A DNA stretch of 63,563 nucleotides, the filler included, from Nitrospinota bacterium (lineage in GTDB: Bacteria > JAUXIQ01), in the NCBI GenBank assembly GCA_030620925.1. It is 13 parts of 13 records of this genome, joined end to end, with 100 filler letters (N's around TTAATTAATTAA, not from the genome) between each part and the next. Parts side by side here need not be neighbours in the genome. Positions count along the whole stretch, not along the records: positions 33,481 to 42,496 come from JAUXIQ010000056.1; 12 more parts are not named here. One strand, given 5' to 3'. Below, in pieces: positions 1 through 63,563 of the stretch (position 1 is the stretch's first letter; the number at the start of each line of letters is the position of its first letter). Below the pieces are notes generated by a model. The model made no database searches. It had not been told where the DNA came from and saw only the letters and a list, made by a program, of their open reading frames with translations. The position numbers and the translations under genes were made by a program.

Positions 1-216
1 AGTATACGCATTCGGTGCAGCTCCGGGCCCGGTGGGCTAAAGCTGAGATAATAATTATCCGATTAATTAAATATATGTCGGAAATATCCCCTCATTCATG
101 GGAAATATTTCCTTGTTTTTCAACGAACTAAACATTATCACGCCGCACCCTGATGGACAAGGTGAAAGCAGAGGGGAATTTTAAAATATGATTTTTCTCC
201 GGTCGGGAAACAACCA

Positions 217-266
217 TAAACTATTGATATTTATATTAAATAGTGAGGTATGGCACCTGTTTCGCA
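217..266 (+). promoter_or_regulatory. Candidate sigma54 (-24/-12) promoter with upstream IHF site for the Tes-like gene
   Basis: TGGCACCTGTTTCGCA at 251-266 (GG-N10-GC, TCGC in place of TTGC). The reverse strand of 217-229 reads TATCAATAGTTTA, matching the IHF consensus WATCAANNNNTTR. Confidence 0.45.
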
Positions 267-401
267 ATTTCGATGTAGGTTAAATATGCTTGACTAAGAG
301 CCCTTTTTGTTATAATAATTATAGTTTATATAAGGTACAATTCTGTTTTTCGCAACCGAGCAGACGATACAATTTGTAACCGTTTTGATGGAGGACCAAC
401 G

Positions 402-2051
402 ATGGTTGGTGGTTCAGTACGCAGTGTACCACACTCACAGGACTCCGGAGCAAAGACCCTCGAAGAGACATTAAATACGACTTACAGTGACACCCCCATT
501 CATCCCGTCACTAAAGGCCTGCCCAAGACGATCGAATCTTTATGCCCTGAATGTTTGAAGGTCATAGACGCCCGGCTGTTTGAGGAAGAGGGCAAAGTAT
601 GGATGGACAAAACCTGCCCCGAACACGGCTACGTTAAAGACCTCTACTGGTCCGACGTCGAGCTCTACCTCAAAGCCGAAGAGTGGACCTTCGGAGACGG
701 GCGCGGCCTGGCCAATCCCGTCACCCAGGCCAACAGTAAATGCCCCACCAACTGCGGCATTTGCAATATGCACACGAGCCACACCGGCTGCGGCAACCTG
801 GACCTCACCAACAGGTGCAACCTCACCTGCCCCATCTGCTTCGCCAACGCAAACGCGAGCGGCTACGTCTACGAACCGAGCTACGAGGAAGTGCTGCAGA
901 TGCTCCGCAACTATCGCAACACCAAACCTCATCCCACCAACGTGATCCAGTTTGCGGGCGGTGAACCCACCATCCACCCCCGCTTCACGGACATAATCAG
1001 CGCCGCCAGGGACATGGGCTTCAACCATATCCAGGCGGCCACCAACGGCATCAAATTTACCGATCTAGAGTTCGCCATGAAGTGCAAGGAAGCCGGGCTG
1101 CACACCCTCTACCTGCAGTTCGACGGCGTATGCGAGGAGAACTACAGGAAGACCCGCGGTAGGTCCCTCCTGGAGGAGAAGCTGAAGTGTCTGGAGAACG
1201 TACGCAAGGCCGGGTTGAGGATAGTTTTCGTGCCCACCATAATCAACGGCATAAACGACGACCAGGTGGGCCCCATCCTTACGACCGCCATTGAGAACGC
1301 AGACATCATCTCCGGCATCAGTTACCAGCCGGTATGCTTCACTGGCAGAATTTCCCGCAAGGAGCGGTTGGAAAAGAGATTCACACTCCCCGACATAGCC
1401 AACCGCATCGAGGAACAGACCGGCCTCATGACCGCTAAAGACGACTGGTATCCCATGGCGCTGGTGGCCCCCCTCTCCAAGCTGTCCAGCGCGCTGTGGG
1501 GGGCGAACACCCTCCATCTCTCCTGCCACGCGCACTGCACCCTGGGCACTTACGTGATCATCGGCCCCGACGGTGACCCGGTGCCCATCACCAGGTTCGT
1601 GGACGTGGAGGGCCTGTTTACAGAGATGGAGCGATTGGCTTCTAAGACTGGAAGGACCAGGAGTAAATCCTACCAGAACATCAAGACCTTCAACAGCCTC
1701 AAGAAATTTTTCAACCCGAAAACGGCTCCCAAGGGGATGACCTTTAAAAATTTCCTAGAAAGCCTGTACGGGCTGGTGGATAAAGACTACGGCCGGGGAG
1801 AAAAAAGGCCGAAATTTCACTCCCTGCTGGTGGCCGGAATGCATTTCATGGACGGCTACAACTACGAGGTGGAGAGGGTGAAACGCTGCGTGGTGCACTA
1901 TTCGGCGCCGGATGGAAAGATTTATCCCTTCTGCACCTATAACTCAGGCCCCACCTACAGGGAACATGTAGAAAAGAAGTTCTCCATTTCTACGGAGGAA
2001 TGGAACCAGAGGCATCCTCATCTATCCGTCTGCCCAACGACAAACAAATAG
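402..2051 (+). CDS. tes: Radical SAM protein, tetraether lipid synthase (Tes/GDGT-MAS, MJ0619 family) homologue
   Basis: N-terminal CPEC...CPEHG metal site, CPTNCGIC auxiliary cluster, DLTNRCNLTCPICFANA RS motif, QFAGGEPT, YLQFDG, SCHAHC, MHFMDGYN, RCVVHY..DGKIYPFCTYN; collinear over the full length with MJ0619 as recalled. GGAGG RBS. Confidence 0.88.
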   Translation: MVGGSVRSVPHSQDSGAKTLEETLNTTYSDTPIHPVTKGLPKTIESLCPECLKVIDARLFEEEGKVWMDKTCPEHGYVKDLYWSDVELYLKAEEWTFGDGRGLANPVTQANSKCPTNCGICNMHTSHTGCGNLDLTNRCNLTCPICFANANASGYVYEPSYEEVLQMLRNYRNTKPHPTNVIQFAGGEPTIHPRFTDIISAARDMGFNHIQAATNGIKFTDLEFAMKCKEAGLHTLYLQFDGVCEENYRKTRGRSLLEEKLKCLENVRKAGLRIVFVPTIINGINDDQVGPILTTAIENADIISGISYQPVCFTGRISRKERLEKRFTLPDIANRIEEQTGLMTAKDDWYPMALVAPLSKLSSALWGANTLHLSCHAHCTLGTYVIIGPDGDPVPITRFVDVEGLFTEMERLASKTGRTRSKSYQNIKTFNSLKKFFNPKTAPKGMTFKNFLESLYGLVDKDYGRGEKRPKFHSLLVAGMHFMDGYNYEVERVKRCVVHYSAPDGKIYPFCTYNSGPTYREHVEKKFSISTEEWNQRHPHLSVCPTTNK

Positions 2052-2070
2052 AATTCGGGCAAGACATAAT

Positions 2071-2104
2071 AAAAACGGGGAGGCGATTCGCCTCCCCATT
2101 TTTT
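2071..2104. terminator. Bidirectional intrinsic terminator between tes and pyrD
   Basis: A-run, GGGGAGGCGA-T-TCGCCTCCCC stem, then T-run, between convergent genes. Confidence 0.8.
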
Positions 2105-2155
2105 ATGAAACCTCATCTAAAGGTGAGTTTCCCCGACCCGTCTACTTATGCGTTT

Positions 2156-3097
2156 TTATTTCTCCGCTAACGTCCCCCTCAGCTCGCTGATGTCCTGAAT
2201 ACCATGCTCCAGGAGGTATGTCTCAAGCTCGTCGACAATGTTAATACAGGCCAGGGGGTCCATAAAGTTGGCGGTCCCTATCTGTATGGCGTGGGCACCG
2301 GCGATTATATACTCCAGCGCGTCTTCAGCGCTTACTATTCCGCCCACCCCTATAACCGGGATGTTCACTGCATTGACCGTCTCCCATACCAGCCTCAACG
2401 CCAGCGGTTTTATGGCCGGTCCCGATAATCCCCCGGTTACAGTGGACAACCTGGGGCGGCGGGTTTCTACGTCTATGGCCATGCCCAGAAAGGTATTGCT
2501 GACGGAAAGTGCGTCGGCTCCCGCCTCCTCGGCGGCCCGCGCTATGGGCCTTATATCGGAGACGTTGGGGGAGAGCTTGACGATCACCGGCATCCGGGTG
2601 GCCTTCCTCACTCCGGCCACTACCTCGCGGGTCTTTTGGGGGTCGGTTCCGAACTGGGCCCCTCCCTCCTTCACGTTGGGACATGAAACGTTCACCTCCA
2701 GCCCCGAGAGCCCTTCCGCCCCATCCAGCATCTCCGCCACCCGCATATACTCCTCAGGGCTTTCTCCGAAGATGTTGGCCAGGACACAGCAATCATAATC
2801 CGCCAGCTCCGGCAGCTTTTCTTCCAGGAACGCCCGGACACCTACATTCTGCAGCCCGATGGAGTTGAGTAGGCCGGCGGTGGTTTCCGCAAGGCGCGGC
2901 TGGGGATTACCCGGCCTGGGTTCGAGGGACAATCCTTTCACCACCAGACCACCCAGACGGCATAAATCCACCTGATCCGAGAATTCGAGGCCGTAACCGA
3001 AAGTTCCCGAAGCGGCTATGACAGGGTTGCTCAGTTCAAGCGGCCCGATGGTCACTTCCAGGTTCGGTTTTGTCTTAACGCTATCGATATCGCTCAT
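2156..3097 (-). CDS. pyrD: Dihydroorotate dehydrogenase B (family 1B), catalytic subunit
   Basis: AASGTFGYG, NSIGLQN, EVNVSCPNV, KLSPN, GGLSG motifs; start chosen at ATG 3097 (alternative 3115). Confidence 0.95.
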   Translation of the reverse strand: MSDIDSVKTKPNLEVTIGPLELSNPVIAASGTFGYGLEFSDQVDLCRLGGLVVKGLSLEPRPGNPQPRLAETTAGLLNSIGLQNVGVRAFLEEKLPELADYDCCVLANIFGESPEEYMRVAEMLDGAEGLSGLEVNVSCPNVKEGGAQFGTDPQKTREVVAGVRKATRMPVIVKLSPNVSDIRPIARAAEEAGADALSVSNTFLGMAIDVETRRPRLSTVTGGLSGPAIKPLALRLVWETVNAVNIPVIGVGGIVSAEDALEYIIAGAHAIQIGTANFMDPLACINIVDELETYLLEHGIQDISELRGTLAEK

Positions 3098-3163
3098 TTC
3101 TTCTACCCGGATCATTTATCAGGAAATGAAAATATTCATGATGCCTGCTAACAGAGAATCTAC

Positions 3164-3982
3164 TCATATAGAATCCCAATCGATTTCAGCGGCGTCGAAG
3201 ACCGGCCCGTCTCTGCAAATCCTTCTGTAAACCGTCATGGGAGGTATTACCGCATCCAGGGGATCGGGAAAAACCCTTATGACACATCCCAGACAAGCCC
3301 CTATTCCACAGCCCATTCGTCCCTCCAGAGAGACGGTACAGGGTATGGAATAGGCTTCGGCCAGTCGCGCCACTTTTTTTAACATCTCTTTGGGTCCGGC
3401 GGAGAAGAGCTCGACATCATCCGTTTCGAGAGACCCTTCGAGCTGATCCCCTAAAAGATCTGTCAATAATCCCATTTCGCCCATGCTTCCGTCTTCTGTC
3501 GCCACCAATACCTGTACTCCCATCTCCTCGAAATCATCCACGCATATTATATCCTGCGAGCCCGCTCCTCCTGTGAGAAGCGTGATTTCCACCCCATGCC
3601 GTTGGGCCAAAATGCTTTGCGCAAGTGAGTATAGCGCCGCAACGCCCGTCCCCCCCGCTGCCAGCAAAATCTTACTCTCATTGCCGGGAATGGTGAAGCC
3701 GTTACCCAATGGGCCCAATATATCCAGCTTCTCCCCTTCACCTACCTCAGACATCAGCCAGGTCCCCACCCCCACCACCTTGTAGACTATGTCCAGCCAT
3801 CCTGAGTCAGCGTCGTAGGTATATATGGTAAAGGGTCGCCTGAGCAGAGGCTCACGCAATTCCGAGACCCGGAGGGTCAGAAATGTGCCGGGCCTCGCCT
3901 CTGAGGACACTTCCGGGCATTGAAGCCGCATACGGAAGTATCCCTGAGACAGCACTTTGTTGTAAACTACAGTGGCTTTCAT
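3164..3982 (-). CDS. pyrK: Dihydroorotate dehydrogenase electron transfer subunit
   Basis: LRRPF, GPLGNGF, AGGTG, MGCGIGACLGC..RICRDGPVF 2Fe-2S motif; directly upstream of pyrD. Confidence 0.93.
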   Translation of the reverse strand: MKATVVYNKVLSQGYFRMRLQCPEVSSEARPGTFLTLRVSELREPLLRRPFTIYTYDADSGWLDIVYKVVGVGTWLMSEVGEGEKLDILGPLGNGFTIPGNESKILLAAGGTGVAALYSLAQSILAQRHGVEITLLTGGAGSQDIICVDDFEEMGVQVLVATEDGSMGEMGLLTDLLGDQLEGSLETDDVELFSAGPKEMLKKVARLAEAYSIPCTVSLEGRMGCGIGACLGCVIRVFPDPLDAVIPPMTVYRRICRDGPVFDAAEIDWDSI

Positions 3983-4370
3983 CTCGGGGAGAATCCTTTT
4001 AACTATCCTTAGTATATTATAAATCTCCCCCTGCATAATTTCATCAACATCTTAACGGTTGTATCCTCGGGGCTCACTTTGCAGGAAAATCACCGTCGGC
4101 CTATTATACTACCATACTACCATTTTCGTGGTTTCAGGGTAAGCAGTTTATAGTTAACCCTGCTATGCCGCCGTCACCCGCAATAGAGGCATTCTTTACC
4201 ACCGGGTTTCCTTCCAGGAATATATATTAAGCTCACGGGAGGCTTTTCTCAGCCGAATTCCAGAATTCAGGCTGAATTTAAGAGTAACTTTCTCAAAGGG
4301 GTTTAACTTTACAGGTAATTCCATCTATGCTATCTTAAGTGGCAGGAGTCTTCCGAAGGGATGCTCGTTA

Positions 4371-4470
4371 NNNNNNNNNNNNNNNNNNNNNNNNNNNNNN
4401 NNNNNNNNNNNNNNTTAATTAATTAANNNNNNNNNNNNNNNNNNNNNNNNNNNNNNNNNNNNNNNNNNNN
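4371..4470. other. Artificial contig spacer (N44-TTAATTAATTAA-N44); others at 7134-7233, 14030-14129, 20244-20343, 23438-23537, 29258-29357, 33381-33480, 42497-42596, 45430-45529, 49131-49230, 56029-56128, 60327-60426
   Basis: Identical 100-nt spacers with stop codons in all six frames; genes are truncated at the spacers. Confidence 0.98.
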
Positions 4471-4545
4471 CTCCAAATATTCCATTATGCCTGATTCGGC
4501 GCATTCAGAGCCTTCTGCGGTATGCATGTGCATGTCGATTATCAT
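4471..4545 (-). CDS. PHP-domain protein, N-terminal fragment (truncated by gap)
   Basis: Manual translation MIIDMHMHTAEGSECAESGIMEYLE contains the DxHxHT PHP motif; AAGGA RBS; absent from the ORF track. Confidence 0.7.
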
Positions 4546-4869
4546 GTACCATCCTTATGAATCGGGTCGGCTTGTGAGGGACTGAGCAAGGGTATTATAC
4601 CGGCCGCCCCATGTCAAGAGCGTCCTTTTTCAGGATGGTGTAATTCAATTTACGGGTTGATTATTAATATTCATGTATTAGAATAAGTAGCTGAAGGTGA
4701 ATAGAATATGGATATTGAGCTTGACCAGGGGCTGGTTTTGACTTAAATTATGCACAGGAAATAAAGATTAGGCATTTACCCGATTGTTACGATATAATAA
4801 AATATATTGTAATTTTTTTACATCAGAGCCAAAGACGGCACTGATTGGTATCTCACAAGGAGGAAGAAT

Positions 4870-5106
4870 ATGTCGGATGTCAAAGAAAGGGTGGATCAGG
4901 CTCTCGAAATGATCAGACCCGCACTACAGGCTGACGGCGGTGATATCGAAGTACTGGAAATTTCTGAAGATGGCGTGGTTACCGTCAGACTGATGGGGGC
5001 CTGCGGGGGCTGCCCTATGTCGCAGATGACGCTTCAGCAGGGCGTGGAAAAGCTGCTCGTCGAGCAGGTGCCGGAAGTTACAAAGGTAGAAGCGGCTGAA
5101 ATCTAA
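4870..5106 (+). CDS. NifU C-terminal (Nfu) Fe-S carrier protein
   Basis: IRPALQADGGDIE...GACGGCP CxxC motif; AAGGAGG RBS. Confidence 0.92.
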   Translation: MSDVKERVDQALEMIRPALQADGGDIEVLEISEDGVVTVRLMGACGGCPMSQMTLQQGVEKLLVEQVPEVTKVEAAEI

Positions 5107-5163
5107 AAAAACTCTCTTTTCCTGATTTTTCTAAGAGAGTAGTCCGGCTTTTGAGAATAATGG

Positions 5164-5197
5164 AAAAGCGGGGAAATATCCCCGCTTTTTTCTTTTT
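5164..5197 (+). terminator. Intrinsic terminator after nfu
   Basis: AAAAGCGGGGA-AATA-TCCCCGCTTTTTT hairpin with T-run. Confidence 0.75.
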
Positions 5198-5271
5198 GAG
5201 TCTATAATTGGGAAAATGAGGGGGCGAAGGTCGTCCGCCGCGGAGGTATCTTCTAGATATGAACGCCCCCG

Positions 5272-5372
5272 TCACGCCTGCCGCGGGATGTAGCCCGCCC
5301 TATTTGAGTGTATGCAATACGCCCCTGCAACGCACCAAACATTGTCATTCCGAGTCCCCCGGAACGCGGGAT
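5272..5372. repeat. REP-like palindrome cluster (two CCCGC-N5-GCGGG variants, GTCATTCCGAG arm)
   Basis: TCACGCCTGCCGCGGGA 5272-5288 and GTCATTCCGAGTCCCCCGGAACGCGGGA 5344-5371 are similar to copies elsewhere in the window. Confidence 0.55.
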
Positions 5373-5569
5373 TGAGGGTGAAACTTTAGACTTCATCGGG
5401 CATGAGGTTCGGGACAAGGGACGAAAAAACTTTACAAAAATAGAGATGCTTATATTATATTAAACAATCTTATATCTGGAAGTGGGGCGGGCGCTCATCG
5501 ATCTCCTTTTTTTCCGGATGCGGTGTAACCGACAAACTATGAGGTTGTGCACTTATAAGGGAAAGAGCC

Positions 5570-6646
5570 ATGGAAAAAGGTCTCATCAGCGGAAACGATG
5601 CAGTTGGCCACGGGGCGCTTAATGCCGGCTGCACACACTACTTCGGATACCCCATAACTCCCCAGAACGAAATAGTGGAGTTCTTCGCCCGGGAGATGCC
5701 CGGTAGGGGAGGGGTATTCGTCCAGTCGGAGAGCGAGACGTCCTCCATCAACATGCTGTACGGTGCGGCGGCCACCGGAGTACGGGCCATGACTTCCTCG
5801 GCCAGCACCGGCTTCAGCCTGATGATGGAGGGGTTGTCCGCCACGGCGGCGGCTGAGCTTCCCTGCGTTATCGTGGACGTGCAGCGGGGCGGCCCCGGCG
5901 CAGGCTCGACGCAGACGGCGCAGATGGATTACCACCAGGTCACCAAAGGGGGAGGGCATGGGGACTATCACTGTATAGTTCTTGCGCCTTACAGCGTGCA
6001 GGAGACGCACGATTTCGTGCAGCTCGCTTTCCATCTGGCCGATAAATACCAGAATCCCACCATCATGCTTATGGATGCCATAATCGGCCACATGCGGGAG
6101 ACGGTCGAATTGAAGTCCATCGAATACCCGCCCACGCCGGAGAAGAAGTTTGCCCTGGTGGGCACCGACGAACGGAACGGCGAACGGAATCTGGTAACCA
6201 ACATTGTGGGCATCCAGTACGTTTTTAACGAGTACCTGGCGGGAGTGAACGAAAAGTTCAAAGCCATGAAAGCCAACGAGGTGAGGTGGGAGGGCCATCA
6301 ACTGGAAGACGCCGAGCTGGGCATCGTGGCATACGGCAGCAGCTCCAGGGTGGGGCTGCGGGCAATGGCTGAGGCTCGGGCCGAGGGTTATAAAGTGGGG
6401 CTGTTGAGGCCCATTACGCTGTGGCCTTACCCCCAGAAGGAAGTTAAGGAATTGGCCGAGCAAGTGGATCATATCATCGTAGTAGAAGACAGTCTGGGCC
6501 AGATGGTTGACGACGTGGAGCTGCTCTCTGGCGGCCGGGCTGAAGTCCATCTGGTGGGTGTGCTGGATAGGCATCTGGCTACGTGCAACGGCATGATCTT
6601 TCCTCAGGCGGTGTTGGACAAGATAAAAGAGCTCGTCAATAAATAA
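5570..6646 (+). CDS. 2-oxoacid:ferredoxin oxidoreductase alpha subunit (VorB/ketoisovalerate type)
   Basis: YFGYPITPQNE, QSESE, QRGGPG, TKGGGHGDY, LRPITLWP. Confidence 0.9.
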   Translation: MEKGLISGNDAVGHGALNAGCTHYFGYPITPQNEIVEFFAREMPGRGGVFVQSESETSSINMLYGAAATGVRAMTSSASTGFSLMMEGLSATAAAELPCVIVDVQRGGPGAGSTQTAQMDYHQVTKGGGHGDYHCIVLAPYSVQETHDFVQLAFHLADKYQNPTIMLMDAIIGHMRETVELKSIEYPPTPEKKFALVGTDERNGERNLVTNIVGIQYVFNEYLAGVNEKFKAMKANEVRWEGHQLEDAELGIVAYGSSSRVGLRAMAEARAEGYKVGLLRPITLWPYPQKEVKELAEQVDHIIVVEDSLGQMVDDVELLSGGRAEVHLVGVLDRHLATCNGMIFPQAVLDKIKELVNK

Positions 6647-6657
6647 GGGACGAAAAA

Positions 6658-7133
6658 ATGGCAGAGACTGAAAAACGCAAAGTCATCTTCAAACCGCCCG
6701 AAATACTTTTCCCTGAGGCGACCAACTTCTGCCCCGGTTGCCAGCACGGCGTGATCACCCAGCTGGTGGCCGAGGCCATCGAGGAGCTGGGCATCCAGGG
6801 GAAGTGCATAGGCGTTGGCGGAGTGGGCTGCCATGCCATGGCCGCCAATATCATAAACGTGGATTTCATCCACGCACTGCATGGGAGGTCGCCCTGCGTG
6901 GCCACCGGCTTAAAAAGAGGCCATTACGGGAAAAAGGTGATATTCACGCTGCAGGGTGATGGAGACCTGGCGGCCATAGGCATGGGGGCCGTCATAAACG
7001 CCGTGAACAGGGGTGAGAAGCTCACCACCATCTTTTTCAATAATGCAGGATACGGGACCACCGGAGGCCAGATGGCGCCCACCACAGTCTACGGTCAGGT
7101 AACCACCACCACTCCGCTGGGGCGCGACAGGGA
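6658..7133 (+). CDS. 2-oxoacid:ferredoxin oxidoreductase beta (TPP) subunit, partial
   Basis: FCPGCQHG, GVGC, LHGR, QGDGD, NNAGYGTTGGQMAPTT; truncated by gap. Confidence 0.9.
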
Positions 7134-7234
7134 NNNNNNNNNNNNNNNNNNNNNNNNNNNNNNNNNNNNNNNNNNNNTTAATTAATTAANNNNNNNNNNN
7201 NNNNNNNNNNNNNNNNNNNNNNNNNNNNNNNNNC

Positions 7235-7582
7235 AATGAACTGCTCGTGGAGCTGCTGAAGAGAGGAGACTTAGCACCAGGGGACTTTGAGAACATTTTC
7301 TCAGTCGAATCCCAGGTCGAAGGCGAAGCGAGAAGGCCGCCGGAAATTCCCGAGCAGGAAACCGCCATCCTGGAGATGGCCATAGAAAACGAAATAGTCG
7401 CCCAGGAGTTTTACAATCAGCAGGCGGAAAAGGGCAGCGAACCCTTGACGCAAACCCTCTACCGGACCCTGGCAAAGCAAGAATTGAACCATGAAAAGCT
7501 GCTGAGAGCGGAACTGGACAGCGTCAAGGGCTTAGGGCACTGGTTCGACTTCAGAGAATTTACCCTGGAGGCTCCAGGCTAA
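7235..7582 (+). CDS. Rubrerythrin/ferritin-like di-iron protein, C-terminal part
   Basis: ILEMAIENE..FY..LAKQELNH ExxH motif; reading frame is open to the contig edge. Confidence 0.75.
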   Translation, partial: NELLVELLKRGDLAPGDFENIFSVESQVEGEARRPPEIPEQETAILEMAIENEIVAQEFYNQQAEKGSEPLTQTLYRTLAKQELNHEKLLRAELDSVKGLGHWFDFREFTLEAPG

Positions 7583-7629
7583 AGAGAGGGGATGATTGGA
7601 ATTTCACAAATATCCCCCGTAAGTAATAA

Positions 7630-7670
7630 CAGAGGTCAGTCCTGATCAGGGCTGACCTCTGCAACCTTTT
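7630..7670. terminator. Hairpin/terminator between convergent genes
   Basis: CAGAGGTCAGTCCTGATCAGGGCTGACCTCTG near-perfect inverted repeat. Confidence 0.6.
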
Positions 7671-7707
7671 GATATTCTAGAAAAATAGAGCGGTTTCTCC
7701 TTCCGCT

Positions 7708-8142
7708 CTATTTCTTCAAATCCTCCATCAGCTCCAGGGTAACGCCGTCGGGGTCTTTGAAATAGACCACTTTCATCTCGCCCCTAACACTCTGCGGCTC
7801 GCTGTAAAACTCGAGCCCCATTTCCTTCAGTTTCGCGCACATACCGTCCAGGTCTGTGACGTTGAAAGCGATGTGGGTGAGCCCGTTGTCGCACTGCCTC
7901 CTCCCCGCCGGCAGCGTGTCGCCCACCGGGTTAGTATACTGGAAAAGCTCTATGCGCTGGTTGCTCACCTCCAGCATGACTATGCGCGTACTGGCCCCCG
8001 GAAGCCCAACTATCACCCCCAACTCTTCGGTCTTGATCTCCACATCCATGGCCACCTCCATGCCCAGAAAGTCTCTATAGAAAGCCAGGGAGCGTTCCAT
8101 ATCCGCCACGGAAATCGCCGTATGATTCACGGAAATAAGCAT
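7708..8142 (-). CDS. VOC/glyoxalase family protein
   Basis: NHTAISVADMERSLAFY, IELFQY, THIAF, YFKDPDGVTLEL. Confidence 0.9.
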   Translation of the reverse strand: MLISVNHTAISVADMERSLAFYRDFLGMEVAMDVEIKTEELGVIVGLPGASTRIVMLEVSNQRIELFQYTNPVGDTLPAGRRQCDNGLTHIAFNVTDLDGMCAKLKEMGLEFYSEPQSVRGEMKVVYFKDPDGVTLELMEDLKK

Positions 8143-8432
8143 CTGACAGCCCTCTCTATGGTTGGTTTATCCCTAACAAAACGCCGACTTATAGTAACCC
8201 AGGGGGTATACTTTTACAAGGTCTTTCGCAGCTTGATGCTTAGTATAGAACGAGCGCATTGGCCAGAAAAGACCTTATGCAGGGGCGCCTTCAAGGCGCC
8301 GGCAAGAGTTTTTAGGGCTTTTTTAAAAAAGGCCCCTCAAATTTCAGGTATATGCTATAATCGAGTCGTAAACGCACCGGACTTATACAAATTTCACCAG
8401 GAAATATCCCAAACCGACCAGCAGGGTAATAG

Positions 8433-9149
8433 ATGAACTATCAGGTCAAGCTTGAGATATTCGAGGGCCCGTTAGACTTCCTGTTAAACCTCATAAAGGA
8501 ACAGGAGATAGATATATACGATATACCCATAGCCCAAATCACCCACCAATACCTGGAATATCTTGACCTCATGCGGGAGCTGAACCTGGACATAGCCGGT
8601 GAGTTCCTGGTTATGGCGTCGACCCTGATCCATATAAAGTCCAGATTGCTGCTGCCTCCTCCCCTGGAAGAGGTTGAGGGAGAAGAAGAAGGCATAGACC
8701 CCAGGGAGGAACTGGTGCAGCGGCTGCTCGAATACAACAAATTTACAGACGCCGCCGAGGGTCTACGGGAGCGGGAATCGGTATTCATGAATGTATACGG
8801 CAGGGAAACCTCCCCCGACTACGAGGGGTTGGAGGAGGACGTCTATCTGGAAGTCTCCCTGTTCGATCTCCTTTCGGCATTCAAAAAAGTGCTGGAAAAG
8901 GTCGAAGAACGCGGGGGAGAGATCATAATTGCCGACGAACTGACGGTGACCGACCGGATAAACCAGATCCTGGAAACGCTTAAAGAGGACACGGCCACCC
9001 CCTTCGCCGACCTGTTTGAGGGAGCCTCCGGGCGTATGGAAGTCATCGTGACTTTCCTGGCCCTTCTGGAGCTCATCAGGTTGAGGATGGTCCAGGTTCG
9101 CCAGGGGGCCGAGTTCGGGAGTATCTGGATTTTCCTGCGCGGCGTATAG
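8433..9149 (+). CDS. scpA: Segregation and condensation protein A
   Basis: FEGPLDFLL, IDIYDIPI, EFLVMASTLIHIKSRLLLP, TFLALLEL. Confidence 0.95.
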   Translation: MNYQVKLEIFEGPLDFLLNLIKEQEIDIYDIPIAQITHQYLEYLDLMRELNLDIAGEFLVMASTLIHIKSRLLLPPPLEEVEGEEEGIDPREELVQRLLEYNKFTDAAEGLRERESVFMNVYGRETSPDYEGLEEDVYLEVSLFDLLSAFKKVLEKVEERGGEIIIADELTVTDRINQILETLKEDTATPFADLFEGASGRMEVIVTFLALLELIRLRMVQVRQGAEFGSIWIFLRGV

Positions 9150-9231
9150 GAATCTTTTCCGACGCTGCTGTTATACAAAGACCATGGTGCCGGGCCAGGC
9201 GTCCTGCATCTGATAGCGATCTGAGGAAGCA

Positions 9232-9768
9232 ATGGACCTGGAGACCGCCAGCTCAGTCATTGAATCGGTGCTTTTCGTGGCAGATGAACCGCTCACCGTT
9301 GAACGCCTGACAGAGCTTTTCGACGGGGAGCTGGACAAGAAGACCATAGTAGAAATAATGGAGCGGATTTCCGAAAGCTATGATGGTCGTCCCATCCAGC
9401 TCATCGAAGTAGCCAACGGATACAAACTCTGCACAAAGCCCGAATACGGCGAGTGGATAAAAAAGTTTTTCCGCGAAGAGCGTAAGCGCACGCTTTCGCA
9501 AGCGGCCCTGGAAACGCTGGCCATCATTGCCTACCGTCAACCCATAACCACGCCGGAGATAGAAGAAATACGGGGGGTCGACGTTTCGGGTGTGTTGAAG
9601 AACCTGCTGGAAAAGAACCTCGTAAAAATCATGGGCAGAAAAGATGTGATCGGCCGTCCGATGGTTTACGGCACTACCCAGAGGTTCCTGGAACATTTCG
9701 GCCTCAAGTCTCTGTCCGATATGCCGTCCCTGGAAGAATTCCAGCAAGTCCTCGAACTGGATACATGA
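9232..9768 (+). CDS. scpB: Segregation and condensation protein B
   Basis: IESVLF, LSQAALETLAIIAYRQPIT, IRGV, GRPMVYGTT..FL..FGL. Confidence 0.95.
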   Translation: MDLETASSVIESVLFVADEPLTVERLTELFDGELDKKTIVEIMERISESYDGRPIQLIEVANGYKLCTKPEYGEWIKKFFREERKRTLSQAALETLAIIAYRQPITTPEIEEIRGVDVSGVLKNLLEKNLVKIMGRKDVIGRPMVYGTTQRFLEHFGLKSLSDMPSLEEFQQVLELDT

Positions 9769-9804
9769 TGTTCTGCACAACATAGGGATTTCTTCCGGGT
9801 TATA

Positions 9805-10563
9805 ATGAATAAAATATCGCCAACCATGCATCATGAGAGCAGCGTGAGGCTGCAAAAGATAATCTCCATGTGGGGGATAACTTCCCGCCGCGGCGCAGAA
9901 GAGCTTATACGCAGCGGCCAGGTCACCGTCAACGGGGCAGTGGTAAAGGACCTCGGCTTTCAGGCAGACCCCCAGGCGGACCATATAAGAGTGAAAGGGA
10001 AGCTCCTCAAGAAGCTTCCTCCAAAGATATACGTGCTGTTGAACAAACCCAGGGGCTACGTCACAACCCTCTCTGATGAGAAAAGCAGACCCACCGTGAT
10101 GGACCTGTTGGAGAAGGTTAAGGGCAGGGTTTATCCCGTGGGACGTCTCGATTACGATGTGGAAGGGCTTCTCCTCCTCACCAACGACGGGGAGCTGGCC
10201 AATGCGATAGCCCACCCCAGGAAGGAAATAATCAAAACCTATACGGTGAAAGTCAAAGGTAAACCGAATCAAACAACAATGCGCAAAGCGTCCGCGGGAA
10301 TAAAACTCAAAGACGGGAGTGCTCCACATGCTCAGGTTCGGGTGATAAAGAACCTGAAAAGCAACTGCTGGCTGGAGATCAAAGTGCATGAAGGGAAGAA
10401 ACACATGGTTAAAAACCTGTGCCGGGAGGTGGGGCATCCACCCTTGAAAGTGGTCCGCACCAGCATCGCCACACTAAAATTGAAGGGCCTTGCTACAGGG
10501 AATCATCGATATCTTACCGATAAAGAAATAATCGACCTCAAAAAGGTAGTGGGCCTGGAATGA
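9805..10563 (+). CDS. rluB: 23S rRNA pseudouridine synthase (RluB/RsuA family)
   Basis: S4 domain RLQK..SRR, NKPRG, PVGRLD catalytic motif, GLLLLTNDG; follows scpAB. Confidence 0.88.
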   Translation: MNKISPTMHHESSVRLQKIISMWGITSRRGAEELIRSGQVTVNGAVVKDLGFQADPQADHIRVKGKLLKKLPPKIYVLLNKPRGYVTTLSDEKSRPTVMDLLEKVKGRVYPVGRLDYDVEGLLLLTNDGELANAIAHPRKEIIKTYTVKVKGKPNQTTMRKASAGIKLKDGSAPHAQVRVIKNLKSNCWLEIKVHEGKKHMVKNLCREVGHPPLKVVRTSIATLKLKGLATGNHRYLTDKEIIDLKKVVGLE

Positions 10564-10592
10564 AGACAAGATACCAGGAGGACGATAACCGG

Positions 10593-11606
10593 ATGATTAT
10601 AAAATCGATTGCTCTGATATCATTTATATTGATAATTGCCGCTGCCCCTTCCTCTCGGGGGCAGGAAATTTCTCCAGCACTCCAGAGAAAAATATTCGTG
10701 CCACTGAACAAAGTAGACCCCACGCAGGGTGAACGCGCCGAATATCTTAAAAAAGGCCAAACCGCCCTTGCAGCCGGGGAATCGAGGCAGGCCCGGACAT
10801 TCTTCAACCTGGCCCTATTGCTGAACATTAAAGACGTAGACGCCAACATGGCCCTGGGCCAGTTGCTCTACGAGGCCAAACAATATATCCAGGCCAGAGA
10901 ACATTTTCTCAAAGTTCTGGAGGAAAATCCCGACCACCTGAAGGCCCTCATGAACATGGGGAAGATAAGTTTCACCCTTTTCAAACGGACAGAAGCTTTC
11001 GAGTATTTTCAGGAAGTGGCGGAGCTTAATCCCGGCAACCCGGAGGCCACAAAATATATCAACTACATACTGGGAGAAAATCAGGTGAAGGGCGGTCTGC
11101 CCGAACAATACTACACCATACCCTATTCAGAGGCGGTTACCAGGAGTGAATTGGCGGCCCTGGTCTATTTCAGAACCGATAAACTCAAGGCTCTGAAAAC
11201 CCCTCCCCAACCGCAGATCATAACAGACATCGGCGAAAGCTGGGCTAAGAAATATATACGGGAAGTCATTAAATACAAGATAATGGATATCTATCCCGAT
11301 CATTCCTTCCAACCCCAGTCGACCATCAACCGCGGGGAATTCGCCCAGGTCATCATGAATCTCGTTAAAGGCCTGCATCTTTACGAGATATACCTGGAGA
11401 GCACACCACACAAAGCGCTGACCTACAGCGACATAGACCCTTACAACAACTATTACGATGCGGTGAGGCTGGTCTCCGACCTGGAGATCATAGTTCCCGG
11501 CCAGGACATGAAATTCGGCCTGGATGGGGCCATGAGTGGAAAGCAGGCACTGGAATATTTCGACCTTTTCGACCGCGCCGCGAGGCGGCTTCGAGCCGAC
11601 AGATAA
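10593..11606 (+). CDS. Secreted TPR + S-layer homology (SLH) domain protein
   Basis: Signal peptide, TPR helices, SLH motifs VTRSELA and DIGESWA..FQPQSTINRGEFA; start placed after AGGAGG (alternative 10560). Confidence 0.75.
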   Translation: MIIKSIALISFILIIAAAPSSRGQEISPALQRKIFVPLNKVDPTQGERAEYLKKGQTALAAGESRQARTFFNLALLLNIKDVDANMALGQLLYEAKQYIQAREHFLKVLEENPDHLKALMNMGKISFTLFKRTEAFEYFQEVAELNPGNPEATKYINYILGENQVKGGLPEQYYTIPYSEAVTRSELAALVYFRTDKLKALKTPPQPQIITDIGESWAKKYIREVIKYKIMDIYPDHSFQPQSTINRGEFAQVIMNLVKGLHLYEIYLESTPHKALTYSDIDPYNNYYDAVRLVSDLEIIVPGQDMKFGLDGAMSGKQALEYFDLFDRAARRLRADR

Positions 11607-11662
11607 CCCCCCCAAACCGCCGCCGGTAAAAGTTTTACCCTGTTTACCCACAAAGGAGAACG

Positions 11663-12331
11663 ATGAACCTCAACCATGCCGCTAATCTGCTCACGGTAAG
11701 CAGAATCATACTTACCCCTCTGTTCGCGGTGGTCGTAGCCGGAAGCGCCGATTCCACAATCGCCGCTCAAGCCGCAAAATATATTTTCCTGTGGGTCGTC
11801 ATCAGCGACGTTCTCGATGGAAACCTGGCCCGGCAGAGCAGGGTAAAGAACCAGGCGGGATGTTTCCTCGATGCCCTGGCGGACCGGATATTCATCGGCA
11901 TAGGCTACCTGATGATATACAAAGTATACGGCGTGCCGCCTTACTGGTTGTTTCTTATCGTGGCCTTCCGCGTGGTGGGTATGGGCGTGCTCTGGTTCAT
12001 CGTCTTCTTCGCCTCCGGCCTCCGGTTTCAGAACTTCATCGACGTTCGCAACATCATAAACGTCCCCAACCCGCTAGGAAAAACGACGGTAGACCTTCAA
12101 CTCATACTTATGGGCATAGTCCTGTTCGGCGTTCTCACGTTTTTTACGGAGCCTCTCATCTACCTGGTGGCATTTTTTTCAGTAACCTCATCATTGATTT
12201 ACGTATTTGCAGTGCTGAAGACGGCGTCGGGGTATAACCCGCAGGCCGTGGGAGAGGATGAGCGCCAGGTGCTGGAGGGTATCACCGCCTGCCGGAACAA
12301 GCTGAGGAGGGCAATTCTCATCAAGTCTTAA
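11663..12331 (+). CDS. CDP-alcohol phosphatidyltransferase family membrane protein
   Basis: ANLLTVSR; SDVLDGNLAR...GCFLDALADR matches the DxxDGxxAR..G..LD...D motif. Confidence 0.85.
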   Translation: MNLNHAANLLTVSRIILTPLFAVVVAGSADSTIAAQAAKYIFLWVVISDVLDGNLARQSRVKNQAGCFLDALADRIFIGIGYLMIYKVYGVPPYWLFLIVAFRVVGMGVLWFIVFFASGLRFQNFIDVRNIINVPNPLGKTTVDLQLILMGIVLFGVLTFFTEPLIYLVAFFSVTSSLIYVFAVLKTASGYNPQAVGEDERQVLEGITACRNKLRRAILIKS

Positions 12332-12473
12332 GAATTATTTAAGACATGGTTCTGCTCGGTGATATGCCTTGACAACGAGGCTGAGCGTTACATAGAATTT
12401 CAAGGTATCGTAAAACCCCGGGAACCGCTCGGCGGTCTATATTGTAATGTACGTAATATAAAAGAGAGAAATA

Positions 12474-13328
12474 ATGGGAGCCACTATTCTGGACGGGAAA
12501 AAGGTTTCCCAACTTGTAAAAGAAAAGGTGAAGAAAGAGGTGCGTGAGCTCCTTGAAGGGGGCGCCACGCCGCCGGGTTTGGCGGTGGCCCTGGTTGGAG
12601 AAGACCCCGCCTCGAAGATATATGTGCGCAAAAAAGGGGAAGCCTGCGAGGAAGCAGGCATCACCTCCCATCAATATAACCTGCCGGACACCGTAACCCA
12701 GGAAGAGCTTTTATCCCTGGTGCGCGACCTGAACGGCAGGGAGGATGTCAACGGCATCCTGGTGCAGCTCCCCCTGCCCTCTCACGTCGATTCCAAAACC
12801 GTTCTGGAAGTGGTCGACCCGCTCAAGGACGTGGACGGCTTCCACCCCTACAACGTGGGAAAACTCGTCGCTAACGACGTCAACCTCCTGCCCTGCACTC
12901 CGTCGGGCATCATGGAGATACTGGATCATTACCGGATACCCATAGAGGGCGCCGACGCAGTGATAATAGGGCGGAGCGATATTGTGGGCAAACCCATGGC
13001 CATTATGCTCATGCACCGCCATGCGACCATAACCGTCTGCCACTCCCGGACCAGGAACCTCGCTCAAGTGGCCGCCGGGGCGGATATACTTGTCGCCGCC
13101 CTGGGTAAGGCAAGGCTGGTCACCGCCGAAATGGTGAAAGAAGGGGCGGTGGTCATCGACGTGGGAATGAACCGGGTGGAGGGCAAACTCACGGGAGACG
13201 TGGATTTCGAAGCCGTGTCCGAAAAGGCTTCCCACATAACCCCGGTGCCCGGTGGCGTGGGCCCGATGACGGTGGCCATGCTGCTCAAGAACACGCTGAC
13301 AGCTTACAGGAAACAGACCGGAAGATAG
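12474..13328 (+). CDS. folD: Methylenetetrahydrofolate dehydrogenase/cyclohydrolase
   Basis: [43 protein letters not shown]. Confidence 0.97.
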
Positions 13329-13339
13329 ATAGGGATACC

Positions 13340-14029
13340 ATGGAAGAAAACAACCTCTTCGAGTCGCTGACCCACGAGATTTACACCGTAAGCCGGCTCA
13401 CCGCGGAAATCAAAGACGTCCTGGAAGGAGAGTTCTTCGATGTCTGGGTGGAGGGGGAGATATCCAATATGCGCAACCCCTCCTCCGGCCATACCTACCT
13501 CACTCTCAAGGACGATTCCTCCCAGCTCAGGGGGGTCATCTGGAAATCCGCCATGCGGGGCGTTAAATTTCAACCCGAAGACGGTATGCAGGTGGTCGCC
13601 CGGGGACGGGTGACCGTCTATGAGCCGCGGGGCGATTACCAGCTCATCATAGAGTACATAGAGCCCAAAGGGGTGGGGGCGCTCCAGCTCGCCTTCGAGC
13701 AGTTGAAGCAGCGTCTCATGGAAGAGGGCCTCTTCGATGAGAAGCGCAAGAGACCGCTTCCCCTTCTGCCTCAGAGAATAGGTGTGGTGTCCTCCCCCAC
13801 GGGGGCCGCCATCCGGGATATACTGCGGGTCATAGAGCGGAGGTTCGCCAACGTGCACGTTCTGCTTTACCCGGTCCGCGTGCAGGGTGAGGGCGCTGCA
13901 GAAGAGATAGCCGAGGCCGTAGGTGCTTTCAACAAGCTGCCAGCCCTGGGGCCCGGCCTGCCGGAAGTAGACGTTATCATCGTGGGCAGGGGTGGCGGCT
14001 CGCTGGAAGACCTCTGGGCATTCAACGAA
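13340..14029 (+). CDS. xseA: Exodeoxyribonuclease VII large subunit, partial
   Basis: [41 protein letters not shown]; truncated. Confidence 0.96.
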
Positions 14030-14146
14030 NNNNNNNNNNNNNNNNNNNNNNNNNNNNNNNNNNNNNNNNNNNNTTAATTAATTAANNNNNNNNNNNNNNN
14101 NNNNNNNNNNNNNNNNNNNNNNNNNNNNNGGACAAGCTATCTGCCG

Positions 14147-14575
14147 GTGGCCGATCATCCCAACGAAGATCACTACGACATCGCGCTTCTGACAATGTGC
14201 ATCTGGGGTGATGCCCGGGGCGAGGCACTGCCCGCGCAGGTGGCCGTGGGCTTCACCGTGAGGAACCGCGTCCGCAACCCCCGGTGGTGGGGGCGGAGTT
14301 GGCGGGAGGTTATCCTCAAACCCTATCAGTTCTCCGCTTTCAATCAGGGAGACCCTAACCGGGAGAAGATGAAGGACCCCCTCGCGGAAGGCAGGGATGG
14401 AAGGGTCTGGCGGCAGTGCCTCTGGGTGGCCTGGGGCGTCTATTACCACCTGATGGAGGATACCACCGGCGGGGCCACACATTACGTGCGTAAAGGATTG
14501 AAACCCAGGTGGGCGCAGGGGGAAAAGCCCTGCGCTGTTATCGGCAACCACGAATTTTACAGGTTGGAAGCATGA
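14147..14575 (+). CDS. Cell wall hydrolase, SleB/Hydrolase_2 family (phage-like; possibly 5'-partial)
   Basis: IWGDARGE, AVGFTVRNR, KPYQFSAFN, DTTGGATHY, IGNHEFY; frame open to contig start. Confidence 0.85.
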   Translation: MADHPNEDHYDIALLTMCIWGDARGEALPAQVAVGFTVRNRVRNPRWWGRSWREVILKPYQFSAFNQGDPNREKMKDPLAEGRDGRVWRQCLWVAWGVYYHLMEDTTGGATHYVRKGLKPRWAQGEKPCAVIGNHEFYRLEA

Positions 14576-14748
14576 TGGAAACGTTGATAGCAATCAAAAT
14601 ACTGGCGGCTGCGGGCTGGGCGGTTGCTCTAATAGCCTGCCTCTACGCCTCCCACCTCGAAGAGCGCATCGTTTTGCTCCGAAGGGATTACAGGAGGCTC
14701 AAGGAAAGGCTCCACGAGCTTTTCGCCGGAGAAATAGCACATGATTAA
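14572..14748 (+). CDS. Small single-TM, coiled-coil protein (58 aa), lysis-accessory-like
   Basis: ATGA overlap with the hydrolase stop; N-terminal hydrophobic helix followed by a charged heptad tail. Confidence 0.55.
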   Translation: MMETLIAIKILAAAGWAVALIACLYASHLEERIVLLRRDYRRLKERLHELFAGEIAHD

Positions 14749-14803
14749 AGCAAAGAGCACTATTAACAGGCATGGACAATGCCTTTCTACCAAAGAGGAG
14801 GAG

Positions 14804-14887
14804 ATGCGAAAGTATATAGATGATGTAATTAATGACCTTATCAGAAGAGAAGGATTGGAGGATAGAATACTAAAGTATGAGCGATAG
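14804..14887 (+). pseudogene. Internally deleted copy of the GH108 muramidase gene (27 aa remnant)
   Basis: MRKYIDDVINDLIRREG|LEDRILKYER corresponds to the N-terminus plus C-terminus of 15870-16397 fused at the shared AGAAGG; has its own GAGGAGG RBS. Confidence 0.85.
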
Positions 14888-14901
14888 CAGCCTCGAGGCG
14901 A

Positions 14902-15345
14902 TCATTGCATTTCCGATTCGATGTGAGTCACCATGGTCTCTAAGATATCTTCTATGAAACCTGCTGTTGCTCCTGCCGAAAGGACGATGTACATGGTGCC
15001 GCATGCTTCTTCGCGCAAGCAGTAGATATCCCAATAGAGCGGGTTTATCTTTGAAGCTATATTATTAACTCGGTTAATAATATCGTGATTGTCAGCAGGA
15101 TAGTAGGCGTCTAGAATTTGCTGAACAATCCCTATCAGGCAGTGACTGTAGTCATACGTTGCTTTCAGCATTTTCGACGTAATTCCACTGTCCCAGCCGG
15201 GCCTTGAAGCGTCTTTGCAGGCCTGCTTGAGTTCCGGGACTTTGCGGATAAGGGTATAATCCCAAACCTTCCCTCCGTTGGCGTTTGCAGGTGCGGAAGC
15301 GGCCAATAAGATTGCCGTGGCGAGTAGAGCTAGATAGGTTTTCAT
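14902..15345 (-). CDS. Secreted 147-aa four-Cys protein, paralog 1 (putative peptidoglycan-hydrolase immunity protein)
   Basis: Signal peptide ending APANA; NGGKVWDYTLIRKVPELKQAC, YWDIYCLREEAC; start at MKTY gives the same length as paralogs 2 and 3. Confidence 0.8.
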   Translation of the reverse strand: MKTYLALLATAILLAASAPANANGGKVWDYTLIRKVPELKQACKDASRPGWDSGITSKMLKATYDYSHCLIGIVQQILDAYYPADNHDIINRVNNIASKINPLYWDIYCLREEACGTMYIVLSAGATAGFIEDILETMVTHIESEMQ

Positions 15346-15524
15346 AATTCTTTCCCCCGGTTTATTTCCTGAAGTGGAATGAACAACACCCATGCGCTTA
15401 GTACCAGCATCGCGAGTGTCGGGAAACGCATTATGTGAAGAGGCATTCGTAGTCTTCTGATTATAACCGAAATGTCCCTGATTATCAGAGAGTACACTCA
15501 AATTTCAATTAAAGGAGGTTAACA

Positions 15525-15698
15525 ATGAGAACCGTGTTGTTTCTGCTTATTACCCATGCGGCGGCGTTTGCGGGTGGAGCGGTGATGGTCTACTTCAATT
15601 TCCACCGCCTGAGTCGAGAAATTAGGCGCGAGGTGGAGGATGTTAAGTCGATAGGCCGTAACCTGAAGGAAATCGTGGATACCATGACACACGATTAG
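15525..15698 (+). CDS. Small single-TM protein (57 aa), not in ORF track
   Basis: AAAGGAGG RBS; MRTVLFLLITHAAAFAGGAVMVYFNFHRLSREIRREVEDVKSIGRNLKEIVDTMTHD. Confidence 0.65.
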   Translation: MRTVLFLLITHAAAFAGGAVMVYFNFHRLSREIRREVEDVKSIGRNLKEIVDTMTHD

Positions 15699-15869
15699 CC
15701 CTGTGCCATAGAGACAACTCATTACGGAGGAAATAGAAAAGCGTTGAGATTACCTGGATTAAGGGAAGTAAAGCAACGAAGAAGGTTCTTTTCCGACTTC
15801 GGAGTCGGAGAATGCGGCTCTACTCCAAAGATGTCGTTTATGCTGTATTAAGAGAAGGGAGATATACAA

Positions 15870-16397
15870 ATGTATATAGATGATGTGATTAATGACCCTA
15901 TCAGAAGAGAAGGTGGTTTTTCAAATCGTCCAACTGACAGAGGCGGGCCCACCAACCACGGGATAACGCAAACAACTCTCAGTGAGTGGAGAAAGAAACC
16001 GGTCACCGTCGAGGACGTTAAGAATTTAACCGAGGCCGAAGCATACGATATATATATGAGCAAATTTTTTCTACAAAACAAGCTGGACGCCATCCCCGAT
16101 AAGAGGACTCAAGCTCACCTGTTGGATGCAGCCGTTCTCCATGGTCCCCGCAACGCCGTAAAATTCTTGCAAGAGACGATAGGCTACGACGACCCGAAAG
16201 GGCCGGATGGATATATAGGGGAAAAAACGTTAAAAACTTTAGTGGACTATCTCGACAGCGGCGGGAGCTGGGAAGAAATCAACGATAACCTGGTGCAGCA
16301 AAGATTAAACCTGGTAAGACAACGGGTACTAAACAAACCAGATCAAAAAGAATACATAGAAGGATGGGAGGATAGAATACTAAAATATAAGCGATAA
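15870..16397 (+). CDS. Glycoside hydrolase family 108 muramidase (lysozyme) with C-terminal PG-binding domain
   Basis: REGGF..PTDRGGPTNHGIT catalytic motif, DAAVLHGP, DGYIGEKT, GWEDR. Confidence 0.9.
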   Translation: MYIDDVINDPIRREGGFSNRPTDRGGPTNHGITQTTLSEWRKKPVTVEDVKNLTEAEAYDIYMSKFFLQNKLDAIPDKRTQAHLLDAAVLHGPRNAVKFLQETIGYDDPKGPDGYIGEKTLKTLVDYLDSGGSWEEINDNLVQQRLNLVRQRVLNKPDQKEYIEGWEDRILKYKR

Positions 16398-16448
16398 CAG
16401 CTCCCAGCTGTGATAGGACGGACTTGACAGTCAGGACATCCCAGGCGA

Positions 16449-16892
16449 TCACCGTATTTCCGATTCGATGTGGTCCGTCATGGTCTTCAAGACATCTCCA
16501 ATGAACGCTGAATTGTCTGCAAGTGACATCGCGTTAAACATAGAGCCACACAACTCTTCACGCAGGCAGTAGATATCCCAGTAGAGGACACGGATATCAG
16601 ATGCTATATCCCTGACCCTCTTAATAAACTCTTTGTTTTCAGACGGGTAGTAGGTGTCGAGTATCTGCTTAATAATCCCTATCAGGCAATCCTGGTAGTC
16701 GTATGAGGCGTTGAGCATTTTCGACGTAATCCCACTATCCCATCCGGATCGTGAAGCGTCTTTGCATGCCTGTCTGAGTTCGGGGACTTTGCGGATCAGG
16801 GTATAATCCCAAACCTTCCCTCCATTGGCGTGTGCAGGTGCGGAAGCGGCCAATAAGATTGCCGTAGCGAGTAAAGCTATACACGTTTTCAT
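16449..16892 (-). CDS. Secreted 147-aa four-Cys protein, paralog 2
   Basis: Signal peptide, same conserved blocks as 14902-15345; GAGGAGG RBS. Confidence 0.85.
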   Translation of the reverse strand: MKTCIALLATAILLAASAPAHANGGKVWDYTLIRKVPELRQACKDASRSGWDSGITSKMLNASYDYQDCLIGIIKQILDTYYPSENKEFIKRVRDIASDIRVLYWDIYCLREELCGSMFNAMSLADNSAFIGDVLKTMTDHIESEIR

Positions 16893-16911
16893 GATTTATC
16901 CTCCTCTTGGG

Positions 16912-17355
16912 TTATCGCATTTCCAATTTTATATGATCCGTTATGGTTTTAAGGACGTCCTCAATGAACGCTAGTTGGTCTCCAATCGATCCGACGTTAT
17001 ACATGGAGCCGCACAACTCTTCACGCAAGCAGTAGATGTCCCAGTAGAGGACACGGATGTTTGATGCTATATCCCTGAGCCGCTTAACAAACTCTTTGTT
17101 TTCAGGCGGGTAGTAGGCGTCGAGTATGTGCTGAATAATTCCTATCAGGCAATACTTGTAGTCATATGAGGCTTCTATCATTTGCGCTGTAGTTCCAGCT
17201 TCCCAACGGTTTTTAGAAGCATCCTCACATGCCTGTTTGAGTTCGGGGACTTTGCGGATCAGTGAATAATCCCAGACCTTCCCTCCGTTGGCGAGTGCAG
17301 GTGTTGACGCAGCCAATAAGATTGCCGTAGCAAGTAAAACTATACAGGTTTTCAT
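16912..17355 (-). CDS. Secreted 147-aa four-Cys protein, paralog 3
   Basis: Tandem paralog of 16449-16892. Confidence 0.85.
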   Translation of the reverse strand: MKTCIVLLATAILLAASTPALANGGKVWDYSLIRKVPELKQACEDASKNRWEAGTTAQMIEASYDYKYCLIGIIQHILDAYYPPENKEFVKRLRDIASNIRVLYWDIYCLREELCGSMYNVGSIGDQLAFIEDVLKTITDHIKLEMR

Positions 17356-17565
17356 AATTAGTCCCCCCCAGCAGTTTATATGCCCAAAAAGAAATTTGAT
17401 CTTCAGCTTTTATCCTTACCGGATAGGGAAAAGTGCGGAAGCGCTTCTAGTGCGCTAGCCGGCGAATTGTATTTTATCAGCCTAATTATAAATGCATAAG
17501 TCTCTATTGTGTAGTTTTTAGAGAGTAAAACCAACGTACGAATCAGATCGAATCGAGGAGGAACC

Positions 17566-18057
17566 ATGAACAAATCGAAAAAAATGTCGACTCCCATGGC
17601 GGCTGTGCTCCTTTCCCTCATCCTGCTGTTCACCACCGCCGGACGCCCGTTGGTCCTCACAGAACAGGAGATGCGCTTCAAAATAGAAGCCTATATCGCC
17701 GCGGAGAAGGCTGACGATTACGAGACAATGGCCCGCTTGTTGGGTAAGGATGCGGATGAGTTGCAGCAAGGGCTTGAGGCTTACACGGAGTCGCTTAAAC
17801 TCCGGTTTGCTCAGACGATGGGCCTCAATTTTACGGGCGTGAGTTTCGGCGAACACCGGATACTTTTTATCCGGCCTGAGATGCGGGAAGCCTATGTCGG
17901 CCAGCAATCCTACGCGCATTTCCGAACCCGTGGCAGTGTTCAGCGGAGGCATGAGTACTCCATCTATCACGTCGGTTTCGACGAGGGGGGCCGTATTTCC
18001 TGGCGTCCGCTCGCTGTCAGCGTGAGCGAGGTGGAGGAGTTGGGGAAAGAGCTGTGA
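17566..18057 (+). CDS. Hypothetical exported/membrane-anchored protein
   Basis: GAGGAGG RBS, N-terminal hydrophobic segment; no recognised family. Confidence 0.7.
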   Translation: MNKSKKMSTPMAAVLLSLILLFTTAGRPLVLTEQEMRFKIEAYIAAEKADDYETMARLLGKDADELQQGLEAYTESLKLRFAQTMGLNFTGVSFGEHRILFIRPEMREAYVGQQSYAHFRTRGSVQRRHEYSIYHVGFDEGGRISWRPLAVSVSEVEELGKEL

Positions 18058-18106
18058 GCGAAACAGTGGAGAATGGTGATTAACTTTACGAAAGGAGGAA
18101 AAGGTA

Positions 18107-18193
18107 ATGGCAGTAACATTTTTCATCGGGTTGATAGCCGGTTTCGGCGCCGGCGCTTACGTCATGTGGCTCATAAAGAGGGGTAACATCTGA
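18107..18193 (+). CDS. 28-aa single-TM peptide coupled to the holin
   Basis: AAAGGAGG RBS; MAVTFFIGLIAGFGAGAYVMWLIKRGNI; TGATG overlap with the next gene. Confidence 0.55.
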   Translation: MAVTFFIGLIAGFGAGAYVMWLIKRGNI

Positions 18194-18597
18194 TGTGGCC
18201 GTTATTGCTTAATCTGGCAGGCCCCGTTATAGGAAAAGTCCTGGGCGGGGTCCTCAAAGGCAAAGTCCATCACGAGAGCGTGATAGACGAAGCCGTTCGC
18301 GGTGTAACGAACGCCCTCAAGAGCGATGAACAGTTGCAGCGAGAGTCTGAGCGCATAGCTCTTGAACATGCCAGGACGCTGCTGAAATATGAAGGGGAAG
18401 CCTCGGATTTACCCGCAAGCGCCAGGTGGCTCAGGGCTCTCGTGCGCCCGGGCATAGCCCTGTCGGGGTGGGCGGTGTTCTTACTGACCTGGATACAAGG
18501 TCTGCCCCCGCCGCCCGATTTCATTCAGACCGCCTGGATAGGGTTCTCGGGCTACTGGTTCATAAGCAGGGCGCGAGAAAAAGGAATGAAGTGGTAA
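18193..18597 (+). CDS. Putative holin (GTA-type 3TM holin-like)
   Basis: N-terminal amphipathic helix, EGE..WLRALVRP, TM segments, C-terminal GYWFISRAREK pattern; lies near the muramidases. Confidence 0.7.
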   Translation: MWPLLLNLAGPVIGKVLGGVLKGKVHHESVIDEAVRGVTNALKSDEQLQRESERIALEHARTLLKYEGEASDLPASARWLRALVRPGIALSGWAVFLLTWIQGLPPPPDFIQTAWIGFSGYWFISRAREKGMKW

Positions 18598-18605
18598 AGG
18601 ATAAA

Positions 18606-18753
18606 ACCACGGATGCACACAGATAGGCACAGATGAACCCCGCCTAACGCGGGGTGGGGGCGGTCCCTTCGGGCTCGAGTTCTTAAGGGCGAAGCCTTGC
18701 GAACGCCACTGGGCAGGACGAATACGACCCCGCAGGGCGGGATCGCCCCTGCA
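18606..18753. repeat. Intergenic repeat mosaic (CACAGAT-type units and CCCCGCCTAACGCGGGG hairpin)
   Basis: ACCACGGATGCACACAGATAGGCACAGATGAAC followed by a CCCGC-N5-GCGGG copy at 18638-18654. Confidence 0.5.
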
Positions 18754-18772
18754 ATATGGTGAGGAGTAGATA

Positions 18773-19015
18773 ATGAACCATAACGGAATACCTTTAAAAT
18801 TCAGCGAAGATGATTTCAAGGGATTGCTTTCCGAACAGAGGGATTACGTCCTCTACGCTTCCATCGAAACGCTCACGGAGAGCATCAACGGCATACAGAA
18901 AGAGGGTTGCAGGTGGGGCCGGGAGAGGGAAACGAAAAAGAATCGCCGCGAATACAGCCTTTCGGGGCTCATGGGTTTTATCGGTGGTTTTTTGAGCGGG
19001 AAACTCCCGTGGTAA
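18773..19015 (+). CDS. Hypothetical phage-like protein with C-terminal hydrophobic tail
   Basis: GAGGAG RBS; C-terminal SLSGLMGFIGGFL. Confidence 0.6.
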   Translation: MNHNGIPLKFSEDDFKGLLSEQRDYVLYASIETLTESINGIQKEGCRWGRERETKKNRREYSLSGLMGFIGGFLSGKLPW

Positions 19016-19025
19016 GGAGGATAAA

Positions 19026-19274
19026 ATGGGGCATTTGATCAACGGGGAGCCGTTCGCCATCGGGCAACTACACGCGGTGAGACAGGTCTGCTGCGACTGC
19101 GCCCTGGTCCATCTGTACGTTCTCGAGCTAACTGAGGATGGTGAAGTTGTCCTCACACCCTACAGGGACGATTTCGAGACCGACCGGGAGAGAAAGAAGC
19201 GGGGCATTGCCGGCATCAGGCACAGGAAGAAGCCCGCCCTCCAGCGCAGCCAGGGGAAACCAGATAAGGATTAA
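19026..19274 (+). CDS. Hypothetical phage-like protein with CCDC..VH metal-binding motif
   Basis: TAAGGAGG RBS; VCCDCALVH. Confidence 0.65.
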   Translation: MGHLINGEPFAIGQLHAVRQVCCDCALVHLYVLELTEDGEVVLTPYRDDFETDRERKKRGIAGIRHRKKPALQRSQGKPDKD

Positions 19275-19446
19275 AGAAGTTGTTATTCTGAGAATAGACC
19301 CCTCCGCTTCCTGCCCGCGTGCGCAGATAAAGGTCTTGTTTAGCCACCAGATACGGAATGGGGCGAGAGGTGATTACGGGAAGCGAAGTGAGCCGTTTCA
19401 GATGATTAATAAAGATTGCAAATTTTACCTGATAGGAGTAAAAAAA

Positions 19447-20243
19447 ATGAAAGAGTTTGAAAAATCTGAAGAAATATTGGATTATCTGCCTTCGAGTTTC
19501 CTGAAAAAGTTAAATAGTCCAGATGAATTGTGGGACTTGGACGAGTATGATCTCATGGTGCGGGTGGTGGCGATAGAGGCGGAGAGGCTGAGCCGAGAAG
19601 GAAAAGAAAGGGTGGCCCACGTTATCATGAACAGGCTCAAGCCCTCTAACGTCGGGGTATTCGGCGGTTTCGACATAAAAAGCGTCATTGAAAAACCAGG
19701 GGCGTTTAAAACCATGGATATAGCCAGGGCATCTGACAGCACGATGGAGAGAATCAAAAACCCCTCATTAAGAAGTAGATACCGCTCCATAAAAAGCAAG
19801 ATTTTAGACCCCCAACAACATATTCCTAAAAGAGCTCTGGCAGAAGCCTTAAAGGTTGCCGGAGAAGTATATTTCGACGGTAAGGTAGACAACACAGGGG
19901 GAGCTACGAATTTATACGCTAATACTGTCAGCGGTGATAAGAAAGCTGGAGGTATTGGTGGTAATATTCTTTCTATTAACAAAGGAGATAGCGGCATCGA
20001 GGAGGATGATCCGCTGGGGCCGGGCTTTGAGGGTGACCCCGAAGGAGATATCGGCGGTGATCCTAAAGATCAAGATTCTGGTAGTGATGCAGATTACGCT
20101 TTCTCTGTACAACAGACTAAAGACGGTGGTTACGTAATTGCCGGTGATACAGATTTTTATGGTTCCGGCTCGTCTGATGTCTATCTGGTAAAAACCGATT
20201 CTTCAGGCAACGAGGAGTGGTCGAAGACTTTCAGTAGAGAGAA
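19447..20243 (+). CDS. Hydrolase_2 (SleB-like) domain fused via an acidic linker to beta-propeller-type repeats, partial
   Basis: MVRVVAIEA..VAHVIMNR..DNTGGAT; then YAFSVQQTKDGGYVIAG..DVYLVKTDSSGNEEWSKTF; AGGAG RBS before ATG 19447. Confidence 0.7.
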
Positions 20244-20343
20244 NNNNNNNNNNNNNNNNNNNNNNNNNNNNNNNNNNNNNNNNNNNNTTAATTAATTAAN
20301 NNNNNNNNNNNNNNNNNNNNNNNNNNNNNNNNNNNNNNNNNNN

Positions 20344-21077
20344 ACGATATATCCATGATCTTTCAGGAACCGATGACCGCCCTCAATCCCGTCTTCACCG
20401 TGGGCAATCAGATAGCCGAGTCCCTCATCCTGCATCAGAATCTTAACAAGAAAGACGCCCTGGAGAAAGCGATAGAACTGCTCAGGACGGTGGAAATTTC
20501 CGACCCCGAACAGCGCGTGTTAGAATACCCGCATCAGTTGAGCGGTGGAATGCGCCAGCGGGCCATGATAGCGATGGCCCTGGCCTGCAACCCGAAGATA
20601 CTTATTGCCGACGAGCCCACCACCGCTCTGGACGTAACCATTCAGGCGCAGATAATGGACCTTATCGCCAAGCTCAGGGAAGAGTTTAATACCGCCGTCA
20701 TCCTTATCACCCACGACCTGGGAGTGGTGGCCGAAGCGGCACAGAACGTAGCCGTTATGTATGCCGGCAAGGTGGTGGAAAAAGGCACCGTGGAAGACAT
20801 TTTCCTGAATCCCCAACACCCATACACGCAAGGCCTGCTTCAATCACTGCCCAAACTTAAAACGGACAGAGATGAAGCCGCTCGAAGGGAAAGATTGAAG
20901 GAGATACCGGGAACGGTGCCCAGTCTTTTCGACCTCCCTGAGGGTTGCAAGTTCGCTCCCCGATGCCCTTACGCCATGGACATCTGCCGCCGGGAGGAAC
21001 CTCAGCTCAAGGAAACGGAAGAAGGTCACAGTGCAAGCTGCTGGTACGTTGAACAGAAACCGGCTGCCGCTGAATAG
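20344..21077 (+). CDS. Oligopeptide/dipeptide/nickel ABC transporter ATPase (OppD/DppD-like), 5'-partial
   Basis: [38 protein letters not shown], Cys-rich C-terminus. Confidence 0.92.
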
Positions 21078-21110
21078 TTTTTCATTAATTGTGGCAGCCG
21101 CGAATAGCGG

Positions 21111-21192
21111 TCCCGCCTGCTGCGGGATGCCGCTCCTGCAATGTTGGTGACTAGAGCGCTAAAACTATTGTAGGAGCGCCTTCCAGGCGCGA
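21111..21192. repeat. REP cluster: CCCGC-N5-GCGGG copy and GTAG-type REP (GTAGGAGCGCCTTCCAGGCGCGA)
   Basis: GTAG REP at 21170-21192 recurs inverted at 25977-25999 and degenerate at 35408-35426. Confidence 0.65.
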
Positions 21193-21253
21193 TACCGCTG
21201 TATTTATAAAAAGTTTGCCAAGAAGATATTTCTAATCAGTCAGGAAAACAAAA

Positions 21254-22246
21254 GTGACCGAACCGATTTTACAAGTTGAGCGGCTCAAGAAATACTTTCC
21301 CGTCAAGGGAGGCGTTTTCTCCAAGACCCTGGATTGGGTGCGCGCCGTGGAAGACGTCAGCTTCAGCATTTCTGAGGGCAAAACGCTGGGCCTTGTCGGC
21401 GAGAGCGGCTGCGGCAAGACCACCGTGGGCAGGAGTATTCTGCGTCTCATCGAGCCCACGTCGGGCCGGATTCTCTACCGCGGCGTCGATCTCTGCGAAT
21501 TGAACAAAAGGGAGATGCGCTCCAAGCGGCGGGAGATGCAGATAATTTTTCAGGACCCCTTCGCCTCGCTGAACCCCAGGATGACCGTGGCCTCAATCGT
21601 CGGCGAACCTCTTCAAATACACAAACAGGCTCAGGGAAAAGAGAAAAGGGAGCGTGTGGCGGAGCTGCTGGATAAGGTGGGTTTACAGCCCGAACACATG
21701 AACCGCTACCCCCATGAGTTCAGCGGTGGGCAGCGCCAGCGCATCGGCATAGCCCGCGCCCTTGCCCTCAACCCCAAACTCATCATCGGCGACGAGCCGG
21801 TCTCTGCCCTGGACGTGTCCATACAGGCCCAGGTGATTAACCTGCTGGAAGACCTGCAGGAAGAATTCCACCTCTCATATCTCATGATAGCCCATAACCT
21901 GAGCGTGGTTCAGCATATGAGCGACCAAGTGGCTGTGATGTACCTGGGCAAGATAGCTGAGCTGACTTCGAACGAGGAACTCTATTCAAACCCTTTACAT
22001 CCGTACACAGTGGCCCTGCTCTCGGCCGTTCCCGTGCCCGACCCGACGGGAAAAAAGGAGCGCATTATCCTGAAAGGCGATGTACCAAGTCCTATTAACC
22101 CTCCGCCGGGTTGCACCTTTCACCCGCGCTGCCCCCGGCGATTCGAGCCCTGTGCGGTGAGAACGCCTTTACTGATTGATGTCGGCGGCGGCCATTACGT
22201 ATCCTGTTTCTTGTGGCATGACAAAGCAGTCGAAGATAACTCTTAA
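21254..22246 (+). CDS. Oligopeptide/dipeptide ABC transporter ATPase (OppF/DppF-like)
   Basis: [41 protein letters not shown]. Confidence 0.93.
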
Positions 22247-23437
22247 GTACGGTAAGACCTCGCTGGATATGCAGCAGCCTGCGGGCAAGTGCCTTGGTGT
22301 GCTGAAACCCAAACGGATGTCCGCCCTGAAAGATATCGAGGCCGAGGTAACGAAAGCATTGGAAAATCCCATCGGCTCGCCGCCGTTGAGTGAAATCGTC
22401 GGGGCCGGAGACAGGGTCACCATCATAGCCTCGGATATTACCCGCTACAGCGCCACGGAAGTTTTCCTGCCCCACCAGCTCAACGCCCTCAACCGGTCCG
22501 GGGTATGGGATTCAGATATAACCGTCCTTTTCGCGCTTGGCATACACCGGGCTCAGACCGACGAGGAGCATATTAGTCTGTTGGGGTGGGATGTTGCCCG
22601 CCGCGTGCGTCTCGTGGATCATGACCCCCATGATAAAGACAACCTGGTACATTACGGAGAAACCTTAAGCAATACACCCGTCTATATAAACCGGTTGGCC
22701 GCCGAGTGCGATAAACTCATATTGACAGGCACCATCACCCTGCACTATTTCGCCGGTTTCGGCGGAGGAAGGAAGGCACTCATCCCCGGAGTCGCCGGTT
22801 ACGAGACCTGCATGGCAAACCATCTGCTGGTTCTTAAACCCGATAAAGGCGGCAAACACCCCATGGTCAAGACCGCTCAACTGGAAGGCAACCCGCTCCA
22901 TGAAGACCTTGTCGAGGGCTGCCTCATGGTGAACCCTCATTTCGGCCTCTATACCCTGCTCAACGATGACAGGGAAATAGCCCGTATAACGGCAGGAGAC
23001 GTGTTCGATGCGCATGTTAAAGGATGTGATGAACTAATGCATCGTAACAGTGTGGACATAAAGAAGAAAGCCGACCTGGTCATAACGAGCTGCGGGGGGT
23101 TCCCAAAGGACCTGAACGTCATACAGACACACAAGACGATGGAATATTCCTACAATGCCCTTAAAGAGGGCGGTGTAATGATCCTCGTCGGGGAGTGCAC
23201 CGACGGTTTCGGCAACTCAACCATGCACTCCTGGTTCCAGCACAAACAGTTGCGTAATTTCGAGAAGGCTCTAAGGGATAATTACGAGATAAACGGGCAG
23301 ACGGCCTACTCCATCTTTTTAAAATCGAAAAAGGCCAGGATCATCATGGTAAGCGGGCTTCCCGAGCAGGAGGTGAAAGATATGTCCATCACCCCTGCCT
23401 CATCGCTGGATGACGCCCTCGCAAAAGCCGAAAAAAT
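22218..23437 (+). CDS. larA: LarA-family nickel-pincer (NPN) dependent racemase/epimerase, partial
   Basis: [41 protein letters not shown]; overlaps the ABC ATPase end. Confidence 0.85.
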
Positions 23438-23537
23438 NNNNNNNNNNNNNNNNNNNNNNNNNNNNNNNNNNNNNNNNNNNNTTAATTAATTAANNNNNNN
23501 NNNNNNNNNNNNNNNNNNNNNNNNNNNNNNNNNNNNN

Positions 23538-24472
23538 GAGCAGTCTCCTATTGCCCAAACCCCCGGATATTCAGGAACCTCCAGATAATCGTTCACCACA
23601 ATTTTGCCTCTCTCTTTTCCGCAGGGGAGACCAGCCAGCAGCGGATTTGAGGAAACACCGGCGGTCCAGACAAGGGTGCGGGTGGAGATACGGTTTCCAT
23701 CCTGCAGTTCCACGTCACCGGCTGACGCAGAGGTGATGACCGTCTCCAGCCTCACTTCGATGCCGCGACTAGTCAGGCATTTATGGGCGTATGCGGCAAG
23801 TTTCTGAGGGATACTGGGCATAATTTGCTTTCCGGTGTCCACCAGCACCATCCTGACCTCATCGGATCGTATGTGGGGGTAAAAGCGTTTGGCCCTGTGC
23901 AGGAAATCGTACAGCTCGGCCGCCGCCTCCACGCCGGCGAGTCCCGCTCCGGCCACCACTACGGTGAGCATCTGCCTCCGCATATCCGGATCGGGTTCCA
24001 TGTCGGCGTGCTCAAGCGAGTCGATAACGTGATTGCGCAGGGCCATGGCATCAGGCAAGGATTTCAAAGGCAGAGCGTGGTCCTCGATTCCCGGCAGGCG
24101 ATAGAAGCTTGTCACCGAACCGAGGGCCAGGATGAGATGATCGAATCCGAGAGTATAGCCGGGGCATCGAGGACAATGGCGGGCGCGAATTTCACGCTTG
24201 TGAAGGTCTATGGACTCCACCTCGCTGTCCCGGAATCGAACTTTTTGAAAAAAGGCCCGGATGGGTGTGATGATATGTTTCGCCTCGATACTGCTGGAGG
24301 AGACCTCAGGCAGCATGGGGGTGAACAGGAGATAGTTGTCCCGGTTGATGAGAGTGATCTCTATGTCCTTGTTTCCGGCAAGGGTTTTTTCCAGGCGGAG
24401 GGCCGCGTGGATTCCACCGAACCCCCCGCCGAGTATAAGAATGCGTTGGTTTTTGCCATCTATTTCCTTCAT
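23538..24472 (-). CDS. ndh: Type II NADH:quinone oxidoreductase, 3'-partial
   Basis: ILGGGFGG, FTPMLPEV, VAGAGLAGVE, VWTAGV, WAIGDC. Confidence 0.88.
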
Positions 24473-24737
24473 GATGGATTAAGCTCCTTCACTATTTTCT
24501 TAACTGAAAAACGGCACGCATGAATCGCTCTGTGCAGATGTCTTTTTCTTCAATATAGTCTAAATATAAACAGATTGAATGTAATTGCCCATACTAATCG
24601 AGCACGGGAATGAACATTTCGCCTTTCCTGCGTTGATTTATATCATTGTTGAAGGGAGGGGGGCGGTTTATATTATACTAAAATGGTAATGTTTTAATTC
24701 AGGCGGTCGTTTTTTGCGTTGATGTGAGGTAGAAGAG

Positions 24738-25817
24738 ATGTTTAAACGTAGAGAAGTGGATAGCGCGAACGTTTTACAGGCACTGGGAAAGGTCATAGAC
24801 CCTGACCTGAAGCGGGATATCGTTTCCCTCAACATGGTGAAGGACGTTGAGGTTAATAAGTCGAAGGTGAGCTTCACCATCGAGCTTACCACTCCGGCCT
24901 GCCCCATGAAAGAAAAGATCAGGGAAGAAGCGGAGAGCGCGGTGAAGGAGCTTCCCGGCGTGGAGGCGGTGGAGATAAACATGACCTCCAATGTCAAGCA
25001 GGGTCGGCTCTTTTCTGATAAGAAGACCATTGAGGGTGTGAAGCATATAATAGCCGTGGCCAGCGGTAAGGGCGGGGTGGGGAAATCCACGGTGGCGGTA
25101 AACCTCGCCCTGGCGTTGGAGGAGACGGGAGCATCGGTGGGCCTCATGGACTCGGATATCTACGGTCCCAGCGTTCCCACCATGATGGGTGTTAATTATA
25201 AGCCCGGCGTGAATGAAGACAAAAGGATAATGCCCCTGTCCAGTAACGGCGTGAAGCTGATGTCCATAGGTTTCCTCCTGGGAGATGACGGAGGACCCAT
25301 CATCTGGCGGGGGCCGTTAATTTCACAGGTGATAAGGCAGTTCCTGCACGACGTGGATTGGGGCCGGCTGGATTACCTGGTCATAGACCTGCCGCCGGGG
25401 ACGGGCGACGCACAGCTAACGCTCTGCCAGGCCGTACCCCTCACCGGAGCGGTGATAGTGACCACCCCGCAGGACGTTGCACTTCTGGATGCCCGCAAGG
25501 GGCTGCAGATGTTCCAGCAGGTCAAAGTGCCTGTGCTGGGCATCATAGAAAACATGAGCTATTTCGTCTGCGGCCACTGCAGCCAGCGGACGGACATCTT
25601 CAGCGCGGGCGGCGGCAGGCGAACCGCAGAGGAGATGGAAATACCTTTCCTGGGAGAGATACCCATAGACCCTGTCATCTGCGTGGGCGGTGACGACGGG
25701 AAGCCTATAGTGAAGGCTCATCCGGAATCCCCGCAGACGAAACGGTTCAAGGGGATCGCGGGGGATATGGCCGCTCGCTTGAGTATTCTGGCCCTGGCCG
25801 GAGCCGATGCGGTGTAG
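24738..25817 (+). CDS. mrp: Mrp/ApbC Fe-S cluster carrier ATPase
   Basis: LTTPACP, SGKGGVGKSTV, DIYGPS, WRGP, DLPPGTGD, ENMS..CxxC. Confidence 0.95.
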   Translation: MFKRREVDSANVLQALGKVIDPDLKRDIVSLNMVKDVEVNKSKVSFTIELTTPACPMKEKIREEAESAVKELPGVEAVEINMTSNVKQGRLFSDKKTIEGVKHIIAVASGKGGVGKSTVAVNLALALEETGASVGLMDSDIYGPSVPTMMGVNYKPGVNEDKRIMPLSSNGVKLMSIGFLLGDDGGPIIWRGPLISQVIRQFLHDVDWGRLDYLVIDLPPGTGDAQLTLCQAVPLTGAVIVTTPQDVALLDARKGLQMFQQVKVPVLGIIENMSYFVCGHCSQRTDIFSAGGGRRTAEEMEIPFLGEIPIDPVICVGGDDGKPIVKAHPESPQTKRFKGIAGDMAARLSILALAGADAV

Positions 25818-26152
25818 GGGCAAGGCTTGCCTTGACGTGAATGGAATTAATTTCTTGAGTAAACCCTTCTTGCGAAGGGTTTACTCTTAACCGCACGAGG
25901 GAACCCTTTTGTAAAACGGTTCCCTCGTGCACCCTCTCAAAACTTTTTGGTCTGGCTGCTTTGGACACCGTTCTTTTCGCGCCTGGAAGGCGCTCCCACG
26001 GGAGCATGATTCAATTAGATTTTCCCTCCCTTGAAGGGAGGGATTAAGGGAGGGTGATCAAGGGCGAGCGGCCGCTCGCCCTCACATTGATAAACATCCC
26101 CACCTTTATTCCTCCCCATGCCTGCCCCGCGGAAGGCGGGATTCAGAATGAC
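25812..26152. repeat. Intergenic mosaic of several REP-like palindromes
   Basis: GTAGGGGCAAGGCTTGCCTTG; GAGTAAACCCTTC..GAAGGGTTTACTC; GAGGGAACC..GGTTCCCTC; inverted GTAG REP; CCCTCCCTTGAAGGGAGGG; AGGGCGAGCGGCCGCTCGCCCT; CCCCGCGGAAGGCGGGATTCAGAATGAC. Confidence 0.65.
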
Positions 26153-26324
26153 AGGATGATGTGTAGAGGCATTCCTCGTGTGGTGGGGCTGTGCCTCCAG
26201 CAAATGATCATCGCGTATGTAGAGACAATTCATGAATTGTCTCTACTTGAGAAAGAAGTTTTTTATATTTCCTGATCACGCTTGAAAAGCGCACTTACGA
26301 TAGAGGATAAGGGCGGTCGACCTA

Positions 26325-26894
26325 TTAACTCGCGGCGTTATCTTTGTAGAACGCGGCGCCTTTTTCGATGGCCTCGCGGTTAAGGGGGAGCAGGTTGTGC
26401 CGTCTTTCGGGGAGTATCATTTTTAGCGAGTCCATCACCGAATCCGTGGTGACCACCCCGGTGGCGGCGGCGAAGGCGCCCAGTAAAACTATATTAACCA
26501 CCTGTTCGCTGCCCACCTCGGTGGCGAGGCTGTTGGCGGGGATATAGACCGCGTTGATGTCCTCTCTTTCGGCGTTCCTGTTGACCATGGAGCTGTTGAT
26601 GAGCAGTATGCCGCCGCTGGCTATCAGGGGCTCGTATCTGGTCAGTGAGGGTAGATTGAATACCACGGCGTTGGAGGGCCGCTCGATGTAGGGGTAGTGT
26701 ATCTTCTCGTCGGATATAATGACCGTGGAGTGCGCCGTCCCGCCTCGCACTTCGCTCCCGTAAACGGGCAGGTAGGTTACGTTTTTCCCCTCAAGCATGC
26801 CCGCCTGGGCCAGCAACTGCCCGCAGACGAGGACGCCCTGGCCCCCGAAACCCGAAAAGATGACGTCTAGTTTCAAGTGGCCTGTTCCTCCCAT
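26325..26894 (-). CDS. 2-oxoacid:ferredoxin oxidoreductase gamma subunit
   Basis: GFGGQGV, YGSEVRGG, NIVLLGA, N..AIEKG. Confidence 0.92.
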   Translation of the reverse strand: MGGTGHLKLDVIFSGFGGQGVLVCGQLLAQAGMLEGKNVTYLPVYGSEVRGGTAHSTVIISDEKIHYPYIERPSNAVVFNLPSLTRYEPLIASGGILLINSSMVNRNAEREDINAVYIPANSLATEVGSEQVVNIVLLGAFAAATGVVTTDSVMDSLKMILPERRHNLLPLNREAIEKGAAFYKDNAAS

Positions 26895-27652
26895 TTATCT
26901 TTGAGCAGCCCCAGCGGGAACACCTCCATCAGGTTTTCTACCAGCCAGGCTCTGGAATCGGTTGGGCTCATCCTCCAGCCCGTTGGACAGGGCGACAGAA
27001 TCTCCACCATGCTGAAGCCCCTGTTCTCCATCTGATACTGGAAAGCCTTTTTCACCGCTTTCTGAGCCTTGCGGATATTCTTTGGGTTATCCACCGATAC
27101 GCGCTCCACGTAAGCCGCCTCGTCAACGGTGGCCAGTATCTCGGACATCCTGAGGGGAGACCCCGCCCTTTCCTTTACCCGGCCCAGGGGCGTGGTGGTC
27201 GTCACCTGGTCGATGAGGGTGGTGGGGGCCATCTGCCCGCCGGTCATGCCGTATATGGCGTTATTGATGAGAAAACAGGTTATGTTCTCCCCCCTGGCCG
27301 CGGCGTGGATTATCTCCGCGGTGCCTATGGCCGCCATGTCGCCGTCTCCCTGATAGCAGAAAACGATTTTTTCGGGGAGGGCCCTCTTGAACCCGGTGGC
27401 CACGGCCGGGGCCCTGCCGTGAGGACCCAGGATCATATCCACGTCGAAATATCGGGGCATTATGGCCGAGCAGCCCACCGGTGCGCAGCCGATAGCTATT
27501 TCTTGCAGGTCCAGCTCGTCGATGGCCTGGGCCACCAGTTTATGCGCCGTTCCGTGCCCGCAGCCCGGGCAGTAATGCGTGGCAAGCGGTTCCAGCGATT
27601 GTGGCCTCTGCACTACGGCCCTGCGTCCGTCGTTCATGAAGGATGTCTCCAA
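26873..27652 (-). CDS. 2-oxoacid:ferredoxin oxidoreductase beta (TPP) subunit
   Basis: HYCPGCGHG, PVGCS, HGRAPA, QGDGD, NNAIYGMTGGQMAPTT, LSPCPT; start approximate. Confidence 0.92.
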   Translation of the reverse strand: METSFMNDGRRAVVQRPQSLEPLATHYCPGCGHGTAHKLVAQAIDELDLQEIAIGCAPVGCSAIMPRYFDVDMILGPHGRAPAVATGFKRALPEKIVFCYQGDGDMAAIGTAEIIHAAARGENITCFLINNAIYGMTGGQMAPTTLIDQVTTTTPLGRVKERAGSPLRMSEILATVDEAAYVERVSVDNPKNIRKAQKAVKKAFQYQMENRGFSMVEILSPCPTGWRMSPTDSRAWLVENLMEVFPLGLLKDKWEEQAT

Positions 27653-27679
27653 AAGTTTTTCGGATGAATCGCTCTTTGA

Positions 27680-28756
27680 TTATCCCTTTTCGCACAGCGA
27701 TCTGATAGCCGAGTAGATTTCTTCAAGAGAGATCAACCCCTCGGCCTTGCCCAGAAAGCTCACCTCTGCCTTATCGCCCACGGCAAATTGCACGTCCTCT
27801 ACCATCTGGCCCATGTTCCCCTCAACCACCAGAAACTTTTTCACCCTTTCGGAGGTCTTCCTGATGATCTCGGTGGGGAAAGGGAAAAGCGTTATGGGCC
27901 TTATCATACCCGCCCTGTATCCCTCCTGGTTGAGCTGGATGAGAGACTGTTTGACTCCACCCGCCGTGATACCGAAGGCCACCACTACCACGTCTGCTTC
28001 TTCTATTTCTATGGCCTCGTAGCGCGTTTCATTGAGGGCCACCGTCCTGTATTTATCTGCCAGGTGCCGGTTTAGCTCGTTAAGGTCGTTGAAGCTGCCG
28101 AAACCGGGAGCGGCGCCCCCCACTATCAGTTTTTTCTTCTTTCCCGCCTTGCCCCTCATGACCCAGTCCTTGGCCGGAAGCTCCTCCGAGGGGACGGCGT
28201 GCACTCTCTTGATTTCTATGGGTTTGGCCATGTTACCCAGCGTCGCTTCGGTCAACACCACCGCCACCATCCGGTATTTATCGGCAAGGTCGAAGGCCAT
28301 CTGGGTGTGGTCGAAGAATTCCTGGACGTCCATGGGGGCGAGGACTATGTTTCGGTAGCCGCCGTGTGCTCCGCCCTTGGTCACAGAAAAGTAATCCAAC
28401 TGTGTGGATTCCAGTGAGCCTCCTCCCGGACCCCCTCTTGAGACCAGCACCAGCACGCAGGGCAGCTCCGCGGCGGCGAAGTGTGAGAGGCCTTCCAGCA
28501 TGAGCGAGTAGCCGGGGCCGGAGGTGGAAGTCATGGTGCGCATGCCCGCGGCGGCGGAGCCGAACATCATGTTGATGGAGGATGTCTCGCTCTCCGCCTG
28601 TATAAAGGTCCCCCCCGCCTCAGGCAGGTGAAGGGACATATACTCGGGTATCTCGTTCTGAGGAGTTATGGGATAGCCGTAGTAGTGGGTGCAGCCGGCC
28701 ATGATGGCCGCTTTGCCCGCGGCTTCGTTCCCTTTGATCAGCACTATTTCGGCCAT
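27680..28756 (-). CDS. 2-oxoacid:ferredoxin oxidoreductase alpha subunit (VorB type)
   Basis: YYGYPITPQNE, QAESE, SRGGPG, TKGGAHGGY, RPITLFPFP. Confidence 0.92.
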   Translation of the reverse strand: MAEIVLIKGNEAAGKAAIMAGCTHYYGYPITPQNEIPEYMSLHLPEAGGTFIQAESETSSINMMFGSAAAGMRTMTSTSGPGYSLMLEGLSHFAAAELPCVLVLVSRGGPGGGSLESTQLDYFSVTKGGAHGGYRNIVLAPMDVQEFFDHTQMAFDLADKYRMVAVVLTEATLGNMAKPIEIKRVHAVPSEELPAKDWVMRGKAGKKKKLIVGGAAPGFGSFNDLNELNRHLADKYRTVALNETRYEAIEIEEADVVVVAFGITAGGVKQSLIQLNQEGYRAGMIRPITLFPFPTEIIRKTSERVKKFLVVEGNMGQMVEDVQFAVGDKAEVSFLGKAEGLISLEEIYSAIRSLCEKG

Positions 28757-29011
28757 GAATTTCCCTTCCCTTTTTCTCCCTTTGAACTGGATACGCTATC
28801 CTAGGATGGCGGCTGGATTATAGCAAGGAAAATTTTCCAGGGCAACCTGAGATTGAAATCCATGGATGGCTGTGGCGGCTCTCTGCATCAAAGGTTTAGT
28901 AGGAGCGTTCTTATACCACCTCTGCGGGCGGTGAGGGGGGCGAACTACCTCTCGTCCGGAGTGCGGACGTCCTCACAGGTTCCGACCGTTATGGTTTTTG
29001 CCGGAGCCCCA

Positions 29012-29257
29012 CTACTCTTTATGTATTCGAGGAACCTTGTGCGGAGGCCCGAAAGCGAGAAGCTCTTCAGCCTTGACAAAGTTCACTTCCGTTTTAACCC
29101 CCAGGCTCTCTTCCATTTTCGAAGTGATAGCGCCGCCCATGTCTTTGAGCCTGGGCTCGGTTTCCGGGTAGTAGCCGATGCGCAGCCTGAGGTCTTCCAT
29201 TTCCTCCGAGTACTTGATTATCTGAAAGAGGCCGTGGTCTGCTCCTTTGATATCCTC
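29012..29257 (-). CDS. C-terminus of phenylacetate-CoA ligase-like acyl-CoA synthetase (5'-truncated)
   Basis: Open frame from the gap: EDIKGADHGLFQIIKYSEEMEDLRLRIGY...GPPHKVPRI resembles the PaaK C-terminal domain. Confidence 0.5.
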   Translation of the reverse strand, partial: EDIKGADHGLFQIIKYSEEMEDLRLRIGYYPETEPRLKDMGGAITSKMEESLGVKTEVNFVKAEELLAFGPPHKVPRIHKE

Positions 29258-29357
29258 NNNNNNNNNNNNNNNNNNNNNNNNNNNNNNNNNNNNNNNNNNN
29301 NTTAATTAATTAANNNNNNNNNNNNNNNNNNNNNNNNNNNNNNNNNNNNNNNNNNNN

Positions 29358-30001
29358 ATCGTTATCTCCACATCTTCAGAAACCTCTTCTTCGACGGGTA
29401 GTTCGGTATCTTCCTCCAGCTCAGCCTCCTCCACAGTTTCTTCCAGTTCCAGCTTTATTTCAAAGTCTTCGTCAGTGTCTTCTTCGGCCGTCTGTTCGGT
29501 ATCGGCCTGCAGCTCTGCCTCCTCAGGGGCCTCTTCCGTCTGGTCGGCAAGTTCTAATTCTTCTTCTGCCTCACTTTCCGCTTCGGGGGCGGCGACCTGT
29601 TGTTCTTCCTGAATCGTTCCTTTTTCCGCCGACGGTCTTCCGGAGGTGGCCTGGTCTATCATATCCACCAATTCCCTGGCTTCGAAAGGTTTTTCCAGAT
29701 ATAGCGATATACCCCACCCGCGCAATTCCTGGGCGGTGACGCCCTTACCACTGATTAGCACTATAAAAGGCAGCTTCTGCAACTTGGGGTGTTCTTGCAG
29801 TTTTTGACGAAACTGAAGGACGTCCATATCACCCAGCGACTCGCTGTATAAGATAACATCGGGCAGGTAGACCTCGGCCATTTTAAGCGCTTCTTCGCCC
29901 TCTGAAGTACAGAAGAGTTCCGCATTTTCACCCTCTAAAGTAAGCTCGACTACTTTCCGTGTGGTGGGATTGGGGTCGGCTACAAGAATTTTCAAGACCA
30001 T
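29358..30001 (-). CDS. Atypical receiver-domain protein with long acidic linker (RomR-like architecture), partial
   Basis: KILVADPNPTTRKVV, PDVILYS, LEKPF receiver fold; E/D-rich tail. Confidence 0.7.
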
Positions 30002-30098
30002 TATTTCTCTCCTCGCAACGTAAGGGCTCCGGTGGTTAACTATGCCCACTCATTTAATTTTACTTTTGATGGCCCATGAAGTCTCTGTAAGTATGGAT

Positions 30099-31166
30099 TT
30101 AAAAGCTCTCTTGCTCCAACCAGGGATTGGGGAGGAAAATCTGTTTATATATTCTCATGGCGAATCGGTCGGTCATGCCGGCGATGAAATCACAGGCCAG
30201 CCGTTCTTTCCCTTCTTCGCTCAGCTCCCAGCCCTCCCTTTTGGTAATTTCCTCCGGGTGATCGACGAAATAATTGTAAAGCTCCTGGACGATCTTCGAG
30301 GATTTAGTAAATTCACTCAGAACGTTCTCTCTATAATATACCAACTGAAACAAAAATTCGCGCAGTTCTTCCGTGGCTTCCAACACCCTGGGGCTCATAC
30401 GAATGGTCTCAAGGCCGTAGTCGAGAGTGGCTTTAACCACGTCCTTGACCATGGTGTCTATTCGTTGAGAGGAGGTGCTCCCCAAAGCCGAGAGCGCACC
30501 CTCTATTTTGCTGGTGGACTTGATGATGTTTGCGCGTAAAGCATCGTCCAGATCGTGATTTACGTAGGCAACGGTGTCTGAGAATCTCACCACGTTCCCT
30601 TCCAGCGTTTCCGGCTTCCCCTCAGGCTCGGGGGAGTAAATAGGGCGGCTGCCCTTAGAGTGATGAAGTATGCCGTTTTTCACCTCAAAGGTGAGGTTAA
30701 GGCCCCGGCCGCCGCGTTCCAGGCGTTCCACCACCCGGAGACTCTGTTCCCAGTGTTTGAAGCCCGGCGGGAAAACTTTGTCCAGGACCGCTTCCCCTGC
30801 GTGTCCGAAGGGTGTATGGCCCAGGTCGTGGCCGAGAGCTATGGCCTCGGTCAGCGATTCGTTCAGCCGCAACGATTTGGCGATGGTCCGGGCTATTTGC
30901 GCCACTTCCAGGGTATGGGTGAGGCGGGTTCGATAGTGGTCCCCCGAGGTGGAGAGGAACACTTGAGTCTTGTGCTTCAGCCTACGGAATGCTTTGGAGT
31001 GGATGATGCGGTCGCGATCCCGCTGAAAAACAGGGCGTATGGAGCACTCTTCCTCCGGATTCTCCCTGCCCTTTGTCCCGGCGCTTAACACCGCTTTGGG
31101 AGAGAGAGTCCGGCGTTCCTCCTCCTCCAGCATTTGTCTTATGTTAGTGGAATCTGTTCCCGGCAT
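30099..31166 (-). CDS. dgt: Deoxyguanosinetriphosphate triphosphohydrolase (HD domain)
   Basis: FQRDRDRIIHSKAFRRLKHKTQVF, RTRLTHTLEV, HDLGHTPFGH, DFIAGMTD. Confidence 0.93.
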   Translation of the reverse strand: MPGTDSTNIRQMLEEEERRTLSPKAVLSAGTKGRENPEEECSIRPVFQRDRDRIIHSKAFRRLKHKTQVFLSTSGDHYRTRLTHTLEVAQIARTIAKSLRLNESLTEAIALGHDLGHTPFGHAGEAVLDKVFPPGFKHWEQSLRVVERLERGGRGLNLTFEVKNGILHHSKGSRPIYSPEPEGKPETLEGNVVRFSDTVAYVNHDLDDALRANIIKSTSKIEGALSALGSTSSQRIDTMVKDVVKATLDYGLETIRMSPRVLEATEELREFLFQLVYYRENVLSEFTKSSKIVQELYNYFVDHPEEITKREGWELSEEGKERLACDFIAGMTDRFAMRIYKQIFLPNPWLEQESF

Positions 31167-31247
31167 TTTTCCTCTGACTATATTGGGATTCCTGGAAAAT
31201 CCCTGCTGAGTGTACCGCGCTGGATACCTGTAGGCAGGAAGATTCCC

Positions 31248-33137
31248 TTATATTTTTCGTGCTGCTTCCGCGGCTGTTTCCATTGCTTCGAGGATTAATC
31301 TCGGTTCTATGCAGGGTTCAAGCAGGGTATAGGGGATACCGCACTCCTCGAGCAGCGCTTCCCTCTCCCCTGTTGAAACGTAACCCGCGGCACAGACCAC
31401 CGCGTCCGCGTATATCTCTTCCTCTTTTCCCTGTTTATTCCTATATTTAGTAGTATCGTCCACAACTGAGATAACTTCCACCTTATTTATCATTTCGATC
31501 CCTTCGCGGGCCATTTTTTCTATGAGCGCGTTCCTGGTGATCGGCTCCAGGCCGTTACCCGCTCTGCTCCTGTCGTTCAGAATGGTTACTTGCGCACCCC
31601 TATGAATCATATGCTCGGCGGCCTCACAAGCGGCGTGGTCCCCGCCCATTATCACCACCTTCCCTGGAGGTGTCTCTCTTTCCAATACCTCTTCCGGGGA
31701 GAGCGCCCCTGCTTCCTCAAGGCCGGGGATGCCCGGTTCGGCCGGTTTCATCAATGGCGCCGCCACAATGAAGTCGGGTTTCACTCTTCCGACGAGTGCG
31801 CTGTCCGTCTTTGAGCACAGGTTAACGTCTATGCTGAGCTCTTTCAGCGCTTTAAGCTTATGGGGAATAATGCCCCGCTGAAGCCAGGCCCAACGACCAC
31901 CTATCTTCTCCACCTGATCGTATATTTCAACTTTGTGGCCCCGCACGCCGGCGACTCTGGCCGCCTCCAGGGCGTCGGCCGAAGAGCCGATAACCATAAC
32001 TTTAAGCGGTTTTTGCGCCCGGCTTTCCACCAGCGTTTCGTTTCCTGCTTCGGGGTTCAACGAACAACTGATGGGGCTCTCCCGATAAAAGAGCTTGTAC
32101 ATGCAGGCGTTGCAGGCAATGCACCTGACTATCTCCGAGATGCGCTCTTCCCGGGCCTTTTTGGGCAGGTCGGGGTCCGCAAGCAGAGGCCGACCCATCC
32201 CTATGAGGTCCGCGTTCCCCTCCTTCAAGATGCTCTCAGCATATCGGGGGTCGTTTATTCGTCCCACGGCGATGACCGGCACCTTCACCGCCCGCTTTAT
32301 TTCAGTGGCTAACGGGACCAGGAAACCCCTCGGTTTCAGCATAGGCTGGACGGTAAACTGCATGGCGCCGAACTGGCCGGCGGAGACGTGGATTGCGTCG
32401 GCCCCATGCTCCTGCAGGATGGCGGCGATCTCTTTGGTCTGGTCTATGGTAAGGCCGCCATCGGCGAACTCGTCCGCCGAGATACGGAAGATGAGGGGGT
32501 AATCGGGCCCCACCAACTCCCGGCTCTTGCGCAGGATTTCTCTGGCGAAGCGGGTGCGGCGAAACAAGTCCCCTCCGTATTCGTCGTCCCGCTTGTTGGA
32601 CAGGGGAGAGAGCCACTGGCAGATGAAGTAGCCGTGGGCCCCGTGGAACTCCACGCAATCAAAGCCCGCTTTGCGGGCCCGCAGCACGGCCTCTGCGAAC
32701 CGGTCTTCCAGCTCATGAATTTCAGGAACGTCGAGCTCTCTGGGCGTTTCTCCTATCAGCAGATCGGGGATGGGCGACGGGGCGACGGTCTGATTCCCGG
32801 TCACCCGTTTGGAAGACTGGCGGCCCGGATGGTGGACCTGGATGCAGGCTTTAGCCCCGTTTTCCTGTATGGCTTTGGCCAACCTGGTGAGACCCGGGAG
32901 CTTGTCGTCGTCGTTGATCTTAAGCTGCCAGGAAGCGGAGTAGTTGTTTTTGTCTACGGCGCTGAACTCCACGATAATGAGCCCCGCGCCACCCGCCGCC
33001 CGGCGGGCGTAATATTCCACGGTGCGGTCGTTGACCCGGCCCTGTTCATCGGGCAGGCAGGTGCCCATGGGAGCGAAAACGATCCTGTTTTTAAGCTTCA
33101 GGGAGCCGATTTTGAACTCTGAAAACAGCATGCCCAC
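31248..33137 (-). CDS. NADH:flavin oxidoreductase (OYE TIM barrel + 4Fe-4S + FAD domain; BaiCD/FadH-like)
   Basis: LKNRIVFAPM, EFHGAHGY, NKRDDEYGG, CIACNAC..CSLNP. Confidence 0.9.
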   Translation of the reverse strand: MGMLFSEFKIGSLKLKNRIVFAPMGTCLPDEQGRVNDRTVEYYARRAAGGAGLIIVEFSAVDKNNYSASWQLKINDDDKLPGLTRLAKAIQENGAKACIQVHHPGRQSSKRVTGNQTVAPSPIPDLLIGETPRELDVPEIHELEDRFAEAVLRARKAGFDCVEFHGAHGYFICQWLSPLSNKRDDEYGGDLFRRTRFAREILRKSRELVGPDYPLIFRISADEFADGGLTIDQTKEIAAILQEHGADAIHVSAGQFGAMQFTVQPMLKPRGFLVPLATEIKRAVKVPVIAVGRINDPRYAESILKEGNADLIGMGRPLLADPDLPKKAREERISEIVRCIACNACMYKLFYRESPISCSLNPEAGNETLVESRAQKPLKVMVIGSSADALEAARVAGVRGHKVEIYDQVEKIGGRWAWLQRGIIPHKLKALKELSIDVNLCSKTDSALVGRVKPDFIVAAPLMKPAEPGIPGLEEAGALSPEEVLERETPPGKVVIMGGDHAACEAAEHMIHRGAQVTILNDRSRAGNGLEPITRNALIEKMAREGIEMINKVEVISVVDDTTKYRNKQGKEEEIYADAVVCAAGYVSTGEREALLEECGIPYTLLEPCIEPRLILEAMETAAEAARKI

Positions 33138-33481
33138 CTTACTCTCCGGATCAAAAGCGGGGTCTATCCGGTATCCCTCGGGAAAAATCTTCTATTATGT
33201 ATGGACTAACCCCCACGTTTCGGGCCGGGTAAAAACGCGGGGGCAATCATGATCGGATTCATTAAAACCCGACCCCGGGTGGAAAAGTTTAACCCACCCC
33301 GGTCAACCGTGGGAAAGGATCGAATTCACCGGCTAATGTTGTTTGCGGACGTTGTCGCGAATATAGCCGACCATGTCTCCNNNNNNNNNNNNNNNNNNNN
33401 NNNNNNNNNNNNNNNNNNNNNNNNTTAATTAATTAANNNNNNNNNNNNNNNNNNNNNNNNNNNNNNNNNNNNNNNNNNNNA

Positions 33482-35011
33482 GTGCCCTGGGCAAGTTTCG
33501 CCGAGGTGCCCGGAGAGCTCACCGTCCCGGAAATCGAAGAGCTCGTGCAGTGCTACGCCCTGGCCGCATGCCGGGCGAGAGAGGCGGGTTTCGACGGGGT
33601 GGAGTTTCATGGAGCCCACGGCTACCTCATCTGCCAGTTCTTCTCCCCCCTATCCAACAAACGCACCGATGACTACGGAGGAGACGTCAATAAACGGGCC
33701 AAATTCGGCGTGGACATAATGAAACTGGCCAGGGAAATGCTGGGGCCTGAATACCCCGTCCTGTTCCGCATCTCAGGGAGCGAGATGGAAGAAGGGGGCC
33801 TGACCACCGACGACACCCGGATAATCGCCGGCCTGCTCCAGGAGGCCGGGGCGGACTGCATAGACGTCTCCGCCGGAAACTACGGAGCATCGGAGTGGAT
33901 GTCGCAGACCGCTTTCATGAAACCCGGATGCATCGTCAAGTACGCCACCGAGATTAAGCGGGAGGTGGACGTGCCGGTCATCACGGTGGGCAGGATCAAC
34001 GATCCTCGCCTGGCGGAGACCATCCTGGAAGAGGACAACGCAGACATAATCGCCCTGGGCCGGCCCCTGCTGGCGGACCCCGACTATCCCCTCAAGGCCC
34101 AACAAGGGAGGCGTGAAGACATAGTAAAATGCATCGCCTGCAATAACTGTCTGGACATCATATTCCTCTATAAACCCATAGGGTGCATCCAGAACCCCTA
34201 CGTGAGCTACGAGCACGAGGAAAACGCCGAAGAAAAAGCGGTAACCCCCCGTAAAGTGCTGATAATCGGGGAAGGACCGGCCGCACTGGAGGCGGCCCGG
34301 ACAGCCGCCCTCCGGGGACACGACACAACCCTCTGGAAAACAAAAGAGCAGCCCGGGGGCTACTGGTCATGGCTCATCCACGGTTTCGTCGCCGAGAAAT
34401 TGAAAGCCATCAAGAAGCTGGGCGTGAAAATAGAGGACAAGAGCCGGGTGACCGCGGAAATGGTCAACCGGCTTATCCCCGACGCAGTGCTGGTGGAAAA
34501 TGAGGTGAGCCCCGGCGTGCCGGGTATACCGGGAGTTGACGGGCGCAACGTTTTGCAGGCGGTAGACATCCTTTCAGGTGAAAAAACGGCGGAAGGGAAG
34601 GTCGCAATTCTGGGGGGCGGCAGCATAGGCGTTCAAACCGCGCTGCACCTGGGAAAGAGGGGAGCCGACGTCACGATCATCGAAGAGAAGCGGGGGCCTG
34701 CTTTCGAGATCGAACAGGTTACCAGAAAAGTGCTCGTGCAAAGGTTGAACTCCTGCAACGTGAAGACCTTGTTCCGCTGTAAGGCCACGGCCATCGAAGA
34801 AAACGGCGTTAAATATCTCGACGGAGACGGCAACCAGGGGAGGATGGAAGCTGAAAACGTCGTGCTGGCCCTGGAGATGGAAACCCACACGGAGCTGATC
34901 GATAACCTCGAAAAGGAGGGCTTTCATACGGTTGCCCTGGAATACTGCCACTCGCAGCGGGGTGTTTGCAATTCAGTGCGCCAGGGGGCGGAAGCGGCGC
35001 GCAGTATATAG
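33482..35011 (+). CDS. NADH:flavin oxidoreductase (OYE family), 5'-partial
   Basis: EFHGAHGY, NKRTDDYGG, CIACNNC..CIQNP; paralog of 31248-33137. Confidence 0.9.
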   Translation: MPWASFAEVPGELTVPEIEELVQCYALAACRAREAGFDGVEFHGAHGYLICQFFSPLSNKRTDDYGGDVNKRAKFGVDIMKLAREMLGPEYPVLFRISGSEMEEGGLTTDDTRIIAGLLQEAGADCIDVSAGNYGASEWMSQTAFMKPGCIVKYATEIKREVDVPVITVGRINDPRLAETILEEDNADIIALGRPLLADPDYPLKAQQGRREDIVKCIACNNCLDIIFLYKPIGCIQNPYVSYEHEENAEEKAVTPRKVLIIGEGPAALEAARTAALRGHDTTLWKTKEQPGGYWSWLIHGFVAEKLKAIKKLGVKIEDKSRVTAEMVNRLIPDAVLVENEVSPGVPGIPGVDGRNVLQAVDILSGEKTAEGKVAILGGGSIGVQTALHLGKRGADVTIIEEKRGPAFEIEQVTRKVLVQRLNSCNVKTLFRCKATAIEENGVKYLDGDGNQGRMEAENVVLALEMETHTELIDNLEKEGFHTVALEYCHSQRGVCNSVRQGAEAARSI

Positions 35012-35058
35012 CAGTATATAATTGTGAGGGAACCTTTGTGTATGCCTCAAATTAGATA

Positions 35059-35130
35059 CCCACCCATTCATGGGTGGGAGCATCATGTCCCGCCTCGGCG
35101 GAATCACGAACCCCGTCACTTGTGGCGGGG
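35059..35130. repeat. Hairpins resembling IS200/IS605 subterminal palindromes
   Basis: CCCACCCATTCATGGGTGGG (35059-35078; second copy 51380-51405) and CCCCGTCACTTGTGGCGGGG (35111-35130); no transposase present. Confidence 0.4.
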
Positions 35131-35142
35131 GCACGCTTTTCT

Positions 35143-35334
35143 GTCATTCTGAACGTAGCCCCGTGGTACGCGGGGCGGAGTGAAGAATCTCGCCTACCCT
35201 TGCAAGCCCGTTTTCTTATGCGCTTTTCACACACTCCCTCCCCGTGGTTTATACAAACTTAGTGACCAGCGTTCTTTAAGGGAAAAATCCGAGTAGCTCG
35301 GATATGCGAGATTCTTCGCTTCGCTCAGAATGAC
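35143..35334. mobile_element. MITE-like/REPIN-like element with inverted GTCATTCTGA..GAAGAATCTCGC arms
   Basis: Left arm 35143-35193 (interrupted by CCCCGTGGTACGCGGGG) and right arm GCGAGATTCTTCGCTTCGCTCAGAATGAC 35306-35334 are reverse complements. Confidence 0.55.
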
Positions 35335-35537
35335 CGTGGCGGACAAGCGTGAGCGGCAAGATACCGCTCCTACTATGATGTGATCAAAGCATCAACCCTC
35401 TCCTTAAGAGCGCCTTCCAGGTGTGACCGGCTGCTCGCCCGTTTTCCCCTCCCCCGGTTCCCCCAAAACTTTTGTGTTTAGACTTCCAGATAGCTAAAGT
35501 ACCAGCAAAAAATATTTAAAATAATGTTAATTATAAT

Positions 35538-35566
35538 TTGACTGCGTGCCGATACTAAGTTATAAT
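35538..35566 (+). promoter_or_regulatory. Sigma70 promoter of the leader-mvaS transcript
   Basis: TTGACT (35538-35543), 17 bp spacer, TATAAT (35561-35566), AT-rich upstream. Confidence 0.8.
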
Positions 35567-35624
35567 CAGACACAATATAAATGAACGGTTACTTTTAACC
35601 CGAACTATCAGGACAACAGTATTA

Positions 35625-35729
35625 ATGTTTAGCAACACTACTCTCAATTTAGATGGGCTTCTCGGCCTCGCTTTATTAGGGCTGCTCCTACTTTTGCGGG
35701 AGCCCGTCGCGTCGAGTAGTGTTCGGTAG
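35625..35729 (+). CDS. Leucine-rich attenuator leader peptide (34 aa)
   Basis: MFSNTTLNLDGLLGLALLGLLLLLREPVASSSVR: 12 Leu using all six Leu codons, run CTG CTC CTA CTT TTG at 35682-35696; CAGGA upstream. Confidence 0.8.
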   Translation: MFSNTTLNLDGLLGLALLGLLLLLREPVASSSVR

Positions 35730-35790
35730 TTAATAATAAAATATAGAGTACTCGATGCCATGGGCTCAAAAAGCTCATGGCATTTTTTTT
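35634..35790 (+). promoter_or_regulatory. Transcription attenuator (protector, antiterminator, terminator helices)
   Basis: 35634-35643 pairs with 35714-35723; 35652-35664 with 35697-35708; 35709-35718 with 35749-35758 (overlaps the terminator); terminator 35755-35766/35772-35783 plus T8. Confidence 0.8.
35755..35790 (+). terminator. Attenuator intrinsic terminator upstream of HMG-CoA synthase
   Basis: ATGCCATGGGCT-CAAAA-AGCTCATGGCAT-TTTTTTT. Confidence 0.88.
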
Positions 35791-35987
35791 GACTGAAATC
35801 GTTTCGCCGGACAACATCTTAACCTGTCCGGCAGGGGGAAGGGGGGTGATGGCCTTGGGGTTAGCCATAGCCAAAGATTTATCTGACGAAGCTGAACTTA
35901 ACGAGATTTGTGTAGATTCCATAACTGAGAAACACTTTTCACCCAAGCAGAACTTTAAGAGAACTAAGATACCGGAGGTTCAAGAGA

Positions 35988-37544
35988 ATGATTAACGTTG
36001 GCATTGATGACATTGAAATCTATTTCCCTCGCCTGTTCTTTGACATCAAAGACCTGGCCGAGCTGCGCGATATCGAGTATGACAAACTGAACCGCGGCCT
36101 CGGCCTGGAGGCAATGGCTATTCCCGATACCCACGAGGACGCGGCCACCATGGGGGCCAACCCCGTGGCCAGCCTCATCGACCGCAACAATATAGACCCC
36201 CGCCGCATCGGCCGCATCTATTTGGGGACGGAAAGCGCCCTGGACGGCTCCAAACCGACGGCGACCTACATCCTGGACATGCTGGAACAGCGCTATTCGC
36301 CCGAGTACGGTGAGGACTGCCTGCGCAACTGCGACGTGGTAGATATGACTTTCGCCTGCATCGGCGCTGTCGACGCCCTGCACAACTCCCTCGACTGGGT
36401 CGCACGGGGCGGCGAAAGCGATGACCGCATCGGCATCGTCGTCTTCTCCGACATCGCCAAGTACGACATGCACTCCTCGGGCGAGTATACCCAGGGTGCC
36501 GCCGGCGGCGCGCTGCTCATCAAGCAGAACCCCAGGTTGATGGTGATACCCGACTGCTGGGGCGTCTCCACCAAGCCCGTGCACGACTTTTTCAAGCCGC
36601 GCCGGACGGTCGGTTTTTCGCAACTGTTCGATAACGTGTTGACCCTGGCCAAGGAGATGGGTGCCGACCTCCCCGGAGGTTTGGCCGAGAAGATGATCAA
36701 GATGCTGCCCAAATCCAAAGTCAAGGACCAGGGCATCTTCAGCCACGGCCATAAATCCTTGAACCTGCACGTAGACACGCCGGTGTTCGACGGCCAATAC
36801 TCAAACCGCTGCTACAGCGGCGCCATCAAAACCGCCTTCACGTCGTTCAAGGAGCAGGCGATCAAAACCGGACGCTACAACCCCGCTCAGGACGAGATTA
36901 TCACCGAGCAGTGGAAGCGCGTAAACATGCACCTCCCCTACGCTTTCCAGGGTAAGCGAATGTTCCCGGACATCTTCCTCTGCGACCGCCGCGGCCTGCC
37001 CGCCTGGCAGGAGATAACCGATCAGGTCGGCGAGGAACCGAATCGCGAGAATTTCGACGACACGCCTGAGGGTAAAGATGAATGGCACCGCCAGATGGAC
37101 AGTTTCCGCAGGACTGTCTCCCAGACGCCGCACTACAAGAAATTCGTGGAGGAGCGCATCGAGAAGGGACAGCGCGCATCGAGCCTCATCGGCAACATAT
37201 ACACCGGCTCCATATTCCTCTCTTTGATGAGCATGCTGGAGGCCGATATGCAGGACGGTATAGAACTCACCGGCAAGCCCGTAGGAATGTTCGGCTACGG
37301 TTCGGGCGCCAAGGCGAAAGTATTCGAGGGCATCATCCAGCCGGAATGGAAAGAGGTCACCGCCCGGTTCAACCTGTTCGATCGTCTGGCTACTCGCCAC
37401 TCCGTGGACAGCAAGTGCTACGAGGAGCTGCACCGCGAGGCGAGGAGAGAAAGCGTGGTACCGCCCAAAGGCGAGTTCGCTCTTGTCGAAGTGGGTGTAG
37501 ACGGCGTAAACGAAGGCGCACGCTCATACCAGTGGATCGGTTAG
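35988..37544 (+). CDS. mvaS: Hydroxymethylglutaryl-CoA synthase (long form)
   Basis: VGIDDI, EDAATM, YLGTES (Glu), FACIG (Cys), DIAKY, GEYTQGA, DFFKP, HLPY (His), GNIYTGS, YGSG; GGAGG RBS. Confidence 0.9.
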   Translation: MINVGIDDIEIYFPRLFFDIKDLAELRDIEYDKLNRGLGLEAMAIPDTHEDAATMGANPVASLIDRNNIDPRRIGRIYLGTESALDGSKPTATYILDMLEQRYSPEYGEDCLRNCDVVDMTFACIGAVDALHNSLDWVARGGESDDRIGIVVFSDIAKYDMHSSGEYTQGAAGGALLIKQNPRLMVIPDCWGVSTKPVHDFFKPRRTVGFSQLFDNVLTLAKEMGADLPGGLAEKMIKMLPKSKVKDQGIFSHGHKSLNLHVDTPVFDGQYSNRCYSGAIKTAFTSFKEQAIKTGRYNPAQDEIITEQWKRVNMHLPYAFQGKRMFPDIFLCDRRGLPAWQEITDQVGEEPNRENFDDTPEGKDEWHRQMDSFRRTVSQTPHYKKFVEERIEKGQRASSLIGNIYTGSIFLSLMSMLEADMQDGIELTGKPVGMFGYGSGAKAKVFEGIIQPEWKEVTARFNLFDRLATRHSVDSKCYEELHREARRESVVPPKGEFALVEVGVDGVNEGARSYQWIG

Positions 37545-37667
37545 CCGGTCCACTGCCGGCGGGCGCCGCCGCTCGACCGTTGAGGTCGAGAATTACGACG
37601 GTTCGGTCGCTCCGACCGAACCGCAAGGCCCTGAAGAGAAGTGCGTCTCGGGCCTAAAGCAATCCTT

Positions 37668-37800
37668 CGATTTCTATCTGCCCTTGAATACCGGCTTTCT
37701 TTTTTCAACGAAGGCCGTAGCGCCTTCCTTATGGTTTTCGGTGGCGAAGCCAGTAGCGCATGGCGAATTAGTGCCGCTCCTTCCACTCATCCAGCGGCAT
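37668..37800 (-). pseudogene. Degraded duplicate of the 3' end of the crotonase gene (direct repeat of 42039-42170)
   Basis: Near-identical sequence, with a 1-nt insertion (GAAGCCAGTAG vs GAAGCAGTAG) and a TCA-to-TAA nonsense change. Confidence 0.85.
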
Positions 37801-37954
37801 TTTGGAAGAAAACTGCCATCCTTCTCAGATAAGTCTATATCACCCGCGCCCGCTGAGTCATATAATATAGGGGAAAGACTTTTTTAGACACTGCGCGGCT
37901 TTTTTTGTATTATAGAACAGGTGATCTCGAATATAGGGAGGGATACGAGTAAAT

Positions 37955-38890
37955 ATGTCCAGTAAATTCAAGCATGACGTTGTTAACCGATGGGCGGGTA
38001 ATCCAATTATTACACAGGATAACCTGCCTTTTACCACCACGAACATCTACAGCGCTGCAGCGGTCGAAAAAGATGGTGAGTATATCCTGCTGGTGACGGT
38101 GGAAGATCTTGAGGGCAAGACTTTCATTCACCTGGCCCGCAGCGACGATGGGTACAATTTCGATGTAGCGGGCGACCCGTTTTTAAGCCCCTCTCAAGAC
38201 GAAAAATACCGGTTATTCGAGGAGAGGGGAGTACGCGAAGCCAGGGTAACCTTTATGGAGGGGAAATATTATATCGTTTATATGGGTACAGGGTTTCATG
38301 GTTTTGTTTTATGTCTGGCAGTTACAGAGGATTTTAACAATGTAGAGAGACTCGGAGTGATATCGGAGCCGGAAACCAAGGCGGGGGCACTGTTCCCGTG
38401 CAAATTCAACGGCAAATACGCCAGGCTGGAGCGTCCCAAAGAGGGAGACCGGATCTGGATATCCTATTCTCATGATCTTTTGACCTGGGGAGAAAGTGAT
38501 GAGGTGATTTCTCCTCGAGGCGGGTTCTGGGATTCCGGATTGATCGGGTGCGCCTTTCCACCCATGGAAATCGAGGAAGGATGGCTTCTGGGATACTACG
38601 CCATAAAGAATAAGCCGAGCGGCCCCATTTGGAGGATTGGAGCAGCCATTTTAGACCGCGATGATCCCTGCAGGGTCACAGCCCGGAGCAATATACCGAT
38701 TATCTCCCCCCGCGAGGATTATGAGCGGATAGGGGATATGAACAACGTGGTTTTCTCTTCCGGGGCAATACTGGAAAAAACCGGCGAACTTAAAATCTAT
38801 TATGCCGCCGCCGACAACTGCCTGTGTGTGGGTACTGCAAAGCTTTCAGAAGTCGTTACAACCTGTATCGAAAGCAGCAAGGAGTATTGA
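37955..38890 (+). CDS. GH130 family protein (degenerate catalytic motif)
   Basis: NPII, LARSDDG, GVREARVT (vs EDPR), ISYSHDL, ERIGDMNNVVF, YYAAAD. Confidence 0.85.
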   Translation: MSSKFKHDVVNRWAGNPIITQDNLPFTTTNIYSAAAVEKDGEYILLVTVEDLEGKTFIHLARSDDGYNFDVAGDPFLSPSQDEKYRLFEERGVREARVTFMEGKYYIVYMGTGFHGFVLCLAVTEDFNNVERLGVISEPETKAGALFPCKFNGKYARLERPKEGDRIWISYSHDLLTWGESDEVISPRGGFWDSGLIGCAFPPMEIEEGWLLGYYAIKNKPSGPIWRIGAAILDRDDPCRVTARSNIPIISPREDYERIGDMNNVVFSSGAILEKTGELKIYYAAADNCLCVGTAKLSEVVTTCIESSKEY

Positions 38891-38891
38891 G

Positions 38892-39824
38892 ATGCCCGGT
38901 AGGCGAGGTCCTGATCTTTTACACCGCTGGGAAGGGAATCCGATTATTACCCTGGAAGACATTCCTTTCCGGTGCAATACGGTATTTAACGGCTCCTCTG
39001 TAAAGATCGGAGATGAATATTTGATTCTTCTGCGGGTCGAGGGACAGCAGGGTTATTCATTCTTCGCCCTGGCCAGGGGGGATGACGGCTATCATTTTGA
39101 TGTAGACCCGGAGCCTGTCCTGCTTCCGGAAAAAAACGGTCCTTTTGCAAAATATGAGACCCGTGGGTTGGAAGACCCACGGATCACCTTAATCGATGGG
39201 GTCTATTACATTCTATATTCTGTTGCTTCCAGTTACGGAACAAGGATCGCTATTGCAAAAACCCATGACTTTCAACGCTACGAACGCATCGCCATCATTT
39301 CCGAACCGGGCAACAAGGACGGCGTGCTCTTCCCGGAGAAGATCAAGGGAAGGTATGCCAGGCTGGACCGACCTCTTGGATCGTATAATGTCGGCTGCAT
39401 CTGGATTTCATATTCTGACGACCTGATCCACTGGGGCCATCATGAACCGGTAATCATGCCGCGGTCGGGATATTGGGACGCTGACCGCATAGGAGCATCC
39501 GTTCCGCCTATAAAAACCGAGAAGGGATGGCTGGAAATTTACCACGGCTTCAAAATGACAGCCTCAGGCCCCATCTACCGGATGGGAGCGGTTCTCCTGG
39601 ACCTGGACGATCCCGCAAAAGTGATTGCCCGAAGCGATGATGCCATACTTTCACCAAGGGAAAAATACGAGCGAATAGGAGACGTCAACAACGTAGTTTT
39701 TGCCTGCGGCGCCATAGTAGAGCCGAACAACGAAGTGAAAATATATTACGGTGGGGCGGACACCTGTTTATGTGTTGCGACCGTAAATATAGATCGGCTG
39801 ATTGAGGTTATAATAGAGGTATGA
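38892..39824 (+). CDS. GH130 beta-mannoside phosphorylase/hydrolase
   Basis: VFNG, LLRVEG, GLEDPRIT, NKDGVLFPEKI, EIYHG, ERIGDVNNVVF, YYGGAD; start set at ATG 38892. Confidence 0.9.
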   Translation: MPGRRGPDLLHRWEGNPIITLEDIPFRCNTVFNGSSVKIGDEYLILLRVEGQQGYSFFALARGDDGYHFDVDPEPVLLPEKNGPFAKYETRGLEDPRITLIDGVYYILYSVASSYGTRIAIAKTHDFQRYERIAIISEPGNKDGVLFPEKIKGRYARLDRPLGSYNVGCIWISYSDDLIHWGHHEPVIMPRSGYWDADRIGASVPPIKTEKGWLEIYHGFKMTASGPIYRMGAVLLDLDDPAKVIARSDDAILSPREKYERIGDVNNVVFACGAIVEPNNEVKIYYGGADTCLCVATVNIDRLIEVIIEV

Positions 39825-40867
39825 TTCGACGACATGAGACAAATCCTCTGATCAAGCCTGAAATGGTCAAGCCGTCCCGCAGCGGCTATCGTGTGAGAGG
39901 AGTGTTTAACCCGGCGGCCGCAGTCTACGGCGACGAGATAGTTCTTTTGCTGAGGGTAGCCGAGGACTGCGAGAGCAAAGACGGCCGGGTGGCGGTTCCC
40001 TATTACAGGTTTGAAGGGGGACGGGGCCATCCGGAAATTCTGGAAGTAAGGGCGGATGATCCCGCTGTGCAGTTAAAGGATACGCGGGGCGTGGTTTATG
40101 AGGGAAGAGACTACCTGTCCACCCTGAGTCATATTCGGCTGGCTCGCAGCCGGGATGGGGTAAATTTTAAAGTAGACGAAAAACCGTTCATCTATCCCTG
40201 CCATGAGAGTGAATCTTTCGGGGTGGAAGACGCAAGAGTTACAAAAATAGGCGACAACTATTATATCAACTATACCGCCGTTTCCGGCGACGGCTTTGCC
40301 ACCGCCCTGGCCGCCACTGAAAATTTCGTCGATATTGACCGGAAGGGGATTATCTTCCCGCCGCAGAATAAGGATGTTTCCATTCTCCCGGAAAAGATCA
40401 AGGGGAAATATTGCGCACTGCACCGCCCCAACAACGACGGGTTCGGTTTGCCCTCCATCTGGTACAGCGAATCGCAGGACCTTATTCACTGGGGCAATCA
40501 CAAGTGCCTGGCCCGGCCGCTGGACACGATGTGGGAGAAAATGAAAATAGGTGGTGGAGCGGCACCGATAAAAACAAGGGAAGGATGGCTGGAAATTTAC
40601 CACGGCAAAGGAGAAGACCATGTCTACTCGTTGTCGTTATTATTGTTGGATTTAAACCAGCCTTCACTAGTGTTGAAAAGAGGGCGAGAGCCGATCCTAT
40701 TCCCGCAAGAGAAATATGAAACCGAGGGCTTTTTCCCCAACGTCGTGTTTTCCAACGGCTTGATTGAAAAAGATGACGGCAGACTTTTTATTTATTACGG
40801 CGCATGCGATGAAACAGTTTGTCTGGCGGAAACGACCGTGGAATCACTTTTAAACACATTGAAATAG
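39821..40867 (+). CDS. GH130 beta-1,2-mannobiose phosphorylase-like (Lin0857 type)
   Basis: NPLI.P..VKPS, GVFNP, LLLRVAE, YLSTLSHIRLARS.DG, GVEDARVT, NKDV, ALHRP, IYHG, GFFPNVVF. Confidence 0.85.
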   Translation: MIRRHETNPLIKPEMVKPSRSGYRVRGVFNPAAAVYGDEIVLLLRVAEDCESKDGRVAVPYYRFEGGRGHPEILEVRADDPAVQLKDTRGVVYEGRDYLSTLSHIRLARSRDGVNFKVDEKPFIYPCHESESFGVEDARVTKIGDNYYINYTAVSGDGFATALAATENFVDIDRKGIIFPPQNKDVSILPEKIKGKYCALHRPNNDGFGLPSIWYSESQDLIHWGNHKCLARPLDTMWEKMKIGGGAAPIKTREGWLEIYHGKGEDHVYSLSLLLLDLNQPSLVLKRGREPILFPQEKYETEGFFPNVVFSNGLIEKDDGRLFIYYGACDETVCLAETTVESLLNTLK

Positions 40868-40880
40868 AGGAGGAGGCAAA

Positions 40881-42011
40881 ATGAGAATAGCTTTTATTTC
40901 CACCTATCCTCCCATTGAATGCGGCATTGCCACTTACACCAGTTACCTTAATGATGCGTTGAGAAAGCTGCATAACGAGACGCTGGTGATCAGCCCTTTC
41001 GGTGCAGCGGGAGAAAATGTGTTTCCCATTTACTCGCGGGGCAGCGCCTACTTCGCCTCTGAAACCTTTAACATTTGCGAAGAGATAACCCCCGACCTGG
41101 TCCACATACAACACGAATACGGACTCTACGGCCCTCAGAAGGGAGTCCACATAATAGAGCTGATTCTGAGATTACGCCTGGTCGGCTTACCTGTCGTTAC
41201 CACTCTGCACACGGTGTACGAAGACCTTAATAATGATGAACAAATTATTCTCCGCATAGTGGTGGATGAAAGCTCGGCGATTATCGTCCACGAGGATTAT
41301 CAGAAAGAGACGCTGGTGAGATATTTCGGCGGAGGGGAAAAAATCCACGTGATACCCCATGGCGTGCGGGAGCTCCTGCCCATTCCCGACGCCAAAGAGA
41401 AGCTGGAAATCTTCGACAAACAGGTGATACTTTTATGCGGCTACTTTCGGCCCACCAAGGGGTTTCATAAAATTGTGGAATGGTTCCCGGAAATCTGTAG
41501 GCAAGTGGATGATGTGATTCTGGTAATCGCAGGGAAATCGCGAGGCCTGGAGTTCCGGGACTATCAGAGGAAGTTTTTTGAGTCGATCAACAGTTCTCCG
41601 GTCAGTGACAAAATCGCTGTGCTGAGAGGACAATTCCCCCAGGATACCTTTGATACGATCGTCTCCGCCAGCGACGTGGTGGTATTACCTTATGAAATCG
41701 GCGCCCAAAGCGGCATAATGGCACACTGTTTCGCCTTCGGCAAGCCGGTCATTACCTCAAATCTGCCGGCGTTTAAGAAGACCATCGACAAGAGCAAAGG
41801 GGGCTTCACCTGCGATACCGAAGCAGATTACATGGAAAATATTGTAAACACCCTCAATGACTCGAACTTACAAAAGATGCTCGAGGAAAATATAAGAAAC
41901 TACGTAAAAGAAAAAGTGGGCTGGTCAACTGTGGCCCAACAACATATCGAGGTTTATCGCTCGGTCATTAGAGTTCCCTACGGCAACGCAAAGTATGTCT
42001 ATCTGGGATAA
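40881..42011 (+). CDS. Glycosyltransferase family 4 (GT-B)
   Basis: STYPPIECGIATY, HIQHEYG, TTLHT, IPHG, KGF, SDVVVLPY..QSG..GKPVI. Confidence 0.9.
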   Translation: MRIAFISTYPPIECGIATYTSYLNDALRKLHNETLVISPFGAAGENVFPIYSRGSAYFASETFNICEEITPDLVHIQHEYGLYGPQKGVHIIELILRLRLVGLPVVTTLHTVYEDLNNDEQIILRIVVDESSAIIVHEDYQKETLVRYFGGGEKIHVIPHGVRELLPIPDAKEKLEIFDKQVILLCGYFRPTKGFHKIVEWFPEICRQVDDVILVIAGKSRGLEFRDYQRKFFESINSSPVSDKIAVLRGQFPQDTFDTIVSASDVVVLPYEIGAQSGIMAHCFAFGKPVITSNLPAFKKTIDKSKGGFTCDTEADYMENIVNTLNDSNLQKMLEENIRNYVKEKVGWSTVAQQHIEVYRSVIRVPYGNAKYVYLG

Positions 42012-42044
42012 ACGTCACGTGTAACTGAGAAGTTAATCCGATTT

Positions 42045-42496
42045 CTATTTCCCCTTGAATACCGGCTCTCTCTTCTCGACGAAGGCCGTAGCGCCTTCCT
42101 TATGGTCTTCGGTGGCGAAGCAGTAGCGCATGGCGAATGAGTGCCACTCATTCCACTCGTCCAGCGGCATATTAAGGCCCCTGCGGATGCCTTCCTTGGC
42201 CAGTTTCAGCGATATCGGAGGCTTGTTGGCGATCCTGCCCGCCAGCTCCATGGTAGCAGGCATCAGCTCCTCGTGGGGAACCACCTTGTTGACCAGGCCG
42301 ATGCGCGCCGCCTCCGCCCCGTCTATGATGTCGGCGGTTAGTATCAGCTCGTAAGCCTTGGCCAGACCCACCAGCCTGGGCAGCATGATCATCCCTTCGT
42401 CGGGGATCAGCCCCACTCTCAGGAACACCTCCCCGAACCTGGCTCTTTCAGAGGCTATCCTCATGTCGCACATCAGGGTGATATCGCAGCCGTAGC
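42045..42496 (-). CDS. Enoyl-CoA hydratase/isomerase (crotonase; PaaG-like Asp motif), 5'-partial
   Basis: GYGCDITLMCDMRIAS..FGEVFLRVGLIPD..LPRLVG..GLVNKVV..EGATAFVEKREPVFKG. Confidence 0.88.
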
Positions 42497-42596
42497 NNNN
42501 NNNNNNNNNNNNNNNNNNNNNNNNNNNNNNNNNNNNNNNNTTAATTAATTAANNNNNNNNNNNNNNNNNNNNNNNNNNNNNNNNNNNNNNNNNNNN

Positions 42597-42777
42597 GATC
42601 TATGGGCAGGGCGAAGCTGACAGCGGATTTGGCCTCCGGCAAGACGTAAGTCAGGTCCGTGGAAGGCGGCCCGCCTTCCAATGTTTCTAATGTCGCTACC
42701 CCAGCAGAGCTGGCGCCCAGCCTCCGGGCGTAGTCCATGACTCTTTCCGCCAACGTATCGGGTGTCCAATCGGTCAT
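42597..42777 (-). CDS. N-terminus of QueG-like (epoxyqueuosine reductase-related) Fe-S protein, truncated
   Basis: ARRLGASSAGVA..GGPPSTDLTYVLPEAKSAVSFA; AAGGAGG RBS. Confidence 0.55.
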
Positions 42778-42923
42778 TTATTCCTCCTTAAATTCAGGGT
42801 TGCCTGGTACTTCTGATATATATGAACATGTCGAGCATATCAACCAACGGTGAATAACATCTTAGCAGTAAGTTCAGACATATTCCAACTGGATATGAGC
42901 ACTGTATCTGAGATCGATCCCAT

Positions 42924-44519
42924 TCATTCGATAGCCTTGTCTTCCAGAATAAGATTACCTGTCGCGCTGTCCAGTGCGACGAAGATGTTGCGACGCCAGT
43001 TAGTGTCGTCTGTTTCCGGGTAATCCTCCCTGTAGAGCGCGCCCCGGCTCTCTTTCCGCATAAGGCCTGCCTCCAGAATACAGCGCAGTGTGAGCAGCGC
43101 CGAGCGCATGCGGTTGTTCCTCAGTCCCTCGGTGATGTTACCGGGAGTCAGAGCTTCCAGCTCATCTTCCATCTGCGACGCCAGCTCCAACCCCTCTTGC
43201 ATACCCTCATGGGTGCGAATGATTCCCGCGTTCTCCCAGGCCGTCTTTTTAATCTTTTTGAACAGTTTGCCATATTCCGTCCGTGCACCCTGGCCCTTTT
43301 CCCATACCCAGTCGGGGATGCGGTCTTTCACACCGGATTCAGGAACTTCAACCGCCCCTTTACTTCTGGCCAAAGAAGCGGCGTTCCCACCGGCTACAGT
43401 TCCGGTGACTATACACTCGGTTAGAGCATTCCCGCCTCTTCGGTTGGCGCCGTGAAGTCCGCCCGCCACCTCTCCGATTGCGAAAAGGCCTGATATATTC
43501 GTTTCCATATGGGTATTAATCTCCACCCCGCCCATGAAGAAGTGGGCGATAGGAGCGATACGCAGTTTCTGCGTGCGGAAATCGAATTTATTTTTAGACA
43601 ACATTTGCAGGTACTTGAGATCCACCCATTCCGATTCCTTGACATTTGTCATATCAAGGAACACCCCCCCTTCCCTGTGTTTCCTGTAGAATAAAATTGA
43701 TGCAGTGTCCCTGAACCGCATTACAGCATCCCAGAGGCTATCGCAGTTTTCCAGTTCATCCAGCACGTTTCCACCCTGTGCGTCGTATATCCTAATATCC
43801 TCTGATGGAAGCAGTGGCAGTAAAAGGGATGGTGTCGCCCCCGGCTGGGCGATGCCCATGGGGTAGAACTGAACGAACTCCATGTCTTTCAGTTTGCAAC
43901 CGGCTTTCAGGGACATGGCGAAGCCGTCGCCGGTGATGCCCATGGGGTTTGTACTTCTTAGATAGATGGCGGCCGCTCCGCCGGTGGCCAATATCACCGA
44001 AGGTGCACTTATTACAACCGGCCCTTCGGCTGTTACCCCCAGGATACCGGCCACCGAGCCAGACTCCATTATCAGCTCCAGGCAGTGAAAACCTGAGAGT
44101 GATTTGATTCCTCGCGCTTCCAGTATTCTTCGCATGGAGCTTACAAGGCGGTAGCCGGGGATAATCTTTTCGTTTCCCAGGTTATCCACCCTGTACCCGC
44201 CATCCCCGGGCAGCAAATCTACCCCTGCATCACGCAGCTTTTCCAGGCATTCTTTTCCCTTTCTGGTTATCAGATCAACAAGTCGTAAATCGTTGATACC
44301 TCGGCCAGCCACCAGTGTTTCTTCATAATGGTACTCCGGAGAGGTTTTTGTGGAGGAACTGGTGAAAATGCCGCCTGCAAGAGAAGTGCAGGTTCCCTTC
44401 CCGACTGCTCCCTTGCCTACTACGAGTACATCGGCTCCTTTTTCTGCCGCCTCTATGGCGGCCATCATCCCCGCGCCGCCGGTTCCGATTATGACCACAT
44501 CTGCGCTTAATCTTTTCAT
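42924..44519 (-). CDS. FAD-dependent oxidoreductase, fumarate reductase/L-aspartate oxidase flavoprotein family
   Basis: IIGTGGAG, ILATGG, TGDG, MEFVQFYP, AHFFMGG, GLHGANRRGGNAL, RKESRG. Confidence 0.85.
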   Translation of the reverse strand: MKRLSADVVIIGTGGAGMMAAIEAAEKGADVLVVGKGAVGKGTCTSLAGGIFTSSSTKTSPEYHYEETLVAGRGINDLRLVDLITRKGKECLEKLRDAGVDLLPGDGGYRVDNLGNEKIIPGYRLVSSMRRILEARGIKSLSGFHCLELIMESGSVAGILGVTAEGPVVISAPSVILATGGAAAIYLRSTNPMGITGDGFAMSLKAGCKLKDMEFVQFYPMGIAQPGATPSLLLPLLPSEDIRIYDAQGGNVLDELENCDSLWDAVMRFRDTASILFYRKHREGGVFLDMTNVKESEWVDLKYLQMLSKNKFDFRTQKLRIAPIAHFFMGGVEINTHMETNISGLFAIGEVAGGLHGANRRGGNALTECIVTGTVAGGNAASLARSKGAVEVPESGVKDRIPDWVWEKGQGARTEYGKLFKKIKKTAWENAGIIRTHEGMQEGLELASQMEDELEALTPGNITEGLRNNRMRSALLTLRCILEAGLMRKESRGALYREDYPETDDTNWRRNIFVALDSATGNLILEDKAIE

Positions 44520-44933
44520 GCCTGAATGATCCCTCTTTATGCAGCTCTTCCATCCTGTCCAGGGTGCGAATCGGTGACAAATTCAATAACTACCTTAGCA
44601 AAATCCTGTAATGATGTTAACAAGAGAATTCTTTGGGAAGGATCAAGGAGAATATTCTTCTATAGGAATAACAGGGTAGACACTAGATATTGGGGTTGGT
44701 TAGATAAGGGTCGAAAAGTTTCAATATCTTGCCAATATTGAGGGCTATCAAAACTGAAGATAAAATCTGAATATCGAAACTTCCCCGATTATAAGGTGAA
44801 CCCCTTCCCAGCTCACGCTTCATATGTGATGAAGCTTCTTATACAGAACTCGGTTCCCCTCGATATCCGCTATTTGGGGAACGCCATTTTTCCTAACTCG
44901 GCTTTGACATAGAAAAGGTGGAGCTCGGCCGGC

Positions 44934-45429
44934 CTACTCGCGTCTTTCAATGGTGTGCAAATCTATCCCTTCCACGCCTTCCCATACCATATCCCACTCG
45001 TGGTCCGTGAGGTGTGATTCCATCATCGGAAGCAGCACGTTGTCCTCCTTATCTATATGGCCCCGGAGAAGCTCGATCAGGGAACGAGCATTGAACATCA
45101 TATCCTTCACCACCTCGTCCGATGGTGCCCCCGCGGCGCTGATTGCCTCCTGGTCTTCCTTGAACTTGTCAATGGCCTGGAAAATCCTTTCATGCTCTTC
45201 CAACATGAGCCCTATGGGGCTCATGTCACGAGGGACATATTTCTCCAGGGCGGGGAAGAGCACCTTCTCCTCCCGCTGGAAGTGCACCACCAACTCAGTA
45301 TCAAAAAGCTCTATCATTTCATCGAAAAAGGCGGTATCCGCTTTTTTCCAGGGAAGCAGAGTCATCTTCCATTCGTAGGAAAATCCGGTCCAGCTTCTCC
45401 AGTCTGTCCAAGACCCCATGGTGGTCTGA
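44934..45429 (-). CDS. Hemerythrin-like domain protein, 5'-partial, with apparent frameshift at an A6 run (about 45342-45347)
   Basis: HFQREEKVLFP, MLEEH, HIDKEDNVLLP; the upstream helix SDHHGVLDRLEKL lies in a different frame. Confidence 0.75.
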
Positions 45430-45529
45430 NNNNNNNNNNNNNNNNNNNNNNNNNNNNNNNNNNNNNNNNNNNNTTAATTAATTAANNNNNNNNNNNNNNN
45501 NNNNNNNNNNNNNNNNNNNNNNNNNNNNN

Positions 45530-46333
45530 GAGGCTAAGGCCCTGGCGGGGGGGACGGCGCTGATATATCAGATCAAGCGGAGGCTTGTTTCTCCATCCCA
45601 CCTTGTGAATCTGAAAACCCTGAAAACGCTCGACTATATCGAACACGATTACAGGAAGGGGCTGCGTATAGGGGCGCTCACCAGACTCAGAACCATGGAA
45701 AAATCGGCCGTGATAAAAGAGAAATACCCCTGGCTGGCCCGCTGCGCGGCCGGTATGGGCTCGGTGCAGATGCGCAACTCGGCGACCATCGGGGGTAACC
45801 TGTGCCACGGCGAGCCCGCCGCCGATCTGCCACCTCTGCTGATGGCGCTCGGAGCCAGGGTGATGCTGAAGGGGGTAAGCGGGGAGCGGACGGTGAAGCT
45901 TGAGAATTTTTTTATAGATTTTTACGAGACCGTTTTGAGACAAGGGGAGATATTGTGCGAGATCCAGGTGCCCCGCATCCCCGGTGGAACGGGCGTCGCC
46001 TATCTGAAGTATAATCCCCGCTCGGCGATGGATATGGGAGTGGTGAGTGCGGCCGCCGCCCTGAGGCTGGAAGCCGGGGGAAACGTCTGCCGCGACGCAA
46101 GGATAACGCTGGGGTGTGCGGCACCCACGGTCATAAGGGTCGGGGAAGCCGAGGCGCTGCTGAAAGGCAAAAAGCCGACCGCCGCACTGATGAAACGGGC
46201 GGCCAAAGCCGCATCGACTGTCGCCGACCCCATCTCGGATTTCAGGGCGTCGGCGGAATACAGGAAGGAGATGGCGGCCATTTACGTCCGCCAGGCCATA
46301 GAGCAGGCCGCAGTTGACGCTAAATCAGTTTGA
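45530..46333 (+). CDS. Molybdenum hydroxylase FAD-binding (CoxM/XdhA-like) subunit, 5'-partial
   Basis: ALAGGT, IGALT, QMRNSATIGGN, PAAD, PISDFRASAEYR. Confidence 0.9.
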   Translation, partial: EAKALAGGTALIYQIKRRLVSPSHLVNLKTLKTLDYIEHDYRKGLRIGALTRLRTMEKSAVIKEKYPWLARCAAGMGSVQMRNSATIGGNLCHGEPAADLPPLLMALGARVMLKGVSGERTVKLENFFIDFYETVLRQGEILCEIQVPRIPGGTGVAYLKYNPRSAMDMGVVSAAAALRLEAGGNVCRDARITLGCAAPTVIRVGEAEALLKGKKPTAALMKRAAKAASTVADPISDFRASAEYRKEMAAIYVRQAIEQAAVDAKSV

Positions 46334-46352
46334 TAACGGGAAAGGTTCCTGA

Positions 46353-46817
46353 ATGATGAAGCGAAAAATGAAACTTACCGTTAACGGCGAGGAGCACAGC
46401 CTGGAAATCGAGCCCCACAGGACTCTGCTTTCCGTGCTCAGGGAAGAGCTGGAGCTGAAGGGGGCCAAAGAGGGCTGCGGGCAGGGATACTGCGGCGCCT
46501 GCACCGTCCTGCTGGAAGGCCAACCCATCTGCTCCTGCTGCCTGCTGGCCATGGACGCCCGGGGCAGGGAAATAGTTACCGTGGAGGGTCTGTCCGTGAA
46601 CGGGGAGCTGCACCCCTTACAGCAGTCCTTCATCGAACAGGGCGCCATACAGTGCGGCTACTGCACCCCGGGGATGCTCCTCTCGGCCAAGGCCCTGCTG
46701 GACGAAAACCCCTCCCCTTCGGAGGAAGATATACGCAGCGCCATCTCGGGGAACCTCTGCCGCTGCACGGGATACGTGAAGATCGTCAAGGCCATCAGGG
46801 CCGCCGCTGAAATCTAA
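46353..46817 (+). CDS. Molybdenum hydroxylase 2Fe-2S (CoxS-like) subunit
   Basis: GCGQGYCGACTV, QCGYCTPG, GNLCRCTGY. Confidence 0.95.
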   Translation: MMKRKMKLTVNGEEHSLEIEPHRTLLSVLREELELKGAKEGCGQGYCGACTVLLEGQPICSCCLLAMDARGREIVTVEGLSVNGELHPLQQSFIEQGAIQCGYCTPGMLLSAKALLDENPSPSEEDIRSAISGNLCRCTGYVKIVKAIRAAAEI

Positions 46818-46829
46818 AAGGGGGAAACG

Positions 46830-49100
46830 ATGAGCGCATATTCGGCGATAGGGAAGTCTATACCTGGAGTGGACTCCGCTCAGAAAGCGAGGGGAGAAGC
46901 ATCGTACATCTCTGACGTCAGGCTGAGCGGGATGCTGCATGGGAAGATACTCCGTAGCCCTTTCCCCCACGCAAAGATATTGAACATCGACGTGAGCGCA
47001 GCGAAAAAACTCCCAGGCGTCAAGGCGGTGATAACCGCGGCGGACACACCGTGCATACACTTCTGCATAAACCCCGCATGGGCCAACAAGATGCCCCTTC
47101 AGGAGGACAAGGTCCGGTTCATCGGCGACGAGGTGGCGGCGGTGGCCGCCCTCTCAGAAGAGGCGGCACAGGACGCGTTAGAGCTGATAAGAGTCGATTA
47201 CGAAGAACTCCCAGCCCTCTTTGATATAGACGAAGCTCTGGCTCCCGGCGCTTCTCTCATCCACAAAGAGGAGGGGAACATCTCCTTCAGCTTCGCACGC
47301 GAGTTCGGGGACGTGGACAAGGCGTTTGGCGAAGCTCACCTTGTTGTTGAAGACGAATTCGAGACACAGCCCGCAGCCCATTTCTGTATGGAGCCGCGGG
47401 GCTGCGTAGCAAGCTGGGACGGCTCCAAGCTTACCGTGTGGTCAACCACCCAGACCCCGCATCCCATGCGCTACGAGCTGGCCCAGACCCTGGAGGTGCC
47501 GGTCAACCGAATCAAGATCATAGACAAGTTCGTGGGAGGCGGTTTCGGCAGCCGCATGGGCATCGACTCCATCGACATCGTCTCTTCCATACTGGCCATG
47601 AAGACTGGGAGACCGGTACGCATCGTGAACACCAGGGAAGAGGAGCTGGAGACCTCCCGCTGCCGATATCCAATGAAGATAAAACTGAAGACCGGCTGCC
47701 GGAAAGACGGGCGGCTCATCGCCAGGGAGGGGTTCGTCCAAACCGACAACGGAGCCTACAACGGGCATGGTATAGCTATCACCGGCAACGCTTGCGCCAA
47801 GATGGTCCAGCTATATTCCATCCCCAACGTGCGCTACGAAGGCCGGGTGGTCTACACCAATAAGCTGTGGGGCGGAGCTTTCCGGGGCTACGGCGGCCCC
47901 CAGGCGCACTTCGCCATGGAATCGCAGATGGACATGATCGCCGAGGGGCTGGGCATGGACCCCCTGGAGCTGCGCCTGATAAACGCCAACAAGACCGGTC
48001 AGACTTCTGCTGCGGGAAACGTCTTCGTCTCCTGCGGCCTGGGCGAGTGCATAGAGAAAGCCGCCGCCGAGGTCGGTTACCAGAAGCGAGACGAATTGCC
48101 CGCCAACCGGGGTGTGGGCTTCTCCTCAATGATACACGGAGGTGGAGGGGTAAAATATTTCTACGGGCAGAACACCAACTATTCGGATGCCCTCATCAAG
48201 CTCAACAACGGGGGCAAGGCGGACCTGCTAATCGGCTCCACCGATCACGGACAGGGAGCTTACACCATCCTGGCCCAGATAGCCGCCGAAGAGCTGGGGA
48301 TCGAGGCGAAGGAAATCAACGTGGTATCCGGAGATACCGACGCCACACCGCCCTGCCTGGGGTTGTGGGGTTCGCGGCAGACCTTCGTAGCAGGCAACGC
48401 AGTCCGCAACGCCGCCGCAGACGCCAAGTCCGCCCTGTTGGAAGCAGTGGCGGACAGGCTGGAAGCCTCTCCTGAAGAGTTGGAGATCAAGGATGGCTCT
48501 GTGTCGGTGAAGGAACATCCGGAGAACAGGATAACCTTCGAGGACGCGGTGAGATATTCCTACGAGATAAAAGGGCGGCCGCTTGCCGGACGAGGGTATT
48601 ACGACGACCCCAATTCCCAGCCCCCGGACCCCAATACCGGTTACGGGAACACCTGCCCCACCTATACTTTCGCCTGTCACGCGGTGGAGGTGGAAGTGAA
48701 CCCCGAAACGGGGGAAGTCAGGGTGTTGAAACTGGCCGCCGCACACGACGTGGGGCGGGCCATCAACCCCCTCATGGTGGAGGGACAAATAGAGGGTGGT
48801 GCCGCCCAGGGGCTGGGCTTCGGGTTAATGGAAGAGCTGGTATGGGATTACGGCAGGGTGATAACCGGCAGCGCCATCGATTACAAAATTCCCTCCTCTC
48901 AGGACGTGCCCGACATCGTGCCAATCATAGTGGAAAGCATCGATCCGTACGGCCCCTTCGGGGCCAAGGGGGTGGGGGAACCGGGCCTGGTGCCCACCGC
49001 GCCCGCCATAGCCAACGCCGTTTACAACGCCGTGGGGGTGAGAATTAAAAGCCGGCCCATCACGCCGGAAAAAGTCCTCGCCGCCCTGAAATCCAAGTAG
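46830..49100 (+). CDS. Xanthine dehydrogenase-family molybdopterin-binding large subunit
   Basis: LRSPFPHA, VGGGFGSR, AFRGYGGPQ, HGQG, GSRQT, GQIEGG, GAKGVGE (catalytic Glu). Confidence 0.93.
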   Translation: MSAYSAIGKSIPGVDSAQKARGEASYISDVRLSGMLHGKILRSPFPHAKILNIDVSAAKKLPGVKAVITAADTPCIHFCINPAWANKMPLQEDKVRFIGDEVAAVAALSEEAAQDALELIRVDYEELPALFDIDEALAPGASLIHKEEGNISFSFAREFGDVDKAFGEAHLVVEDEFETQPAAHFCMEPRGCVASWDGSKLTVWSTTQTPHPMRYELAQTLEVPVNRIKIIDKFVGGGFGSRMGIDSIDIVSSILAMKTGRPVRIVNTREEELETSRCRYPMKIKLKTGCRKDGRLIAREGFVQTDNGAYNGHGIAITGNACAKMVQLYSIPNVRYEGRVVYTNKLWGGAFRGYGGPQAHFAMESQMDMIAEGLGMDPLELRLINANKTGQTSAAGNVFVSCGLGECIEKAAAEVGYQKRDELPANRGVGFSSMIHGGGGVKYFYGQNTNYSDALIKLNNGGKADLLIGSTDHGQGAYTILAQIAAEELGIEAKEINVVSGDTDATPPCLGLWGSRQTFVAGNAVRNAAADAKSALLEAVADRLEASPEELEIKDGSVSVKEHPENRITFEDAVRYSYEIKGRPLAGRGYYDDPNSQPPDPNTGYGNTCPTYTFACHAVEVEVNPETGEVRVLKLAAAHDVGRAINPLMVEGQIEGGAAQGLGFGLMEELVWDYGRVITGSAIDYKIPSSQDVPDIVPIIVESIDPYGPFGAKGVGEPGLVPTAPAIANAVYNAVGVRIKSRPITPEKVLAALKSK

Positions 49101-49230
49101 GAGCGATCCCGCGTTCCGCGGGACTACAGCNNNNNNNNNNNNNNNNNNNNNNNNNNNNNNNNNNNNNNNNNNNNTTAATTAATTAANNNNNNNNNNNNNN
49201 NNNNNNNNNNNNNNNNNNNNNNNNNNNNNN

Positions 49231-49758
49231 CTCAGGAGGAAGGTCGGCTCGTTTGATGCGCACGTCCCTTATCTCGATGCCGTATTCCCTGGATCTCTCG
49301 TCGGCCCGCTGCGTCAAGTCCCTCATGAGGGCCTCCCGCTTCTCGGCCACTATCTCCAACAGATCATGTCGGCCCAGCTCCACGCGAAGCTCGGAGTAGA
49401 TGATATCGTCCAGGCGGGCCTGAGCGCGCTCCTCAGACCGAACGGATTGGAGAAAGAGGAGGGGGTCCTTTATGAGCCACTTGGCATAGTTATCCACTCT
49501 GAGGGTCTTCTTATCCTTGGTTATAATGTCCGTGGGTGCGGAGTCGTATTCCAGGAGCCGCTTATCGTATCGGGTTACTTTCTGGATGAAGGGAGTCCTC
49601 ACGTAGAGGCCGGGGTCGGTGACCACGCGCACCGGTTTACCTAACTCGGTCACCACCACCTGATCCCGCTCGGTGACGGTGTAAAAAATGGAGCTGAGCA
49701 CTATGATACCTACCAATATCAAAACTATTGTAAGTAAAACTTTCGCTTGGCCTGACAT
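49231..49758 (-). CDS. hflC: FtsH modulator HflC, 3'-partial
   Basis: TM, PGLY, TKDKK.L.VD, DVRIKRADLP; follows hflK. Confidence 0.92.
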
Positions 49759-49788
49759 CTTAAACCCTCCTGATTTCAGGGCGATGGT

Positions 49789-50817
49789 TTAGTTCGTTTT
49801 CTGTAAGGGCATATCCTTCAGCGGCAACAGAGGCAGAGGAACACTCCCTGCGCCGGGTTCGATGATGAATTTTTCTATTTCAGGAAGCACCTCTTCCATC
49901 ATCTCGATGTGAAGACGCTTGCGGGTAACCTCTTTGGCCTTGGAATACTCGGCAAGCATCTTCTTGAACCTATCCGTATCCCCATCGGCCTTCTTTATCT
50001 TCGACTCGCGGTAGGCCTCGGCCTCTCGCAGTATCTTCTCCTTCTTGCCCCTGGTCTCGGGGAGTATGGCGTTCCAATAGCCCTGGGCTTCATTGATGAG
50101 TCGGGATTTATCCTCTTTGGCGCTGGCTACATCCTTGAACGCGTCCCATACCTCTGAAGGGGGATGAACGTCCTGCAGCTGAACGGCCCTCACCTTCAGG
50201 CCCGATTCGTAGAGATCGAGTATCTGCTGTAAAAGCAACTTTATATCTTCCTGTATCTCGTACTTCCTTTCGGTGAGCACGTCGTTGATCGCTCTGCTCC
50301 CCACAACCTCTCTCAGCGCCGCTTCTGATGCGTCCATCATGGTGCCCCTCAAGTCCCTCTGCACAAAACGCGGGTCGCGTATTCTAAACAGAAACTTCTC
50401 GGGGTCCACTATCTGATACTGGACGATCACGTCTATATCCACTATGTTCTCGTCACCGGTGAGCATCAGGGATTCGATGGGAATGGAACGATAGCGGGCG
50501 GGCGGGCCGGGGTCGATGGTGCGGAATCCTACTTCCACCCGCTTTATTTCCGTTATCTTGGGTTTCTCTGCCTTCTCCACGGGCCAGGGTATGTGCCAGT
50601 GAGGCCCGGGATCCTTGATGGTCGTCATCTTGCCGAAGCGCAGCACCACCCCTTTCTCATCAGGGCCCACCAGGTAGATGCCCGTCGCCACCCATATAGC
50701 CACGATGACAATAACTATCCACCATATGGTTGAGCGCTTGATGGTGGGAAAATTGAAACTGGGCATGCGATACTCCGGTTCGTCGCCGTCCCTTTTTCGA
50801 GCTTCTTCCCATTCCAT
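49789..50817 (-). CDS. hflK: FtsH modulator HflK
   Basis: GVVLRFGK, MLTGDENIV, ALREVVG, LQDVHPP..V.DAF.DV. Confidence 0.94.
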   Translation of the reverse strand: MEWEEARKRDGDEPEYRMPSFNFPTIKRSTIWWIVIVIVAIWVATGIYLVGPDEKGVVLRFGKMTTIKDPGPHWHIPWPVEKAEKPKITEIKRVEVGFRTIDPGPPARYRSIPIESLMLTGDENIVDIDVIVQYQIVDPEKFLFRIRDPRFVQRDLRGTMMDASEAALREVVGSRAINDVLTERKYEIQEDIKLLLQQILDLYESGLKVRAVQLQDVHPPSEVWDAFKDVASAKEDKSRLINEAQGYWNAILPETRGKKEKILREAEAYRESKIKKADGDTDRFKKMLAEYSKAKEVTRKRLHIEMMEEVLPEIEKFIIEPGAGSVPLPLLPLKDMPLQKTN

Positions 50818-50984
50818 AAGTTATTACTCCTTATTTTACAAATTAATTTATAGGTTAGTTTCACCTTAAAATAGCAGAACCTATATTAATGTCAAAGGCT
50901 TTTGTGCTTTATAAAGGTAATACCTGACGATTTGGTAATGATTTGTCCTGTAATTTAGCTATTTGGATGATCAAACAAAAGTTT

Positions 50985-51405
50985 AGGGGGAGCGCACCCC
51001 TCTAACCGCGGGACTCAGAATAACACAATGCGGAGTGGCAGGGTCACGGCACGCCGTGCTCCTACAGTCGCCAGAGTTCCCCTCCCTTGACCCCGCCTAC
51101 CGCGGGGCAGGCATGGAGGGGTTGGGGGAGGGTGATTTATATTCACCCCCACCTAACCTCCCTCGTCGAAAGGGGGAGGGAACCAAATAACACATTTTTT
51201 TCATTTTGCAATGCTTCATTTCATTTATTCTTAAACTCTGATTGGTAAATGCTTTCCTGCCCCTACATGTCCCGCGGCAGGCGGGACTCAGAATGACAGA
51301 GATAGCGTTTTCGCTATAGCCAAAAGGGGTAGACCGTATGGTCGCTTAAATAACCTGAATAAGTTTAGTTTTACCAGACATACCCGCCCATTCATGGGTG
51401 GGTAT
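50985..51405. repeat. Intergenic REP mosaic with nested CCCGC-N5-GCGGG units
   Basis: Copies at about 50998-51013, 51091-51107 (inside CCCCTCCCTTGA..TGGAGGG) and 51270-51286 (beside TCAGAATGAC); CCCATTCATGGGTGGG hairpin 51380-51405. Confidence 0.6.
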
Positions 51406-51618
51406 CCAGCTTAATTGAAATCCTCCTGTCACACCACCTGAGCCTGACAAAAAATCTCCTACTTTTTGGCAGGCTCCAAGCCAATGTAATTATTTGTCCT
51501 GTTAACATAAAAGCAACATTTCACAGTACCAGTTCTTTAGGTATTACCTTATATAAATACCCTCCCTTTTTCCCGGCCGTCTCCGGTAAAGAAGGACCCG
51601 CTTACAATTTTCTTTCTA

Positions 51619-53346
51619 TTATTCTATGTCCCCTCCAAGGGAAACGGTGATGGTTCGAGGATTTTTTATGGTAACCGCCCCCGGCTGCGCGCCTTTGGGT
51701 TTGCGGACGTGCTTGCGAAAGGCGTAGTCCACTGTGGCTTTTGATGCCTTCCGGCTTTTGCTGTTGAGCGCCGCCAGCAGCGCCGCCTTCTCGATGACCG
51801 GCCGGGGTATCTCCGCTTTACCCGACGGGTTCCTGATGATGACGTGGGCGCCGGGCTGGCCCCTGACGTGCAGCCACAGGTCGTCACGGCGGGCCACCCT
51901 GGTAGTGAGGTAATCGTTGGCCCTGCTGTTTTTGCCCACCAAAATCTCCCACCCTTCGGGTGTAGTGTGTCTGATTATACCTCCCATTCCCGGGCTTTTC
52001 CCTTTCTTGTCACCTCGGGCTTCCTCTTCCCACAGGAGGCCCATATCTGTCAAGCCAGCCTTCACCGATTCCGGATCGGCCCCCGCCTCCAGGTTTGAAT
52101 CGAGTTTGCCCAGGTCGGCAACCAATTTATCCGTCTCCTTAAGCCGCTTACCGGCCATCTTCCCTTTCTTTTTCAGCTTGGTGTAGCGTTTGAAACATCG
52201 CTGGGCGTTAGCCGAAGCGTCAAGCGAAGGGTTCAGCTCCACCTTCACCTTTTCATCAGGCTCCCCGTAAAGATCGGTCAGGATAACGCTCTCCATGCCT
52301 TTTCTTATAGAGCCGATGTTGACCAGGATGAGGTCGCCCCTGCGTTTGAAAACCTCAGCCTGCTCCGCCTCCTTTATATCCGAGCAGAGCGCCTCTCTGC
52401 GGGAAGAGAGTTTTCTGAGCAGCCGACGGCATAATTGGCTCAGCTCGACTGCCTGCCGCCTGTTACCCTCCGCCTCACTTTTGTGGACATAATAATATTC
52501 CAGGGCCTCGCTGACGGACTCAAAACCCATCGCCTTATGATTCTCGTAGAGGACAAAAGGGAAAGGAGTAACCGCCACGGGCGTCTCCCCTTCCTCATCC
52601 ATGTAAACGGTCGGTGAGAACCTGACCTCTCTGTAGCACTCCATGATCCCCCGCAGCTCTTCCCAGACCTCACCGGTGTTCGGTCCCCCGGGGCGACTGC
52701 TCTTTCCGGCTCGCGCTTCCACTTCCCCGGCCATGAGGGGACTCAGACCGAAAAACCCCTTTAACAGTATTCCCGAAACGTCGTCTCCGGCGTGTTTCAG
52801 GGATAAAATCACCTCTACTTTATCCCTGTCCGCGGTCAAAGGGTCTGCCTTGGCCTGGCCGGGCGGTGGGTCATACCTGGAGCCGGCTTTTATGCTCCTT
52901 CGGCCACCGGCGGAAGGGTTCACCCTGGTGAAGGCGTCGACGATGATACCCTCCTCGTCGATGAAAATAAGGTTCGGGACCCGCGGGATCATTTCCGCCG
53001 CCAGGGTAAAGCGAGAGAGTCGGCCCAGTTCGTCCCTGCGCTGGAAGCGCAGCATAAGGACACGCTCCATCGCCTCTTTTGCCACTCCGTCCAGCACCGC
53101 GCCCGAAAGCCGGTTTTTGAGGAGGGAGCAGAAACGTGCGGAAACGGCGGCCCTGCCCTTTTCGCTTACCAGGTGAATGCGCGGCAGGGAGGGCTCCATA
53201 CAAATGAGCAGATGACAGTTGCCGCTTGAGGTCCGGAAAGAAAAGATAAGCCGGCGCTCACTCTCCTGGAACACGCGCACCAGTCTGCCGCCGGTAAGGC
53301 TCTTCACCAGCTCTTCGCTGACAGCATGTAATAAAAACGCGTCCAT
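51619..53346 (-). CDS. rqcH: NFACT family ribosome quality control protein (RqcH/FbpA)
   Basis: MDAFLLHAV, RIHL, ERVL, NAQRCFKRYTKLK, ILVGKNSRANDYLT, WLHV...GAHV, VRKPKGAQPG.V. Confidence 0.9.
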   Translation of the reverse strand: MDAFLLHAVSEELVKSLTGGRLVRVFQESERRLIFSFRTSSGNCHLLICMEPSLPRIHLVSEKGRAAVSARFCSLLKNRLSGAVLDGVAKEAMERVLMLRFQRRDELGRLSRFTLAAEMIPRVPNLIFIDEEGIIVDAFTRVNPSAGGRRSIKAGSRYDPPPGQAKADPLTADRDKVEVILSLKHAGDDVSGILLKGFFGLSPLMAGEVEARAGKSSRPGGPNTGEVWEELRGIMECYREVRFSPTVYMDEEGETPVAVTPFPFVLYENHKAMGFESVSEALEYYYVHKSEAEGNRRQAVELSQLCRRLLRKLSSRREALCSDIKEAEQAEVFKRRGDLILVNIGSIRKGMESVILTDLYGEPDEKVKVELNPSLDASANAQRCFKRYTKLKKKGKMAGKRLKETDKLVADLGKLDSNLEAGADPESVKAGLTDMGLLWEEEARGDKKGKSPGMGGIIRHTTPEGWEILVGKNSRANDYLTTRVARRDDLWLHVRGQPGAHVIIRNPSGKAEIPRPVIEKAALLAALNSKSRKASKATVDYAFRKHVRKPKGAQPGAVTIKNPRTITVSLGGDIE

Positions 53347-53368
53347 TCAACCCGATACATCATGCATC

Positions 53369-53403
53369 AAAAAAAAGGCCCGCAACTCCGAGGCGGGCCT
53401 TTT
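53369..53403 (-). terminator. Intrinsic terminator after the mutase gene
   Basis: A8-GGCCCGC-loop-GCGGGCC-TTTT. Confidence 0.75.
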
Positions 53404-53414
53404 CAATAGGCGGA

Positions 53415-55070
53415 TTAGAAAGGATACTCGACCATCTCCATGGGATCATAGGGCATATCGTGCGCCATTCGCACCACGCCCGTTATCTCCCCCAGTGTAG
53501 CCCCGGCGTTGATGGCTTCGATCATGGGATAGGTGATGTTGTCACTCGTTTTGGCGGTGACGTCGTGCAGTTTCTCAAGCGCACCCGCTACCTTGTCATT
53601 ATCCCTGCTCTTCTTGTGCTCCGCCAACCGCTGCACATGTTCTTCCACTATTTGCATATCTATCTCGTGCAGATCAATCTCGTGGTCTTTTTCATCTTCC
53701 ACGGTGAACTCGTTCACCCCTACCACCACGCGCTCTTTATTCTCCACCTCGCTCTGATACTTGAAAGCGGAGTTTTCCACCTCGCCGCTGATGTAACCGC
53801 TCCTAATGGCATCGATTATCCCGCCCCTGTCCTCTATAGCGTCGATGACCGACCTTATCTCTTCCTCCATCTTATTGGTCATGGACTCCACATAGTAGGA
53901 ACCGCCCAGGGGGTCCACCACGTTGGCCACCCCCGTCTCATGCGCCAATATATGCTGCGTGTTAAGCGCCAGCGACTGCGCCTGTTCGGTGGGCAGGCAG
54001 ATGGCCTCATCGAAGGAAGCGGTCTGTAATGATTGAGCGCCTCCCATAACTGCGGCCATTGCTTCGTAAGCTACCCGGATGATATTATTCAGCGGCTGCT
54101 GGCGTTCCAGCGAACAGCCCGCGGTGTTCACGTGATACCTGAACTGCATGGACTTGGGGTTCTGCGCATTGAACTCTTCTTTGAGCATGCGCGCCCACAA
54201 GCGTCGGGCGGAACGGAACTTGGCCACCTCCTCGAAGAAATCGACGTGCACGCCGCAGGTGAAGGTCATCTTGGGCGCCAGATCGTCAACGCTGAAACCC
54301 CGCTCCTCGATATTTTTCAGATAGTACCTGGCGGTGGAGATGACGAAACCCATCTCCTGGGCGGCGGTAACTCCGTTCTCCCGTATGTTATACGAGTTTA
54401 TGTTCAGCGGATACCATTTGGGCATCTCTTTAAGCAGGAAAGATATCTTATCCAGACAGATACGGGGGGTATGCGCTTCGTACGCCGCGTCGGTTCCCGG
54501 AGTGAAGGCGCAGTACGCACGACCCAAAAACTCATTAGGGTCGGTTCCCCTTATCTCGGAGATGTCGTAGCCCTGGTTGATAAGGTTCGTCACATAGTAA
54601 GTGGAGGCGAAGGGACCTGTGGAGAGCATGAAGCTTACCTGGTCCAGGGGGAGATCCCGGGTGAGGTCTTCCATATCAACCAGCGAATCCATGGGCGTGC
54701 CCTGAACCCCTACGTCCCCCACCGCCATGGGGTGATCGGAATCCATGGAAGCCTGGGTTGGCGTGTCGAAGATGACGTTGATGGCGCTCTCGCCCTGGTC
54801 CACCAGGAACAAGATACGCTTGTTGGTCTCTGCCGCCGAAGTATAGCCGCAGATTTCCCTTCGGCTCCACATCCTCCCCCGGTACATGTTGGGGTAGATG
54901 CCTCGGGTGTAGGGGTATTCGCCGGGCGAGCCCAGGTCTTTATCCCGGCCCCAGCCCTTCAGGTCTTCCTCGTCGTAGACCTCTTTCTGCTCGAGGCCGG
55001 ACCACGTCTTAAGCCGCCGCAGTTTCTCGAAATACGCTTCTTTAATACCGCTGATCTCTTTGGCCATCAC
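53415..55070 (-). CDS. Adenosylcobalamin-dependent acyl-CoA mutase large subunit (MCM family, divergent specificity residues)
   Basis: PGEYPYTRG..MYRGR.W, FDTPTQ..DSD, EVAKFR..RRLW, GGAQSL.T..FDEA, DPLGGSYYVE; no B12-binding domain. Confidence 0.9.
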   Translation of the reverse strand: MMAKEISGIKEAYFEKLRRLKTWSGLEQKEVYDEEDLKGWGRDKDLGSPGEYPYTRGIYPNMYRGRMWSRREICGYTSAAETNKRILFLVDQGESAINVIFDTPTQASMDSDHPMAVGDVGVQGTPMDSLVDMEDLTRDLPLDQVSFMLSTGPFASTYYVTNLINQGYDISEIRGTDPNEFLGRAYCAFTPGTDAAYEAHTPRICLDKISFLLKEMPKWYPLNINSYNIRENGVTAAQEMGFVISTARYYLKNIEERGFSVDDLAPKMTFTCGVHVDFFEEVAKFRSARRLWARMLKEEFNAQNPKSMQFRYHVNTAGCSLERQQPLNNIIRVAYEAMAAVMGGAQSLQTASFDEAICLPTEQAQSLALNTQHILAHETGVANVVDPLGGSYYVESMTNKMEEEIRSVIDAIEDRGGIIDAIRSGYISGEVENSAFKYQSEVENKERVVVGVNEFTVEDEKDHEIDLHEIDMQIVEEHVQRLAEHKKSRDNDKVAGALEKLHDVTAKTSDNITYPMIEAINAGATLGEITGVVRMAHDMPYDPMEMVEYPF

Positions 55071-55199
55071 TTCTCCCCCTCGAACACGATTTAAAGAATA
55101 ATTCCCACTGCTATACGTCTATGCTACCCCTTCCCTGTCAAAAAGCAAGTTGAATTTAAGTTCAAAATTTACAACCTGAGAGAAACTTATTTAAATTGG

Positions 55200-56028
55200 T
55201 CATCGTTTAGAATTTTCCATTATCTCGCGGACAATGGCGGCGTTCAGGAACGTTGTGCGGAGCGCTTCGTCTTGGAGGTCGTCAGCAGTGGATTGGATGA
55301 TGGAAGCGGCGGCGTTCCACTGTTCTCGTTGGAGTTCGGGCCGCTTCATCTTCTCATATAGTTTAGCCAGGGCGGTGTGGGTTATCCAGAGCTGCTTGGG
55401 ATTTCCAACCTCTTCCAGCTTTGTTAGGGCGTCCCTGAGCTTGTCTTCTGCGGCATCAACTTCGCCTCTCTCGGTTAACACTTGTCCTATAAGTCTTTCT
55501 GCTTTCCCTACATTTTTTTTATGTCTCCATTTTTTGGAGGTCTCTAAACATTCCCGGGCATGTTTTTCGGCTCCATTAAGATCTCCCCTACCCAGCAGGA
55601 TAGAGCTTTTCAAAATCTTTATGCGGGTCGACCACCGGATGCGATCAAGATCATAATTTGGATGAGAGCTCACCTCCTCAAATCGGGTAATATGCTCCCA
55701 CGCTTCACTCACATTCCCCATCTCGTACTCGTTCTCCATGAGGTTGACCTCAGCCTGGCCCTGTATGTGTAAGGCCCCAAAAAGAAGGGCCGGGCTATTC
55801 CTAAGGGAGAGGGCATTTTCCATTGATCGTCTATTAAAGTGAAATGCTTTATCGAGATTGTAAACTTCTGAATACGTCCATCCCATGGAATTGTTACATC
55901 TTCCTGACAAGAGATAGTTTGCACTCTGTTCCAGGATATCGATCCATTGGCCCTGAAATCTTATTGCATCGCTGTATCTTCCGACATCTGTGAGGCTCAT
56001 TCCCCGTGCGAAAGCTGACACACCTGCA
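55200..56028 (-). CDS. C-terminal TPR region of a large signalling protein (cyclase/ATPase-TPR type), 5'-partial
   Basis: Helical repeats ending VGNPKQLWITH..L.D..LR..F. Confidence 0.65.
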
Positions 56029-56128
56029 NNNNNNNNNNNNNNNNNNNNNNNNNNNNNNNNNNNNNNNNNNNNTTAATTAATTAANNNNNNNNNNNNNNNN
56101 NNNNNNNNNNNNNNNNNNNNNNNNNNNN

Positions 56129-57293
56129 ATTGGATCGCTTTCTTGTTCAAAATCAAAGCCTCTGTTTTCTGCTCTCTTAAAGCTTCCTCAAGCGCATCTT
56201 CGAGGGCCCTCGCCGCCCTGTATTGTGTCTCAATGCTTTTGAGCACCTTCATTATTTCTTGCTGCAACTGTTCTCCAATGGTCCCTATCTGTGCATCTAG
56301 CCGAACCATCTTTGGATGCTGCTTGCCATATCGACTGGAAAGCTCGGAATATTCTCCTCGCAACTTGACATATTCCTGCTTCAGTTTCTGAATAAGAAAA
56401 TTCTCCACTACCGCCGGTACAGCCCCGAAAGAATTACTGTTCTCCCTGTCCTTGTTATATAAGCCAATCTGATTATACATCGCTTCCAATGCTATTCGCT
56501 CGGTTTTAGCTTTGGTATATGCCGTATTCAATTCCGCGAGCTTTTGCACCACTATGTTCTGCTTATCTTCAAGCGAAATCAGATTATTTTCTTCTTTGTA
56601 CTTTTGAAGCGCGTATTCGGATTGCCTCAGTTCTCTCTTCAGTTCCACCAGCTTCAAATCCAGCCAATTGACCGCCTTTTTAGTGGCACCATACTTCCTC
56701 TCCATATCCTGCTCTATATAGTGATCAGCCAGTCTATTGACCACCTTGGCTGCTATTCGGGGGTCCTTCGCATAAAAACTCACCCTGGCAACGCCGCTGT
56801 AACCGACAAAACCGACATCCAGCCTTCCGATAAAACCATCCACAGTCCGCTCTATAGGATCATTGTAAGAAACTTTAATCTTTTCTTTATTGCCGGGCCG
56901 CAGCTTATCAACGAGCCGGGAAAATAATTTTCTCACCTCGACGTTCGAACCCTCTTCGGGATTGAATTCCGGATCATTCACGAGCTTCAAATCATTAATG
57001 ACTCGCTTGGCAAGCGTCCGACTGGTTAATATCTCCTGTTGGTTTGAATAATATTGCGCCCTGGTGGTATCGGTTGTTAAAACATCCTGAAACGCCAGAA
57101 CCTTCAACTTTTCTTCGTCCAGGAGTATCCTGGCTTCCGCCATATACATGGGGGTCATCCTGAAAGTGGCTATAGACGTAAGAATAACTACAACCAAAAA
57201 GAACGTTAGAATCGTCCACTTCCTTTTGAAAACGATCCTTAGATAGGTTCTCAGATCAATATTTTCTTCAAACCTGTTATCATTTTCATACAT
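56129..57293 (-). CDS. wzc: Polysaccharide co-polymerase Wzc/GumC, 3'-partial
   Basis: IDLRTYLRIVFKRKW, TPMY.A, TQ/NQ..IL.S, coiled coils, RYGKQHPKM. Confidence 0.88.
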
Positions 57294-57364
57294 TATCCAT
57301 CGCCTTTTATCTAAACCCGGTTCCTTTCGTGTCCGTCACCATGTCTAAAGGCAATACCAGGTGA

Positions 57365-58669
57365 TCAGAGATAACCCTGAGGAACGACCACCACGTCCCC
57401 CGGTTTCAGCACTACATCTTTGCTTCGATCTCCGCTCTTGGTTATCTCCTTCACGTTAACCTTGATCGTCTGTCCTACTCCACCTTCATATCTTATAACT
57501 TTTATCCGGTTGGGAGCGGCATATTTTGTCAACCCTCCCGCCATGGTGATAGCCTCAAGAACCGTAACTTCTTTTTCCAGAAGCTTATATGAGCCCGGAG
57601 CTTTGACCTCGCCGAAAACGAAGATAGAATCGAGCTGAGGTATATAAATTGTGTCTTTATTTTTAAGGGGGATGTTCAATGAAAGATCGCCTTGCACCAG
57701 AAGCCTATCTAGATCCACCCGGATATACTTAACTCTCTCTTCAGAGTCTGACTCTTCTCTTATCACAAAAAGCTCTTTGCCGGCCAGATAACCTTCCCGC
57801 GTGGTGGCGATACCCCCCGCCCTGGACAAGGCTTCAAGGAGGTTGGTCTCACCCATTAAAGGATAGGCGCCCGGTCTGTTTACCGCGCCGAGCACATAAA
57901 CTTCACTGCTCTTATATTCCAGTATATTAATGGAAACCTGAGGGTTCACGAGATATCCCTGCTTGAAACGCGACTCTATTATCTTTTCTATCTCTACCGC
58001 GGTGAACCCCGCCACCTTAACATCGCCTATTAGCGGGAAAGACATATATCCGCTGTTGGAAACCCGTATCTTGCGATTTAAATCGGGTTCGTCATAAACT
58101 GTTATTTCCAGAACGTCTCTGCCGCCGATAACGTATTCTTTTTGTCCTCCCTTGACAAAAGCCGTCTCAGGCTTAACCTCCTCGACTACCTTCTCCCCTC
58201 CACTCCGGGCCCCGACTAAAAGACCAGCGGGTTTTTCAATATCCAGGAGAAGCGATGTGCCGGTTTTGGATACCTGGTAATCAACAGCCTTTAAGAGTCT
58301 TACCTCGATCCGTTTCTCATCCCTCTCTGAAGAGTCTATAAGATTGATAGAAGTCACCGCTCCTTTGTCGACCCTTAACCTGTCAGGGACGCCCGTAAAA
58401 ACCGCCCCCCCTATCTCTATCATTAAAGCAAGGGGTTCTCGATGGTTCAAGATGTTGTATGCGAAAGCTCTATCCGCAGTGATCTTGACCCTGATAAATT
58501 TCCCCTGGTCTATAATCTCTATCGAAGTCACTTTTACAGGAGGGTTGCTTGCTGAAGGTTGAGGCGAAAAATCCTCAAGACCACATGATACGACAACTGC
58601 CGCCGTCACCATAAAAATTGAACAAAAAATGACTTTCCGCAGATTTAACTTGTTAAAAAAACAGTTCAT
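57365..58669 (-). CDS. wza: Polysaccharide export lipoprotein Wza with N-terminal AMIN-like domain and SLBB domains
   Basis: Lipobox VVSC, YVIGGRDVLEITVY, FPLIG, NPQV, VLGAV..PG.Y, two SLBB repeats. Confidence 0.88.
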   Translation of the reverse strand: MNCFFNKLNLRKVIFCSIFMVTAAVVVSCGLEDFSPQPSASNPPVKVTSIEIIDQGKFIRVKITADRAFAYNILNHREPLALMIEIGGAVFTGVPDRLRVDKGAVTSINLIDSSERDEKRIEVRLLKAVDYQVSKTGTSLLLDIEKPAGLLVGARSGGEKVVEEVKPETAFVKGGQKEYVIGGRDVLEITVYDEPDLNRKIRVSNSGYMSFPLIGDVKVAGFTAVEIEKIIESRFKQGYLVNPQVSINILEYKSSEVYVLGAVNRPGAYPLMGETNLLEALSRAGGIATTREGYLAGKELFVIREESDSEERVKYIRVDLDRLLVQGDLSLNIPLKNKDTIYIPQLDSIFVFGEVKAPGSYKLLEKEVTVLEAITMAGGLTKYAAPNRIKVIRYEGGVGQTIKVNVKEITKSGDRSKDVVLKPGDVVVVPQGYL

Positions 58670-59203
58670 GACAGAATAAGCCCTCGGGCCCGGAAAGCTG
58701 AAGGGAAAAAATCTAATCGTTCAGTGCCGCCGTTCTCGTCTTCTTCAACAATCAAACTGGAAAGCAACCATAAGGTGGTGTTGGGGACGTGGGGTAAACC
58801 AATCCGGTGCCGAACCTGTGACGATGTGAATAATGTTCCAAAAACCGGGAATCGCCTGTGACAGTTGTTCTACTTGCAACCCTCCTCAGATAAAATACCC
58901 GCTTAGAAGTATTCTACAATTGAAATTTAAATATATCAATTCATTTTTATGTCTCTGAAAGACTAATGGCGCACGGAATCCGGGATTGACAGGCCCGCAA
59001 ACTCTGCGAGCCTGCTCCAAAGATTTGGAACGACGGTTTGAAACTCAGGCGACACGGCGCCAGGGTGGTATTATTCCCGGTATCCTATACTCTCAACTAC
59101 AAACCTACGGTTTGATTGCCACCGTAAGCAACTTATGCTATTTTTAGTAAAACTTTAAGATCAGTGTGCACCACCCCCTAACCCACGGCCCAGGGAGACC
59201 ATA

Positions 59204-60326
59204 ATGGATATTGATAAAATCCGTGAGCTGATACCCGCCACACGAAACTCTATATACATGAACACCGGCGCCGGCGGCCCCATGCCCCTTCCCGTAGCGG
59301 AAGCCATCTCCGCCTGCATGGACCTGGAACACCGTAACGGCCCCTATACGCCAACCGTCTGGGAGGAGAGAAAGACGCTGGTTCCTTCCATCAGGGGAAA
59401 AGCGGCTTCTCTCATCGGGGCGGAGGAGAACGAAGTCGCCCTCACCGATAACACCAGCTCGGGAATAAACATCATCGCCAACTGTATAGACTGGGCTGAA
59501 GGGGACGAGGTGGTGATCACCGACGCCGAGCATCCCGGAGGCTACCTCCCCTGGTTCAACCTGGAGAAGCTCAACGGTATAAAGACGGTGGTGGTTCCCG
59601 TCGGTGACAGCGACGACCAGTTCCTGTCCTCCCTCGAAAGCGCCATCACCGGAAAGTGCCGCCTGCTCTGCATGAGCCACGTGGCCTGGTGCCTGGGGCG
59701 CAGGCTCCCCGTATCGAATGCAGTGGAGATAGCCGGGGGCAAGGGCGTGCCCTGCATAGTGGACGGCGCTCAGGCCGTGGGGCAGATGGAGGTAGACGTG
59801 AAAGCGTTGGGGGCGGATTTCTATTCCTTCCCGGGCCACAAATGGCTCATGGGGCCAATGGGCACAGGCGCCCTCTACGCATCCCCTAGGGCCATGGAGT
59901 GGGTCAAGTTCACTTCCGCGGGGTTCTATTCCGGCCCCTCATACGACTTGGCCAAAGCCGAGTTCACCCCTTTCGAGGATGCACGCCGCTTCGAAATCGC
60001 CACCCGCAGCTCCATGCTTTTGACTGGCCTGGGAGCGGCCATGGATTTCGTGACCGCCCTCGGAATGGGCGAAATAGAGGCCGCCATCAGGAAAAATGCC
60101 GCGGTGATGCTTAATCACATCTCAGGCATGGACCGAATCACCCTCTACTCACCTGAGGCTGAGGGAGGCAGAGCGCAATCGGGCCTCGTCTCTTTCAGCG
60201 TAACGGGGATGGACGCGGAAGAAGTGGTAAAAGAACTCTGGAGTCGGGAGAACATCGCCGGCCGCTGGGTTCCCGACCCCAAAGCGGTGCGGCTGTCGGT
60301 AAACTTTTTTAACACCGAGGAAGAGC
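59204..60326 (+). CDS. Class V PLP aminotransferase (cysteine desulfurase/cystine lyase/CefD-like), 3'-partial
   Basis: YMNTGAGGP, EHPG, SHVAW, DGAQ, PGHKWLMGP.GTG, RRFE. Confidence 0.85.
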
Positions 60327-60426
60327 NNNNNNNNNNNNNNNNNNNNNNNNNNNNNNNNNNNNNNNNNNNNTTAATTAATTAANNNNNNNNNNNNNNNNNN
60401 NNNNNNNNNNNNNNNNNNNNNNNNNN

Positions 60427-60810
60427 ACCACCAAGGCGCTGAAGTACACCAATCAGAGTCTGGAAATCTCCACACGCACCAACTCGCGAAAGTATCTGGT
60501 CAAAGGGTGGCGACTCCAGGGGGAAATCGCCCTTGCCCGCAAACAGTGGGACGAAGCGGAAGAGTGGCTGCGGCAGGCCCTGACCGTAGCCGAAGCCGTT
60601 GGCAACCCCACCCAGCTCTGGAAGACCCACCTCGCCATGGGGCGGCTCCACACAGAGCTCAAGAAGCCGGAAATAGCTCAGAAGGCGCATCGCGCAGCCC
60701 GTGAAGTTATTGACCGGGTCAAAGTGAACCTTCGAGACCCGGAGCTGCGGGCGGGTATGGAAAATTCACCATTGATACGACAAGTATACGACCTGAGCGA
60801 GCCGGATTAG
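60427..60810 (+). CDS. C-terminal TPR fragment paralogous to 55200-56028 (not in ORF track)
   Basis: Manual translation TTKALKYTNQSLEISTRTNSRKYLVKGWRLQGE..AVGNPTQLWKTH..LRDPELR..EPD*; open from the gap. Confidence 0.75.
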   Translation, partial: TTKALKYTNQSLEISTRTNSRKYLVKGWRLQGEIALARKQWDEAEEWLRQALTVAEAVGNPTQLWKTHLAMGRLHTELKKPEIAQKAHRAAREVIDRVKVNLRDPELRAGMENSPLIRQVYDLSEPD

Positions 60811-60963
60811 AGCATTGCAACGGAATTATTTATGTCAGTCGAAAAGTTCGGTACCTTTTCCACGGTTACGCTTCTAACATGATGGCTATCAAGGTTATCC
60901 TCATCCAAGACATCGTCTATTCCCATATCTTTGGAGTCCATAAATGATTCGGTGATTCCGGCC

Positions 60964-62082
60964 CTATTTTTTTTCTTTCTTAAACAATTCGTCGAACAAT
61001 TTATCCATGGATTCTCTTTCTATTTCTATTGAACCCATTATAAGAGTTACTTCCTGGCTGTCAGCGACATATTCAATGGTCATGTTTGTAACTTTATCAA
61101 CATCCCATACGTATTGCTCCGGCTCTCCGGAATAGGACAACAAATTCTCGTTAAAGGCCCTCCCGTAATTTTTAAAGAGGCTTGCCTTTAACGCTTCCCA
61201 TTTTTGGGCGCCTTCAGTTTTTGCCGTTAGATTGGAAAATTTGCCTTTATCGAAAGTGTACTCAATATTATCGAACCCGACGCCCCACGCACTCAGGTTT
61301 TCATTCCGTTTCTCGTATACTTTCGCATCCTTGTATGGTTCGGCTATCAGCACCATACCTTTCACTTCCGATATGTTCGTCCCCCACTTTATTCCTCTGA
61401 AACCGTCAGGTTCGCCTTTGTAATACATAGGGTTACCGGAATACTCTCCAGTCTGATATTTTACGAGGGTATAAGTTATGCTGAAGGCTTCGTCTTTTTG
61501 ATACAGGGAAAGGGGCAGGCCCGCCTGTTTGGATATACAGGCTTCAGCCGATTTATTACCGCTGCTGACGGTCATCTGCCTTCCGCTCTTACCGGCCGCT
61601 TCACAGGCTGTGGTGGTGGCGGTAAACGTTGCGCCGGGTAGATAGGGATGCGGTTTGGAAAATTCAGAATCCCACGCCTCCTTTTCGCCGGTAACGTTGA
61701 ATAGAAAGATCGAAGACCTGACAAAATCCATGGCGAATCCCATGGGGCTGTCTTTATCATACTTAGAGGCTTTTATGCCCTCTAACGCCCAGGTCAGCGG
61801 GTAGACCCCTTTCTCGACGGAGGATTGGGTTTTTTTGCTACCCTTCACGGTTACCTTGATATCGTGGGTCCCTTCGAGCCTTTCGTAAAACTCGATGATC
61901 AGTTCCAACGGATACAACGGTGTATCGCCCCTGGTGAACTCCACCTTATAGGTCAGCCCGGCGCCGCCGCCGCCCAGTTCCATCGGCATCCACCAGAGGA
62001 CTTCCCCTGCGTGAGCGGTGAGGGGAATTATAAATACCAGCAGAAAGATTATCAGTATCCGCCGCACAACTCGCCTCCTCAT
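60964..62082 (-). CDS. Secreted two-domain hypothetical protein
   Basis: Signal peptide ending AHA; C-terminal half starts EPDGFRGIKWGT; start set at ATG 62082. Confidence 0.7.
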   Translation of the reverse strand: MRRRVVRRILIIFLLVFIIPLTAHAGEVLWWMPMELGGGGAGLTYKVEFTRGDTPLYPLELIIEFYERLEGTHDIKVTVKGSKKTQSSVEKGVYPLTWALEGIKASKYDKDSPMGFAMDFVRSSIFLFNVTGEKEAWDSEFSKPHPYLPGATFTATTTACEAAGKSGRQMTVSSGNKSAEACISKQAGLPLSLYQKDEAFSITYTLVKYQTGEYSGNPMYYKGEPDGFRGIKWGTNISEVKGMVLIAEPYKDAKVYEKRNENLSAWGVGFDNIEYTFDKGKFSNLTAKTEGAQKWEALKASLFKNYGRAFNENLLSYSGEPEQYVWDVDKVTNMTIEYVADSQEVTLIMGSIEIERESMDKLFDELFKKEKK

Positions 62083-62282
62083 AAAGTTCCCCGTCAAAAA
62101 CCCGACTTCTCCGCCGCACCGAATCGGGCCGCAAAGATAGATACGAGTTCCCTTCTAATCACATGGAAGCCTGAAATTTCAACCGAGATAGAAACAACTT
62201 CTCTATCATTATATCGGCTATCTACGTCTTGCGGATTAAAATGAGGCTGAATACGGCGTAAATTTAAAAACGTTACAGGAAT

Positions 62283-63377
62283 CTACTTTTTTCGAGAAGT
62301 CGGATAGCCCGCTTTATTCCAGGCGAGCATCCCTCCGGTGAGCACCTGTATCTTATCGAAGCCCACCTGCGTCAGTATCTGGGCGGCGGTGGTGGCCCGG
62401 GCGCCTGAGCGGCAGACGGTCACTATCTCCTCTCCTTTGTGCGGCTCCAGCTCATCCAGGCGTCCGCTCAGACTGCCGATGGAAACGTGCAAGCTGTTGG
62501 GAAGGTGGCCCAGCTCACCCGTAAGCTCATCGGACTCCCTTACGTCCAGCAGGATGGGCGATCGCCCCGAATCGAGCCGCTCCTTGAGCTCCCTGGCGGG
62601 GATACCGGCTACCTTCAGGTCGTTCACGCCGTGTTCCAGCGTTCCCTTCACCTCGCAGGCGTTCACGTCAGCGGGTATCCAGGCGGTGCCGGGATCGCGT
62701 GCGCAGGCGTAGTTGGCCTTGAGGACGTCCGCCATCCAGTCCGCCGGTCCCAGCTTGAGGTCTTCGAGATACTCGACGAACTCTTTTTTCGTGCGGGGTT
62801 TGAGATGAGGGTTGCGCTCCTTCTGCTCCTTCAGGCTGGAGGGCTGCCGGTTGCGGTATTCGTGGGCGGGATAGACGGTGAGGTGGTCCGGCAGGGTGAG
62901 TATTCGCTGGAGGCTTTCCCAGTGCTCCGAGGGGTCGCCTCCGGGGAGGTCGTCCCGCCCCGCTCCTCCGTCGTCGAGAAAGAGAGTGTCGCCGGTGAAG
63001 ATGCGGTCGGGAAAAATCAGGCAGATGGAATCTTTGGTATGGCCGGGAGTGTGTATCACGTCGACCGGAATGCCCGCTATATCCCATTTCATGCCATTTC
63101 CGATCCGGAAGGTTACGCAGGGTGCGGGCGCCTTGATATACATGACGTATTCGCACCCCGTCTGGTCCACCAGCGCCGAACCGCCCGAGATATGGTCTGC
63201 GTGTGTGTGGGTATCTATAAGGTGGGTGAGCTTCAGCTTCTCGCTATCCAGCATTTCGAGATATTCGCTCACGTGCTCCAGCACGGGGTCGATTATTACC
63301 ACCTCATTCGATCCCTCAGCCCCTATAAGATATGCGCAGCAGGAATGTGGATTCAATTGACGGAACTTCATATTCAT
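62283..63377 (-). CDS. MBL-fold persulfide dioxygenase-like protein fused to rhodanese
   Basis: DTHTHADHISG, HTPGHT, FTGDTL, GRDD, YPAHEY; C-terminal LLDVRE, GHLP, VCRSGAR, GGMLAW. Confidence 0.88.
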   Translation of the reverse strand: MNMKFRQLNPHSCCAYLIGAEGSNEVVIIDPVLEHVSEYLEMLDSEKLKLTHLIDTHTHADHISGGSALVDQTGCEYVMYIKAPAPCVTFRIGNGMKWDIAGIPVDVIHTPGHTKDSICLIFPDRIFTGDTLFLDDGGAGRDDLPGGDPSEHWESLQRILTLPDHLTVYPAHEYRNRQPSSLKEQKERNPHLKPRTKKEFVEYLEDLKLGPADWMADVLKANYACARDPGTAWIPADVNACEVKGTLEHGVNDLKVAGIPARELKERLDSGRSPILLDVRESDELTGELGHLPNSLHVSIGSLSGRLDELEPHKGEEIVTVCRSGARATTAAQILTQVGFDKIQVLTGGMLAWNKAGYPTSRKK

Positions 63378-63563
63378 TTAGACCGCTCCTTCTTGATCCA
63401 AATTATTTTTAACGTTAATTTAGGATAACAGCTCAATAGACATCGCCGCAGGTGCTATAGTATACAACCAGATCTTTCATGATGCCCCACTTTTTTTCTA
63501 CATCTTCGGTCGGCATATACAAATATATTTCATCCTGTAAAGAGACCTAAACAGAAATAGAGG

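Follow-up and report, generated by a model that had tools for sequence, protein, structure and literature searches.

A probable leucine-tRNA-sensing attenuator upstream of an HMG-CoA synthase gene in an uncultured marine-sediment bacterium

The window analysed here, a 63-kb stretch of DNA made up of 13 contigs joined by N44-12nt-N44 linkers, contains an mvaS-type gene for HMG-CoA synthase that is preceded by a compact promoter-to-terminator unit of about 215 nt enclosing a short, Leu-rich open reading frame (ORF). The leader and mvaS both lie on one contig of 9016 bp (33481-42496), where the neighbouring genes encode a partial FadH/OYE-type flavoenzyme, three GH130 proteins and one GT4 protein. 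This contig looks bacterial because all named homologues of the FadH-like gene upstream are bacterial. A second FadH-like gene (31248-33137) belongs to a separate contig and hence is no true neighbour of mvaS. The host is an uncultured marine-sediment bacterium, for which the closest NFACT relatives with a name (about 30% identity) are Armatimonadota-like; no tRNA genes were found in the 63-kb window. The features of the locus, in order of position, are the following.

35538-35566, plus strand: sigma-70-type promoter TTGACT-17-TATAAT (-35 element at 35538-35543, -10 element at 35561-35566, 17-nt spacer)
35610-35613, plus strand: weak Shine-Dalgarno-like motif AGGA, 11 nt upstream of the start codon of the leader
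35625-35729, plus strand: leader ORF, 34 codons and TAG, with 12 Leu codons
35634-35643 and 35652-35668, plus strand: region 1, 5' strands of the protector (anti-antiterminator)
35682-35696, plus strand: five consecutive Leu codons, CTG CTC CTA CTT TTG
35697-35723, plus strand: region 2, the switch strand, within the last 10 leader codons
35749-35767, plus strand: region 3, 3' strand of the antiterminator and the whole terminator 5' arm (35754-35766)
35754-35790, plus strand: intrinsic terminator, a 13-pair hairpin (35754-35766/35772-35784) with the loop CAAAA and T8 at 35783-35790
35791-35987, plus strand: spacer of 197 nt between the terminator and mvaS
35974-35978, plus strand: Shine-Dalgarno GGAGG of mvaS
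35988-37544, plus strand: mvaS-type HMG-CoA synthase gene, 518 aa, the presumed regulated gene

HMG-CoA synthases use catalytic Glu/Cys/His residues. The assignment of the downstream gene as mvaS, made in a first-pass annotation of this DNA, stands: both HMG-CoA synthase domains score above cut-off (PF01154, 80.7 bits; PF08540, 72.5 bits), and the catalytic motifs GTE, AC(I/Y)G and H(L/V)P align between the product and 5hwq. The best-matching solved structure by sequence is the HMGCS of M. xanthus (5hwq/5hwo, E 2e-49), 5HWO being identified as this enzyme in Table 1 of PMC11522927. Because the NCBIfam equivalog models score below their cut-off (235 vs 360 bits), the protein is assigned, on sequence grounds, to a divergent HMG-CoA synthase subfamily. 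The gene appears to be monocistronic; the next one follows after a gap of 410 nt and has its own promoter-like site at 37885. Close relatives of the mvaS protein, 96-99% identical, are P0002 and P0122, and relatives of the neighbouring genes reach 60-73% (P0147, P0219-P0224), P0147 being an NFACT relative at 60% and the FadH-like relatives P0219-P0226 lying at 67-73%. A scan with the mvaS protein identified three loci on genome contigs, at 62-63% identity and in records titled Poseidoniales or Euryarchaeota MAGs, and two loci of the same kind and identity on metagenome contigs, placing the enzyme in a clade shared with Poseidoniales archaea. The leader is absent upstream of all five homologues, where the gap is about 85 nt. 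These loci have a GC content of about 40%, three of the five are named as Poseidoniales-type archaea, and all look archaeal; the lack of a leader there is uninformative for a bacterial element.

The near-consensus sigma70 promoter proposed earlier is present and matches the consensus at 11 of 12 positions. Only three sites in the whole window, counting both strands, match at 11 or more positions, and 21 match at 10 or more. Six of the other sites of at least 10/12 immediately precede a gene with Pfam support in the same orientation, which suggests that the organism recognises a TTGACT/TATAAT-type consensus, and it appears to employ promoters and terminators like those described here. Transcription would start near 35573, about 52 nt before the leader ATG at 35625. 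The first-pass annotation had also named a separate promoter in 35790-35988, driving mvaS independently, as something that would refute control by the leader; at the scan threshold, no plus-strand promoter-like site was found between the terminator and mvaS. The 197-nt spacer gave no indication of a second regulatory structure, folding no better than its shuffles (z +0.58). Weak 9/12 promoter-like sites occur on the minus strand within the cassette of about 215 nt. A 72-aa ORF (35777-35995) called as a gene in public sets was treated as spurious because its start lies inside the terminator arm, its upstream frame shifts with a T8/T9 variant described below and it belongs to no family. No RNA sequencing runs are listed as containing the stretch.

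The leader ORF, translated as MFSNTTLNLDGLLGLALLGLLLLLREPVASSSVR, is as it had been described, with 34 codons, 12 Leu codons that use all six triplets and the run of five. Leu occupies codon positions 7, 9, 12, 13, 15, 17, 18 and 20-24, encoded by CTC (four times), TTA (three), CTT (two) and CTG, CTA and TTG (once each). Among the 449 ATG-initiated ORFs of 12-70 codons in the window, this is the only one with a run of at least four Leu, and Markov simulation of 220-nt leaders produced a run of five in 4 of 20000 cases and at least 12 Leu in 17 of 20000. Leu codons seldom used by the organism are over-represented in the leader: TTA, CTA, CTT and TTG account for 7 of its 12 Leu codons versus 34% of the 1372 Leu codons in 43 genes, and CTG for 1 of 12 versus 43% in the same genes. 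Although the Shine-Dalgarno-like AGGA is weak, its spacing of 11 nt falls within the range of 1-13 nt seen for genes of the window with such a motif (19 of 37), and the ORF is probably translated.

In the predicted peptide, charged residues come after a hydrophobic core of 16 residues, LDGLLGLALLGLLLLL, and a single-pass hydrophobic helix is also plausible. This composition, the compactness of the promoter-to-terminator cassette and the weak minus-strand promoter-like sites inside it would fit an independent small gene whose product is a small RNA or a hydrophobic membrane peptide of 34 residues, perhaps toxin-like, with mvaS expressed by leak-through or from an unrecognised promoter. However, the peptide belongs to no NCBIfam family, has no usable match in the protein atlas and was not found as an exact sequence among called proteins; its codon usage differs from that in the genes of the organism, and there is no downstream plus-strand promoter-like site for mvaS. 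Furthermore, an independent gene does not account for the 20-pair antiterminator described below, which extends into the end of the ORF as well as the terminator arm. We consider this explanation unlikely.

The leader RNA can form three mutually exclusive helices, 1:2, 2:3 and 3:4, with regions 2 and 3 each common to two of them. Region 2 pairs either with region 1, through 35698-35708 and 35714-35723, or with region 3, through 35700-35707 and 35709-35718. The protector hairpin (-36.5 kcal/mol) is composed of a perfect 10-bp helix (35634-35643/35714-35723), an 11-bp helix (35652-35662/35698-35708) and 6 apical bp, and accommodates leader codons 21-24 in an unpaired bulge of 13 nt. The antiterminator derives from a 19-nt, 84% complementary repeat (35700-35718/35749-35767); it is 18-20 bp long, comprises 20 pairs and -31.5 kcal/mol when folded alone, and takes up the entire 5' arm of the terminator. 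The terminator itself (stem 35754-35784) has 13 pairs including G-U, a loop of 5 and -20.2 kcal/mol, and the first two T of its T8 are able to pair in the stem. All three structures had been recognised in the first-pass annotation. Its perfect 10-bp protector helix was recovered and the second helix settled at the 11 bp given above; its 10-bp antiterminator (35709-35718/35749-35758, one G-U) is real and forms part of the longer and stronger 19-nt pairing; and its 12-bp terminator with U8 is present, with 13 pairs when G-U is included.

In 3000 dinucleotide shuffles of the 121 nt upstream, the antiterminator pairing was never matched (z -7.4), the observed complementarity of -32.7 comparing with a shuffle mean of -15.2 and a minimum of -28.2. 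Of the six terminator-like hairpins that a scan of the window detected, only the terminator described here has an upstream complement of this kind (-31.3 vs -15.4 or weaker). The protector pairing was matched by 23 of 3000 shuffles, and the fold of the leader transcript (-67.4 kcal/mol, z -3.98) by 1 of 200. No Rfam family matched anywhere in the window at the gathering threshold; with E values of up to 10, the segment 35400-36050 yielded four chance-level, unrelated matches and no leader-peptide or T-box family.

Strains were compared using contigs of four runs, of which X11 lacks coverage of the leader and X4 lacks 35618-35684. Contigs of runs X1 and X10, which belong to two other studies, carry the leader ORF and every helix unchanged, and the X4 contig matches 35685-35790 exactly. 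This agreement with runs of other studies shows that the element did not arise as an artefact of assembly. Runs X1 and X10 have a natural A>C variant at 35618, between the Shine-Dalgarno-like motif and the ATG, and a strain variant with T9 in place of T8, deduced from P0217, keeps the hairpin. These near-identical strains have zero changes within the ORF or the helices, so neither a covariation nor a codon-conservation signal is readable. Conservation is the weak side of the case, the archaeal-type homologues having no leader.

The leader region adjoins two copies of a widespread short repeat. An origin by tandem duplication, considered on account of two 8-mers that are both 251 nt apart, was rejected because the segments do not align beyond those words. 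The locus might also be a non-functional product of chance, that is, an AT-rich spacer by repeats in which a terminator-like hairpin (possibly repeated and mobile) happens to accompany an open frame. The adjoining repeat copies are compatible with this, as is one X1 contig that shares only the terminator segment 35749-35791 (with 4 differences) in a different context, and rare coincidences are to be expected in a very large scan. Yet several independent features of low probability occur here together, in the right order and spacing, and the sequence is kept in strains of several studies while nearby coding positions vary. Chance therefore strikes us as highly improbable.

To represent translation, the ribosome was modelled as a 28-nt block with its A site on a given codon and region 4 not yet made. 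With the block on 10 of the 12 Leu codons (7, 9, 12, 13, 15, 17, 18, 21, 22 and 23), 16-20 antiterminator pairs formed; with the block on codons 24-34, there were 0-1. When the ribosome stalled on L20, the protector remained most stable, and with the stall at L24 neither protector nor antiterminator formed. The earlier proposal that a ribosome stalled on the Leu run frees region 2 for the antiterminator thus holds in the model for L21-L23, and seven earlier Leu codons behave likewise, but it fails for L20 and L24. The accompanying proposal that a ribosome at the stop codon covers this strand is correct in part: such a ribosome partly blocks region 2, but it covers only 35712-35739, and 11 antiterminator pairs are still possible, in competition with the inner protector helix.

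When no ribosome is present, the protector forms and then the terminator. In the co-transcriptional series, the protector was most stable from 35708 to 35764, the antiterminator only from 35768 to 35776, and from 35780 onwards the protector together with the terminator (-66.3 vs -53.3 kcal/mol for the antiterminator conformer). A thermodynamic switch acting on the complete transcript was rejected, the terminator being most stable for every ribosome position. Because the terminator always wins once region 4 exists, the switch must be kinetic, as in classical attenuators. In silico, then, the parts are in place, their complementarity is non-random and, under the modelled ribosome, folding behaves as in classical attenuation.

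The same three-helix attenuator might nevertheless read something other than Leu-tRNA, such as translation speed, an RNA-binding protein or a small ligand that stabilises the protector, in which case the abundance of Leu codons would be incidental to a pyrimidine-rich strand. The ermC-type leader is a known sensor of general translation speed. Such a sensor would be in keeping with the fact that the strongest statistics concern the terminator/antiterminator/protector logic, which is independent of the reading frame, and with the weak Shine-Dalgarno motif of the leader. There is also precedent for non-classical Leu leaders: for the candidate leaders of S. coelicolor leuA and ilvB, mutation behaviour is, in work cited in PMC1262725, not that of classical attenuators. 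Against this, the ORF has an ATG after a Shine-Dalgarno-like motif and ends 4 nt past region 2, its Leu run and Leu content are rare in the simulations, 10 of the 12 Leu positions yield the right structural outcome, and neither a riboswitch nor a T-box of Rfam was matched. We judge a sensor of another kind to be improbable, if worth bearing in mind.

Collectively, these observations make it probable, as far as folding models can indicate, that the leader is a ribosome-mediated attenuator that senses Leu-tRNA and induces mvaS when leucine is scarce. Transcription would start near 35573 from the strong promoter, and the protector, region 1 with region 2, would fold first. With ample leucine, the ribosome would run over region 2 to the TAG, and without translation the protector would stay closed; in either case region 3 would then be free for region 4, and the hairpin and U run would end the transcript near 35790. 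When Leu-tRNA is scarce, the ribosome would come to a halt at one of the 12 Leu codons, within region 1 or the loop, and keep the protector from closing, leaving region 2 free. Regions 2 and 3 would then pair in the antiterminator (-31.5 kcal/mol), a stronger structure than the terminator (-20.2 kcal/mol), allowing read-through across the 197-nt spacer into mvaS. Read-through is thus predicted to be leucine-dependent.

The purpose of such control may be de novo formation of HMG-CoA when leucine, the usual source of isovaleryl-CoA and HMG-CoA, runs short. By analogy with the logic of the Myxococcus AIB pathway, replacement of leucine-derived HMG-CoA is the most likely role. A different role, which we regard as doubtful, is that mvaS belongs to a leuABCD-independent route to leucine (acetyl-CoA to HMG-CoA, 3-methylglutaconyl-CoA, isovaleryl-CoA, 2-oxoisocaproate and leucine) and thus would be an amino-acid biosynthesis gene of an anaerobe. 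In that route, the step from isovaleryl-CoA to 2-oxoisocaproate would be a reductive carboxylation catalysed by a VorB-type 2-oxoacid:ferredoxin oxidoreductase, and the FadH/OYE-type enoate reductase encoded just upstream of the leader could perform the enoyl-CoA reduction. The same bin encodes two VorB-type oxidoreductases, with alpha subunits scoring 438 and 425 against the NCBIfam VorB cut-off of 399 bits.

A leader-peptide attenuator reveals the amino acid with which a cell connects the gene behind it; according to PMC2965389 and PMC1262725, known examples precede genes for amino-acid biosynthesis or tRNA synthetases, chiefly in Proteobacteria, Actinobacteria and some Firmicutes. So far, the link between leucine and mvaS has been based on Myxococcus and its protein regulator AibR. 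If the Leu-tRNA-sensing attenuator is real, a sediment bacterium couples HMG-CoA formation to its leucine supply, which would have been learned without cultivation; the known range of such attenuators would grow by a lineage that has been little sampled, and the element of about 215 nt would provide a small, testable switch responsive to each of the six Leu codons. Should the leuABCD-independent route also be true, no earlier attenuator would have pointed to a leucine pathway outside the canonical one. A full-text search, with most subscription journals outside its scope, found no literature that joins leader-peptide attenuation, HMG-CoA synthase and leucine, which is weak evidence that a leucine attenuator before an HMG-CoA synthase gene is undescribed.

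The element shares with the enterobacterial leuL leader (Rfam Leu_leader) and with the trp, his, thr and ilv leaders a short promoter-proximal ORF and the overlapping helices 1:2, 2:3 and 3:4. As in these classical leaders, Leu codons occur in a run and include rare ones, helix 3:4 is an intrinsic terminator, the stop codon is placed such that an unhindered ribosome covers region 2, and about 90-100 nt separate the regulatory codons from the U run. The E. coli leu leader has a run of four Leu codons. Unlike enterobacterial leuL, the element has no Rfam-detectable homology, carries 12 Leu codons of all six triplets and a two-part protector, and controls a gene for HMG-CoA synthase rather than leuABCD; that gene neither makes leucine nor charges tRNA-Leu, which is the most unusual feature of the element, and the mechanism of attenuation does not require it to. 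With the Leu T-boxes of Firmicutes the element would share its signal, the charging of tRNA-Leu, and its output, the choice between terminator and antiterminator. T-boxes, however, read uncharged tRNA directly, without a translated ORF, whereas a translated leader ORF is proposed here and no T-box was matched.

Outside Proteobacteria, the leuS attenuators of Streptomyces, as described in PMC1262725, are Leu-codon leader ORFs with a terminator and an antiterminator, and they show that such leaders do not precede only leuABCD; the LEU element of leuA, according to the same source, is a pseudoknot masking the Shine-Dalgarno sequence and probably involves no classical attenuation. In contrast to mvaS, the targets of these actinobacterial leaders are still genes of the leucine pathway or of tRNA charging. 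A functional counterpart is the operon for alternative isovaleryl-CoA biosynthesis (AIB) of M. xanthus (aibR-aibA-aibB-aibC-mvaS; aibA/aibB encode a decarboxylase and aibC a reductase), in which, according to PMC5389471, AibR represses with isovaleryl-CoA and which, MvaS included, is highly active under leucine limitation. Homologues of aibA, aibB, aibC, liuC and aibR were detected neither on the mvaS contig nor elsewhere in the 63 kb. In both systems, an mvaS-type gene would be switched on when leucine becomes limiting, but the sensor in Myxococcus is a TetR-type protein that reads isovaleryl-CoA, whereas here it would be a ribosome reading Leu-tRNA.

In the 63.5-kb window, 13 contigs follow one another, with an N44-12nt-N44 linker at each of the 12 joints (e.g., 33381-33480 and 42497-42596), so that gene neighbourhood across the joints is not real. 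The leader and mvaS, the gene for HMG-CoA synthase, share one 9016-bp contig (33481-42496); a second FadH-like gene (31248-33137) is on a different contig and is not a true neighbour of mvaS. The mvaS contig carries the following features:

33482-35011: FadH/OYE-type Fe-S flavoenzyme gene, 5'-truncated
between this gene and mvaS: non-coding stretch of 970 nt
35538-35566, + strand: promoter TTGACT-17-TATAAT, 11 of 12 consensus positions
35625-35729, + strand: upstream ORF (uORF), translated as MFSNTTLNLDGLLGLALLGLLLLLREPVASSSVR
35634-43/35714-23 (perfect 10 bp) and 35652-62/35698-708 (11 bp) with a 6-bp tip, + strand: two-part protector hairpin
35682-35696, + strand: Leu run CTG CTC CTA CTT TTG within the uORF
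35700-35718/35749-35767, + strand: antiterminator of 19 nt with 84% complementarity, folding into 20 pairs at -31.5 kcal/mol
35754-35784, + strand: 13-pair terminator (-20.2 kcal/mol), its T8 run at 35783-35790
35988-37544, + strand: mvaS, 518 aa, both HMGCS Pfam domains
37955-42011: three GH130 genes (mannoside phosphorylase family) in tandem, then a GT4 glycosyltransferase gene; a promoter-like site of their own lies at 37885

The first-pass annotation had proposed that this leader is a leucine-sensing ribosomal attenuator, and each of the elements it named was recovered: the promoter, the uORF with 12 Leu codons that use all six Leu triplets and include a five-codon run, both protector helices (-36.5 kcal/mol when the hairpin is folded alone), and the terminator with its T8 run. 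The antiterminator proved larger than claimed and occupies the whole 5' arm of the terminator. On both strands of the whole window, only 3 promoter-like sites match at least 11 of 12 consensus positions and 21 match at least 10; six other such sites lie directly 5' of same-strand genes with Pfam support (290, 5431, 12369 and 37885, and 28845 and 50895 on the minus strand), so the organism appears to use this TTGACT/TATAAT-type consensus.

A chance arrangement of these elements is very improbable. The protector was matched by 23 of 3000 shuffles, and the leader transcript as a whole folds better than its shuffles (z -3.98). When the terminator arm was kept fixed and the 121 nt upstream were dinucleotide-shuffled, none of the 3000 shuffles reached the observed antiterminator complement (-32.7; shuffle mean -15.2, best shuffle -28.2; z -7.4), and among the six terminator-like hairpins found by scanning the window, only that of the leader has such an upstream complement (-31.3 vs -15.4 or weaker). 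Of the window's 449 ORFs that begin with ATG and span 12-70 codons, the uORF alone has a Leu run of at least four, and among 20,000 Markov-simulated 220-nt leaders, an ORF with a run of five Leu codons arose in 4 and one with at least 12 Leu codons in 17. Chance origin is therefore unlikely even given the size of the scan, because the features are largely independent and stand in the required order.

For the switch itself, the transcript was folded from its inferred start at 35573, with the ribosome modelled as a 28-nt stretch held single-stranded. The terminator belongs to the most stable full-length fold at every ribosome position, so the switch cannot be thermodynamic, as is likewise the case for classical attenuators. 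In the co-transcriptional series without a ribosome, the protector is most stable from 35708 to 35764 and the antiterminator at 35768-35776 only; from 35780 on, protector plus terminator prevail (-66.3 vs -53.3 kcal/mol for the antiterminator conformer), which makes termination the default. The geometry that had been proposed, in which a stall on Leu codons frees the antiterminator and a ribosome at the stop codon prevents it, holds only roughly. While the terminator 3' arm is absent, an A site at any of 10 of the 12 Leu codons (7, 9, 12, 13, 15, 17, 18, 21, 22 and 23) leaves 16-20 antiterminator pairs. A ribosome on L20 lies within the protector loop, so that the protector still gives the most stable fold, and with the ribosome on L24 or on codons 25-34 the antiterminator is unable to form. 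A ribosome at the stop codon blocks 35712-35739, and 11 antiterminator pairs (35700-11/35756-67) are still possible there, against which the inner protector helix competes. The modelled pattern is thus classical apart from a single weak point, the stop codon. Once made after a stall, the antiterminator (-31.5) should withstand displacement by the weaker terminator (-20.2).

Taken together, the mvaS leader is probably a ribosome-mediated attenuator that senses Leu-tRNA. The same RNA switch might instead answer to a different sensor, which we consider unlikely. In the leader, 7 of the 12 Leu codons are TTA, CTA, CTT or TTG, vs 34% of the 1372 Leu codons in 43 genes, and CTG accounts for 1 of 12 vs 43% in the genes of the organism. 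This bias towards rare Leu codons fits a sensor and is also compatible with AT-rich non-coding sequence. Some caution is also due because candidate Leu leaders of Streptomyces coelicolor, as described in an excerpt of PMC1262725, behaved non-classically on mutation.

An independent small gene for a hydrophobic peptide or an sRNA is a further reading, also improbable. Scanning the + strand of 35791-35987 for the separate mvaS promoter considered in the first-pass annotation yielded no promoter-like site, and the gene after mvaS has its own at 37885, so that read-through from the leader promoter would be the simplest source of mvaS mRNA. A Shine-Dalgarno GGAGG stands 9 nt before the mvaS ATG. 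The spacer (35791-35987) has no significant fold (z +0.58 vs shuffles). At 35806-35852 it contains GCCGGACA and TGTCCGGC, which form a perfect inverted repeat of 8 bp around 11 nt; the G-rich tract after them, GGCAGGGGGAAGGGGGGTGATGG, shows partial complementarity to a C-rich tract 5' of the promoter (35452-35464). These could be an operator or nothing. A public gene call of 72 aa (35777-35995, + strand; cluster of three, 68, 72 and 78 aa) has its start codon inside the terminator arm and extends over the start of mvaS, and is probably spurious; the 78-aa version, from another strain, implies a run of T9 rather than T8 next to an identical hairpin.

The leader is real DNA in several strains, since it recurs in contigs from three other studies. 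Sequencing runs X1 (35487-36043), X10 (35608-35904) and X4 (35457-35617 and 35685-36179) differ from the window in the leader area only at 35499, 35618 (between Shine-Dalgarno and ATG of the uORF) and 35943, and in the covered parts no change falls within the uORF or helices; contigs of run X11 do not extend over the leader. These near-identical contigs display no covariation. No leader was found in the ~85 nt upstream of mvaS at five 62-63% identical loci (L001-L005), which look archaeal and are uninformative on bacterial relatives. The terminator segment 35749-35791 alone is matched, with 4 differences, by a 286-nt contig of run X1 whose flanks are unrelated; the window has no second copy, and the segment may be a terminator that recurs or is mobile. 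Farther upstream, a short element, GTCATTCTGA(A/G)CG...GAAGAATCTC, occurs in two inverted copies (35143-35191, + strand; 35308-35334, - strand; 0 expected by chance). Word depth at 35300-35340 reaches ~100 to 8800 in four runs (X1, X4, X10 and X11) vs ~5 in the flanks, which indicates a repeat common to many organisms of these samples.

The MvaS protein has both HMGCS domains above Pfam cut-offs and scores under the cut-offs of the NCBIfam equivalog models. Its best solved relative is 5hwq/5hwo (E 2e-49), with the GTE, AC-G and H-P motifs aligned, a structure that Table 1 of PMC11522927 assigns to Myxococcus xanthus. It belongs to a single 96-99% identical cluster (P0002, P0122 and P0123), followed by sequences at 60-66% identity, the named ones mostly from marine Poseidoniales (MGII) archaea, with one Cytophagales entry; this mostly archaeal affinity suggests transfer between domains. 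In character the bin is that of an anaerobic bacterium: it encodes ScpA, an SLH-domain protein, Wza/Wzz, ExoVII, two VorB-type 2-oxoacid:ferredoxin oxidoreductases and LarA. For the FadH-like gene on the mvaS contig, every homologue with a name comes from bacteria. The lineage is poorly sampled: after relatives of the NFACT protein at 94% and 60% identity, the next reach only ~30%, and those of them with a name are Armatimonadota-like. Twenty sequencing runs from 11 studies contain near-identical DNA; most of these runs are labelled marine sediment, cold seep or marine metagenome. A radical-SAM protein (402-2051, + strand) carries an HMPTM N-terminal zinc ribbon (PF23545, 74 bits), a domain tied to pterin methylation in methanopterin biosynthesis, which would be unexpected in a bacterial bin.

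The leader matches no Rfam family, and a full-text literature search returned no paper joining leader peptide, attenuation, HMG-CoA synthase and leucine. For the choice of target there is one documented parallel. As described in an excerpt of PMC5389471, MvaS of M. xanthus is encoded in the alternative isovaleryl-CoA biosynthesis (AIB) operon, which makes isovaleryl-CoA from acetyl-CoA, is highly active when leucine is limiting and has as its repressor AibR in complex with isovaleryl-CoA. The same leucine-limitation logic would apply to mvaS here; no aib or liu genes were found on the mvaS contig or in the window. The window encodes two 2-oxoacid:ferredoxin oxidoreductase subunit sets (5570-7133 and 26325-28756, the latter on the - strand), with alpha subunits above the NCBIfam cut-off for the branched-chain VorB subfamily (438 and 425 vs 399 bits). 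That the route extends to leucine, through reductive carboxylation of isovaleryl-CoA by these enzymes, is a doubtful proposition; reductive carboxylation of this kind occurs in anaerobes. Attenuation of the proposed type is a known kind of mechanism, and what would be new is the target gene, mvaS, and the lineage; compared with the AIB operon, the proposed wiring differs in that the ribosome would take the place held in M. xanthus by the AibR protein.
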